NCBI GenBank assembly: GCA_964016885.1
Contig: OZ024741.1
Span: 414,160,001 to 414,224,000 of the forward strand
Reading direction: 5' to 3'
DNA from: Eledone cirrhosa
Taxonomy: Eukaryota
DNA length: 64,000 nucleotides
Shown: in pieces, positions 1-64,000 of the stretch
Layout: every line of letters begins with the position of its first letter
Numbering within the stretch: position 1 is the stretch's first letter
Made by a program: the position numbers and the translations under genes
Notes under the pieces: generated by a model
The model's database searches: none
The model's input: only the letters and a program-made list of their open reading frames with translations
Told to the model about the DNA's origin: nothing

Positions 1-3000
1 AGACACTGCCTATGTTGTTTAATCCTTTCATTACCATATTTCTAATATAAGACACTATCTATGTTGTTTAACCCTTTCATTACCATATTTCTAATGTAAG
101 ACACTGTCTATGTTGTTTAACGCTTTCACTACCATATTTCTAATGTAAGACACTGTCTATGTTGTTTAACCATTTCATTACCATATTTCTAATGTAAGAC
201 ACTGTCTATGTTGTTTAACCCTTCCATTACCATATTTCTAACGTAAGACACTGTCTATATTGTTTAACCCTTTCATTACCATATTTCTAATGTAAGACAC
301 TGTCTATGTTGTTTAACCATTTCATTACCATATTTTTAATGTAAGACACTGTCTATCTTGTTTAACCCTTTCACTACCATATTTCTAATGTAAGACAGTA
401 TCTATGTTGTTTAACCCTTTCATTACCATATTTCTAATGTAAGACACTGTCTATGTTGTTTAACCCTTTCACTACCACATTTCTAATGTAAGACACTGCC
501 TATGTTGTTTAACACTTTCATTACCATATTTCTAATGTAAGAGACTGTCTATGTTGTTTAACCCTTTCATTACCATATTTCTAATGTAAGACACTGTCTA
601 TGTTGTTTAATCCTTCCATTACCATATTTCTAATGTAAGACACTGTCTATATTGTTTAACCCTTTCATTACCATATTTCTAATGTAAGACACTGTCTATG
701 TTGTTTAACCCTTTCATTACCATATTTCTAATGTAAGACACTATCTATGTTGTTTAACCCTTTCATTACCATATTTCTAATGTAAGACACTGTCTATGTT
801 GTTTAACCCTTTCACTACCATATCTCTAATGTAAGACACTGTCTATGTTGTTTAACCCTTCCACTACCATATTTCTAATGTAAGACAACATCTATGTTGT
901 TTAACCCTTTCATTACCATATTTCTAATGTAAGACACTGTCTATGTTGTTTAACCCATTCACTACCATATTTCTAATGTAAGACACTGTCTATGTTGTTT
1001 CATCCTTTCATTACAATATTTCTAATGTAAGACACTGTCTATGTTGTTTAACCCTTTCATTACCATATTTCTAATGTAAGACACTGTCTATGTTGTTTAA
1101 TCCTTCCATTACCATATTTCTAATGTAAGACACTGTCTATGTTGTTTAACCCTTTCACTACCATATTTCTAATGTAAGACACTGTCTATATTGTTTAATC
1201 CTTTCATTACAATATTTCTAATGTAAGACACTGTCTATGTTGTTTAACCCTTTCATTACCATATTTCTAATGTAAGACACTGTCTATGTTGTTTAACCCT
1301 TTCATTACCATATTTCTAATGTAAGACACTGTCTATGTTGTTTAACCCTTCCATTACCATATTACTAATGTAAGACACTGTCTATGTTGTTTAACCCTTC
1401 CATTACCATATTTCTAATGTAAGACACTGTCTATGTTGTTTAACCCTTCCATTACCATATTTCTAATGTAAGACACTGTCTATGTTGTTTAACCCTTTCA
1501 TTACCATATTTCTAATGTAAGACACTGTCTATGTTGTTTAACCCTTCCATTACCATATTTCTAATGTAAGACACTGTCTATGTTGTTTAACCCTTCCATT
1601 ACCATATTTCTAATGTAAGACACTGTCTATATTGTTTAACCCTTTCATTACCATATTTCTAATGTAAGACACTGCCTATGTTGTTTAATCCTTTCATTAC
1701 CATATTTCTAATGTAAGACACTATCTATGTTGTTTAACCCTTTCATTACCATATTTCTAATGTAAGACACTGTCTATGTTGTTTAACGCTTTCACTACCA
1801 TATTTCTAATGTAAGACACTGTCTATGTTGTTTAACCATTTCATTACCATATTTCTAATGTAAGACACTGTCTATGTTGTTTAACCCTTCCATTACCATA
1901 TTTCTAACGTAAGACACTGTCTATATTGTTTAACCCTTTCATTACCATATTTCTAATGTAAGACACTGTCTATGTTGTTTAACCATTTCATTACCATATT
2001 TTTAATGTAAGACACTGTCTATCTTGTTTAACCCTTTCACTACCATATTTCTAATGTAAGACAGTATCTATGTTGTTTAACCCTTTCATTACCATATTTC
2101 TAATGTAAGACACTGTCTATGTTGTTTAACCCTTTCACTACCACATTTCTAATGTAAGACACTGCCTATGTTGTTTAACACTTTCATTACCATATTTCTA
2201 ATGTAAGAGACTGTCTATGTTGTTTAACCCTTTCATTACCATATTTCTAATGTAAGACACTGTCTATGTTGTTTAATCCTTCCATTACCATATTTCTAAT
2301 GTAAGACACTGTCTATATTGTTTAACCCTTTCATTACCATATTTCTAATGTAAGACACTGTCTATGTTGTTTAACCCTTTCATTACCATATTTCTAATGT
2401 AAGACACTGTCTATGTTGTTTAACCATTTCATTACCATATTTCTAATGTAAGACACTGTCTATGTTGTTTAACACTTTCATTACCATATTTCTAATGTAA
2501 GACACTGTCTATGTTGTTTAATCCTTCCATTACCATATTTCTAATGTAAGAGACTGTCTATGTTGTTTAACCCTTTCATTACCATATTTCTAATGTAAGA
2601 CACTGTCTATGTTGTTTAATCCTTCCATTACCATATTTCTAATGTAAGACACTGTCTATATTGTTTAACCCTTTCATTACCATATTTCTAATGTAAGACA
2701 CTGTCTATGTTGTTTAACCCTTTCATTACCATATTTCTAATGTAAGACACTATCTATGTTGTTTAACCCTTTCATTACCATATTTCTAATGTAAGACACT
2801 ATCTATGTTGTTTAACCCTTTCATTACCATATTTCTAATGTAAGACACTGTCTATGTTGTTTAACCCTTTCACTACCATATTTCTAATGTAAGACACTCT
2901 CTATGTTGTTTAACCCTTCCACTACCATATTTCTAATGTAAGACAACATCTATGTTGTTTAACCCTTTCATTACCATATTTCTAATGTAAGACACTGTCT

Positions 3001-5352
3001 ATGTTGTTTAACCCATTCACTACCATATTTCTAATGTAAGACACTGTCTATGTTGTTTAATCCTTTCATTACAATATTTCTAATGTAAGACACTGTCTAT
3101 GTTGTTTAACCCTTCCATTACCATATCTCTAATATAAGACACTGTCTATGTTGTTTAACCCTTCCATTACCATATTTCTAATGTAAGACACTGTCTATGT
3201 TGTTTAACCCTTTCATTACCATATTTCTAATGTAAGACACTGTCTATGTTGTTTAACCCTTTCATTACCATATTTCTAATGTAAGACACTGTCTATGTTG
3301 TTTAACCCTTCCATTACCATATTTCTAATGTAAGACACTGTCTATGTTGTTTAACCCTTCCATTACCATATTTCTAATGTAAGACACTGTCTATGTTGTT
3401 TAACCCTTCCATTACCATATTTCTAATGTAAGACACTGTCTATGTTGTTTAACCCTTTCATTACCATATTTCTAATGTAAGACACTGTCCATGTTGTTTA
3501 ACCCTTCCATTACCATATTTCTAATGTAAGACACTGTCTATGTTGTTTAACCCTTCCATTACCATATTTCTAATGTAAGACACTGTCTATGTTGTTTAAC
3601 CCTTCCATTACCATATTTCTAATGTAAGACACTGTCTATGTTGTTTAACCCTTCCATTACCATATTTCTAATGTAAGACACTGTCTATGTTGTTTAACCC
3701 TTCCATTACCATATTTCTAATGTAAGACACTGTCTATGTTGTTTAACCCTTCCATTACCATATTTCTAATGTAAGACACTGTCTATGTTGTTTAACCCTT
3801 CCAGTACCATATTTCTAATGTAAGACACTGTCTATGTTGTTTAACCCTTCCATTACCATATTTCTAATGTAAGACACTGTCTATGTTGTTTAATCCTTCC
3901 ATTACCATATTTCTAATGTAAGACACTGTCTATATTGTTTAACCCTTTCATTACCATATTTCTAATGTAAGACACTGTCTATGTTGTTTAACCCTTTCAT
4001 TACCATATTTCTAATGTAAGACACTATCTATGTTGTTTAACCCTTTCATTACCATATTTCTAATGTAAGACACTATCTATGTTGTTTAACCCTTTCATTA
4101 CCATATTTCTAATGTAAGACACTGTCTATGTTGTTTAACCCTTTCACTACCATATTTCTAATGTAAGACACTCTCTATGTTGTTTAACCCTTCCACTACC
4201 ATATTTCTAATGTAAGACAACATCTATGTTGTTTAACCCTTTCATTACCATATTTCTAATGTAAGACACTGTCTATGTTGTTTAACCCATTCACTACCAT
4301 ATTTCTAATGTAAGACACTGTCTATGTTGTTTAATCCTTTCATTACAATATTTCTAATGTAAGACACTGTCTATGTTGTTTAACCCTTTCATTACCATAT
4401 TTCTAATGTAAGACACTGTCTATGTTGTTTAACCCTTCCATTACCATATTTCTAATGTAAGACACTGTCTATGTTGTTTAACCCTTTCACTACCATATTT
4501 CTAATGTAAGACACTGTCTATATTGTTTAATCCTTTCATTACAATATTTCTAATGTAAGACACTGTCTATGTTGTTTAACCCTTCCATTACCATATCTCT
4601 AATATAAGACACTGTCTATGTTGTTTAACCCTTCCATTACCATATTTCTAATGTAAGACACTGTCTATGTTGTTTAACCCTTTCATTACCATATTTCTAA
4701 TGTAAGACACTGTCTATGTTGTTTAACCCTTTCATTACCATATTTCTAATGTAAGACACTGTCTATGTTGTTTAACCCTTCCATTACCATATTTCTAATG
4801 TAAGACACTGTCTATGTTGTTTAACCCTTCCATTACCATATTTCTAATGTAAGACACTGTCTATGTTGTTTAACCCTTCCATTACCATATTTCTAATGTA
4901 AGACACTGTCTATGTTGTTTAACCCTTTCATTACCATATTTCTAATGTAAGACACTGTCCATGTTGTTTAACCCTTCCATTACCATATTTCTAATGTAAG
5001 ACACTGTCTATGTTGTTTAACCCTTCCATTACCATATTTCTAATGTAAGACACTGTCTATGTTGTTTAACCCTTCCATTACCATATTTCTAATGTAAGAC
5101 ACTGTCTATGTTGTTTAACCCTTCCAGTACCATATTTCTAATGTAAGACACTGTCTATGTTGTTTAACCCTTTCATTACCATATTTCTAATGTAAGACAC
5201 TGTCTATGTTGTGTAACCCTTCCATTACCATATTTCTAATGTAAGACACTGTCTATGTTGTTTAACCCTTTCATTACCATATTTCTAATGTAAGACACTG
5301 TCTATGTTGTTTAACCCTTCCATTACCATATTTCTAATGTAAGATACTGCCT
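1..5352. repeat. 49-bp tandem satellite (consensus AGACACTGTCTATGTTGTTTAACCCTTTCATTACCATATTTCTAATGTA), ~109 copies, extends beyond window start
   Basis: Direct 49-bp periodicity. Rare variants recur at a 1666-bp (34 x 49) offset, e.g. AGACACTGCC at 1 and 1667, CGCTTTCACT at 121 and 1787. Confidence 0.97.
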
Positions 5353-5553
5353 ATGATTTTCAAATAATTTTGAAAATACTTGAGTATTCTGAGAGATTTA
5401 GTAATACAACTAATGTTCTCATTATTAGTCTTGTATTTGGAATATAACTTAACAAAGTTAAGTTACGTTCCATTATAATAGAGGGTTTTTAGATGAATAT
5501 AAACAGTTCTATATCTTAGAACCAGATGTGGTTTCAAGCTTGGAAAGGGTTAG
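5311..5553. mobile_element. Degenerate TTAA-type (piggyBac-like) MITE whose left end is the last satellite monomer
   Basis: Left end TTAACCCTTCC at 5311; right end GGAAAGGGTTAG at 5542-5553 is its inverted complement. The interior continues without a break from the monomer sequence. Confidence 0.6.
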
Positions 5554-5739
5554 ATTATAGCAAAACATTTTTTACACTCCAAAACCAAACTGCATTGAAC
5601 AAAAGGCTCCAAGAATGGAGCAGAGGGGATGTTATTTCCAAAATATGCCATGTGTGAACCTAAAGATCCAGTCTTTAATGCTGCAGTCATTAGGGCATAG
5701 TTAATTAAATCATCTTGTCTGCTACTTTGTTTCATCAGA

Positions 5740-5880
5740 CCAGTATGTACCAGTATGACAGGTAAATTTAACCATTTGTACCAGTATGACAGGTAAAATT
5801 AACTATTTTGAACTAGTATGACAGGTAAAATTAACTATTTTGAACTAGTATGACAGGTAAAATTAACTATTTTGAACCAA
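5740..5880. repeat. Short ~32-bp minisatellite, ~4 copies
   Basis: CTAGTATGACAGGTAAAATTAACTATTTTGAA repeated in tandem. Confidence 0.85.
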
Positions 5881-6114
5881 AATGATAAACAACTGTAAAT
5901 ACTGCAAGGTATTTTTCTATGATACTCAAATGATTCTCAGCAATTCCACCATCCTTTATAATAATGGTTTCTCTGCCAATATGCCGCCTGCATTACAACA
6001 CAGGATATCAGACATTGTGATTTATACAAATATACATAGAGAAAAATAAATAAGGATTATAATTTTTTCATATTCTGTCTTCAAAAATATCACTGAATTC
6101 TTTTGGCTGTTAAA

Positions 6115-6440
6115 TAATGGTTTCTGATTTAAGCAACAAAGCCAACAATTTTAGGGAATGGGAAAGTAGGTTAAATTGATCCGAGTGTGTGTGTTACTGG
6201 TACTTTATTTTATCAACCTCATAAGGACAAAAGACAAAGCTAACGTCAGCAGGATAATAATAATAATAATAATAATAATAATATTTTTACTTTTGGAACA
6301 AGGCCAGCAATTACCCCAGTGAATTACTGGCGCTTTATTTCATCGACCCCATAAGGATGAAAGGCAAAGTTAACTTTGGCGGGATTTGAACTCAGAACAT
6401 AAAGGGATGTAACTAGATGCCAATTCACTGTTCTGCTTCC
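6115..6440 (-). mobile_element. Two tRNA-derived SINE copies (first one degenerate) separated by an (AAT)n tract
   Basis: Minus strand shows B-box-like GAGTTCAAATCC followed by AACTTTGCCTTTCATCCTTATGGGGTCGATGAAATAA. The same family recurs at 23.4, 32.2 and 52.4-52.9 kb. Confidence 0.7.
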
Positions 6441-6470
6441 AATAACAGTTTCTGACATTGGCACAATTTT

Positions 6471-6930
6471 CATCATCATCATCATCACTGTTTTACGTCT
6501 GTTCTTCCACGCTAGCATGGGTTAAACAGGTTATCCTGTTGTGGGCAGTGTCTGGTTGGCTGACCTTGCCTTGCTCATACAGGAACTGATTTTGGCTTGA
6601 TTTCTACAGCTGGATGCCCTTCCTAACACCAACCCCATTTACAGTGAGTGCTGGGTGCTTTTTTCCATGGCGCCTACATGTCCACTTTACAGTGGAAGGT
6701 GTGGGGGCATAGTGTCTATATGCTTCAGATTCGGTTTGTACCCATGGGAGGTTGGGTACTCTGTATTACTGCGTGACGCCAGAGGTCACGGTCGTGTGTC
6801 ATCGCCTTTGAGAGGTGTAATTGGGTAAGGTCGGCTTTTATCACCTCATCCCAGGTCTTCTTGGGTCTCCCTACTCCGTGGTTTCCATTGACTTCTAGTG
6901 CTCTGCACCTTTTTATGCAGCTGTCATCCT
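6471..6930 (-). mobile_element. 3' fragment of an RTE-clade LINE with (GAT)n tail
   Basis: Minus strand near 6840-6880 reads GRPKKTWDEV, a typical RTE ORF C-terminal motif. (CAT)n on the plus strand at 6471-6486 marks the tail. Confidence 0.6.
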
Positions 6931-7125
6931 TTTGGAAATTTTGGAAATGTCAATGAAATTAACCCCAGTACTTTACCATTTTATTTTCCCCTGAAGGATA
7001 AAAGACAAGAATAATAATTTCTAATGTCTGTTATATTACATCAAGTAATGTTGAACTGAAGAAAGTTTACATTTCTCATGACTAAAGTACTATTATTACC
7101 ACTGAAGTCTCTCTTAATCCTTTAG

Positions 7126-7703
7126 CATTTACATTACTCTATATATACTATTGTATTTTCACAGTAAAGGCTTTACCTCACATAATATCTCACATAACAT
7201 TAACATTACTCTATGTATACTATTGTATTTTCACAGTAAAGGCTTTACCTCACATAATACTTCACATAACAATTACATTACTCTATATATACTATTGTAT
7301 TTTCACAGTAAACGCTTTACCTCACATAATATCTCACATAACATTTACATTACTCTATATATACTATTGTATTTTCACAGTAAAGGCTTTACCTCATATA
7401 ATACCTCGCATAACATTTACATTACTCTATATATACTATTGTATTTTCACAGTAAAGGCTTTACCTCACATAATATCTCACATAACATTTACATTACTCT
7501 ATATATACTATTGTATTTTCACAGTAAAGGCTTTACCTCACATAATATCTCACATAACATTTACATTACTCTATATATACTATTGTATTTTCACAGTAAA
7601 GGCTTTACCTCACATAATATCTCACATAACATTTACATTACTCTATATATACTATTGTATTTTCACAGTAAAGGTTTTACCTCACATAATATCTCACATA
7701 ACA
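7126..7703. repeat. 72-bp satellite block 1 (~8 copies)
   Basis: Unit CATTACTCTATATATACTATTGTATTTTCACAGTAAAGGCTTTACCTCACATAATATCTCACATAACATTTA; 24-aa periodicity in the spurious ORF 7151-7729. Confidence 0.95.
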
Positions 7704-7914
7704 TCTCGTATACGAGAGACGTGTGTTGACGTGTGTGAACAAGCTCGGCTACCGAGTCGGATTTACTTACTCAAAAAGTGAGTTTTGATTAATTTTTTAT
7801 ACTGTAATATACGTTAACCCCTTGCCTTGGTCGTCAAACTTTGAGTTTATTTATTTTCGCCCCTTTTTGGGGCGAATTTTCCAGTTAAAAATTTATTACG
7901 GCAAACTAATAGAA

Positions 7915-9657
7915 ATGGACGGAATTTTCACATCTCATCCTAACGTGAAAGCCACGCCCCCTAAGAAAGGTGATACAGAGAAGCTAGAAGCACAAGGCTC
8001 TAAGTCTTCCCTCCTCACTTCTGCAAAAGAAACATGGAACACGGAATTAAAAGAAAAATTTGTAGAAATGGGTGAAAACCCAGAAAGTCACATAAACGCA
8101 GACAAAAACATCAACGACAATAACAGCAATAGTCACAACACCAACCAAGGAAAAAATAACGATAACACCAAACAAAGTGAACCCACTACTGGTACCTCCT
8201 TTGCACAGGCGGTCCGGAAAACACAAACCTGCAAGCAACTGGACATTACAACTCTGAGAGAAAAGATGAAGGAAGCGAAACAGTATGTAACTTTCAAAGA
8301 AGGAGGAGACTTCACAATCACCTCCCCACAAGAAATCAAAAGAGACACGACGCTAAGAACGATATCTTTCAGAACAATTTCCAACATAACAAGGAAACCA
8401 ACTCAATTATCCCAAAAAGAGATTGAGCTGGTCCTAAAAAATGTGTGGAGTGATATATCGTTCATACAAAAAGGGCCACTCTATGGGAATATAACGGTCC
8501 TAATGAAGGATCAATTGACGGCCAGGAAATACTCTGTGGCACCAATTGTTTCCAAGATATATACATTTTTCCCCACATATTTAGGGAAAAGAACGCAGAA
8601 GATAAGGGTCTCCGGAATCCGGCCAAATGCATGCATTTCCTGGGTACTAACAGGATTTTTAGAAGACGAGGACGGAATCCTCTCAGTAGGAGAAGTCACC
8701 ACAGACGTTTTCGGCGGTTTGAGCGTGGAGGTTCTGGTCCAAATGAGACCAGAACGAATCGCTAGAATACCACAGAGGGTGTCCCTCGATGGAGAAACAT
8801 TTATATATATTTCAGCCGAGGGTAGGAGGCCCATATGTTACTACTGTTCAAGCAGGGGTCATCTAAGGGCTGCTTGTCCTCAATTGACAAAAAAAAAGGC
8901 TCTTTTGCCTACACCCCACACACCACCACCGCCACCACCACCACCACCACCACCTCCACCACCACCACCACAACAACAACAAAAACAACAGGGAAAAATA
9001 ACACAAGACACGGCCCCACCCAAAACAACTCCCAAAACACACACAAATACAACAAAACCCCAAAATACACCACTACCCGACAGCACGGACGAGGACCCAG
9101 CGGAAACGGCACCTAGTGACGAAGAGGGGGAACCCTTCCAACCTGTAAAAAGGAAAAAAAGAAAGCACCACTCGAACATAAACGAAACAAACACACAACC
9201 ACCAACAAAAACAAAACAAACAGAACAAACAAAATCCGCCCCACCCCAAAACATAACACATACAACAAAACGTAAGCACACACAAGAACAACAAACAAAC
9301 ACAACACAAATAAAACAGTATACATACATTAACACAAATAACAAAGAACTAGTAAAAACAATACACAAAGACCCTTTGGTGGAAACTGAAGGGCAATTCT
9401 TTGCAAGCGCGGCCAACAAACCGCATTTAAAAATGATAAGACTCCCAATGGACACCTATGCAAAACTAAGAGAGAACTTTCCTGAGGACGTGGGGAAAAC
9501 ATGTACTCGACCCTATAACCGCGTCCTCTTGAAACGTTTCCCCACCCACACCTCACCAAACACCCCCACTCCACCACAGAACAACACCCCACCAAACAAC
9601 CCCTCCAATACGCCCATGGATATTGTGCAACCTGCTCCTCAGGAGCCGAACAGGTAG
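7915..9657 (+). CDS. LINE ORF1 (gag-like nucleic-acid-binding protein with CCHC zinc knuckle)
   Basis: CYYCSSRGHLRAAC fits CX2CX4HX4C; Pro/Gln/Thr-rich linker; basic KRKKRK. First ATG at 7915 (MDGIFTSH) is conserved in copy 2 at 14389, while the upstream extension is not. Confidence 0.88.
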   Translation: MDGIFTSHPNVKATPPKKGDTEKLEAQGSKSSLLTSAKETWNTELKEKFVEMGENPESHINADKNINDNNSNSHNTNQGKNNDNTKQSEPTTGTSFAQAVRKTQTCKQLDITTLREKMKEAKQYVTFKEGGDFTITSPQEIKRDTTLRTISFRTISNITRKPTQLSQKEIELVLKNVWSDISFIQKGPLYGNITVLMKDQLTARKYSVAPIVSKIYTFFPTYLGKRTQKIRVSGIRPNACISWVLTGFLEDEDGILSVGEVTTDVFGGLSVEVLVQMRPERIARIPQRVSLDGETFIYISAEGRRPICYYCSSRGHLRAACPQLTKKKALLPTPHTPPPPPPPPPPPPPPPPQQQQKQQGKITQDTAPPKTTPKTHTNTTKPQNTPLPDSTDEDPAETAPSDEEGEPFQPVKRKKRKHHSNINETNTQPPTKTKQTEQTKSAPPQNITHTTKRKHTQEQQTNTTQIKQYTYINTNNKELVKTIHKDPLVETEGQFFASAANKPHLKMIRLPMDTYAKLRENFPEDVGKTCTRPYNRVLLKRFPTHTSPNTPTPPQNNTPPNNPSNTPMDIVQPAPQEPNR

Positions 9658-9678
9658 GTCCTTCCTCTTTTAACCAAC

Positions 9679-12600
9679 ATGGCTGATATAAGAGTTGGGT
9701 TTCTGAATGTACGTGGCCTGGGACTGTCTTGGAAACAAGGCAAACTTTTAAACGATCTCAGGTCACATAGAATGGATGTAATGGCTATTTGCGAGTCCAG
9801 GATCAGCAGCGAGCACCAACTGGCGCCCCTCTTCGACGACTTTGAGATCTTCGCATCTCTCTGTCAACCGGGGGGTGGGGGTGGAGTTGTCGTTCTGCTG
9901 CGAAAACACCTGGGCCTCGCCATACAGAAGGTGCACCTGGACCCGGAGGGTCGACTGGTGGTTTTAGACGTCGGCAGTAGTGAAAGTGGAGCCCTTAGAC
10001 TAATAGCTGTGTACGCCCCTTTTTGGGCAGCGCGGCCGGAATACTTCCAACGTCTGGAAACTTTTCTGGGAACGTCCCGCTCCTTGCTTTTAGTGGGGGA
10101 CTGGAATGGTATCCTGGATGCACGTTGGGACTATGTAGGGGCATGTGCCAATAGAGGGGGGTGTAAAAGCCTCAAAAGGTTAATCGGCCGATTTGACCTG
10201 GCCGATAGATATCGACTAGATTTTCCGACTGTACCACTATGGACGTGGACCAATCGCAGTGGAACATCTAGGTCGTACCTAGATAGGGTCCTAGTTAGAG
10301 AGAACGATAGGGACACATTTAGCTGTCCAAAAATGTTCATGGTTGACTATTCGGATCACAAGTTAGTGACCTGCATAGCCAACCTTGATAGAACCCATAG
10401 ACAGGGACCCGGTTACTGGAAGCTGAACTTGTCCTTACCGAGAAGCAAAGCTTACAGTAAACGGATTAGCACGTTAGTTAAGCAGAATTTGACAGGGGCA
10501 ATTGTCAACAACAGGTGGTGGAGCTCTCTTAAGAGAGCAATTAGAATAGAATCGATAGGTTTTAGTCAGGAATTAGCAAGGGATAGGAACAAGACGGAAA
10601 GGGAATTAGTAGATAGAGTAGAAGAGGCGATTAGGAGTGGCAATGTAGCCGGCGTGCTGGCATCAAGAATGGCCTTAGACCAGTTCTTTGAGGTGAAGCA
10701 TGAAGGCTGCGTTGTCAGGAGTAAAATACGTGCTCTGGGTAATGAGGGAGCCAAAGCTGTAAGCTGGGCCCGAGTGACAGAGGCAAAAAGTGGGAACAAG
10801 TCCACGATTCGGTCTTTGAAGGACCAGGATGGGCGTGTGATCCTTGAACCTGGGCAGATGTGTGCGGCCTTTCAGCGGCACTTTGCACGACTGTTCGAGA
10901 GGGGCGGCGCGCCGGGTGAGACTATGGATTTCAATCCATACCTCGACGGTCTGCCGCGCCTCTCGGACGCGGAGGCGAAGTCCTGCGAAAGGACGATTTC
11001 AGCTGCTGAGATAGGGGCGGCGCTGAGCCAATGCGGCAAACGCAAATCCCCGGGTCTCGATGGTCTACCATACGAGCTATATGTAGCGATGCCGGACTTG
11101 TTCTCCGATATCCTCGAAGCGGTCTACTGCAACTGGCAGCAGAACGGGAGAATTCCCAGTTCTGTGACCAAGGGCGTAGTTACGCTGGTGAGGAAGGATG
11201 AGAACAAGGGGGATGACATAAGTAACTTCAGGCCCATAACTCTGCTAAATACAGAGTTAAAGATTTTGGCCAAGGTGTTAGCGAAGAGGTTGGCGCTTGT
11301 CGTTGGAAACCTGGTGGGAGAAGCGCAGACATGCGCAATCCCGTCCAGGTCCATTCACGACAATCTCCACCTTATGCGATACATCATAGAGAGGGTAGGG
11401 AATGAACCCGGCTTTGGTGGGGCCCTGATCAACTTGGATCAATCTAAAGCTTTCGATAGGGTTGACCATCGTTACCTGGATGCGGTGCTCGCGGCGGCAG
11501 GCTTCGGACCCGTTTTCAGGGGTTGGATTGCTGCGATGCACAGCAGCAACGTCTGCTCAAGGGTCAAGGTGAACGGCCACCTCTCGGAGCCGTTCCAAAT
11601 CATGCGATCCATCCGACAGGGATGCCCTCTCTCCTCCCTACTGTATGTGCTGGCTCTTGAGCCACTACTGCGGAAGTTGGAGCGGTTGCAGGGCATCCCT
11701 TTGGAACCGGGATTGCAGAAAGCGGCGTCGGCCTACGCCGATGACGTGACAGTAATGGTGTCGAAAACCTCGCAAATCGGTGAGATCGGCACCTTACTGG
11801 AGGAATATGAAAGGTTTACAGGAGCCAAGCTGAACCGGGACAAGTCCGTCGGTTTGCAACTCGGAACATGGAGAGGCAAACCGATGCCCTCCAACGACGT
11901 CGTCGGACGCTGGACGGAGGGCCCGGTGAAGCTGCTTGGGGTCTGGTTCGGACCAGACCTCCAGGTGGAGAAAAACTGGAACGAGGTAACGGCCAGGGTG
12001 TTTGCACTCACCCAGAAGTGGGCCCAGTGCAAACTATCCCTGAAAGGTCGAGCGGAGGTGGCGAATACTTATATAGCATCCGTCATCTACTACCGCTTGA
12101 CCGTCGTGCCTTGCCCAGTGAAAAGACTCGCCAAAATGGAGTGCGCGCTGTTCCAATTTCTTTGGAACAAGCGGACCCCTTTGGTGAGGAGATCCATCTG
12201 CTGTCAACACCCTTCGAAAGGAGGGCTGGGGATGCCGTGGCTACAGATGCGTAAACACGCATTAAGGCTACGGCACCTCCAGGTATTCCTCACCGGTCAA
12301 CCGGTGTGGGCCCCGTTTGTGAGGCGAGCCTTTCCCAGACTCGTCTCGCTCACCGAGCTGCAATCCTGGGTCAAGCAAAGACCGAGAAAAGTGGGCGACT
12401 GGCACATTGAATGTGCCCAGGCGCTCACGGCCCTCTGGAAAGCGGACCCGGCAATCAGTGGAGACTCCACCTCGACATTCTATAGAGGGTTGGTACGCAG
12501 CAGGTGCGACGATGCTCTCGGAGAAGCTCTAGGCATGGAGGAAGATGAACTGGCCAGTCTGTTCGGTAGGACGTTTGGCCCTGGACCGATGGACAACTTC

Positions 12601-13116
12601 CAAAAGTCCCTGGCTTGGCAGTGCTACCGAGGGGCTCTACCCGTTCGAGACAAGCTCCACAGGCATGGGAGCCTGGGTAGAGATCCTTTGAATAAGATCT
12701 GTCCGAGATGCGTGCATGATGACGAAACCGTTGCGCACGCATTCGTACACTGCCCAGGCATTGCTGACCTGTGGGGCTATGTGGAACGACTACTGTCGAG
12801 GGTGGGACCAATCCGGTTGACCACCGAGTCCATTGTCACGATCAAACCGCCTCCCCCTTTCAAAAACGAAGGAGAGGCGGTTTTTCTCTGTGTGGTAGCC
12901 ATGGCTAAAGAAGTTGTATGGTGGACGAGGCTGAAAGGGCTGAGGTCAGACACCTTTCTCTCCGGCCAACAACTGGTCCCCTTTTTCAAATACCATTTTA
13001 AAAGAAGGATCAGAATGGAGAGAGAGGTGCTCTACCCCAGCAAGTTTTATGAAAGGTGGGTGAAAGTAGGGAGAATGGCCAGAGTGAATGGGTCTTCTCT
13101 CTATATCAGCCTGTAG
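9679..13116 (+). CDS. LINE ORF2: APE-like endonuclease + reverse transcriptase + C-terminal zinc finger (1145 aa)
   Basis: Endonuclease motifs LNVRG, AVYAP, GDWN, SYLDR, SDH. GPGYWKLN is typical of Tx1/L1. RT motifs KSPGLDG, FRPITLLN, DQSKAFDRV, QGCPLS, YADD. C-terminal CPRC...HAFVHC. Confidence 0.96.
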   Translation: MADIRVGFLNVRGLGLSWKQGKLLNDLRSHRMDVMAICESRISSEHQLAPLFDDFEIFASLCQPGGGGGVVVLLRKHLGLAIQKVHLDPEGRLVVLDVGSSESGALRLIAVYAPFWAARPEYFQRLETFLGTSRSLLLVGDWNGILDARWDYVGACANRGGCKSLKRLIGRFDLADRYRLDFPTVPLWTWTNRSGTSRSYLDRVLVRENDRDTFSCPKMFMVDYSDHKLVTCIANLDRTHRQGPGYWKLNLSLPRSKAYSKRISTLVKQNLTGAIVNNRWWSSLKRAIRIESIGFSQELARDRNKTERELVDRVEEAIRSGNVAGVLASRMALDQFFEVKHEGCVVRSKIRALGNEGAKAVSWARVTEAKSGNKSTIRSLKDQDGRVILEPGQMCAAFQRHFARLFERGGAPGETMDFNPYLDGLPRLSDAEAKSCERTISAAEIGAALSQCGKRKSPGLDGLPYELYVAMPDLFSDILEAVYCNWQQNGRIPSSVTKGVVTLVRKDENKGDDISNFRPITLLNTELKILAKVLAKRLALVVGNLVGEAQTCAIPSRSIHDNLHLMRYIIERVGNEPGFGGALINLDQSKAFDRVDHRYLDAVLAAAGFGPVFRGWIAAMHSSNVCSRVKVNGHLSEPFQIMRSIRQGCPLSSLLYVLALEPLLRKLERLQGIPLEPGLQKAASAYADDVTVMVSKTSQIGEIGTLLEEYERFTGAKLNRDKSVGLQLGTWRGKPMPSNDVVGRWTEGPVKLLGVWFGPDLQVEKNWNEVTARVFALTQKWAQCKLSLKGRAEVANTYIASVIYYRLTVVPCPVKRLAKMECALFQFLWNKRTPLVRRSICCQHPSKGGLGMPWLQMRKHALRLRHLQVFLTGQPVWAPFVRRAFPRLVSLTELQSWVKQRPRKVGDWHIECAQALTALWKADPAISGDSTSTFYRGLVRSRCDDALGEALGMEEDELASLFGRTFGPGPMDNFQKSLAWQCYRGALPVRDKLHRHGSLGRDPLNKICPRCVHDDETVAHAFVHCPGIADLWGYVERLLSRVGPIRLTTESIVTIKPPPPFKNEGEAVFLCVVAMAKEVVWWTRLKGLRSDTFLSGQQLVPFFKYHFKRRIRMEREVLYPSKFYERWVKVGRMARVNGSSLYISL

Positions 13117-13429
13117 GTGAAAGAAGAGGAAAAAGCGGAGACGAGGGAAGCACCTACTCTTTGTGCTCCTGAGGAGAAGGGTTACACATTTTTTCCGGGG
13201 TGTGTGCGACCCATGTTAATGCCCCCTCCCTATTGAGGACTTCGTTTGTTGTTGTTATTTCATTGTTATATTTTTGTACTCGTTAATTATATGTAAACTT
13301 CCCCCCTTGTATCTGTCCCTACCTTTTGTGCCCTAGTGGCAAATAAAGAAACCACTCTATATATACTATTGTATTTTCACGGTAAAGCCTTTACCTCACA
13401 TAATATCTCACATTACTCTATATATACTA

Positions 13430-13575
13430 CTAACAGAATGGCCCTGTGTCACTCGGGATTTGCTCTAGGGTTCTTATATATTTGATATATATTTATCCTT
13501 ATCGAGCCTCGTGAAATAAATACGTTTGTTTATATTTTGTTATTGTGTATGCAAAAATATCTGCACACGAATATA

Positions 13576-13621
<46 letters not shown>

Positions 13622-13903
13622 TAACAGATTAAAGTTTAAGCAAAGAATCGCTGCTTTCACCCTTAACGGGGTCTTCTGAAACTATAAAAAAATCAATCTG
13701 TGAACGCAGAAGTCAATATTTTGAAAAACGTTACACACTATATATATATATACACACACACACACTATATATACATATATACACACACACAGCATCATAA
13801 TGTCGAAATGCAGAGAACCAAACATACAGAGATATTATAAGGGTGCAATGTTGTAGCTATGTATCTATCTAAAAAGAGACAGACTAAGAATTATAGAGAG
13901 AGA
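13430..13903 (-). mobile_element. Probable non-autonomous Helitron-like insertion in the satellite
   Basis: Minus-strand end CCCGAGTGACACAGGG-CCATTCTG-TTAG|T resembles the hairpin+CTAG end at 21120-21147. The 5' boundary (TCTCTCTCTATAA) is uncertain. Confidence 0.5.
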
Positions 13904-13921
13904 TCGTTAAATCACTTAATG

Positions 13922-14177
13922 CTATTGTATTTTCAAAGTAAAGGCTTTACCTCACATAATACCTCACATATCATTTACATTATTCTATAAATACTATTGT
14001 ATTTTCACAGTAAAGGCTTTACCTCACATAATATCTCGCATAACATTTACATTACTCTATATATACTATTGTATTTTCACAGTAAAGGCTTTACCTCACA
14101 TAACATTTACATTACTCTATATATACTATTGTATTTTCACAGTAAAGTATTTACCTCACATAATATCTCACATAACA
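13922..14177. repeat. 72/60-bp satellite block between the two LINE copies
   Basis: Same monomer as 7126-7703, including a 60-bp variant lacking a 12-bp internal duplication. Confidence 0.93.
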
Positions 14178-17100
14178 TCTCGTATACGAGAGGCGTGCGT
14201 TGACGTGTGTGAACAAGCTCAGCTACCGAGTTGGATTTACTTACTCAAAAGTGAGTTTTGATTAATTTTTTATACTGTAATATACGTTAACCCCTTGCCT
14301 GGGTCGTCAAACTTAGAGATTATTTATTTTCGCCCCTTTGTTGCGGCGAATTTTCCTTTGAAAAATTTATTACGGCAAACTGATAGAAATGGACGGAATT
14401 TTCACATCTCATCCTAACGAGAAAGCCACGCCCCCTAAGAAAGGTGATACAGAGAAGCTAGAAGCACAAGGCTCTAAGTCTTCCCTCCTCACTTCTGCAA
14501 AAGAAACGTGGAACACGGAATTAAAAGAAAAATTTGTAAAAATGGGTGAAAACCCAGAAAGTCACATAAACGCAGACAAAAACAACAATGACAATAACAG
14601 CAATAGTCACAACACCAACCAAGGAAAAAATAACGATAACACCAAACAAAGCGAACCCACTACTGGTGCCTCCTTTGCACAGGCGGTCCGGAAAACACAG
14701 ACCTGCAAGCAACTGGACATTACAACTCTGAGAGAAAAGATGAAGCAAGCAAAACAGTATGTAACTTTCAAAGAAGGAGGAGACTTCACAATCACCCCCC
14801 CCCCCACAAGAAATCAAAAGAGACACGACACTAAGAACGTTATCTTCCAGAACAATTGCCAATATGACAAGGAAACCAGCTCAATTATCCCAAAAAGAAA
14901 TTGAGCTGGTCCTAAAAAATGTGTGGAGTGATATATCGTTCATACAAAAAGGGCCACTCTATGGGAATATAACGGTGCTAATGAAGGATCAATTGACGGC
15001 CAGGAAATATTCTGTGGCGCCAATTGTTTCCAAGCTACACACATTTTCCCCCACATATTTGGGGAAAAGAACGCAGAAAATAAGAGTCTCCGGAATCCGG
15101 CCAAATGCATGCATTTCCTGGGTACTAACAGGATTTTTAGAAGACGAGGACGAAATCCTTTCAGTAGGAGAAGTCATCACAGACGTTTTCGGCGGTTTGA
15201 GCGTGGAGGTTCTGGTTCAAATGAGACCAGAACGAATAGCTAGAATACCACAGAGGGTGTCCCTCGATAGAGAAACATTTATATACATTTCAGCCGAGGG
15301 TAGGAGGCCCATATGTTACTACTGTTCAAGCAGGGGTCATCTAAGGGCTGCCTGTCCTCAATTGACAAAAAAAAGGCTCTTTTGCCTACACCCCACACAC
15401 CACCACCGCCAGCACCACTACCACCACCACAACAACAACAACATGGAAAAATAACACAAGACACGGCCCCACCCAAAACAACTCCAAAAACACACACAAA
15501 CACAACAAAACCCCAAAATACACCACTACCCGACAGCACGGACGAGGACCCAGCTGAAACGGCACCTAGTGACGAAGAGGGGGAACCCTTCCAACCTGTA
15601 AAAAGGAAAAAAAGAAAGCACCACTCGAACATAAACGAAACAAAGACACAACCACCAACAAAAACAAAACAAACAGAACAAACTAAATCCGCCCCACCCC
15701 AAAACATAACACATACAACAAAACGCAAGCACACACAAGAACAACAAACAAACACAACACAAATAAAACAGTATACATACATTAACACAAATAACAAAGA
15801 ACTAGTAAAAACAATACACAAAGACCCTTCGGTGGAAACTGAAGGGCAATTCTTTGCAAGCGCGGCAAACAAACCGCATTTAAAAATGATAAGACTCCCA
15901 ATGGACACCTATGCAAAACTAAGAGAGAACTTTCCTGAGGACGTGGGGAAAACATGTACTCGACCCTATAACCGCGTCCTCTTGAAACGTTTCCCCACCC
16001 ACACCTCACCAAACACCCCCACCCCACCACAGAACAACACCCCACCAATACGCCCATGGATATTGTGCAACCTGCTCTTCAGGAGCCGAAGAGGAAGGAC
16101 CTTCCTCTTTTAACCAACATGGCTGATATAAGAGTTGGGTGTCTGAATGTACGCGGCCTGGGACTGTCTTGGAAACAAGGCAAACTTTTAAACGATCTCA
16201 GGTCGCATAGAATGGATGTAATGGCTATTTGCGAGTCCAGGATCAGCAGCGAACGCCAACTGGCGCCCCTCTTCGACGACTTTGAGATCTTCGCATCTCT
16301 CTGTCAACCGGGGGTGGGGGTGGAGTTGTCGTTCTGCTGCGAAAACACCTGGGCCTCGCCATACAGAAGGTGCACCTGGACTCGGAGGGTCGACTGGTGG
16401 TTTTAGACGTCGGCAGTAGTGAAAGTGGAGCCCTTAGACTAATTGCTGTGTACGCCCCTTTTTGAGCAGCGCGGCCGGAATACTTCCAACGTCTGGAAAC
16501 TTTTCTGGGAACGTCCCGCTCCTTGCTTTTAGTTGGGGACTGGAATGGTATCCTGGATGCACGTTGGGACTATGTAGGGGCATGTGCCAATAGAGGGGGT
16601 GTAAAAGCCTCAAAAGGTTAATCGGCCGATTTGACCTGGCCGATAGATATCGACTAGATTTTCCGACTGTACCACTATGGACGTGGACCAATCGCAGCAG
16701 AACATCTAGGTCGTACCTAGATAGGGTCCTAGTTAGAGAGAAGGATAGGGACACATTTAGCTGTCCAAAAATGTTCATGGTTGACTATTCGGATCACAAG
16801 TTAGTGACCTGCATAGCCAACCTTGATAGAACCCCTAGACAGGGACCCGGTTACTGGAAGCTGAACTTGTCCTTACTGACAAGCAAAGCTTACAGCAAAC
16901 GGATTAGCATGTTAGTTAAGCAGAGTTTGACAGGGGCAATTGTCAACAACAGGTGGTGGAGCTCTCTTAAGAGAGCAATTAGAATAGAGTCGATAGGTTT
17001 TAGTCAGGAATTAGCAAGGGATAGGAACAAGACGGAAAGGGAATTAGTAGATAGAGTAGAAGAGGCGATTACGAGTGGCAATGTAGCCAGCGTGCTGGCA

Positions 17101-19482
17101 TCAAGAATGGCCTTAGACCAGTTCTTTGATGTGAAGCACGAGGGCTGCGTTGTCAGGAGTAAAATACGTGCTCTGGGTAATGAGGGAGCCAAAGCTGTTA
17201 GCTGGGCCCGAGTGACAGAGGCAAAAAAGTGGGAACAAGTCCACGATTTGGTCTTTGAAGGACCAGGATGGGCGTGTGATCCTTGAACCTGGGCAGATGT
17301 GTGCGGCCTTTCAGCGGCACTTTGCACTACTGTTCGAGAGGGGCGATGCGCCGGGCGAGACTATGGATTTCAATCCATACCTCGACGGTCTGCCGCGCCT
17401 CTCGGACGCGAAGTCCTGCGAAAGGCCGATTTCAGCTGTTGAGATAGGGGCGGCGCTGAGCCAATGCGGCAAACGCAAATCCCCGGGTTTCGATGGTCTA
17501 CCATACGAACTATATGTAGCGATGCCGGACTTGTTCTCCGATATCCTCGAAGCGGTCTACTGCAACTGGCAGCAGAACAGGAGAATTCCCAGTTCTGTGA
17601 CCAAGGGCGTAGTTACGCTGGTGAGGAAGGGTGAGAACAAGGGGGATGACATAAGTAACTTCAGGCCCATAACTCTGCTAAATACAGAGTTAAAGACTTT
17701 GGCCAAGGTGTTAGCGAAGAGGTTGGCGCTTGTCGTCGGAAACCTGGTGGGAGAAGCGCAGACATGCGCAATCCCGTCCAGGTCCATTCACGACAATCTC
17801 CACCTTATGCGATACATCATAGAGAGGGTAGGGAATGAACCCGGCTTTGGTGGGGCCCTGAGCAACTTGGATCAATCTAAAGCTTTCGATAGGGTTGACC
17901 ATTGTTACCTGGATGCGATGCTCACGGTGGAAGGCTTCGGACCCATTTTCAGGGGTTGGATTGCTGCGATGCACAGCAGCAACGTCTGCTCAAGGGTCAA
18001 GGTGAACGGCCACCTCTCGGAGCCGTTCCAAATCATGCGATCCATCCGACAGAGATGCCCTCTCTCCTCCCTTCTGTATGTGCTGGCTCTTGAGCCACTA
18101 CTGCGGAAGTTGGAGCGGTTGCAGGACATCTCTTTGGAACCGGGATTGCACAAAGCGGTGTCGGCCTACGCCGATGACGTGACAGTAATGGTGTCGAAAA
18201 CCTCGCAAATCGGTGAGATCGGCACCTTACTGGAAGAATATGAAAGGTTTACAGGAGCCAAGCTGAACCGAGACAAGTCCGTCGGTTTGCAACTCGGAAC
18301 ATGGAGAGGCAAACCGATGCCCTCCAACGACGTCGTCGGACGCTGGACGGAGGGCCCGGTGAAACTGCTTGGGGTCTGGTTCGGACCACACCTCCAGGTG
18401 GAGAAAAACTGGAACGAGGTAACGGCCAGGGTGTTTGCACTCACCCAGAAGTGGGCCCAGTGCAAACTATCCCTGAAAGGTCGAGCGGAGGTGGCGAATA
18501 CTTATATAGCATCCGTCATCTACTACCGCTTGACACATTGAAAGTGCCCAGGCTCTCACGGCCCTCTGGAAAGCGGACCCGGCAATCAGTGGAGACTCCA
18601 CCTCGACATTCTATAGAGGGTTGGTACGCAGCAGGTGCGACGATGCTCTCGGAGAAGCTCTAGGCATGGAGGAAGATGAACTGGCCAGTGTTCGGTAGGA
18701 CGTTTGGCCCTGGACCGATGGACAACTACCAAAAGTCCCTGGCTTGGCAGTGCTACCGAGGGGCTCTACCCGTTCGAGACAAGCTCCACAGGCATGGGAG
18801 CCTGGGTAGGGATCCTTTGAATATGATCTGTCCGAGATGCGTGCATGACGACGAAACCGTTGCGCACACATTCGTACACTGCCCAGGCATTGCTGACCTG
18901 TGGGGCTATGTGGAACGACTACTGTCGAGGGTGGGACCAATCCGGTTGACCACCGAGTCCATTGTCACGATCAAACCGCCTCCCCCTTTCAAAAACGAAG
19001 GAGAGGCGGTTTTTCTCTGTGTGATAGCCATGGCTAAAGAAGTTGTATGGTGGACGAGGCTGAAAGGGCTGAGGTCAGACACCTTTCTCTCCGGCCAACA
19101 ACTGGTCCCCTTTTTCAAATACCATTTTAAAAGAAGGATCAGAATGGAGAGAGAGGTGTTCTACCCCAGCAAATTTTATGAAAGGTGGGTGAAAGTAGGG
19201 AGAATGGCCAGAGTGAATGGGTCTTCTCTCTATATCAGCCTGTAGGTGAAAGAAGAGGAAAAAGAGGAGACGAGGGAAGCACCTACTCTTTGTGCTCCTG
19301 AGGAGAAGGGTTGCACATTTTTTCCGGGGTGTGTGCGACCCATGTTAATGCCCCCTCCCTATTGAGGACTTCGTTTGTTGTTGTTATATCATTGTTATAT
19401 TTTTGTACTCGTTAATTATATGTAAACTTCCCCCCTTGTATCTGTCCCTACCTTTTGTGCCCTGGTGGCAAATAAAGAAATC
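14178..19482 (+). pseudogene. Tx1-group LINE copy 2: both ends present but inactivated
   Basis: Highly similar to copy 1. Frameshifts split ORF1 (14389, 14864, 15313) and ORF2 (16056, 16771, 17255, 18676). TGG>TGA near 16463. A ~300-bp deletion at ~18533 corresponds to copy 1 ~12102-12402. Confidence 0.93.
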
Positions 19483-20066
19483 ACTCTATATATACTATTG
19501 TATGTTCACAGTAAAGGCTTTACCTCACATAATATCTCACATAACATTTACACTACTCTATATATACTATTGTATTTTCACAGTAAAGCCTTTACCTCAC
19601 ACAACATTTACATTACTCTGTATATACTATTGTATGTTCACAGTAAAGTCTTTACCTCACATAACATTTACACTACTCTATATATACTATTGTATTTTTA
19701 CAGTAAAGTCTTTACCTCACATAACATTTACATTACTCTATATATACTATTGTATTTTCACAGTAAAGTCTTTACCTCACACAACATTTACATTACTCTA
19801 TATATACTATTGTATGTTCACAGTAAAGTCTTTACCTCACATAATATCTCACATAACATTTACACTACTCTATATATACTATTGTATTTTCACAGTAAAG
19901 TCTTTACCTCACATAACATTTACATTACTCTATATATACTATTGTATTTTCACAGTAAAGTCTTTACCTCACACAGCATTTACACTACTCTATATATACT
20001 ATTGTATGTTCACAGTAAAGGCTTTACCACACATAATCTCACATAACATTTACATTACTCTATATA
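19483..20066. repeat. Satellite block dominated by 60-bp variant monomers
   Basis: 20-aa periodicity in ORF 19465-20046; AAAGTCTTTACC and TATGTTCAC variants. Confidence 0.93.
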
Positions 20067-21147
20067 TCATAATCTATAAAGCTCAGTGTGTGGTCATGCT
20101 CCTTTCTTATAGATATCTACGATATAGAATTTCTTCAATTGAAATTTACAATTCAGTATTCGAAATAGTTTCGATTGCGTCTTGGCACATCTCATTTTTT
20201 TAATTTCACCCACAATTACGCAAAAAATAGATAAAACTCAATATTTTACGATTTTTCTCTGTCATTTAAACTGCTAAACTCTTTCCACTACAATTCAAAA
20301 TCTATACAACGTCATACTTTCTGCTACTTTCTCTTTCCAAGCTTGATGGTGATACTGTCCGTTTTACTCTCTCATATCATCTGCTTTTTCCTCTATCTAC
20401 AACCCACACATTTTGCTACTTTCTCTTTTATACTTCAAATTATTACATTTCATACGAAACGACAATTATTCAAAAGCAACAGATACATTTATTCAACAAC
20501 AAGCGATAAATCTTTTTTAAAACCTCTTTTCCAAACGCATACAAACACACTTCAACAACAACAATCTGCCTTTTATAAACAATAATATCCTCTATGAGGT
20601 CACTAACCTGCTAGAAACAGCAGCTAACTCTCCCCCATACCACACCCCTCCCTACTGTCTTAAATTTAGAAAACATATCTTCTATGAGGTCACTAAACCT
20701 GCTAGAAACAGCAGCTAACTCTCCCCCATATCACACCACTCCCTACTGTCTTAAATTTAGAAAACACATATCCTCTATGAGGTTACTAAACCTGCTAGAA
20801 ACAGCAGCTAACTCTCCCTCATATCACAACCCTCCTTACTGTCTTAAATTTAGAAAACACACAGACAACCATGCAGAACAACTCCATCGCAGCTCTGTTG
20901 TTCGGCTGGCATCGTCTACGCGCGTGTTGCGCAAGTACTGTGAAACAAGAAATTTCAACACTTTTTTGCACAGAGATAATATCCATAGGCGAAACTACAA
21001 TTGTCACTGCTGGCGCAGCTCCTGCTTCCAGGTCTGCAATTCATTCACCCAGTGCCTGGCAGACAAAAAAGTGCTGCTATAAAATGGGTGGTGCAACCTA
21101 ACTTTGGTAACTTAATGACCCCGAGCAACGCCGGGCTTTAATGCTAG
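20067..21147 (+). mobile_element. Non-autonomous Helitron
   Basis: Begins TC after A. Ends with GC-rich hairpin CCCGAGCAACGCCGGG (21120-21135) and CTAG (21144-21147). No target-site duplication. Interrupts one satellite monomer at ACTCTATATA|(T)ACTATT. Contains three ~90-bp tandem units at 20586-20860. Confidence 0.8.
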
Positions 21148-21680
21148 AACTATTATATTTTCACAGTAAAGGCTTTACCTCACATGATATCTCACATAAC
21201 ATTTACATTACTCTATAATACTATTGTGTTTTCACAGTAAAGGCTTTACCTCACATAATATCTCACATAACATTTACATTACTCTATATATACTATTGTA
21301 TTTTCACAGTAAAGGCTTTACCTCACATAATATCTCACATAACATTTACATTACTCTATATATACTATTGTATTTTCACAGTAAAAGCTTTACCTCACAT
21401 ATCTCACATAAGATTTACATTACTCTATATATACTATTGTATTTTCACAGTAAAGGCTTTACCTCACATAACTCACATAACATTTACATTACTCTATATA
21501 TATACTATTGTATTTTCACAGTAAAGGCTTTACCTCACATAATATCTCACAGCATTTACATTATTCTATATATACTATTGTATTTTCACAGTAAAGGCTT
21601 TACCTCACATAATATCTCACAGCATTTACATTATTCTATATATATTGTATTTTCACAGTAAAGGCTTTATTTTACATAAT
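21148..21680. repeat. 72-bp satellite final block
   Basis: Same monomer; decays into unique sequence leading to the right TIR. Confidence 0.93.
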
Positions 21681-21849
21681 TATCCATGTAATTTTGATGT
21701 CACTTATTTTGACAACAATACCTTAATATAGATATGAGTAGCCAGTTACAGCTAGTTTGAACAGAAAGAGGTGAGAGAATTCTGGCCGGATATGGCCGGT
21801 TTGAATGCTAAAGGGTTAAGCCAGAAGGATTGTGAGGATGATGTTAATG

Positions 21850-22245
21850 TTGGTTTCATGGCATGTAGCTACTGAATGTACAAGACTCTCTCCCTGGACA
21901 GGACACCAGTCCATCACAGGGTTAAAGTTTGTCTCAAGACCAGATGTTCATCAGGCTGGTGCTTATCTCAGTTTCCATGGTATGAGGTGACTGACAGTAC
22001 AAGACTTCCTTCTGGACAGGACACCAGTCCATCACAGGGTTAAACCCTCAGCTATTACTAGTACTCGTTTTCAGCTGAGTATACTGTAGCAAAGTGAAAT
22101 GAAATGTTTTGTTCAAGAACACAACACACAACCCAGTCCAAGAATCAAACCCACAACATTAGATTATAAGTCCAAGAACTTTACCACTTGGCCAATGTGA
22201 AATGCAGTGTTTTGTTCAAGAACACAACACACAACCCAGTCCAAC
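21850..22245 (-). mobile_element. Degenerate SINE-like remnant with internal duplications
   Basis: CTGGACAGGACACCAGTCCATCACAGGGTTAAA occurs twice and TTTTGTTCAAGAACACAACACACAACCCAGTCCA occurs twice. tRNA-like head region on the minus strand. Confidence 0.45.
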
Positions 22246-23414
22246 ACCTTTACAATGAGTGGCACATGAAAAAAAAAGAAGTAAATAATGATAAATGTAA
22301 TCTGATAGATTTTCGTACTGTTCATCTTAACTTTTAACCTTCTGTAATGATTTAGCAGAAAATATCTGGAAAAAAACTATAGGTTTGTTAATTCAAATGT
22401 TTATAGTATCTTTACTAGTGGACAGATAGTTGTGAAAATTTGCAGTATTAGAAAAGAGGCTTTAATTTTTTATGAGATTTAGTCAATTATACTAAAAATA
22501 ATGTATCCGTTGTTGTTAATTTGTTCTTATCTCCTGTAATGATTTAGTAGAAAATATCTACAAATGGGTTTGTTAATTCAAATGTTTATAGTATCTTTAG
22601 TAATAAACAGATCATTGAGAAAATTTACAGTATTAATTTTCCCTGTGATGTGGTCAATTATACTAAAATATATATTTTTAGTATAATTAACATCAAATGG
22701 AAAATTAATACTGTAAAATTGATTGTAAAATTGATACTGTAAAATTGACAAAAGCTGAGAACAAAGCTTATCAAAATATGGCTTTCAGTATATCTCCCTG
22801 CTCCCAGCTTTCACAACAGATAAACTATAACGATTTATTGAGGTTTTTGGCTGATTTGAAATATTGAAATACAAACACATATTTCCTCCCTATAATGATA
22901 ACAGGGTTAGTCTCTGTAGTAGTTGCTGTCCTATTATTTTCTGTCTCTAAGGGTGTTTTATCTGATAAACTAACACTACTATTATTGCAGTGGTTTTGTG
23001 TTGGGATTTCAACATTACAAATGTCAAATTATCCAAAACCTCAATAAATCCTAAGATTTGTTTACTTCTATCTCTAGTTACTAAAGTTATTATATATTTA
23101 GTTCCTAATTTAGACAGAAATTGTTGTCAGCTACCATTTGGTGTCAAGGTTAACATTCAAGAGATGTAGACGTCACTTCTATGTAGTAGCTGCTGCTCAC
23201 TTATTTTCTGCCTCTAAGAGTATTTTAACTGATTTTCTAACACTATCATTGTAGTGATTCTGTTTGGATTTCAACATTTCAAATATTTATTATATTTAAT
23301 ATCTATTTTACTTTATCAACCCTATCATGACCACATTTATAATAAAATATACTCACTTTCAATTAATTACTGCAAAACTTTGAAGGATTAACTCAATTAT
23401 TATGTTCCTAATAT

Positions 23415-23592
23415 AATTGTCTCTACTTTTGGCACAAGGCCAGCAATTATCCCAGTGTATTACTGGTACTTTATTTTATCAACCCCGTACTGATGAAAGG
23501 CAAAGTTATCCTCGACGGATTTGAACTCAGAACGTAAAGGGCCGTAACTATGCGTCAAAGCATGGCGTCCGACGCTCTACCGATTCTGCCAA
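23415..23592 (-). mobile_element. tRNA-derived SINE
   Basis: Minus strand TGGCAGAATCGGTAGAGCG (A-box-like) ... GAGTTCAAATCC (B-box), then the conserved core shared with the other copies. Confidence 0.8.
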
Positions 23593-23599
23593 ATGGTCT

Positions 23600-26500
23600 G
23601 AAAACACTGTACCCACAACAACTGACAATAAAGAAACTGAAAAAACTCTGGGAAACTAAATCAGAAAAACCTGCCATCCCCTGCACATAATCATAGACTG
23701 GAATCAAGGTACAAATTGTTGTCCTTGAATGCACGTAGTCTATGCAATAAGATTCATCTTTTTGACTCCTACGTCAAAAGTATCAACCCTAACTCCATTA
23801 CAGTCACGGAAATTTGGGCACATCCCTTACTCTGTGATGGGGTTTTCAGCATAACTGGCTACAACCTGTTTCGTTAAGACCGCATTAATCGTTGTGGTGG
23901 TGGTGTAATGGTCTACATTCGGTCAAATTTGTCGGCAATTCCTTGTGTTGATTTGAACCAATCACAACAGGAAGTTTTTTTCTGTGATATACATATGACC
24001 ATGTGAACACTGCTACTTGGAGTCGTTTACCATCTCCCAAATTACCATCAGGACACTCAACTTTGTGAAATCCTCAGATTTGCTGCCAGGAAAACAGCCA
24101 CTTATGTTTTTATTGCAGGAGACTTCAATCACCCTGAGATTGAATGGGAAACCTTTCGTTGGCCGCTAAGTGCAAATGACTTCCTTGAGCTAGTGCTGGA
24201 CTCAAATTGGTCCCAAGTAGTCACCTCCCCAACAAGAGGTGACAACACTTTGGACCTACTCTTCACCACTACTCCTGAAGCGGTCATTAGTGTTACTGCT
24301 GAGGAACCTTTAGGTGACTCTGATCATGCTATGATCATTGCCAATCTATCCCTCATGGGCAGTAACAAGAACCACAACCATCTCCAAACTGCTCACTTTG
24401 ACTGGAATAAAGCAGACTGGAACTGTTACTGCACCAAGTTGCAACAGCCAAATTGGCTTGAGTTCTACGACTCTGGAGATGTCAACACTGTACTCCAGAA
24501 CATCCTGAGCTCAATATGGACAGCATGTGCAGCATCGGTGCCATGTAAGCGGAAAAAACATCCCAAAAGTGCAATTTGGGAGACTGCAGCAGTCCGTCTT
24601 GCCAGAAAAGAACGTCGCAATGCTGAGCGTGAGTACAAACTGCACAAATCAGACATCAATAGGAAGAGGCGAAATAAATCGTCCAACCACCTCAAACAGG
24701 TGACAAAAAAGGCAGTGCTTCAATTTGAGCAGCGCATAGCAACCAGCCCTGACAGTAAGGTGATCTGGAAGTATGTTCACTCAAAGCAGAGGCCTCACTC
24801 TCCAGTTGGTCCTCTTCACAATCCCCACACAAGCCAGGTTACTGATGACCCCAAGGAATGTGCAGAGCTCTTTGCTGAATGCTATGCAGGCATTTTCACT
24901 ATTGAAGACCAGACTGTACCGTCTCCACCACATATGACACCGGATTCTATTACAACTATGGAATTTACACCTGCAATGCTGCGACATCACCTTAAAAATA
25001 AACGCAACCATGCCTCTCCTGGTCTTGATGGTGTTATGTACCTGCTTCTTAAACGTGGTGGGTACTTCCTTCTGCACCAGCTATCACACTTCTTCCAATT
25101 CTGTCTGAACAACGGTGCTACTCCAGAACAGTGGAAAACTGCCAGTGTTCAAAAAGGGTGACCACACATCACCTGTGAACTATCGTCCAGTCAGTCTTAC
25201 TAGTTGCATTGCCAAACTGATGGAATCCTGTGTCAGAGAAACACTTTGGAAATTCTGGAACTCTCAGAGTCTTATCCGGCCCTCGCAATTTGGATTTATC
25301 CCCAACTCCAGCTGCTGTGATCAACTTATTGAGTTTCTTGAAGACATCACCGTGATCACTGATGGCGGCTCATGGGTGGATGTTGTTTACCTTGACTTTG
25401 CTAAGGCTTTCAATTCTGTGCCACACAAAAGGCTTATGGCAAAACTCTCTGCAATGGGTGTGAAGGATGATCTTTTTAACTGGTTGAAGTCCTTTGTTCT
25501 CAGTCGAAGAGAGGTAGTCACGGTTCTGGGACAGCATTCCTCACCATATGAGATGTCATCTGGTGTACTACAGGGATCTGTTCTTGGCCCCCTTTTGTTT
25601 GTGGCATATATTAATGACATAGATGCCAACTTAAAGAATGCCACAGTACTAAAGTACGCAGATGACATCAAGCTGTACCTTGAGATAAAAAGGACAGATC
25701 CTGAACACTATAGATCTTGCTTGCAGTCTGACCTGGACACAATGCAACGATGGATCTCAGACTGGCAACTCAAGCTAGCTGTGGACAAGTGCACCACCAT
25801 GCATTTTGGGAGTAAAAACCCAGCGTCCACATCACTAATATCAAGAAGTCTTCTTGTGAACGTGACCTGGGCATTACGGTCAGCAGCAATTTGTGTTGGA
25901 CGAAGCACGTCTCTAAAATTGTCAAGAGGGCCGAGGGTGTCTTAGCATCACTCAGCAAGACCTTTGTCAGCCGCTCTCCAGCTATTTATTTAAGGCTGTA
26001 CATGGCTATGGTGCGGCCACACTTAGAATTTGCATCACCAGTCTGGAACCCTATCTTGCTCAGAACATTGACCGCCTGGAAACTGTTCAGAGACGTGCAA
26101 CCAAGCGAATACCCTCCATCAGGCCTCTACCATACTCTGAACGCCTTGCTTCCCTGGGCATGGATACATTGAAGCTCCGACGCCTGGCAACTGACTTGGT
26201 AAACACCCACAAGATTATTAACCATCTTGACAACAACAACCCTGAGTACCTTTTTGATTTCCATGTGTCTAACACACGTGGGCATGCCCACACCACAAAG
26301 TCAGAAAACAGCATAGTTCCCATGACTTTCGGAAACATTTTTTCACGCTCAGAGTTGCTGAAGCATGGAACACACTACCTGCATCAGTCGTTAGCTGTCG
26401 AGAGATTGCATCCTTTAAAACCTCCATGCTTCCTGAGATTCGCCAACACTACACCTAATGTTCCACCTCCATACACATACACACATGTATATCATGACTC

Positions 26501-26615
26501 ATACACTATTCACTTCCCTGACATTTGTGTATTATTCTATGTACTATACATGCACCTTTGACGAGTTGTAGTGCACCTGAGCACTTTACACAATAATTTC
26601 ATTATTATTATTATA
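23600..26615 (+). pseudogene. Decayed CR1-like LINE ORF2 (APE endonuclease + RT) with (ATT)n tail
   Basis: LNARSL, AGDFN, PTRGDNTLDL, SDH, NYRPVSLTS, YLDFAKAF, QGSVLGPLLF, YADDIKLY and RPHLEFASPVWNP are spread over frameshifted ORFs with stops. Ends AATAATTTC(ATT)4. Confidence 0.9.
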
Positions 26616-26708
26616 AATATCTTATAATATGATTCTTGTGTAATATCATGTCGGAAGATATAAATATATCAACTGAAATGGATGGTTTCATTTTACAGAA
26701 CCAGGGAT

Positions 26709-26950
26709 GGTTTTGATCAGTTTCAGCTAGTTTTGACTGGTTTTGATCAGATTTATCCAGTTTTGGCTGGTTTCAGCCAGTTTTATCGAGTTTTGGGTGG
26801 CTTGGGCCTGTTTTGATCAGTTTTATCCAGTTTTGGCTGGTTTGGGCCTGCTTTGATCAGTTTTATCCAGTTTCAGCCAGTTTTTGGCCTGTTTTGATCA
26901 GTTTTATCCAGTTTTGATCAGTTTTATCCAGTTTTGGCCTGTTTTTGCCA
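26709..26950. repeat. Degenerate short-unit repeat (GTTTTGATCA/GTTTTATCCA/GTTTTGGC)
   Basis: ~10-bp units visible directly. Confidence 0.75.
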
Positions 26951-27553
26951 GGATGATATCAAAAGAGTTAAGTGATTATTTTGTAAACAATTTATGCTTT
27001 ATTGTTTTTCATTGTTTTTTTTGTTTTTTTTTATTAAATACATATCTACATCCCTATCTGGTCATCTGGTTCCTCCAGCCTCACAATAACAGGTCCCTAT
27101 CTTTCTATAAGATATTATTTACTCTGTATGCAAAACTAAAACTGGCCATCGTCATCATCATCATCATCATCACAGTAATATTATCTAACCTAATTAAATT
27201 AAAGAACAAAAGAATGACAAGCAAAGAAAGAAAGAAAGGCTAAGGAAACAAATACATAGCATAAGGGGGGGGATACAAATCAATACTATTATTATTATTA
27301 TTATTATCATTTGTTGGCCTTGTGCCGAGATAAGAAGCCATTATTATTATTGCTATTAACAATAACAACAATTACAATAATAATAGTAATAATGACAATA
27401 ACAAATACATAGATAAATAAATAAAATAAATGAAAGATAAAGAGAGTGAAAATACAATAGCTGCAAGGTGGTGGTGGGGGTGATGTTTTGTGCTGGTGAG
27501 GACAAGGTGGTGGTGGGGGTAATGAGAAAAAAATCTGAACACCCGGGCATGTC

Positions 27554-27642
27554 ATATATATATTTGTGTATATACATATATATATATAAATATACACATC
27601 TATATATATATAATATATATTATATATATACATATATGTATG

Positions 27643-27676
<34 letters not shown>

Positions 27677-27730
27677 TAAATATACACATCTATATATATA
27701 TAATATATATTATATATACATATATGTATG

Positions 27731-27777
<47 letters not shown>

Positions 27778-27785
27778 TTTTATAT

Positions 27786-27856
<71 letters not shown>

Positions 27857-27864
27857 TTTTATAT

Positions 27865-27918
<54 letters not shown>

Positions 27919-28284
27919 ATATATATATTGATATATATATAATATATATATATTATATATATATATATATTTTATATATATATATATTAATATATATTAT
28001 ATATATATATATATTTTATATATATATATATTAATATATATTATATATATATATATATTTTATATATATATAAATATATATTATATATATATATATATTT
28101 TATATATATATATATATATTAATATATATTATATATATATATATATATTATATATATATATATTAATATATATTATATATATACACACACACAAATATAT
28201 ATAATATGTATATACATATATATGTATGTACATATATATCAATATATATCATATATACACACATATATATATATATATATATAT
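27554..28284. repeat. (TA)n-rich microsatellite
   Basis: Direct. Confidence 0.97.
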
Positions 28285-28307
28285 GTCATTCAAATAAACA
28301 TATTTAC

Positions 28308-28352
28308 TTTTATAAAAAAACAGCTTCCTTTTAGTGCACTTCTCGATGGGTT
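28308..28352 (-). CDS. Candidate 45-nt symmetric microexon of the host gene, (E)PIEKCTKRKLFFYK
   Basis: Good acceptor CTAATCCCTTGTTTTACAG and weak donor A|GTAAAT. Open in phase 1, compatible with the exon at 35692-35871. No homology recognised. Confidence 0.25.
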
Positions 28353-28539
28353 CTGTAAAACAAGGGATTAGTGACAAGAATGTTTAAAGTGGTGAGAGCA
28401 TTGCACTGGGCTAGGGGTGAAGAGGTGAAGAGCTGAAGCTTAGAGAGAAGATGGTTGGTTAGCATGACGGAGATAGGGGGGGGTAGAGGGATAGAGGAGT
28501 GGGTAGAGGAGAGGATGGGGGGGGGAGAAAGAAGAGAAT

Positions 28540-30400
28540 GCATGAGAGAGATAGAAAGAAAGAATATAGAGAGCTAAGAGAAGCAAACAGAGAGTGGGAG
28601 AGAGAGAGAGAGAGAGGAAGAGAGTGAGAGAGAAAGAGAGTGATAGAGAAAGAGAGTGAGAGAGAAAGAGAGTGAGAGAGAAAGAGAGTGAGAGAAAGAG
28701 AGTGAGAGAAAGAGAGTGAGAGAGCGAGAGGAAGAGAGTGAGAGAGAAAGAGAGTGAGGAAGAGAGTGTGAGAGAAAGAGAGTGAGAAAGAGAGTGTGAG
28801 AGAAAGAGAGTGAGAAAGAGAGTGAGAGAGAAAGAGAGTGAGAGAGAGGAAGAGAGAAAGAGAGTGAGAGAGAGGAAGAGAGTGAGAGAGAAGAAGAGAG
28901 TGAGAGAGGGGAAGAGAGTGAGAGAGAGGAAGAGAGTGAGAGAGAGGAAGAGAGTGAGAGTAAGAGAGTGAGAGAGAGGAAGAGAGTGAGAGAGAAAGAG
29001 AGCGAGAGAGCAAGAGAGTGAGAGAGGAAGAGAGCGAAAGAGCAAGAGAGTGAGAGAGGAAGAGAGTGAGAGAGGAAGAGAGTGAGAGAGGAAGAGAGTG
29101 AGAGAGCAAGAGTAAGAGAGTGAGAGAGCAAGAGTAAGAGAGCAAGAGTAAGAGAGTGAGAGAGAGGAAGAGAGTGAGAGAAAGAGAGTGAGAGAGCGAG
29201 AAGAGAGTGAGAGAGCAAGAGAGTTAGAGAGTGAGAGAGGGGAAGAGAGTGAGAGAGGGGAAAAGAGTGAGAGAGAGGAAGAGAGTGAGAGTAAGAGAGT
29301 GAGAGAGGAAGAGTAAGAGAGTGAGAGAGAGGAAGAGAGTGAGAGAGCAAGAGAGCGAGAGAGCAAGAGAGTGAGAGAGGAAGAGAGTGAGAGAGCAAGA
29401 GTAAGAGAGTGAGAGAGAGGAAGAGAGTGAGAGAGAGGAATAGAGTGAGAGAGGAAGAGAGTGAGAGAGCAAGAGTAAGAGAGTGAGAGAGCAAGAGTAA
29501 GAGAGTGAGAGAGAGGAAGAGAGTGAGAGAGGAAGAGAGTGAGAGAGCAAGAGTAAGACAGTGAGAGAGAGGAAGAGAGTGAGAGAGCAAGAGTAAGAGA
29601 GTGAGAGAGAGGAAGAGAGTGAGAGAGGAAGAGAGTGAGAGAGGGGAAGAGAGTGAGAGAGGGGAAGAGAATGAGAGAGGGGAAGAGAGTGAGAGAGGGG
29701 AAGAGAGTGAGAGAGCAAGAGTAAGAGAGTGAGAGAGAGGAAGAGAGAGCAAGAGAAGAAAAGAGTGAGGGAGCAAGAGTAAGAGAGTGAGAGAGAGGAA
29801 GAGAGTGAGAGAGCAAGAGTAAGATAGTGAGAGAGAGGAAGAGAGTGAGGGTGAGAGTGAGAGAGCAAGAGTAAGAGAGTGAGAGAGCAAGAGTAAGAGA
29901 GTGAGAGACAAGAGTAAGATAGTGAGAGAGAGGAAGAGAGTGAGAGAGCAAGAGGAAGAGAGTGAGAGAGAGGAAGAGAGTGGAAGTGAGTGAGAGAGTA
30001 AGAGAGAGCAAGAGAAGAAAAGAGTGAGAGAGCAAGAGTAAGATAGTGAGAGAGAGGAAGAGAGTGAGAGAGCAAGAGTAAGATAGTGAGAGAGAGGAAG
30101 AGAGTGAGAGAGCAAGAGTAAGAGAGTGAGAGAGCAAGAGTAAGAGAGTGAGAGAGAGGAAGAGAGAGCAAGAGAGGACGAGAGTGAGAGAGCAAGAGTA
30201 AGAGAGAGAGAGAGAGGAAGAGTAAGAGAGTGAGAGAGAGGAAGAGAGTGAGAGAGCAAGAGAGTGAGAGAGAGGAAGAGAGTGAGAGAGCAAGAGAGGA
30301 AGAGAGTGAGAGAGCAAAATGAGGAAAGAGAGAGGGAGAGAGAGTGATGAGGAAAGAGAGAGGGAGAGAGAGTGATAAGGAAAGAGGAAGAGAGTGAGTG
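28540..30400. repeat. Polypurine (GA-rich) compound repeat, GAGAGTGAGAGAGGAA/GCAAGAGTAA units
   Basis: Direct; source of the spurious Ser/Leu ORFs on the minus strand. Confidence 0.95.
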
Positions 30401-30963
30401 AAAAAAAAAGAAAAAGAAGACAAAAACAATACAAAATAAGATGAAATAAATGAAATAAAAAACAAGATTTAAATCATGAATAAAATAAAAAAAGATTCAA
30501 ATATATTTTTTTTCTTAAATTATTTCTTTTTTTTTTTTCTTTGTTTGTTTTAAAGACAACGTAATGAGTGAGAGGAGCAAAGGTAGAAAATAATGACTGA
30601 CATAATATATTGTAATGATGGGTTGATGTTATAGACAGTGATAACATGAGATAGGGAGAGAGAGAAGAAAAATACTATAAAAAAATAAACAAACATCAAT
30701 GAGCCCACCCTACCATACTCCACCCCGCCCCAAAGTCAAAACAAAGAAATATAGGAATTAAATAATTAAAATGTACATGTAGAAGAGGGGTTGAAACTGT
30801 AGGATTCCATTACATCCCAGGGGAGAGGCAGAGTGGGCCAAACATTAGATGGCACTGAGTGGTAGTGTGACACAAGTTCCATCAGTTATAACACTAATCT
30901 ACAATACAGCTGATAGGTTGATATCTATCTATCTATATATCTCTCTCTATATATATATATAGC

Positions 30964-31072
30964 AAAAAGTATGACCCCGACGGCAGAGCTCAAGCCGTTT
31001 CGACGGTTATTTCTGGAGTCCAGAAATAGCCGTAGAAACGGCTTGAGCTCTGCCGTCGGGGTCATACTTTTT
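30964..31072. repeat. Near-perfect palindrome, 54-bp arms, 1-nt loop
   Basis: 30964-31017 is the reverse complement of 31019-31072 with 2 mismatches. Confidence 0.95.
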
Positions 31073-31221
31073 CCTATTTCCCACTCTACTACCCTAAGTA
31101 TTGAGTACTCTGGTGCGTTATGGTCCATCTGGTTCCTTACCACAATTCCTTTGTTATATATATATATATATATATAGTGACGAAACATAAGTCAATTGCA
31201 TGAACTCATAATCCTTTATTT

Positions 31222-31277
31222 ACTACAATATATATTTCGATGATAGCCATTGAATGGCTATGACCTCATCAGGCAGT
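31222..31277 (-). ncRNA. Minimal type I hammerhead ribozyme motif (Penelope-like pLTR remnant)
   Basis: ACUGC-CUGAUGAG-stem II (AUAGCCA/UGGCUAU)-C-GAAA-UAUAUA-UU-GUAGU. Stem I is ACUGC/GUAGU; stem III is palindromic; AAUAAA follows. Confidence 0.6.
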
Positions 31278-31674
31278 TAGTCAGTTCTTAGATATGCCAG
31301 CTCTGTGTTTTTGGTGTTGATGGTATCAGAGCCTTGGGACATATGAGCTTGTTAGGAATAATTTAATGTTGTCAGCAGGAATAATCTTAATTCTCATTGG
31401 TCAGTTTGTAGATGCTAGTAGGGTTGGTATTTGACCTCAAAGAGGTAAGCGGTGTTGTAAAGTTCAAACCGTCAGGCAAGATGACAATAGTTCCATATGA
31501 CTGATTTTCACACAAAGCATTCCTGGTCAGATATATATTCAATTGAGGTTTATAGTATGAAATTCGATACTACAGGTCATTCTTAAATTGAGGAATTTAT
31601 ATGGGGTGGTACTACTGAAAATTATGGTTAGAGTAGAATACTAGAAAATTTACATATAAAAAGACTTATGTTGG

Positions 31675-31771
<97 letters not shown>

Positions 31772-31784
31772 TAGATATAGATAT

Positions 31785-31960
31785 ATAATATGGAAAACGA
31801 AGAATCGGTGATGCTTCGGAACACAATTCATTACGTATTACAACTGTTTCTCCGGTGAACAGCCGAGGTGCGATCTGTTTGTGGGTCACCGGAGAAACAA
31901 TTGTAATACGTTAATAAATTGTGTTCCGAAGCATCACTGATTCTTCGTTTTCCATATTAT
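31785..31960. repeat. Inverted repeat, ~74-bp arms, 27-nt spacer (Penelope-like inverted end or foldback element)
   Basis: 31785-31858 is the reverse complement of 31886-31960 with few mismatches. The arm contains GAAACAATTGTA and AATAAA. Confidence 0.88.
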
Positions 31961-32227
31961 TATACTCTGCTCCGTAGGAGCATAGAGAGCTCAACAGGCA
32001 TACCGCCTATGGACGCATCCAAACAACCTTACTACAAATATATATATATGTATATATATTGTTATACTTTGGGAGGGTCATGTTGCCAATAAGAAACACA
32101 CGCACCAGTTGCTTTCATTTCAATTTATTATAAATTAAATTTATAAATTTCCGGTTGGTTGGTTCCAAGAATCTTGCTAAACAAATTCAGAAACGAAATA
32201 TGTACATATATATATATATATATATAA

Positions 32228-32412
32228 CTGTTTCTACTTTTGGCACAAGGCCAGCAATTATCCAGTGTATTACTGGTACTTTATTTTATCGACCCCGTAA
32301 GGATGAAAGGCAAAGTTAACCTCGGCGGGATTTGAACTCAGACTATAAAAGGGACGTAACTCTATGCTTCAAAGCATGGTGTCCGACTCTCTACCGATAC
32401 TGCCAATCCACT
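32228..32412 (-). mobile_element. tRNA-derived SINE
   Basis: Same family as 23415-23592. Confidence 0.8.
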
Positions 32413-32429
32413 GTTATATATATATATAA

Positions 32430-32566
32430 TGAAGGAAGAGTGGTAAGGAACCAGATGGACCATAACGCACCAGAGTACTCAATACTTAGGGTAGTAGAGT
32501 GGGTAAAAGAAAGTGTTTGAGCCCGACGGCAGAGCTCAAGCTGTTTTGACGGCTATTTCGGGACCT
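32430..32566 (-). mobile_element. Inverted second copy of the 31019-31150 element, in a (TA)n tract
   Basis: GTGGTAAGGAACCAGATGGACCATAACGCACCAGAGTACTCAATACTTAGGGTAGTAGAGTGGG is the reverse complement of 31081-31143. Confidence 0.8.
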
Positions 32567-33264
32567 ATATATATATATATATATATCCATATGATAGTAA
32601 GGAGGAATTTCATAATGATATTCTTTAATTAGAATTGTCTGGTGAAGAACTGAGACAGATATTTAATGTGATGCATGGTTCCAGGAATGTGTGTCAATAA
32701 AACATATATACACCAGGTCTAAACACAAAGGAACCAAACTCCCACTGTCACTACCTCCATCTCTTCCCATCTCTCACTATTATGCTGGCCACCCTGTAGC
32801 CCCGATGGACAGGATAGAGAAGGAGTTTCCCTTGAGGATGGTGAGGGAGACATGTGGGAAGGGGCATTCCAGCTCCCGAGGCTCTGTGGGTAGCCAACTC
32901 TGGGTAGGGAAGTGGTCCTAGGGTTCTGGGAATTAGTACAAAATGTAGGAAGACAAATTTCTATTTGAGATTTTACTTTGTTCTGCCAGGGGTCACATGT
33001 TTGAGACCCCTGATGTAAAACGTTGATCAAATTGACTGTGGGGGGCGGGGGAGATACTTACCAAGAATTACCTATTATTAATAACACCTTTCTGGCAGTC
33101 AAAGAGGGAGGTCCTATGGAGTCATTCGACCTGGTCAAGTGGTCATCAACTAAACTGGCTCCCTCTACCAGACCAGTGCCCCCCCCTCTTTTTTTTTCTA
33201 CCAGACCAAGGTTTAGAGAGGAGGGTAAGTGGAACCCCAGCAGTACAAAAAACAGGAGCTGTTA

Positions 33265-33550
33265 AACAGGAGTGAGGTCCTGGATTGGAGGTCAACCGGG
33301 GAGGGGTTCCTCCAACAGGAGTGAGAAGTCCCTAGATTAGAGGTCAACTAGGGAGGGGTTCCACCAACAGGGGTCAGAAGACCCTGGATTGGAGGTCAAC
33401 CAGGGAGGGGTTCCTTCAACAGGAGTGAGAAGATCCTAGATTGGAGGTCAACTAGGGAGGGGTTCCACCAACAGGGGTCAGAAGACCCTAGACTGGAGGT
33501 CAACCAGGGAGGGGTTCCTACTGCAGGAGTGAGAAGACCCTGGATTGGAT
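33265..33550. repeat. 52-bp minisatellite, ~5.5 copies
   Basis: GTCAAC recurs at 33291, 33343 and 33395; GGAGTGAGA and GGGGTCAGA variants alternate. Confidence 0.9.
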
Positions 33551-34239
33551 TGAATTGATTGCTACATACCCCAAATCTCTTCAACAAACATTGCTATAAT
33601 CTAATTAGAGAACTTGTACGCAGTTGCTTAGGCTTGCTGAAAACAGCAGCCAAATCTCCCTCAAATTACGTCTTTAAAAAAGCAATTTACATTTCACAAT
33701 TTAGCTAGGATAATCATAGCTGGAACAGGAACAACAACATACATCAATCCTAGCTGAATTTACAAAAATCTTTTAATTCCATGTGATTGTTCCCTCTCTG
33801 CAGTAGACTACTACTAAATCATCAACAAAAATATCTTCCTGTTATTAATTCTTAACATCCTTTAATGATTTGGTAGAAATATCTTTAAAAACCGGGTCTG
33901 TTAATTCAAATGTTTATAGTATCTTTGTGTGAACAGATTGTTGTGAAAATTTGCAGCATTAGAGTAAAGACTGCAATTTTTAATGTCATAATTCTATTTT
34001 ATAAATTTCAAAGAATGTCTTGCTAATGCGGTTTCATGTGGTACAGGATGTTAAGAATTAAACATAACTAATAAAACAAAACAAAAAAAACTATTTAAAA
34101 AAATAAATAAAAATATCTAATTAGGGATGACTATTAAACTATATAATTATCTGAAGCTTAATGAAATGTCAATATAGAAAGCTAATAATGGAAGACAAGC
34201 TGCTTGTATCATTATATTAAAGCTCTACCTGCATATATA

Positions 34240-34436
34240 CAAGGGTTGGATGTAGAATTCATAGGCTGACGATGAAGGAGTGATGCTAGAGCTGTGAAAT
34301 CTTGCATGCCATTAATTTCAAACTCTTAGTAATAACTACATTGTTCCTTTCTAGGAACTATGATGAAAAATAAAGCTCATTTGGTCACTCCATGCGAGTA
34401 TCTTGGTCAGCCTATGAACATTTCAGCCGACCCCCG
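34240..34436. mobile_element. Tc1/mariner-type MITE
   Basis: TA|CAAGGGTTGGATGTAGAATTCATAGGCTGAC ... GTCAGCCTATGAACATTTCAGCCGACCCCCG|TA: imperfect TIRs with TA flanks. Confidence 0.75.
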
Positions 34437-34532
34437 TACACACATGTATTCACATGCAGCTAAAACAAGATTTTAAAAGTTAAAAACAAAAAAAAACTAG
34501 TTAAAGGATAAAGCAGCAAAGATGTCATTCGG

Positions 34533-34616
<84 letters not shown>

Positions 34617-34646
34617 TATATACATATATATATATATACATACATA

Positions 34647-34719
<73 letters not shown>

Positions 34720-34728
34720 ACATACATA

Positions 34729-34769
<41 letters not shown>

Positions 34770-34819
34770 ACATATATATATATATACATATATATATATA
34801 CATATATATATATACATAC

Positions 34820-34850
<31 letters not shown>

Positions 34851-34855
34851 CATAC

Positions 34856-34886
<31 letters not shown>

Positions 34887-34892
34887 CATACA

Positions 34893-34989
<97 letters not shown>

Positions 34990-35050
34990 ACATACATATA
35001 TATATATATACATACATATATATATATACATACATATATATATATACATA

Positions 35051-35091
<41 letters not shown>

Positions 35092-35130
35092 ACATATATA
35101 TATATACATACATATATATATATACATACA

Positions 35131-35166
<36 letters not shown>

Positions 35167-35211
35167 CATATATATACATATATATACATATATATACATA
35201 TATATACATAC

Positions 35212-35245
<34 letters not shown>

Positions 35246-35313
35246 ATATACATACATATATATATATATACATACATATATATATATACATACATATATA
35301 TATATATACATAC

Positions 35314-35344
<31 letters not shown>

Positions 35345-35351
35345 CACATAC

Positions 35352-35382
<31 letters not shown>

Positions 35383-35599
35383 CATATATATATACATACA
35401 TATATATATACATACATATATATATATACATACATATATATATATACATACATATATATATATACATAGATATATATATATACATACATATATATATATA
35501 CATACATATATATATATACATACATACATATATATACATACATACATATATATACATACATACATATATATACATACATACATATACATACATACAGAC

Positions 35600-35686
<87 letters not shown>
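34533..35686. repeat. (TA)n/(TACA)n microsatellite abutting the exon donor
   Basis: Direct. Confidence 0.97.
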
Positions 35687-35687
<1 letters not shown>

Positions 35688-35691
35688 TGAC

Positions 35692-35871
35692 CTTTTGGTG
35701 GCGCGGTTCTGGTAACCAGGTGAAGAGGTACTGACACAGCTCTTCTGTACGGTGGTTTGTTCTTTAGACTCTCACTAACTGACCGAATGCTATCAGTTCT
35801 GGCCAAAGCAAATCTGGCTCGGTTCAGTTTCCGAAGGAAATGTTCACTTTCTCGATCACTGCTGGTTAAAT
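35692..35871 (-). CDS. unc79: Coding exon (180 nt, phase 1-1) of unc-79 homolog
   Basis: Acceptor TTTATTCAACAG, donor AAG|GTCAGT. Peptide (D)[48 protein letters not shown]...; the phase matches the preceding exon (G+AT = Asp). Confidence 0.85.
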
Positions 35872-35917
35872 CTGTTGAATAAAGATGGAAACATGAGGTT
35901 AATATGGAGCTTAACAC

Positions 35918-36130
35918 TGTGTGCGTGTGTGTGCGTGTATGTATGCGAGTATGTGCGTGTGTGTATGCGTGTGTGTATGCGTGTATGTATGTGAGTATGT
36001 GTGTGTGTATGCGTGTATGTATGTATGTGTGTGTGTATGCGTATGTATGTGAGTGTGTGTGTGTATGCATGTATGTGTGCATGTATGTGTGTGAGTATGT
36101 GTGTATGTGTGTGTGTATATATATATTATA
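35918..36130. repeat. (TG)/(TATG)n microsatellite
   Basis: Direct. Confidence 0.9.
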
Positions 36131-36560
36131 TAGAGTGTGGCAGAGATAAATCCGGAATTTTTCGTGGCAACAGAGCCAAGCGTAGCAAGGTATCCAGAGT
36201 GTCATCAGATAGTAGTACACCTGAGTAGCTGTCCAGTGATGAGGTGCTGACATGTCACCAGATTATCAAGGTGCTGTTGGGGAGAACCTTCACACTGGCC
36301 ACAAAAGTAAGGGAATCATTGAGTCGTTTAAATACCCTAAAAGCATGGTTTACAACCTTGCAAAGACAAGGACAATATCAAGCCAGAGTGTAAGATGTGG
36401 CACCACTAGGACACCAGAGTTTGTCCCTGACAGCCTCCATCTTGGTACCAACAAGGTGGCTAATGGGAGACCCTATGTCTTTCAATAGGACTCCACCAGT
36501 GGCCACATGGCCACGATCACCAAGGCCTGGTCTGTCACCAATGTACTATACCACTGGTCA
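36131..36560 (+). pseudogene. Internally deleted Tc1/mariner (maT-like) transposon fragment
   Basis: TA-flanked left end. N-terminal remnant IIESFKYPKSMVYNLAK...RTPEFV is fused to catalytic-region remnant VANGRPYVFQ*DSTSGH...TKAWSVTNVLYHWSP (compare the FQQDSAPAH motif). Confidence 0.7.
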
Positions 36561-39500
36561 CCAATGTACTATACCACTGGTCACCAATGTACTATACCAC
36601 TGGTCACCAATATGCTATACCACTGCTCACTAATATACTATACCACTGGTCACCAATGTACTATACCACTGGTCACTAATATACTATACCACTGGTCACT
36701 AATATACTATACCACTGGTGGTCAATATACTATACCACTGGTCACCAATGTAATATACCACTGGTCACTAATATACTATACCACTGGTCACTAATATACT
36801 ATACCACTGGTCACAAATATACTATACCACTGGTCACCAATGTACTATACCACTGGTGGTCAATATACTATACCACTGGTCACCAATGTAATATACCACT
36901 GGTCACTAATATACTATACCACTGGTCACCAATGTACTATACCACTGGTCACAAATATACTATACCACTGGTCACCAATGTACTATACCACTGGTGGTCA
37001 ATATACTATACTACTGGTGGTCAATATACTATACCACTGGTCACCAATGTACTATACCTCTGGTCACTAATGTAATATACCACTGGTCACTAATATGCTA
37101 TACCACTGGTCACTAATATACTACACCACTGGTCACCAATGTACTATACCACAGGTCACCAATATACTATACCACTGGTCAGCAATGTAATATACCACTG
37201 GTCACTAATATACTATACCACTGGTCACTAATATACTATACCACTGGTGGTCAATATACTATACCACTGGTCACCAATGTAATATACCACTGGTCACTAA
37301 TATACTATACCACTGGTCACTAATATACTATACCACTGGTCACCAATGTACTATACCACTGGTGGTCAATATACTATACCACTGGTCACCAATGTACTAT
37401 ACCACTGGTCACTAATATGCTATACCACTGGTCACTAATATACTATACCACTGGTCACTAATATGCTATACCACTGGTCACAAATATACTATACCACTGG
37501 TCACCAATGTACTATACCACTGGTCACTAATATACTATACCACTGGTCACCAATGTACTATACCACTGGTCACCAATATACTATACCACTGGTCACTAAT
37601 ATACTATACCACTGGTCACCAATATACTATACCACTGGTCACTAATATACTATACCACTGGTCACTAATATACTATACCACTGGTCACTAATATACTATA
37701 CCACTGGTCACCAATGTACTATACCGCTGGTCACCAATATACTATAACACTGGTCACTAATGTACTATACCACTGGTCATACTATACCACTGGTGGTCAA
37801 TATACTATACCACTGGTCACCAATGTAATATACCACTGGTCACTAATATACTATACCACTGGTCACTAATATACTATACCACTGGTCACCAATGTACTAT
37901 ACCACTGGTGGTCAATATACTATACCACTGGTCACCAATGTACTATACCACTGGTGGTCAATATACTATACCACTGGTCACCAATGTACTATACCACTGG
38001 TCACTAATGTACTATACCACTGGTCACCAATGTACTATACCACTGGTCACCAATGTACTATACCACTGGTCACTAATATGCTATACCACTGGTCACCAAT
38101 GTACTATACAACTGGTCACCAATATGCTATACCACTGCTCACTAATATACTATACCACTGGTCACCAATGTACTATACCACTGGTCACCAATATACTATA
38201 CCACTGGTCACTAATATACTATACCACTGGTGGTCAATATACTATACCACTGGTCACCAAAGTAATATACCACTGGTCACTAATATACTATACCACTGGT
38301 CACTAATATACTATACCATTGGTCACTAATGTACTATACCACTGGTCACCAATATACTATACCACTGGTCACTAATATACTATACCATTGGTCACCAATG
38401 TAATATACCACTGGTCACTAATATACTACACCACTGGTCACCAATGTAATATACCACTGGTCACTAATATACTATACCACTGGTCACTAATATACTATAC
38501 CACTGGTGGTCAATATACTATACCACTGGTCACCAAAGTAATATACCACTGGTCACTAATATACTATACCACTGGTCACTAATATACTATACCACTGGTC
38601 ACAAGTATACTATACCACTGGTGGTCAATATACTATACCACTGGTCACCAATGTAATATACCAGTGGTCACTAATATACTATACCACTGGTCACTAATAT
38701 ACTATACCACTGGTCACCAATATACTATACCACTGGTCACTAATATATTATACCACTGGTCACTAATATACTATACCACTGGTCACCAATGTACTATACC
38801 ACTGGTCACTAATATACTATACCACTGGTCACCAATGTACTATACCACTGGTCACTAATATACTATACCACTAGTCACCAATGTACTATACCACTGGTCA
38901 CCAATATACTATACCACTGGTCACTAATATACTATACCACTGGTCACTAATATGCTATACCACTGGTCACTAATATACTATACCACTGGTCACAAATATA
39001 CTATACCACTGGTCACCAATGTACTATACCACTGGTCACCAATGTACTATGCCACTGGTCACCAATGTACTATACCACTGGTCACCAATGTACTATACCA
39101 CTGGTCACCAATGTACTATGCCACTGGTCACCAATGTACTATGCCACTGGTCACCAATGTACTATACCACTGGTCACTAATATACTATGCCACTGGTCAC
39201 CAATGTACTATACCACTGGTCACTAATATACTATGCCACTGGTCACCAATGTACTATGCCACTGGTCACCAATGTACTATGCCACTGGTCACCAATGTAC
39301 TATACCACTGGTCACCAATGTACTATACCACTGGTCACTAATGTACTATGCCACTGGTCACCAATGTACTATACCACTGGTCACCAATGTACTATGCCAC
39401 TGGTCACCAATGTACTATACCACTGGTCACAAATGTACTATACCACTGGTCACCAATGTACTATACCACTGGTCACTAATGTACTATGCCACTGGTCACC

Positions 39501-42500
39501 AATGTACTATACCACTGGTCACTAATGTACTATACCACTGGTCACCAATGTACTATACCACTGGTCACTAATGTACTATACCACTGGTCACCAATGTACT
39601 ATGCCACTGGTCACCAATGTACTATACCACTGGTCACTAATGTACTATACCACTGGTCACCAATGTACTATGCCACTGGTCACCAATATACTATACCACT
39701 GGTCACCAATGTACTATGCCACTGGTCACCAATGTACTATGCCACTGGTCACCAATGTACTATGCCACTGGTCACCAATGTACTATACCACTGGTCACCA
39801 ATGTACTATACCACTGGTCACCAATGTACTATACCACTGGTCACCAATGTACTATACCACTGGTCACTAATGTACTATGCCACTGGTCACTAATGTACTA
39901 TGCCACTGGTCACCAATGTACTATACCACTGGTCACCAATGTACTATACCACTGGTCACCAATGTACTATGCCACTGGTCACCAATGTACTATACCACTT
40001 GTCACCAATGTACTATGCCACTGGTCACTAATGTACTATGCCACTGGTCACCAATGTACTATGCCACTGGTCACTAATGTACTATGCCACTGGTCACCAA
40101 TGTACTATGCCACTGGTCACCAATGTACTATACCACTGGTCACTAATGTACTATACCACTGGTCACCAATGTACTATACCACTGGTCACCAATGTACTAT
40201 GCCACTGGTCACCAATGTACTATACCACTGGTCACCAATGTACTATGCCACTGGTCACTAATGTACTATACCACTGGCCACCAACGTACTATACCACTTG
40301 TCACCAATGTACTATGCCACTGGTCACCAATGTACTATACCACTGGTCACCAATGTACTATACCACTGGTCACCAATGTACTATGCCACTGGTCACCAAT
40401 GTACTATGCCACTGGTTACCAATGTACTATGCCACTGGTTACCAATGTACTATACCACTGGTCACCAATGTACTATACCACTGGTCACCAATGTACTATG
40501 CCACTGGTCACCAATGTACTATACCACTGGTCACCAATGTACTATACCACTGGTCACCAATGTACTATGCCACTGGTCACCAATGTACTATACCACTGGT
40601 CACTAATGTACTATGCCACTGGTCACCAATGTACTATGCCACTGGTCACTAATGTACTATACCACTGGTCACTAATGTACTATGCCACTGGTCACCAATG
40701 TACTATGCCACTGGTCACCAATATACTATACCACTGGTCACCAATGTACTATACCACTGGTCACCAATGTACTATACCACTGGTCACTAATATACTATAC
40801 CACTGGTCACCAATGTACTATGCCACTGGTCACCAATGTACTATACCACTGGTCACCAATGTACTATACCACTGGTCACTAATATACTATACCACTGGTC
40901 ACTAATGTACTATACCACTGGTCACTAATGTACTATACCACTGGTCACCAATGTACTATACCACTGGTCACCAATGTACTATACCACTGGTCACTAATAT
41001 ACTATGCCACTGGTCACCAATGTACTATGCCACTGGTCACCAATGTACTATACCACTGGTCACTAATATACTATACCACTGGTCACCAATGTACTATACC
41101 ACTGGTCACCAATGTACTATACCACTGGTCACCAATGTACTATACCACTGGTCACTAATATACTATACCACTGGTCACCAATGTACTATACCACTGGTCA
41201 CCAATGTACTATACCACTGGTCACTAATATACTATACCACTGGTCACCAATGTACTATACCACTGGTCACTAATGTACTATACCACTGGTCACCAATGTA
41301 CTATACCACTGGTCACCAATGTACTATACCACTGGTCACTAATATACTATACCACTGGTCACCAATGTACTATGCCACTGGTCACCAATGTACTATACCA
41401 CTGGTCACCAATGTACTATACCACTGGTCACCAATGTACTATACCACTGGTCACTAATATACTATACCACTGGTCACCAATGTACTATACCACTGGTCAC
41501 TAATGTACTATACCACTGGTCACCAATGTACTATACCACTGGTCACCAATGTACTATACCACTGGTCACCAATGTACTATACCACTGGTCACCAATGTAC
41601 TATACCACTGGTCACTAATATACTATACCACTGGTCACCAATGTACTATACCACTGGTCACCAATGTACTATACCACTGGTCACCAATGTACTATACCAC
41701 TGGTCACTAATATACTATACCACTGGTCACCAATGTACTATACCACTGGTCACTAATGTACTATACCACTGGTCACCAATGTACTATACCACTGGTCACC
41801 AATGTACTATACCACTGGTCACCAATGTACTATACCACTGGTCACCAATGTACTATACCACTGGTCACTAATATACTATACCACTGGTCACCAATGTACT
41901 ATACCACTGGTCACCAATGTACTATACCACTGGTCACCAATGTACTATACCACTGGTCACTAATATACTATACCACTGGTCACCAATGTACTATACCACT
42001 GGTCACCAATGTACTATACCACTGGTCACCAATGTACTATACCACTGGTCACTAATATACTATACCACTGGTCACCAATGTACTATACCACTGGTCACTA
42101 ATGTACTATACCACTGGTTACCAATGTACTATACCACTGGTCACCAATGTACTATACCACTGGTCACCAATGTACTATACCACTGGTCACCAATGTACTA
42201 TACCACTGGTCACTAATATACTATACCACTGGTCACCAATGTACTATACCACTGGTCACCAATGTACTATACCACTGGTCACCAATGTACTATACCACTG
42301 GTCACTAATATACTATACCACTGGTCACCAATGTACTATACCACTGGTCACCAATGTACTATACCACTGGTCACCAATGTACTATACCACTGGTCACTAA
42401 TGTACTATACCACTGGTCACCAATGTACTATGCCACTGGTCACCAATGTACTATACCACTGGTCACCAATGTACTATACCACTGGTCAGTAATATACTAT

Positions 42501-45500
42501 ACCACTGGTCACCAATGTACTATACCACTGGTCACCAATGTACTATGCCACTGGTCACCAATGTACTATACCACTGGTCACCAATGTACTATACCACTGG
42601 TCACCAATGTACTATACCACTGGTCACCAATGTACTATACCACTGGTCACTAATGTACTATGCCACTGGTCACTAATGTACTATACCACTGGTCACCAAT
42701 GTACTATACCACTGGTCACCAATGTACTATACCACTTGTCACCAATGTACTATGCCACTGGTCACTAATATACTATACCACTGGTCACCAATGTACTATA
42801 CCACTGGTCACTAATGTACTATGCCACTGGTCACCAATGTACTATGCCACTGGTCACCAATGTACTATACCACTGGTCACCAATGTACTATACCACTGGT
42901 CACCAATGTACTATGCCACTGGTCACCAATGTACTATACCACTGGTCACCAATGTACTATACCACTGGTCACCAATGTACTATACCACTGGTCACCAATG
43001 TACTATGCCACTGGTCACCAATGTACTATACCACTGGTCACCAATGTACTATGCCACTGGTCACCAATGTACTATACCACTGGTCACCAATGTACTATAC
43101 CACTGGTCACTAATGTACTATACCACTGGTCACCAATGTACTATGCCACTAGTCACTAATGTACTATGCCACTGGTCACCAATGTACTATGCCACTTGTC
43201 ACCAATGTACTATACCACTGGTCAGTAATATACTATACCACTGGTCACCAATGTACTATACCACTGGTCACCAATGTACTATGCCACTGGTCACTAATGT
43301 ACTATACCACTGGTCACCAATGTACTATACCACTGGTCACCAATGTACTATACCACTGGTCACCAATGTACTATACCACTGGTCACCAATGTACTATACC
43401 ACTGGTCACCAATGTACTATGCCACTGGTCACCAATGTACTATACCACTGGTCACCAATGTACTATACCACTGGTCACCAATGTACTATACCACTGGTCA
43501 CCAATGTACTATGCCACTGGTCACCAATGTACTATACCACTGGTCACCAATGTACTATACCACTGGTCACTAATGTACTATACCACTGGTCACCAATGTA
43601 CTATGCCACTAGTCACTAATGTACTATGCCACTGGTCACCAATGTACTATGCCACTGGTCACCAATGTACTATGCCACTGGTCACTAATGTACTATACCA
43701 CTGGTCACCAATGTACTATACCACTGGTCACCAATGTACTATACCACTGGTCACCAATGTACTATACCACTGGTCACCAATGTACTATGCCACTGGTCAC
43801 CAATGTACTATACCACTGGTCACCAATGTACTATACCACTGGTCACCAATGTACTATACCACTGGTCACCAATGTACTATGCCACTGGTCACCAATGTAC
43901 TATACCACTGGTCACCAATGTACTATACCACTGGTCACTAATGTACTATACCACTGGTCACCAATGTACTATGCCACTAGTCACTAATGTACTATGCCAC
44001 TGGTCACCAATGTACTATGCCACTGGTCACCAATGTACTATGCCACTGGTCACCAATGTACTATACCACTGGTCACCAATGTACTATACCACTGGTCACC
44101 AATGTACTATGCCACTTGTCACCAATGTACTATACCACTGGTCACCAATGTACTATACCACTGGTCACTAATGTACTATACCACTGGTCACTAATGTACT
44201 ATGCCACTGGTCACCAATATACTATGCCACTGGTCACCAATGTACTATACCACTGGTCACCAATGTACTATACCACTGGTCAGTAATATACTATACCACT
44301 GGTCACCAATGTACTATACCACTGGTCACCAATGTACTATGCCACTGGTCACCAATGTACTATACCACTGGTCACCAATGTACTATACCACTGGTCACCA
44401 ATGTACTATGCCACTGGTCACCAATGTACTATACCACTGGTCACCAATGTACTATGCCACTGGTCACCAATGTACTATGCCACTGGTCACCAATGTACTA
44501 TACCACTGGTCACCAATGTACTATGCCACTGGTCACCAATGTACTATGCCACTTGTCACCAATGTACTATGCCACTGGTCACCAATGTACTATACCACTT
44601 GTCACCAATGTACTATGCCACTGGTCACCAATGTACTATACCACTGGTCACTAATGTACTATACCACTGGTCACCAATGTACTATGCCACTAGTCACTAA
44701 TGTACTATGCCACTGGTCACCAATGTACTATGCCACTGGTCACCAATGTACTATGCCACTGGTCACCAATGTACTATGCCACTGGTCACCAATGTACTAT
44801 ACCACTGGTCACCAATGTACTATGCCACTGGTCACCAATGTACTATACCACTGGTCACCAATGTACTATGCCACTGGTCACCAATGTACTATACCACTGG
44901 TCACCAATGTACTATACCACTGGTCACCAATGTACTATACCACTGGTCAGTAATATACTATACCACTGGTCACCAATGTACTATACCACTGGTCACCAAT
45001 GTACTATGCCACTGGTCACCAATGTACTATACCACTGGTCACCAATGTACTATACCACTGGTCACCAATGTACTATACCACTGGTCACTAATGTACTATG
45101 CCACTGGTCACTAATGTACTATACCACTGGTCACCAATGTACTATACCACTGGTCACTAATGTACTATGCCACTGGTCACCAATGTACTATGCCACTGGT
45201 CACCAATGTACTATACCACTGGTCACCAATATACTATACCACTGGTCACCAATGTACTATGCCACTGGTCACCAATGTACTATACCACTGGTCACTAATG
45301 TACTATACCACTGGTCACCAATGTACTATGCCACTGGTCACCAATGTACTATACCACTGGTCACTAATATATTATACCACTGGTCACTAATATACTATAC
45401 CACTGGTCACCAATGTACTATACCACTGGTCACCAATATACTATACCACTGGTCACCAATGTACTATAACACTGGTCACTAATGTACTATACCACTGGTC

Positions 45501-48500
45501 ACCAATGTACTATACCACTGGTCACCAATGTACTATACCACTGGTCACCAATGTACTATACCACTGGTCACCAATGTACTATACCACTGGTCACTAATAT
45601 ACTATACCACTGGTCACCAATGTACTATACCACTGGTCACCAATGTACTATACCACTGGTCACTAATATACTATACCACTGGTCACCAATGTACTATACC
45701 ACTGGTCACTAATGTACTATACCACTGGTCACCAATGTACTATACCACTGGTCACCAATGTACTATACCACTGGTCACTAATATACTATACCACTGGTCA
45801 CCAATGTACTATGCCACTGGTCACCAATGTACTATACCACTGGTCACCAATGTACTATACCACTGGTCACCAATGTACTATACCACTGGTCACTAATATA
45901 CTATACCACTGGTCACCAATGTACTATACCACTGGTCACTAATGTACTATACCACTGGTCACCAATGTACTATACCACTGGTCACCAATGTACTATACCA
46001 CTGGTCACCAATGTACTATACCACTGGTCACCAATGTACTATACCACTGGTCACTAATATACTATACCACTGGTCACCAATGTACTATACCACTGGTCAC
46101 CAATGTACTATACCACTGGTCACCAATGTACTATACCACTGGTCACTAATATACTATACCACTGGTCACCAATGTACTATACCACTGGTCACTAATGTAC
46201 TATACCACTGGTCACCAATGTACTATACCACTGGTCACCAATGTACTATACCACTGGTCACCAATGTACTATACCACTGGTCACCAATGTACTATACCAC
46301 TGGTCACTAATATACTATACCACTGGTCACCAATGTACTATACCACTGGTCACCAATGTACTATACCACTGGTCACCAATGTACTATACCACTGGTCACT
46401 AATATACTATACCACTGGTCACCAATGTACTATACCACTGGTCACCAATGTACTATACCACTGGTCACCAATGTACTATACCACTGGTCACTAATATACT
46501 ATACCACTGGTCACCAATGTACTATACCACTGGTCACTAATGTACTATACCACTGGTTACCAATGTACTATACCACTGGTCACCAATGTACTATACCACT
46601 GGTCACCAATGTACTATACCACTGGTCACTAATGTACTATACCACTGGTCACCAATGTACTATACCACTGGTCACCAATGTACTATACCACTGGTCACCA
46701 ATGTACTATACCACTGGTCACTAATATACTATACCACTGGTCACCAATGTACTATACCACTGGTCACCAATGTACTATACCACTGGTCACCAATGTACTA
46801 TACCACTGGTCACTAATGTACTATACCACTGGTCACCAATGTACTATGCCACTGGTCACCAATGTACTATACCACTGGTCACCAATGTACTATACCACTG
46901 GTCAGTAATATACTATACCACTGGTCACCAATGTACTATACCACTGGTCACCAATGTACTATGCCACTGGTCACCAATGTACTATACCACTGGTCACCAA
47001 TGTACTATACCACTGGTCACCAATGTACTATACCACTGGTCACCAATGTACTATACCACTGGTCACTAATGTACTATGCCACTGGTCACTAATGTACTAT
47101 ACCACTGGTCACCAATGTACTATACCACTGGTCACCAATGTACTATACCACTTGTCACCAATGTACTATGCCACTGGTCACTAATATACTATACCACTGG
47201 TCACCAATGTACTATACCACTGGTCACTAATGTACTATGCCACTGGTCACCAATGTACTATGCCACTGGTCACCAATGTACTATACCACTGGTCACCAAT
47301 GTACTATACCACTGGTCACCAATGTACTATGCCACTGGTCACCAATGTACTATACCACTGGTCACCAATGTACTATACCACTGGTCACCAATGTACTATA
47401 CCACTGGTCACCAATGTACTATGCCACTGGTCACCAATGTACTATACCACTGGTCACCAATGTACTATGCCACTGGTCACCAATGTACTATACCACTGGT
47501 CACCAATGTACTATACCACTGGTCACTAATGTACTATACCACTGGTCACCAATGTACTATGCCACTAGTCACTAATGTACTATGCCACTGGTCACCAATG
47601 TACTATGCCACTTGTCACCAATGTACTATACCACTGGTCAGTAATATACTATACCACTGGTCACCAATGTACTATACCACTGGTCACCAATGTACTATGC
47701 CACTGGTCACTAATGTACTATACCACTGGTCACCAATGTACTATACCACTGGTCACCAATGTACTATACCACTGGTCACCAATGTACTATACCACTGGTC
47801 ACCAATGTACTATACCACTGGTCACCAATGTACTATGCCACTGGTCACCAATGTACTATACCACTGGTCACCAATGTACTATACCACTGGTCACCAATGT
47901 ACTATACCACTGGTCACCAATGTACTATGCCACTGGTCACCAATGTACTATACCACTGGTCACCAATGTACTATACCACTGGTCACTAATGTACTATACC
48001 ACTGGTCACCAATGTACTATGCCACTAGTCACTAATGTACTATGCCACTGGTCACCAATGTACTATGCCACTGGTCACCAATGTACTATGCCACTGGTCA
48101 CTAATGTACTATACCACTGGTCACCAATGTACTATACCACTGGTCACCAATGTACTATACCACTGGTCACCAATGTACTATACCACTGGTCACCAATGTA
48201 CTATGCCACTGGTCACCAATGTACTATACCACTGGTCACCAATGTACTATACCACTGGTCACCAATGTACTATACCACTGGTCACCAATGTACTATGCCA
48301 CTGGTCACCAATGTACTATACCACTGGTCACCAATGTACTATACCACTGGTCACTAATGTACTATACCACTGGTCACCAATGTACTATGCCACTAGTCAC
48401 TAATGTACTATGCCACTGGTCACCAATGTACTATGCCACTGGTCACCAATGTACTATGCCACTGGTCACCAATGTACTATACCACTGGTCACCAATGTAC

Positions 48501-51065
48501 TATACCACTGGTCACCAATGTACTATGCCACTTGTCACCAATGTACTATACCACTGGTCACCAATGTACTATACCACTGGTCACTAATGTACTATACCAC
48601 TGGTCACTAATGTACTATGCCACTGGTCACCAATATACTATGCCACTGGTCACCAATGTACTATACCACTGGTCACCAATGTACTATACCACTGGTCAGT
48701 AATATACTATACCACTGGTCACCAATGTACTATACCACTGGTCACCAATGTACTATGCCACTGGTCACCAATGTACTATACCACTGGTCACCAATGTACT
48801 ATACCACTGGTCACCAATGTACTATGCCACTGGTCACCAATGTACTATACCACTGGTCACCAATGTACTATGCCACTGGTCACCAATGTACTATGCCACT
48901 GGTCACCAATGTACTATACCACTGGTCACCAATGTACTATGCCACTGGTCACCAATGTACTATGCCACTTGTCACCAATGTACTATGCCACTGGTCACCA
49001 ATGTACTATACCACTTGTCACCAATGTACTATGCCACTGGTCACCAATGTACTATACCACTGGTCACTAATGTACTATACCACTGGTCACCAATGTACTA
49101 TGCCACTAGTCACTAATGTACTATGCCACTGGTCACCAATGTACTATGCCACTGGTCACCAATGTACTATGCCACTGGTCACCAATGTACTATGCCACTG
49201 GTCACCAATGTACTATACCACTGGTCACCAATGTACTATGCCACTGGTCACCAATGTACTATACCACTGGTCACCAATGTACTATGCCACTGGTCACCAA
49301 TGTACTATACCACTGGTCACCAATGTACTATACCACTGGTCACCAATGTACTATACCACTGGTCAGTAATATACTATACCACTGGTCACCAATGTACTAT
49401 ACCACTGGTCACCAATGTACTATGCCACTGGTCACCAATGTACTATACCACTGGTCACCAATGTACTATACCACTGGTCACCAATGTACTATACCACTGG
49501 TCACTAATGTACTATGCCACTGGTCACTAATGTACTATACCACTGGTCACCAATGTACTATACCACTGGTCACTAATGTACTATGCCACTGGTCACCAAT
49601 GTACTATGCCACTGGTCACCAATGTACTATACCACTGGTCACCAATATACTATACCACTGGTCACCAATGTACTATGCCACTGGTCACCAATGTACTATA
49701 CCACTGGTCACTAATGTACTATACCACTGGTCACCAATGTACTATGCCACTGGTCACCAATGTACTATACCACTGGTCACTAATATATTATACCACTGGT
49801 CACTAATATACTATACCACTGGTCACCAATGTACTATACCACTGGTCACCAATATACTATACCACTGGTCACCAATGTACTATACCACTGGTCACTAATG
49901 TACTATACCACTGGTCACCAATGTACTATACCACTGGTCACCAATATACTATACCACTGGTCACCAATGTACTATACCACTGGTCACCAATATACTATAC
50001 CACTGGTCACCAATGTACTATGCCACTGGTCACCAATGTACTATACCACTGGTCACCAATGTACTATGCCACTGGTCACCAATGTACTATACCACTGGTC
50101 ACCAATGTACTATACCACTGGTCACCAATGTACTATGCCACTGGTCACCAATGTACTATGCCACTGGTCACCAATGTACTATACCACTGGTCACCAATGT
50201 ACTATACCACTGGTCACCAATATACTATACCACTGGTCACCAATGTACTATGCCACTGGTCACCAATGTACTATACCACTGGTCACCAATGTACTATGCC
50301 ACTGGTCACCAATGTACTATACCACTGGTCACCAATGTACTATACCACTGGTCACCAATGTACTATGCCACTGGTCACCAATGTACTATACCACTGGTCA
50401 CCAATGTACTATGCCACTGGTCACCAATGTACTATACCACTGGTCACCAATGTACTATACCACTGGTCACCAATGTACTATGCCACTGGTCACCAATGTA
50501 CTATGCCACTGGTCACCAATGTACTATACCACTGGTCACCAATGTACTATACCACTGGTCACCAATGTACTATGCCACTGGTCACTAATATACTATACCA
50601 CTGGTCACCAATATACTATACCACTGGTCACCAATGTACTATGCCACTGGTCACCAATGTACTATGCCACTGGTCACCAATGTACTATACCACTGGTCAC
50701 CAATATACTATACCACTGGTCACCAATGTACTATGCCACTGGTCACCAATGTACTATACCACTGGTCACCAATGTACTATACCACTGGTCACCAATGTAC
50801 TATGCCACTGGTCACCAATGTACTATGCCACTGGTCACCAATGTACTATACCACTGGTCACCAATGTACTATGCCACTGGTCACCAATGTACTATACCAC
50901 TGGTCACCAATGTACTATACCACTGGTCACCAATGTACTATGCCACTGGTCACCAATGTACTATACCACTGGTCACCAATGTACTATACCACTGGTCACC
51001 AATGTACTATACCACTGGTCACTAATGTACTATACCACTGGTCACTAATGTACTATACCACTGGT
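36533..51065. repeat. 23-bp satellite (GTCACCAATGTACTATACCACTG), ~630 copies, 14.5 kb
   Basis: Direct periodicity. Internal duplication at offset 4416 = 192 x 23 (identical ORFs 42660/47076 and 44201/48617). Confidence 0.98.
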
Positions 51066-51204
51066 TCCCTGATCAGAGTATTGAACTCACAACCTCACCA
51101 CTGTAAGCCTGCTGCTCCAACCACTGAGCCAGGTGTCTTCTATAAAGATGTTTTAATTTCCTAAAAACCTTTGATTTTGATCAAGGATTCAATTTCAGTG
51201 TGTA

Positions 51205-51743
51205 TGAGAGAGGGGGATGTGAGGGAGAGAGAGAGATGGTGAGAGAGAGGGGGATGCGAGGGAGTGAGAGAGATGGTAAGAGCGAGGGGGATGTGAGGGA
51301 GAGAGAGATTTTGAGAGAGATGCTGAGTGAGAGGGGGATGTGAGGGAGAGATGGTAAGAGAGAGCGGGATGTGACGGGGGGGGGGGTATGTGAGGGAGAG
51401 AGAGAGAGATGAGAGAGGGATGTGAGGGAAAGAGAGAGATGAGAGGGTGAGAGAGAGAGATGAGAGGGTGAGAGAGAGATGGTGAGAGAGAGGGTGATGT
51501 GAGGGAGAGAGAGATGGTGAGAGAGGGGGAGTGAGGAAGAGAGAGATAAGAGGGTGAGAGAGAGATGAGAAGGTGAGAGAGACAAGAGAGTAAGAGAGAT
51601 GAGAGGGTAAGAGAGAGAGAGATGAGAGGGTGAGAGAGAGATGAGAGAGAGATGAGAAAGAGAGAGAGACGAGAGAGAGAGACGAGAGGGTGAGAGTGAC
51701 AAGAGAGTAAGAGAGATGAGAGAGAGATGATGAGAGAGAGAGA
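51205..51743. repeat. GA-rich low-complexity repeat
   Basis: Direct. Confidence 0.9.
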
Positions 51744-51757
51744 AGTTTATAAATCAC

Positions 51758-51959
51758 CTGTAGGGTAACTTATATTCCCAGTATTTTCAAGATCTAATTG
51801 AGCTTCAAGTGATAAGGTGTCAAAACGGGAGAGAAAGAAATTCCAGGTGAGAATTGGTTGATCAGGCAAAACACTGGAGAGGAGAAACATCCTATGTAAG
51901 ATCATAGTTCGGTCACTAATCACTGTATCAAATTGAAATTCCAAACATTGAATCAAGCA
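51758..51959 (-). CDS. unc79: Coding exon (202 nt, phase 0-1) of unc-79 homolog
   Basis: Acceptor TTCTTCTCCTAATTGCAG, donor CAG|GTGATT. Peptide CLIQCLEFQFDTVISDRTMIL...ILTWNFFLSRFDTLSLEAQ resembles the conserved UNC-79 segment as I recall it (CLExQFD...DR...W.FF..RF..L.LEAQ). Confidence 0.88.
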
Positions 51960-51989
51960 CTGCAATTAGGAGAAGAAATGAGAACATAA

Positions 51990-52019
<30 letters not shown>

Positions 52020-52020
<1 letters not shown>

Positions 52021-52379
52021 CTTTCTTTATTAAGCACAAGGGTTTACATAAAGTAGACATTAAGGACAGTACAGGACAATACAAATGGGAATTTCTGCGT
52101 GTAAAAAACAAAAACAGAGGATGTAACAAAAAAATAACAATGAAAAATTCCCCAATAGGGGGGAGACTTCCGAGGGACATTCATGGAGAAAGCCCATTAA
52201 AAAGCCACAGTGACCCTGACCACCAAGGCAAGTGCCCTCTCCCAGTTTTCCACCTTTAATTTACAGACACATACTCAGAGTAGACCCATTCTTGCCTCTC
52301 TCACCCATCTTTCAACAAAATGCTGGGAAGAGAGCACTTCCCTCTCTACCCTGATTTTCCTTTTCAAATGAAATTTGAA
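52020..52379 (-). mobile_element. 5'-truncated 3' fragment of a related Tx1-group LINE inside an (AAT)n microsatellite
   Basis: Minus strand encodes FKFHLKRKIRVEREVLSSQHFVERWVREARM, versus FKYHFKRRIRMEREVLYPSKFYERWVKVGRM in ORF2. Ends AATAAAGAAAGC. (AAT)n on both sides. Confidence 0.85.
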
Positions 52380-52399
52380 TAATAATAATAATAATAATG

Positions 52400-52920
52400 A
52401 TGATTTCTAGTATAGGCACAAGGCCAGTAATTTGGGCGGAGGGGAAAGTTTATTTTATCAACCCTGTAAGGATGAAAGGCAAAGTTAACCTCGGCGGGAT
52501 TTGAACTCAGACCATAAAGGGCCATAACTCTATACTGCCAAAGCATGGCGTCCGACCCTCTACCAATACAGCCAATCCCCTGCTCTTATAATAATAATAA
52601 TAATAATAATTTCTGATTTAGGCACAAGGCCAACAATTTTAGGAGAAGGGAAAGTTTATTAAATCCACCCCAGTGCATTACTGGTACTTTATTTTATCAA
52701 CCCAGTAAGGATGAAAGGCAAAGTTAACAAATAATTGTTTCTACTATTGGCACAAGGCCAGCAAATTACCCAGTACATTACTGGTACTTTATTTTATCGA
52801 CCCCGTAAGGATGAAAGGCAAAGTTAACCTCGGCGGGATTTGAACTCAGAATGGCAAGGGCCGTAACTCTATGCGTCAAAGCATGGCGTCCGACCCTCTA
52901 CTGATACTGCCAATTCACCG
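52400..52920 (-). mobile_element. Cluster of three tRNA-derived SINE copies (one partial)
   Basis: Three GGCACAAGGCCA...GGATGAAAGGCAAAGTTAAC cores; two have B-box heads. Confidence 0.8.
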
Positions 52921-53173
52921 CAAAGTTAACAAATAATGCAATGGTATTTTATCTGAGTTATAAAGGTAAAGTTACATGGTACCAGTAATGAATTGGATTA
53001 TATGGTACCAGTAACATGCTGGGTTACATGGTACCAAATGGTACCAGTAACATACTGGTTTACATAGTACCAGTAGCAGTCAGAACCCTAACCTGACCAT
53101 AACAACATACATTAACTATAAAAACAACAACAGCAGCAAAAGAAAGAAAGAAATCAATATCCCTAAAACTCAC

Positions 53174-53355
53174 CTTAATGGCAGATGGTTTGATGGTTTC
53201 CAAATAAATCACTGTTCTCTGTGAAACAGCTGTATTCATATCTTCTAAGGAACCAACAAGGTAACAGAATGCATGAGATAAAGCAGTCTGTACAACTTGA
53301 TTATTATGTATAGAGTCGACATCTAACAGACGACAAATCACCACAACTTTTTCAA
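53174..53355 (-). CDS. unc79: Coding exon (182 nt, phase 1-0) of unc-79 homolog
   Basis: Acceptor ATGATTTCAG, donor AAG|GTGAGT. Peptide ...HAFCYLVGSLEDMNTAVSQRTVIYLETIKPSAIK joins the next exon in frame. Confidence 0.87.
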
Positions 53356-53404
53356 CTGAAATCATATTAATAGTAAATATAAACAATGGCGTCATCATGT
53401 GGGG

Positions 53405-56400
53405 CGATGTTACAATATAGATTATAACAGAGGGATGACCCTTTAAAGACATGTGGAGATGTTATAAGATAGAGGGATGACCCTTTAAAGACATGTAGAG
53501 ATGTTATAGGATAGAGGGATAACCCTTTAAAGACATGTGGAGAGATGTTATAAGATAGAGGGATGACCCTTTAAAGACATGTGGAGATGTTATAAGATAG
53601 AGGGATGACCCTTTAAAGACATCTGGAGATGTTATAAGATAGAGGGACAATGCTTTAAAGACATGTGGAGATGTTAAAAGATAGAGACATTACCCTTTAA
53701 AGACAAGTGGAGATGTTATAAGATAGAGGGATGACCCTTTAAAGACAGGTGGAGACGTCATAAGATAGAGGGATGACCCTTTAAAGACATGTGGAGATGT
53801 TATAAGATAGAGGGATAACCCTTTAAAGACATGTGAAGATCTTATAAGATAGGATGACCCTTTAAAGACATGTAGAAGTGTTATAAGATAGAGGGATGAC
53901 CCTTCATAGACATGTGGAGATGTTATAAGATAGAGGGATAACCCTTTAAAACCATGTGGAGATGTTATAAGATACAGGGATGACCCTTTAAAGACATGTG
54001 GAGAGATGTTATAAGATAGTGGGATAACCCTTTAAAGACATGTGGAGAGATGTTATAAGATAGAGGAATGACCCTTTAAAAACATGTGGAGATATGTTAT
54101 AAGATAGAGGGATGACCCTTTAAAGACATGTGGAGATCTTATTAGATAGAGGGATGACCCTTTAAAGACATGTAGAGATGTTATAACATAGAGGGATGAC
54201 CCTTTAAAGACATGTAGAGATGTTATAAGATAGAAGGATGACCCTTTAAAGACATGTAGAGATGTTATAAGATAGAAGGATGACCCTTTAAAGACATGTA
54301 GAGATGTCATAAGAGAGAGGGATCAACCTTTAAAGACATGTGGAGATGTTATAAGATAGAAGGATGACCCTTTAAAGACATGTATCAGTGTTATAAGATA
54401 GAGGGATGACCCTTCATAGACATGTGGAGATGTTATAAGATAGAGGGATCAACCTTTAAAGACATGTGGAGATGTTATGAGATAGAGTGATAACCCTTTA
54501 AAGCCATGAGGAGATGTTATAAGATACACGGATGACCCTTTAAAGACATGTGGAGATGTTATAAGATAGAGGGATAACCCTTTAAAAACATAAGGAGAGA
54601 TGTTATAAGATAGAGGAATGACCTTTAAAGACATGTGGAGGTGTTATAAGATAGAGGGATGACCCTTTAAAGACAGGTGGAGACGTTATAAGATAGGATG
54701 ACCCTTTAAAGACATGTAGAAGTGTTATAAGATAGAGAGATGACCCTTCATAGACATGTGGAGATGTTATAAGATAGAGGGATAACCCTTCAAAGACATG
54801 TGGAGAGATGTTATAAGATAGAGGAATGACCCTTTAAAGACATGTGGAGATATGTTATAAGATAGGGCGATGACCCTTTAAAGACATGTAGAGATGTTAT
54901 AAGATAGAGGGATGACCCTTTAAAGACATGTAGAGGTGTTATAAGATAGAGGGATGAACCTTTAAAGACAGGTTAAGCGTTATAAGATAGAGGGATGACT
55001 CTTTAAAGACATGTGGAGATGTTATAAGATAGAGGGATAACCCTTGAAAGACATGTGGAGATCTTATAAGAAAGAGGTATAACCCTTTAAAGACGTGGAG
55101 AGATGTTATAAGATAGAGGGATGACTTTTTAAAGACATGTGGAGATGTTATAAGAGAGAGATAACCCTTTAAGGACATGTGGATATGTTATAAGGTAGAG
55201 GGATAATCCTTTAAAGTCATGTGGAGATGTTATAAGATAGAGGGATAACCCTTTGAAGACATGTAGAGATGTTATAAGATAGAAGGATGACCCTTTAAAG
55301 ACATGTATCAGTGTTATAAGATAGAGGGATGACCCTTCATAGACATGTGGAGTTGTTATAAGATAGAGGGATCAACCTTTAAAGACATGTGGAGATGTTA
55401 TAAGATAGAGTGATAACCCTTTAAAGACATGTGGAGATGTTATAAGATACAGGGATGACCCTTTAAAGACATGTGGAGATGTTATAAGATAGAGGGATAA
55501 CCCTTTAAAAACATGAGGAGAGATGTTATAAGATAGAGGAATGACCATTTAAAGACATGTGGAGGTGTTATAAGATAGAGGGATGACCCTTTAAAGACAG
55601 GTGGAGACGTTATAAGATAGAGGGATGACTCTTTAAAGACATGTGGAGATGTTATAAGATAGAGGGATAACCCTTTAAAGACATGTGGAGATCTTATAAG
55701 ATAGGATGACCCTTTAAAGACATGTAGAAGTGTTATAAGATAGAGGGATGACCCTTCATAGACATGTGGAGATGTTATAAGATAGAGGGATAACCCTTTA
55801 AAACCATGTGGAGATGTTATAAGATACAGGGATGACCCTTTAAAGACATGTGGAGAGATGTTATAAGATAGAGGGATAACCCTTTAAAGACATGTGGAGA
55901 GATGTTATAAGATAGAGGAATGACCCTTAAAGACATGTGGAGATATGTTATAAGATAGAGGGATCACCCTTTAAAGACATGTAGAGATGTTATAAGATAA
56001 AGGGATGACCCTTTAAAGACATGTAGAGGTGTTATAAGATAGAGGGATGACCCTTTACAGACAGGTGAAGCGTTATAAGATAGAGGGATGACTCTTTAAA
56101 GACATGTGGAGATGTTATAAGATAGAGGGATAACCCTTGAAAGACATGTGGAGATCTTATAAGAAAGAGGTATAACCCTTTAAAGATGTGGAGAGATGTT
56201 ATAAGATAGAGGGATGACCTTTTAAAGACATGTGGAGATGTTATAAGAGAGGGATAACCCTTTAAAGACATGTGGATATGTTATAAGGTAGAGGGATAAC
56301 CCTTTGAAGACATGTGGTGATGTTATATGATAGAGGGATAACCCTTTAAAGACATGTGGAGATGTTATAAGATAGAGGGATAACCCTTTAAAGACATGTG

Positions 56401-59400
56401 GAGATCTTATAAGATAGAGGGATGACCCTTAAAAGACATGTAGAGATGTTATAAGATAGAAGGATGACCCTTTAAAGACATGTATCAGTGTTATAAGATA
56501 GAGGGATGACCCTTCATAGACATGTGGAGATGTTATAAGATAGAGGGATGACCCTTTAACGACATGTAGAGATGTTATGAGATAGAGGGATGACCCTTTA
56601 AAGACATTTGGAGATGTTATAACATAGAGGGATAACGCTTTAAAGACATGTCGAGATGTTAAAAGATAGAGGGATGACCCTTTAAAGACATGTGGAGTTG
56701 TTATAAGATGGAGGGATTACCCTTTAAAGACATGTGGAGATGTTATAAGATGGAGGGATCAACCTTTAAAGACATGTGGAGATGTTATGAGATAGAGTGA
56801 TAACCCTTTAAAACCATGTGGAGATGTTATAAGATACAGGGATGACCCTTTAAAGACATGTGGAGATGTTATAAGATAGAGGGATAACCCTTTAAAAACA
56901 TGAGGAGAGATGTTATAAGATAGAGGAATGACCCTTTAAAGACATGTGGAGGTGTTATAAGATAGAGGGATGACCCTTTAAAGACAGGTGGAGACGTTAT
57001 AAGATAGAGGGATGACTCTTTAAAGACATGTGGAGATGTTATAAGATAGAAGGATAACCCTTTAAAGACATGTGGAGATATGTTATAAGATAGAGGGATG
57101 ACCCTTTAAGGACATGTGGATATGTTATAAGGTAGAGGGATAACCCTTTAAAGACATGTGGAGATGTTATAAGATAGAGGGATAACTCTTTAAAGACATG
57201 TGGTGATGTTATAAGGAAGAGGTATAACCCTTTAAAGATGTGGAGAGATGTAATAAGATAGAAGGATGACCTTTTAAAGACATGTGGAGATGTTATAAGA
57301 GAGGGATAACCCTTTAAGGACATTTGGATATGTCATAAGGTAGAGGGATAATCCTTTAAAGTCATGTGGAGATGTTATAAGATAGAGGGATAACCCTTTG
57401 AAGACATGTGGAGATGTTATATGATAGAGGGATAACCCTTTAAAGACATGTGGAGAGATGTTATTAGAGGAATGACCCTTTAAAGACATGTGGAGATATG
57501 CTATAAGATAGAGGGATGACCCTTTAAAGACATGTGGAGATGTTATAAGATAGAGGGATGACCCTTTAAAGACATGTGGAGATGTTATAAGATAAAGGGA
57601 TAACCCTTTAAAGACATGTAGAGATGTTATAAGATAGAAGGATGACCCTTTAAAGACACGTAGAGATGTTATAAGATAGACGGATCAACCTTTAAAGACA
57701 TGTGGAGATGTTATAAGATAGAGTGATAACCCTTGAAAACCATGTGGAGATGTTATAAGATACAGGGATGACCCTTTAAAGACATGTGGAGATGTTATAA
57801 GATAGAGGGATAACCCTTTAAAAACATGAGGAGAGATGTTATAAGATAGAGGAATGACCCTTTAAAACAGGTGGAGACGTTATAAGATAGAGGGATGACT
57901 CTTTAAAGACATGTGGAGATGTTAGAAGATAGAGGGATAACCCTTTAAAACCATGTGGAGATGTTATAAGATACAGGGATGACCCTTTAAAGACATGTGG
58001 AGAGATGTTATAAGATAGAGGAATGACCCTTTAAAGACATGTGGAGATATGTTATAAGATAGAGGGATGACCCTTTAAAGACATGTGGAGATGTGATATG
58101 ATAGAACGATAACCCTTTAAAGACATGTAGCAGTGTTATAAGATAGAGGGATGACCCTTCATAGACTTGTGGAGATGTTATAAGATAGAGGGATAACCCT
58201 TTAAAACCATGTCGAGATTTTATAAGATACAGGGATGACCCTTTAAAGACATGTGGAGAGATGTTATAAGATAGAGGGATAACCCTTTAAAGACATGTGG
58301 AGGGATGTTATAAGATAGAGGACTGACCCTTTAAAGACATGTGGAGATATGTTATAAGATAGAGGGATGACCCTTTAAAGACATGTAGAGATGTTATAAG
58401 ATAGAGGGATGACCCTTTAAAGATATGTAGAGATGTTATAAGATAGCGGGATGACCTTTTAAAGACATGTGGAGATGTTATAAGAGAGGGATAACCCTTT
58501 AAGGACATGTGGATATGTTATAAAGTAGAGGGATAATCCTTTAAAGTCATGTGGAGATGTTATAAGATAGAGGGATAACCCTTTGAAGACATGTGGTGAT
58601 GTTATATGATAGAGGGATAACCCTTTAAAGACATGTGGAGATGTTATAAGATAGAGGGATAACGCTTTAAAGACATGTGGAGATCTAAGATAGAGGGATG
58701 ACCCTTTAAAAACATGTAGAGATGTTATAAGATAGAAGGATGACCCTTTAAAGACATGTAGCAGTGTTATAAGATAGAGGGATGACCCTTTAAAGACATG
58801 TAGAGATGTTATAATATAGAAGGATGACCCTTTAAAAACATGAGGAGAGATGTTATAAGACAGAGGGATAACCCTTTAAAACCATGTGGAGATGTTATAA
58901 GATACAGGGATGACCCTTTAAAGACATGTGGATATGTTATAAGATAGAGGGATAACCCTTTAAAAACATGAGGAGAGATGTTATAAGATAGAGGAATGAC
59001 CCTTTAAAGACATGTGGAGGTGTTATAAGATAGAGGGATGACCCTTTAAAGACAGGTGGAGACGTTATAAGATAGAGGGATGACTCTTTAAAGACATGTG
59101 GAGATGTTATAAGATAGAGGGATAACCGTTTAAAGACATATGGACATCTTATAAGATAGAAGGTTGACCCTTTAAAAACATGTAGAAGTGTTATAAGATA
59201 CAGGGATGACCCTTCATAGACATGTGGAGATGTTATAAGATAGAGGGATAACCCTTTAAAACCATGTGGAGATGTTATAAGATACAGGGATGACCCTTTA
59301 AAGACATGTGGAGAGATGTTATAAGATAGAGGGATGACCCTTTAAAGACATGTGGATATGTTATAAGTTAGAGGGATAACCCTTTAAAGACATGTGGAGA

Positions 59401-62400
59401 TGTTATAAGAAAGAGGTATAACCCTTTAAAGATGTGGAGAGATGTTATAAGATAGAGGGATGACCCTTTGAAGACATGTGGAGATGTTATAAGAGAGGGA
59501 TAACCCTTTAAGGACATTTGGATATGTTATAAGGTAGAGGGATAATCCTTTAAAGTCATGTGGAGATGTTATAAGATAGAGGGATAACCCTTTGAAGACA
59601 TGTGGAGATGTTATATGATAGAGGGATAACCCTTTAAAGACATGTGGAGATTTTATAAGATAGAGGGATGACCCTTTAAAGACATGTAGAGATGTTATAA
59701 GATAGAAGGATGACCATTTAAAGACATGTAGCAGTGTTATAAGATAGAGGGATGACCCTTCATAGACATGTGGAGGTGTTATAAGATAGAGGGATAACCC
59801 TTTAAAACCATGTGGAGATGTTATAAGATACAGGGATGACCCTTTAAAGACATGTGGAGAGATGTTATTAGAGGAATGACCCTTTAAAGACATGTGAAGA
59901 TATGCTATAAGATAGAAGGATGACCCTTTAAAGACATGTGGAGATGTTATAAGATAGAGGGATGACCCTTTAAAGACATGTGGAGATGTTATAAGATAAA
60001 GGGATAACCCTTTAAAGACATGTGGTGATATTATAAGATAGAGGGATGACCCTTTAAAGACATGTGGAGATGTTATAAGATAGAGTGATAACCCTTTAAA
60101 GACATGTGGAGACGTTATAAGATAGAGGGATGACTCTTTAAAGACATGTGGAGATGTTATAAGATAGAGGGATAACCCTTTAAAGACATGTGGAGATCTT
60201 ATAAGATAGAAGGATGACCCTTTAAAGACATGTAGAAGTGTTATAAGATAGAGGGATGACCCTTCATAGACATGTGGAGATGTTATAAGATAGAGGGATA
60301 ACCCTTTAAAACCATGTGGAGATCTTATAAGATACAAGGATGACCCTTTAAAGACATGTGGAGAGATGTTATAAGATAGAGGGATAACCCTTTAAAGACA
60401 TGTGGAGATATGCTATAAGATAGAGGGATGACCCTTTAAAGACATGTGGAGATGTTATAAGATAGAGGGATGACCCTTTAAAGACATGTGGAGATGTTAT
60501 AAGATAGAGGGATAACCCTTTAAAGACATGTGGAGATGTTATAAGATACAGGGATGACCCTTTAAAGACATGTGGAGAGATGTTATAAGATAGAGGGATG
60601 ACCCTTTAAAGACATGTGGAGATCTTATTAGATAGAGGGATGACCCTTTAAAGACATGTAGAGATGTTATAACATAGAGGGATGACCCTTTAAAGACATG
60701 TAGAGATGTTATAAGATAGAAGGATGACCCTTTAAAGACATGTAGAGATGTTATAAGATAGAAGGATGACCCTTTAAAGACATGTAGAGATGTCATAAGA
60801 GAGAGGGATCAACCTTTAAAGACATGTGGAGATGTTATAAGATAGAAGGATGACCCTTTAAAGACATGTATCAGTGTTATAAGATAGAGGGATGACCCTT
60901 CATAGACATGTGGAGATGTTATAAGAGAGAGGGATCAACCTTTAAAGACATGTGGAGATGTTATGAGATAGAGTGATAACCCTTTAAAGCCATGAGGAGA
61001 TGTTATAAGATACACGGATGACCCTTTAAAGACATGTGGAGATGTTATAAGATAGAGGGATAACCCTTTAAAAACATAAGGAGAGATGTTATAAGATAGA
61101 GGAATGACCTTTAAAGACATGTGGAGGTGTTATAAGATAGAGGGATGACCCTTTAAAGACAGGTGAAGACGTTATAAGATAGGATGACCCTTTAAAGACA
61201 TGTAGAAGTGTTATAAGATAGAGAGATGACCCTTCATAGACATGTGGAGATGTTATAAGATAGAGGGATAACCCTTCAAAGACATGTGGAGAGATGTTAT
61301 AAGATAGAGGAATGACCCTTTAAAGACATGTGGAGATATGTTATAAGATAGGGCGATGACCCTTTAAAGACATGTAGAGATGTTATAAGATAGAGGGATG
61401 ACCCTTTAAAGACATGTAGAGGTGTTATAAGATAGAGGGATGAACCTTTAAAGACAGGTTAAGCGTTATAAGATAGAGGGATGACTCTTTAAAGACATGT
61501 GGAGATGTTATAAGATAGAGGGATAACCCTTGAAAGACATGTGGAGATCTTATAAGAAAGAGGTATAACCCTTTAAAGACGTGGAGAGATGTTATAAGAT
61601 AGAGGGATGACTTTTTAAAGACATGTGGAGATGTTATAAGAGAGAGATAACCCTTTAAGGACATGTGGATATGTTATAAGGTAGAGGGATAATCCTTTAA
61701 AGTCATGTGGAGATGTTATAAGATAGAGGGATAACCCTTTGAAGACATGTAGAGATGTTATAAGATAGAAGGATGACCCTTTAAAGACATGTATCAGTGT
61801 TATAAGATAGAGGGATGACCCTTCATAGACATGTGGAGTTGTTATAAGATAGAGGGATCAACCTTTAAAGACATGTGGAGATGTTATAAGATAGAGTGAT
61901 AACCCTTTAAAGACATGTGGAGATGTTATAAGATACAGGGATGACCCTTTAAAGACATGTGGAGATGTTATAAGATAGAGGGATAACCCTTTAAAAACAT
62001 GAGGAGAGATGTTATAAGATAGAGGAATGACCCTTTAAAGACATGTGGAGGTGTTATAAGATAGAGGGATGACCCTTTAAAGACAGGTGGAGACGTTATA
62101 AGATAGAGGGATGACTCTTTAAAGACATGTGGAGATGTTATAAGATAGAGGGATAACCCTTTAAAGACATGTGGAGATCTTATAAGATAGGATGACCCTT
62201 TAAAGACATGTAGAAGTGTTATAAGATAGAGGGATGACCCTTCATAGACATGTGGAGATGTTATAAGATAGAGGGATAACCCTTTAAAACCATGTGGAGA
62301 TGTTATAAGATACAGGGATGACCCTTTAAAGACATGTGGAGAGATGTTATAAGATAGAGGGATAACCCTTTAAAGACATGTGGAGAGATGTTATAAGATA

Positions 62401-64000
62401 GAGGAATGACCCTTAAAGACATGTGGAGATATGTTATAAGATAGAGGGATCACCCTTTAAAGACATGTAGAGATGTTATAAGATAAAGGGATGACCCTTT
62501 AAAGACATGTAGAGGTGTTATAAGATAGAGGGATGACCCTTTACAGACAGGTGAAGCGTTATAAGATAGAGGGATGACTCTTTAAAGACATGTGGAGATG
62601 TTATAAGATAGAGGGATAACCCTTGAAAGACATGTGGAGATCTTATAAGAAAGAGGTATAACCCTTTAAAGATGTGGAGAGATGTTATAAGATAGAGGGA
62701 TGACCTTTTAAAGACATGTGGAGATGTTATAAGAGAGGGATAACCCTTTAAAGACATGTGGATATGTTATAAGGTAGAGGGATAACCCTTTGAAGACATG
62801 TGGTGATGTTATATGATAGAGGGATAACCCTTTAAAGACATGTGGAGATGTTATAAGATAGAGGGATAACCCTTTAAAGACATGTGGAGATCTTATAAGA
62901 TAGAGGGATGACCCTTAAAAGACATGTAGAGATGTTATAAGATAGAAGGATGACCCTTTAAAGACATGTATCAGTGTTATAAGATAGAGGGATGACCCTT
63001 CATAGACATGTGGAGATGTTATAAGATAGAGGGATGACCCTTTAACGACATGTAGAGATGTTATGAGATAGAGGGATGACCCTTTAAAGACATGTGGAGA
63101 TGTTATAACATAGAGGGATAACGCTTTAAAGACATGTCGAGATGTTAAAAGATAGAGGGATGACCCTTTAAAGACATGTGGAGTTGTTATAAGATGGAGG
63201 GATTACCCTTTAAAGACATGTGGAGATGTTATAAGATGGAGGGATCAACCTTTAAAGACATGTGGAGATGTTATGAGATAGAGTGATAACCCTTTAAAAC
63301 CATGTGGAGATGTTATAAGATACAGGGATGACCCTTTAAAGACATGTGGAGATGTTATAAGATAGAGGGATAACCCTTTAAAAACATGAGGAGAGATGTT
63401 ATAAGATAGAGGAATGACCCTTTAAAGACATGTGGAGGTATTATAAGATAGAGGGATGACCCTTTAAAGACAGGTGGAGACGTTATAAGATAGAGGGATG
63501 ACTCTTTAAAGACATGTGGAGATGTTATAAGATAGAAGGATAACCCTTTAAAGACATGTGGAGATATGTTATAAGATAGAGGGATGACCCTTTAAGGACA
63601 TGTGGATATGTTATAAGGTAGAGGGATAACCCTTTAAAGACATGTGGAGATGTTATAAGATAGAGGGATAACCCTTTAAAGACATGTGGTGATGTTATAA
63701 GGAAGAGGTATAACCCTTTAAAGATGTGGAGAGATGTAATAAGATAGAAGGATGACCTTTTAAAGACATGTGGAGATGTTATAAGAGAGGGATAACCCTT
63801 TAAGGACATTTGGATATGTCATAAGGTAGAGGAATAATCCTTTAAAGTCATGTGGAGATGTTATAAGATAGAGGGATAACCCTTTGAAGACATGTGGAGA
63901 TGTTATATGATAGAGGGATAACCCTTTAAAGACATGTGGAGAGATGTTATTAGAGGAATGACCCTTTAAAGACATGTGGAGATATGCTATAAGATAGAGG
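53405..64000. repeat. 42-bp satellite (GATGTTATAAGATAGAGGGATGACCCTTTAAAGACATGTGGA), >10.5 kb, runs off window end
   Basis: Direct periodicity; 14-aa repeats in spurious ORFs; 6486-bp higher-order duplication. Confidence 0.97.

Follow-up and report, generated by a model that had tools for sequence, protein, structure and literature searches.

In Xenopus, the target site of the LINE Tx1L lies in the internal tandem repeats of the DNA transposon Tx1D. Tx1L, an APE-type LINE with two ORFs, occupies a fixed site in Tx1D, which is a non-autonomous piggyBac-type element of Xenopus laevis (Christensen et al. 2000 and Garrett et al. 1989, as cited in PMC4494074 and PMC1950540). Among crocodilian LINEs, Tx1-Mar uses Mariner-N4_AMi as its landing site and Tx1-9_AMi uses Harbinger elements, and some Tx1 families have been labelled satellite-targeting (PMC4494074). 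Amplification of an internal repeat has been described for Xmix/Xstir, a T2-MITE of Xenopus (PMC6004289, PMC9659126). In cephalopods, 80 L1-Tx1 and 36 piggyBac families have been annotated in Octopus vulgaris, with 13 of the L1-Tx1 families recently active; the words 'target' and 'nested' are absent from the main text and one supplement of that study (PMC13282606).

The cephalopod locus described here resembles Tx1L in Tx1D in that an APE-type LINE with two ORFs sits at a fixed site of what is likely a non-autonomous piggyBac-type element. It differs in its invertebrate host, in its unrelated target sequence, in holding two LINEs and Helitron pieces within one array, and in its junctions, at which 7 bp of the target are truncated, whereas Tx1L generates a target-site duplication (TSD) of about 23 bp. 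The original prediction drew this analogy, which we find apt; the rarity that it implied does not hold, because DNA transposons or satellites are the published targets of several Tx1 lineages (PMC4494074). Such targeting by Tx1 elements is known, and what is new here is a probable further case. In the examples described in PMC4494074 a Tx1-type LINE, and here a Tx1-like one, lands in a satellite or in a non-autonomous DNA transposon of high copy number, and junctions with a truncated target are known from those examples; the crocodilian hosts, however, are transposons of other superfamilies and the copies are old, whereas here the target is the tandemly repeated head of a likely MITE and one of the LINEs has stayed intact. 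With Xmix/Xstir the locus shares a TTAA MITE whose internal segment expanded into a tandem repeat, but Xmix has the AGG termini of the Kolobok type rather than CCC termini of the piggyBac type, and the parts of the Xmix/Xstir descriptions used here mention no resident LINE (PMC6004289, PMC9659126).

Within the window (the whole 64-kb stretch of DNA analysed), a 16-mer comprising TTAA and the 12-bp terminal inverted repeat (TIR) matched at two places only, 7114–7129 and 21804–21819, when up to three mismatches were allowed. The left and right TIRs are identical except at a single position, the outermost base of the left one. As originally claimed, this one TTAA-flanked inverted pair (7114, 21819) encloses every block of the 72-bp repeat together with both LINEs and a further pair of inserts, in a composite unit of 14.7 kb (Table 1). 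Markov simulations of positions 5401–27500 produced a comparable inverted pair in 6 of 200 cases, and taken alone the pair is not overwhelming evidence; yet it encloses the array exactly, and the 72-bp monomer has no BLAST match elsewhere in the window. The array consists of five blocks with units of 72 bp and variants of 60–71 bp, the head of the 72-bp unit being the left subterminal sequence of the TTAA/CCC element. A subterminal palindrome lies in the right arm, near 21780–21801. The ORF list of the window contains no long ORFs inside the element besides those of the LINEs, neither a transposase nor an empty site was seen, and Rfam gave no match across 6800–22200.

Table 1. Features of the composite locus, in window coordinates.
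Feature	Position	Strand	Remarks
Left end: TTAA + 12-bp TIR	7114..7129	+	first TIR base T, family C
Array block A	7126..7704	+	8 units of 72 bp
LINE1, full-length L1/Tx1-group element	7705..13353	+	intact; without TSD; 7 bp of unit missing at site
LINE1 ORF1, 580 aa	7915..9657	+	one CCHC knuckle, Pro/Thr/Gln-rich tail
LINE1 ORF2, 1145 aa, uninterrupted	9679..13116	+	APE endonuclease, RT (YADD), zf-RVT
Array block B	13354..13429	+	one 61-bp unit + partial unit
Insert with degenerate Helitron-like 3′ end	13430..13917	-	
Array block C	13918..14178	+	contains 60-bp variant unit
LINE2, same family as LINE1	14179..19482	+	same base and orientation; decayed
Array block D	19483..20066	+	60-bp variant units for the most part
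Non-autonomous Helitron-like insert	20067..21147	+	5′ TC, 3′ hairpin + CTAG, without TSD
Array block E	21148..21669	+	about 7.5 units
Right arm, unique sequence	21670..21803	+	first 20 bp still alignable to repeat unit
Right end: 12-bp TIR, GGG end intact, + TTAA	21804..21819	-	

The wider family of the element was visible in public sequencing runs, in a comparison that covered 7610–13425. In X2, 497 contigs, and in X17, 6,418 reads, carry TTAA and the TIR in front of the repeat head, with varied flanks beyond, and agreement among the upstream flanks of the X2 contigs, which concern the left end only, was 0.56. In the loose-end consensus of both runs TTAA precedes the TIR, which starts with CCC in the family. 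These runs identify the head of the 72-bp repeat as the left end of a TTAA/CCC element with many copies, in line with the earlier proposals that the satellite is internal to such an element and that the first base of the left TIR has mutated from C, the family form, to T. Of the 5,041 X17 library molecules, 2,291 stop at 7690, in the register of an AATT unique to the junction between unit and right arm, and library ends elsewhere also fall at AATT; this cut-site register lends indirect support to the view that the left and right ends belong to one element of ~204 bp. Among the 18 records of X7 (organism D), none was listed at a LINE junction and one had a 72-bp tandem joint. Searches of metagenome contigs and viral contigs gave no match to the left-end motif.

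These features point to the piggyBac type. TTAA lies on both sides, the copies are interspersed with different flanks (as judged at the left end), and piggyBac TIRs, described as about 12–19 bp long with a conserved first C (PMC5381638), are matched by the 12-bp TIR here in its family form and at its right end (CCC), this copy's left end having T instead. Kolobok elements and T2-MITEs, defined in PMC6004289 by a TTAA target and purine (AGG/RR) termini, were excluded on the basis of the CCC/GGG termini. The element is likely to be a non-coding, non-autonomous piggyBac-type MITE, about 204 bp long with a single unit and so shorter than the ~250-bp consensus initially proposed.

According to Pfam, LINE1 ORF2 contains an APE endonuclease, an RT and a C-terminal zinc motif without RNase H, as in the L1 group, and its closest solved relative is human L1 ORF2p (E 3e-53, residues 5–857), which scored far above R2. 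By its sequence, the LINE family is a member of the L1 group of non-LTR elements. The proteins matched by ORF2 are almost all unnamed, the one named close match being from cuttlefish (53% over the RT region). In an RT tree of 73 segments, made by a quick method and holding no named Tx1 reference, the element stood apart from three plant L1-like rows. We call the family Tx1-like, as a candidate member of the Tx1 clade. ORF1 proteins of the Tx1 clade carry RNA-binding domains and a CCHC knuckle and are not known to be of the vertebrate L1 type. LINE1 ORF1 matched zf-CCHC at E 0.007, under the Pfam curated cut-off, with no vertebrate L1 ORF1 family listed by Pfam; as leads only, its look-alikes in the Atlas were CCHC and ZCCHC3-type clusters (0.90–0.92), and its N-terminal part resembles RRM+CCHC proteins. 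No homolog of ORF1 was found among 7,979 candidates. The ORF2 alignment included 71 metagenome loci, mostly 23–35% identical, none of which shares DNA with the element ends, the LINE UTRs or the inserts. LINE2 differs from LINE1 by 2.55% substitutions and has suffered frameshifts, one stop and a 302-bp deletion in ORF2.

The two further inserts had been called Helitron-like, a description that suits one fully and the other by half. The insert at 20067–21147 has the hallmarks of a Helitron and three internal 93-bp repeats, and the base after its CTAG is A where the repeat unit has T. That at 13430–13917 has a similar 3′ end ending in TTAG, lacks a TC start, and is bordered by a short near-duplication of the unit.

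LINE1 and LINE2, both full-length, lie at the same base of the repeat unit, on the same strand and without a TSD, each replacing the same 7 bp of target. Their junctions agree at both ends, and on the 5′ side the identity extends over a long stretch. Given landing in the array, the chance of the same base and strand is 1 in 144. Because both sit at an identical base, homing of the LINEs to the repeat is likely, and the pattern expected of target-specific non-LTR elements, in which separate insertions share their base and orientation, would here be seen in two copies. The history that we favor, and hold to be probable, is that a piggyBac-type MITE had its head amplified into the 72-bp array and that two L1/Tx1-group LINEs then entered by independent, endonuclease-guided insertion at one base. 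The MITE would have arrived at a TTAA, its head would have been amplified in place, and the two LINEs would have inserted by target-primed reverse transcription, with the APE endonuclease of the LINE making its bottom-strand nick immediately ahead of the ACTCTATA head of the unit. Helitron pieces would have inserted into AT-rich units, and LINE2 would later have decayed while LINE1 stayed intact. By multiplying the LINE target, the array may act as a harmless landing pad, and the 14.7-kb copy was likely stuck once its left-terminal C was lost.

A LINE that simply prefers a short TCTAT/TA-rich motif common to many repeats (microsatellites, Helitron ends and the array), with the array merely supplying many such motifs, is an unlikely alternative. 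It draws on two rows of X17 (105 and 118 reads, the latter with a single start in its listed joint row) in which a (TCTA)n-like tract comes after a LINE-like 3′ end, so that relatives would land elsewhere, and on the ORF2 bins of X2, whose depth exceeds that of the ORF1 bins by a factor of tens to hundreds and hence implies many related families; Tx1 lineages are also described as switching between microsatellite and transposon targets (PMC4494074). The (TCTA)n rows, however, may stem from sister families (85% likeness), and the long shared context of the two 5′ junctions argues against a short motif. So do the contigs of organism B, which run unbranched from the LINE subfamily ends into the repeat at the depth of the LINE body (7.5–11): one crosses the 5′ junction with 29 letters of repeat (depth 10.2) and one the 3′ junction with 22 letters (depth 12.2), both below the 31-letter bridging rule, and they may represent very few loci, even the orthologous one. 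The listed matches on which the junction evidence draws are 23 loose-end rows from a total of 3,319 and 15 joint rows from a total of 341.

The shared site would say nothing about targeting if a single LINE insertion had been doubled by unequal crossing-over in the array, which we regard as distinctly improbable. Identical junctions, tandem orientation and common repeat flanks would fit such a doubling, as would a BLAST match between LINE1 and LINE2 that takes in about 270 bp of the array upstream. Against it, 27 of the 52 differences between the two ORF1s are synonymous, whereas a neutral model matched for the mutation spectrum predicts 14.6 (p=0.00025; dN/dS 0.27), and the repeat units adjoining LINE1 differ from those adjoining LINE2. 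For ORF2 the figures were 23 of 65 versus 19.3 expected, an excess with p=0.02 when transition bias was ignored and p=0.18 once it was matched; this lack of significant bias suits a duplication and means that the ORF1 bias alone counts for independence. In addition, LINE2's 1-bp gaps at 7773 and 8889 recur in X2 contigs (summed depths 781 and 1,699), which marks a wider subfamily rather than decay after duplication, and at 14 of 31 variant places LINE2 has a letter found in the public runs while LINE1 does not. On the strength of the ORF1 bias, the two LINEs are probably independent insertions and not a duplication.

It is very improbable that ectopic exchange between arrays joined two different copies of one MITE family, one supplying the left end and the other the right, each with its own LINE. 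Unit types do differ along the array, with 72-bp units in blocks A and E and 60-bp units in C and D, and TTAA on both sides is expected for any two copies; yet 60-bp variants are present on both sides of LINE2, as from one split array, and LINE targeting would stand regardless. Least probable of all is that a piggyBac transposase moves or moved the composite with its array and LINE cargo, spreading even defective LINEs: the intact right TIR, the TTAA at both ends and the frameshifting ORF1 gap at 8889, common in X2 and absent in X5 as with passive amplification of a dead copy, are offset by the lost left-terminal C, by a length of 14.7 kb that exceeds the 1.7–8.5 kb given for piggyBac elements in the survey of PMC5381638, and by the position of the gap in an A run beside a flagged repeat, trans-mobilisation explaining the gap as well. 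Loss of the terminal TIR base abolishes piggyBac excision (PMC5381638), and because the left TIR lacks the family's terminal C, this copy of the composite is unlikely to be mobile. Of the earlier reading, the placing of the array inside an element of a TTAA/CCC-ended family stands, and movement of the whole unit is unlikely for this copy; the mobile unit is likely the LINE rather than the composite.

On the favored history, independent insertion of the LINEs into an amplified MITE head, transposon targeting by Tx1-like LINEs, already described in frogs and crocodilians, would now extend to a cephalopod genome, with a satellite born from a MITE end and then used as a LINE landing pad. The intact and apparently young ORF1 and ORF2, with their precise target, would be useful for studying how APE endonuclease specificity changes. 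A bolder version, to which we give only a slim chance, is that a cephalopod Tx1-like lineage independently reached the Tx1L/Tx1D lifestyle, being strict for the MITE head while LINE-laden arrays also spread by piggyBac transposase, which would account for the many copies with a frameshifted ORF1. A new mechanism would be at hand only if mobility of the composite were shown; if both strict targeting and composite spread are true, the locus would provide a young, countable system for asking whether such composites transpose as units.

Both LINEs within the TTAA-bounded unit (hereafter the outer element) are full-length, share one orientation and start and end at identical bases of the 72-bp repeat monomer, or unit, which at each site is short of 7 bp and lacks a target-site duplication (TSD). 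At its 5′ junction, each LINE opens with a perfect 14-bp palindrome (7704–7717, 14178–14191), leaving the start position ambiguous by one base; the palindrome may bear on the precise LINE 5′ end. ORF1 of LINE1 encodes 580 amino acids with a CCHC knuckle, and its 1145-amino-acid ORF2 contains endonuclease, RT and zf-RVT domains, with human L1 ORF2p as the closest solved structure and a cuttlefish protein (53% across the RT region) as the sole named close relative. Together with a repeat landscape of octopus-like appearance, this relative points to a probable cephalopod host. In a quick-method tree of 73 RT segments (proteins P0003–P0083 spanning the RT region plus LINE1, with no named Tx1 included), LINE1 paired with one 71%-identical protein in a 39-member group, apart from plant L1-like proteins. 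LINE1 likely belongs to Tx1.

Features of the outer element and of the surrounding window
Feature	Position	Description
Satellite	1-5553	49-bp unit including a TTAA+CCCTTT TIR-like motif; probably a second piggyBac-type MITE, its left end amplified to >5 kb
Inverted end	5543-5553	matches the 49-bp satellite; TTAA one base off
Left end	7114-7129	TTAA + 12-bp arm
LINE1	7705-13353	ORF1 and ORF2 both open
Insert	13430-13917	sole Helitron trait, a degenerate version, on the minus strand, of the 3′ end of 20067-21147
LINE2	14179-19482	frameshifts, one stop, 302-bp deletion
Insert	20067-21147	TC start, hairpin + CTAG end, no TSD, internal 93-bp repeats
Right end	21804-21819	inverse arm + TTAA
Third LINE	23700-26430	decayed, different clade (presumably CR1/L2-like), outside the outer element; Exo_endo_phos_2 + RVT_1
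Satellite	36534-51065	23/46/69-bp period, 14.5 kb
Satellite	53429-64000	42-bp period, >10 kb

We matched four public runs to 7610–13425 at 85% likeness. In organism B, a 603-bp contig crosses the 5′ junction (four differences and one gap relative to LINE1) and a 338-bp contig crosses the 3′ junction, both at a depth equal to that of the LINE body; they share 29 and 22 letters with the repeat, respectively, fewer than the 31-letter bridging rule asks for, and may stem from very few loci. In two rows of run X17, from organism A (among the 23 of 3,319 loose-end rows listed), a LINE-like 3′ end runs into a (TCTA)n-like tract, which speaks against strict repeat specificity and gives some room, albeit little, to a LINE that prefers a short motif rather than the outer-element repeat. 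Across 9744–13425 in runs X2, X5 and X17, at the same likeness, the depth of ORF2 bins exceeds that of ORF1 bins by factors of tens to hundreds, and the 3′ ends in question may instead belong to sister families.

Over 5,335 aligned bases, 136 substitutions separate LINE2 from LINE1. Measured against a neutral expectation with the same mutation spectrum, synonymous differences were in excess in ORF1 (27 of 52, 14.6 expected, p=0.00025), indicating that some of the divergence accumulated in source elements that were active and under selection. This excess counts against a single insertion that was later duplicated, which we consider improbable. The weaker ORF2 signal (23 of 65, 19.3 expected, p=0.18), which may reflect decay of LINE2, keeps two insertions short of full certainty. 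Array units adjoining LINE1 differ from those adjoining LINE2, and two 1-bp gaps of LINE2 are also present in X2 contigs from organism A. At 8881–8889, a 1-bp loss in an A run of LINE2 frameshifts ORF1 past the zinc knuckle; it occurs in three X2 contigs, whose summed depth of 1,699 (unbranched ORF1 contigs, ~2,000) carries the caveat of an adjoining flagged repeat, and is absent from X5. Many organism A copies may thus carry a broken ORF1.

The two TIR arms of the outer element match at every base but the first of the left arm, and the 16-mer of TTAA plus arm has no third match within the 64-kb window at up to three mismatches. Since 6 of 200 Markov simulations of the 22-kb region also produced a comparable end pair, the pair by itself is only suggestive. 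As the original prediction held, however, it encloses all five 72-bp repeat blocks, and the repeat has no match elsewhere in the window. The first unit continues the left arm without a gap, and the last fades into the 146-bp right arm, whose initial bases still align to the unit. The outer element measures 2,184 bp without its four inserts, and 204 bp when reduced to one unit head (the start of the unit). The observation is real and well-formed; that the ends come from two separate copies is very unlikely.

In organism A, 497 of 37,641 matched X2 contigs and 6,418 of 247,445 matched X17 raw reads exit at 7630 into the TIR, TTAA and varied flanks (flank agreement 0.56–0.59), which identifies the unit head as the left end of an interspersed element present in high copy number. 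In X17, a reduced-representation library with molecules ending on AATT at 8882, 11151 and 12155, 2,291 of 5,041 molecules end at 7690; AATT is absent from the unit there but present in register at the unit-to-right-arm junction (21678–21681). Such ends are consistent with a head joined directly to the right arm in many copies; alternatively, a variant of the unit may carry AATT. Joints between tandem 72-bp units occur in 137 X17 reads (22 starts) and in one organism D contig.

The TTAA and CCC termini fit the piggyBac type (PMC5381638); Kolobok was ruled out by the same termini (PMC6004289). Family left ends in X2 and X17 read C at the first TIR base, so the T in the window is a mutation, as predicted. 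According to PMC5381638, this first cytosine is the conserved TIR base of piggyBac, and removal of the terminal base is cited as abolishing excision; by analogy, the C>T substitution likely leaves the window copy immobile. The further proposal that the composite moves as a whole found no support and is the least probable reading of all.

Of the two inserts called Helitron-like, 20067–21147 has the ends that a non-autonomous Helitron would have, and the call stands; for 13430–13917 it extends to the degenerate 3′ end alone. With two long satellites beyond 36 kb, the window is dense in satellite DNA.

Tx1D has internal repeats, and Tx1L produces a TSD. In that system as in this one, a LINE occupies a fixed site in a piggyBac-type non-autonomous element, and the proposed analogy is apt, with both LINEs at one fixed base of an array inside a probable piggyBac-type element. 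In earlier work, Xenopus Tx1 is described as inserting into the non-autonomous piggyBac family Tx1D, and Tx1 lineages of crocodilians as targeting Mariner, Harbinger and LTR elements; satellites, too, count among the known targets of Tx1 (PMC4494074, PMC1950540, PMC4640811). MITEs growing internal satellites are on record as well, in Xmix/Xstir (PMC6004289) and in coral piggyBac-related MITE arrays (PMC2872659). Targeting of DNA transposons and satellites by Tx1 is therefore already known, and ours would be a further case. A literature survey, largely of listings, turned up no cephalopod Tx1 with a described target; the family may be recorded in Repbase or Dfam. A repeat annotation of Octopus vulgaris contains 80 L1-Tx1 and 36 piggyBac families, with targets undiscussed in the parts consulted (PMC13282606). 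In its Table 1, piggyBac coverage is given as 3,666,023 bp, above the TIR subtotal of 2,175,404, where other rows imply 366,023, which probably reflects a printing error rather than long composites.

We envisage that a ~204-bp piggyBac-type MITE landed at a TTAA, that its head was amplified in situ into the 72-bp array, and that a LINE with an APE endonuclease entered the array twice through target-primed reverse transcription, each time at the same base and with a 7-bp truncation. The mobile unit is rather likely to be the LINE, for which the array would be a multiplied, harmless target. The ORF2 depth points to numerous sister LINE families; some may have their 3′ ends in front of (TCTA)n-like tracts, and such families could reveal a target switch.

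Follow-up and report, generated by a model that had tools for sequence, protein, structure and literature searches.

In Xenopus laevis, the APE LINE Tx1L, a member of the Tx1 group, inserts specifically into the non-autonomous piggyBac element Tx1D (PMC4494074, PMC1950540), and the Tx1 families Tx1-Mar, Keno, Kibi and Koshi have been described as preferring Mariner-N4, U2 snRNA genes, (TC)n and (TTC)n, respectively (PMC4494074). In R1A of the melanogaster type, full-length copies show a 9-bp target deletion and truncated copies have target-site duplications (TSDs), and upstream target sequence on the element RNA has been proposed to anneal to the site (PMC2718515). A similar carried upstream target has been proposed for many R2 families, with a 7-bp deletion in springtail R2 (PMC3774820), and the stretch carried on R1A and R2 RNA measures 6-27 nt (PMC2718515, PMC3774820). 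In addition, Hebe of Adineta vaga is a subtelomeric LINE that lacks 5' truncations and is inactivated by internal deletions (PMC2861651). Thirteen recently active L1-Tx1 families have been reported from an octopus, in a paper whose main text does not use the word "target" (PMC13282606).

Here, we analyzed a stretch of 64,000 nucleotides from Eledone cirrhosa (the window), in which two LINE copies lie within a tandem repeat. The explanation that we favor with good confidence, on the basis of sequence comparisons, is that a young, likely Tx1 LINE inserts at CATT^ACTCT of a MITE repeat, and that its RNA, starting about 24 bases upstream, fixes the 5' junction by annealing to the previous monomer.

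The target repeat and the two window copies

The surroundings of the LINE copies had been described as a satellite in the original prediction; they are indeed a repeat array, which proved to be the internal tandem repeat of a TTAA-flanked MITE with a basic size of about 220 bp, spanning 7118-21815 in the window (Table 1). The terminal inverted repeats (TIRs) of the MITE begin with CCC and are flanked by TTAA, as in non-autonomous piggyBac elements. From 14 of 25 fetched MITE left ends the right TIR was reached within 1.5 kb (TTAA at 12), and most of these 14 complete MITEs were 196-221 bp long with one monomer. A search for piggyBac transposase (PF13843) found intact open frames of 561 aa in the same genome, and ends matching the MITE bound 14 of the 20 PF13843 loci fetched, indicating that they are shared with autonomous piggyBac. 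The LINE target is a repeat within a non-autonomous piggyBac MITE. It is not an snRNA or tRNA gene, as an Rfam scan of 5300-27500 returned three sub-threshold chance matches and no ribozyme or RNA gene.

Table 1. Coordinates of the features discussed, in window positions
Feature	Position	Strand	Remarks
TTAA target duplication, left of piggyBac-type MITE	7114..7117	.	
Left TIR of MITE	7118..7135	+	Runs into first monomer; 1 change vs usual CCCTTTAGCATT end; same end as intact piggyBac copies
8 monomers of 72-bp internal repeat	7136..7703	+	Final one shortened to 64 bp
Target-derived 5' head, copy 1	7680..7703	+	Monomer positions 41-64; probably carried by element RNA
LINE copy 1	7704..13353	+	5650 bp; ORF1 and ORF2 intact; two identical copies elsewhere
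ORF1 of copy 1	7915..9657	+	580 aa; one putative zinc knuckle of CCHC type at aa 307-323; Pro/Gln/Thr-rich C-terminal half
ORF2 of copy 1	9679..13116	+	1145 aa; APE endonuclease aa 10-227, RT 512-756 (YADD), zf-RVT 976-1032
AATAAA, copy 1	13343..13348	+	Five bases before 3' junction
Monomers separating copies 1 and 2	13354..14177	+	Broken by unrelated insertion, ~13430-13918
Target-derived 5' head, copy 2	14154..14177	+	
LINE copy 2	14178..19482	+	5305 bp; older; both ORFs broken
Monomers downstream of copy 2	19483..21680	+	72- and 60-bp types; broken by Helitron-like insertion 20067-21147
MITE body and right TIR	21681..21815	+	
TTAA target duplication, right of MITE	21816..21819	.	

Exact target sites number 37,901 within arrays and 8,882 behind a TIR in the 3.0-Gb assembly (the window lies on contig C2), set against about 340 elements, so that about 1% of the sites are occupied. 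Of the readings considered, it is thus the least probable that the LINE itself produced the arrays as tails or termini. The head does travel with the element, as the initial bases of the 3' flank probably do, but these intact monomer junctions and MITE left ends far outnumber the elements, and among the MITEs behind the 25 fetched left ends many contain just one or two monomers without a LINE. The earlier suggestion that the repeat is part of the element's own termini therefore survives only for some 24 nt, which likely belong to the 5' terminus; the arrays pre-exist as target.

Several other repeats were observed in and around such arrays. The insertion at 20067-21147 has a 5' TC and a 3' hairpin followed by CTAG, and the same start, reversed, lies upstream of locus L072. 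The insertion at 13430-13918 starts with CTAACAG and recurs at the same monomer position in locus L196; it resembles a reversed Helitron 3' end and is possibly a second element favoring the 72-bp repeat. At L077, the base used by the LINE family is also the site of an insertion in a 43-bp variant array of this MITE's start. At positions 1-5355, a 49-bp satellite unit holds TTAA and terminal-repeat sequence near the end of another piggyBac family (L289, L291, L293), and satellites in the window seem to grow from piggyBac ends. Long arrays of 23-bp and 42-bp satellites occupy 36534-51065 and 53429-64000.

The junctions of the two LINE copies are as originally described. Both join the repeat at the same base (5' junction strings at 7693 and 14167, 3' strings at 13342 and 19471), with copy starts 6474 bp apart; neither has a poly(A), AATAAA being followed by GAAA, two pyrimidines and ACTCT; and TTTACATT is missing relative to the monomer (8 bp, or 7 if the shared first T is counted). 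The true 5' end of the element, however, likely lies about 24 bases upstream of the junction as first drawn. In ORF1, a CX2CX4HX4C motif at aa 308-321 gave a weak Pfam match (PF00098, 16.9 bits, below the cut-off), and ORF2 contains PF03372, PF00078 and PF13966, corresponding to an N-terminal APE endonuclease, a reverse transcriptase (RT) and a C-terminal zinc-binding motif.

The alternative that one insertion was followed by tandem duplication is contradicted by the relationships of the two copies, which differ at 136 of 5299 aligned bases (2.6%) and by 12 indels, one of them a 302-bp loss. Copies on two other chromosomes match copy 1 exactly, and its median distance to the 57 others aligned is 0.12%; copy 2 is at least 2.4% from every copy compared. 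In the alignment with family copies, no private column was shared by copies 1 and 2. These distances and the lack of a shared private mutation indicate independent insertions; the variants of their flanking monomers also differ. Further downstream, a decayed RT-bearing element in three frames with a YADD motif (24007-26561) is probably another LINE.

Site specificity across the genome

All of the best 30 matches to the 3' end ran into the monomer start, and all of the best 30 matches to the 5' end lay in the repeat, 29 of them ending in CATAACA. As these first samples were ranked by identity, counts ordered by position were added, and again 30/30 5' ends lay in the repeat. The 40 elements fetched around 3' matches were all full length, and these paired elements, on 19 contigs, have both junctions in common, in support of the predicted target-specific, Tx1-like family. 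The 3'-end motif has 447 matches in the genome, of which 340 are followed by the exact target, which is not attributable to chance given a site density of only about 1 in 10^5 strand positions. Of the other 107 matches, 48 stand in the first 100 listed, and 40 of these were sampled: 39 belonged to other families (72-85% identical, or unaligned at the end) and the remaining one was a family member on target with a single base changed, so that no off-target family copy was seen among these 40. Unrelated flanks were likewise not found when genomic copies were collected as originally suggested; 97 of 98 family 3' ends, in a sample partly chosen on the downstream target flank, enter the monomer start, and the lone exception keeps the first 9 bases of the monomer and has its 5' end on target. 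At the other end, the 5' start motif has 286 matches, and a separate pattern including 23 upstream repeat bases has 280.

An unbroken run could be followed to the left TIR from 43 of 104 5' junctions and to the right TIR from 31 of 99 3' junctions, counts that are limited by locus length, and the outer flanks differed in every case. Both ORFs are open in 26 of the 58 full-length copies examined. The family is young and strictly site-specific, occupying one site in one orientation throughout the genome, within many distinct copies of the MITE.

Spread from one or a few insertions, through tandem or segmental duplication or through piggyBac mobilizing a MITE that contains the LINE, is highly improbable and is contradicted for most copies. 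Two loci (L075/L076) are indeed identical out to their ends, and tandem clusters contain near-identical copies, but insertions occur as early in the array as the 1st monomer and as late as the 29th, truncated copies that differ in breakpoint lie on target, and the window copies have no private change in common. As no two loci combine a common MITE interior with different outer flanks, there is no sign of piggyBac moving the composite.

On the three largest contigs (C1-C3), 52/52 on-target copies lie within 10% of a contig end, unlike MITE left ends, which are common further inside; on C4 the count is 0/4. Head-to-tail clusters of 5-6 elements, several of them one 64-bp monomer apart, were found at C10:40.72-40.75 Mb and C1:4.22-4.26 Mb.

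The 5' junction and a proposed mechanism

A listed 5' end could be assigned to 86 of the first 100 on-target 3' ends, and the other 14, when fetched, comprised nine variant 5' ends and five truncated copies; the 5' end is thus kept in 95/100. All five truncated copies, being drawn from the on-target list, are on target, with different breakpoints. Four of the five keep TTTACATT and have TSDs of 2, 6, 9 and 13 bp, of which the 2-bp one is weak, indicating that the 7-8-bp deletion belongs to full-length joining. The fifth (L202) is without the 7 bases and may represent a head followed by internal loss. Two truncated copies of sister families have 19-bp TSDs. One truncated copy (L203) shows an inverted 5' segment and foreign sequence, as in L1 twin priming.

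Because the target monomers are polymorphic, unlike homogenized rDNA, the genome records what happened to the last ~24 bases of the flank, namely their replacement. At monomer positions 41-64, 11 of 94 adjacent monomers carry a variant, compared with 43 of 82 next ones out (p 4e-9), whereas at positions 1-40 the two are alike (58/94 and 54/82); six of 100 junctions, all with a monomer upstream, were left unparsed in this profile. Similarly, variants of the local array, defined as present in at least 75% of near neighbors and counting the short-monomer type, were carried over into the adjacent monomer in 18 of 21 cases at positions 1-36 and in 0 of 7 at 41-64, small counts from non-independent cases (the 7 come from 6 loci). 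In L095, 29/29 parsed neighbors are of the short type and the adjacent unit is of the long type; in this locus, as in L080 and L073, the adjacent monomer is a chimera that keeps the local variants at 1-36 and has the fixed form at 41-64. The boundary at which the head starts falls between about -29 and -21, and since the flank is overwritten up to that boundary, the RNA is inferred to begin there. The element RNA likely carries about 24 bases of upstream target, which would anneal during 5' joining. A head inserted without annealing was seen at 0 of about 100 junctions. Odd-length adjacent monomers occur at six 5' junctions.

In the original prediction the APE endonuclease was taken to target this monomer, and it may pick the site alone. 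A rival to the carried head is that the endonuclease makes both cuts by itself, the top strand being cut 7-8 bases upstream, and needs a perfect match at 41-64, with no target on the RNA. The junctions and the adjacent monomer would then be uniform as well, and for melanogaster-type R1A the top strand has indeed been proposed to be cut upstream (PMC2718515). We consider this rival unlikely, as the adjacent monomer is chimeric even where almost no neighbor has the fixed form (the same three loci), the truncated copies indicate downstream cuts, and an upstream cut could coexist with a carried head, as in R1A.

It is very unlikely that the apparent deletion is a 64-bp TSD hidden in the tandem array. 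Head-to-tail elements lie exactly 64 bp apart, and flanking monomers are identical at L201 and L070, L201 having identical five-variant monomers on both sides in what looks like a duplication of 40-50 bp. However, only 6/44 informative pairs are identical, and over positions 1-40 the flanking monomers are identical in 17/55 cases, as against 15/47 and 18/48 for ordinary neighbors. A 64-bp TSD is therefore contradicted as a general rule; rare events of this kind may occur.

Neither a promoter nor a ribozyme setting the RNA start was identified, and for the 5' end Rfam contained no ribozyme match at E up to 1. A nested stem-loop between the head and the 5'UTR scored z -2.1 and -2.5, but as strong z-scores were obtained in only 2 of 11 comparable 5' ends, the structure is no more than a lead. 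Sister families conserve an AGACGTG that resembles a DPE. Drosophila DPE spacing would put the RNA start at -14, which falls short of the -21 to -29 boundary, and this motif was accordingly not adopted as a DPE setting the start.

Returning to the annealing of a carried head, we propose the following sequence of events. By analogy with target-primed reverse transcription (TPRT), the APE domain would nick the bottom strand at the monomer boundary. Polyadenylation cleavage after AATAAA would fall in the downstream monomer, and the RNA, extending past AATAAA into that monomer, may pair at the nick, so that poly(A) is not copied. The two bases before ACTCT at the 3' end are inherited with an internal marker: of the 100 ends listed, 17 read "TT", and every one of these has the same internal G. 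Judging from the truncated copies, the top strand would be opened 2-13 bases downstream, with short TSDs arising if the head is not reached. Full-length copies have positions 41-64 overwritten and lack 7-8 bases, which would result from annealing of the cDNA to the target and flap trimming, the deletion being inherited in the RNA. The top strand would be either cut upstream, as proposed for R1A, or cut downstream and then trimmed.

Relatives, a possible target shift and comparison with known systems

Among named proteins, the closest to ORF2 comes from Argonauta hians, at 68% across the RT region. In phmmer searches with ORF2, long fish proteins that are TX1-named or related scored 297-350 bits and a partial one 221, against 184 for human L1 ORF2p and 56-104 for plant L1; the TX1 names of the fish proteins are automatic annotations. 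A quick RT tree, built with no vertebrate L1 row, placed ORF2 with the TX1-named fish proteins and apart from plant L1 (SH-aLRT 93), on an invertebrate branch of its own that is separate from the fish proteins; none of the tree rows was positively identified as Keno, Kibi or Koshi. ESM Atlas matches were to unnamed EN-RT clusters only, and a cluster look-up gave no informative names either. The RT placement favors Tx1 over L1.

Sister families share the terminal motif (1207 matches of the motif followed by a non-A base), and 18 of the 30 matches fetched finish in TATC repeats. In the C-terminal tree, which was thinned to five family rows and lacked most of the near-identical TATC rows, the family nests among (TATC)n-flanked sisters (UFBoot 97 with L223/L234), with more distant TATC families outside; in an RT tree with these sisters it is sister to the closer TATC group, the exact sister differing from that in the C-terminal tree. 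This nesting suggests that the family descends from ancestors associated with (TATC)n and has since switched target. At least three (TATC)n-flanked sister families, often in tandem, were observed (L131-L160, L212-L250), several starting with a hairpin just before the conserved AGACGTG, and rearranged or inverted repeats built from sister 3' ends occur at L143-L146, L149-L151 and L155-L156.

TCTATNTAT is present at one and the same offset in the MITE repeat and in the (TATC)n targets, and the hairpin-loop region of the endonuclease is nearly the same in the family and these sisters. It is conceivable, though rather doubtful, that the switch was made mainly by the RNA, with an endonuclease that still reads a loose TCTATNTAT core and target sequence on both RNA ends that selects the site and rewards complete cDNAs. 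If so, altering the flanks of such a LINE would allow it to be retargeted, and the head-to-5'UTR stem-loop would set the RNA start.

Each ingredient of this system has precedent. In the literature searched, with Repbase and most subscription papers outside that search, we found no description of the LINE family or its target, nor of the combination, in this host group, with a visible target switch. The family would represent a second, probably independent, Tx1-like LINE with a non-autonomous piggyBac as safe haven, here in a mollusc. Second-strand priming is the least understood step of LINE integration, and the overwritten flank offers unusually direct evidence for the model in which it proceeds by cDNA-target annealing. 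In addition, a young, ~95% full-length family beside close sisters with another target forms a natural pair for mapping specificity shifts in APE LINEs, and the family is a candidate for site-specific insertion tools.

Among the systems outlined above, Hebe resembles the present family in that 5' truncations, absent there, are rare here; unlike it, Hebe belongs to the Jockey clade, has a poly(A) tail and 7-12-bp TSDs, and is not site-specific. The likeness to R1A and R2 lies in a precise short deletion in full-length copies and TSDs on truncated ones, and is one of operation and not of membership: those elements belong to the R1 and R2 clades, reside in 28S rDNA and are co-transcribed with rRNA, whereas the element here is Tx1-like and resides in a dispersed mobile repeat. 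Unlike R2 with upstream ribozyme cleavage, the family has no HDV-like ribozyme detected by Rfam, and nearly all copies keep their 5' end; junctions with unannealed heads, as shown by R1A and R2, are absent from those sampled here.

Within the Tx1 group, the (TATC)n flanks of the sisters recall the families that prefer microsatellites, and Tx1-Mar differs in its target and in a described preference that is much less strict than the specificity observed here. Tx1L in Tx1D offers a parallel, as both families target a non-autonomous piggyBac. Insertion of Tx1L reportedly duplicates about 23 bp of target within an internal repeat, unlike the 7-8-bp loss in full-length copies here. Given the octopod host, and ORF2 on an invertebrate branch separate from the TX1-named fish proteins, the targeting of piggyBac elements in the two cases is probably convergent.
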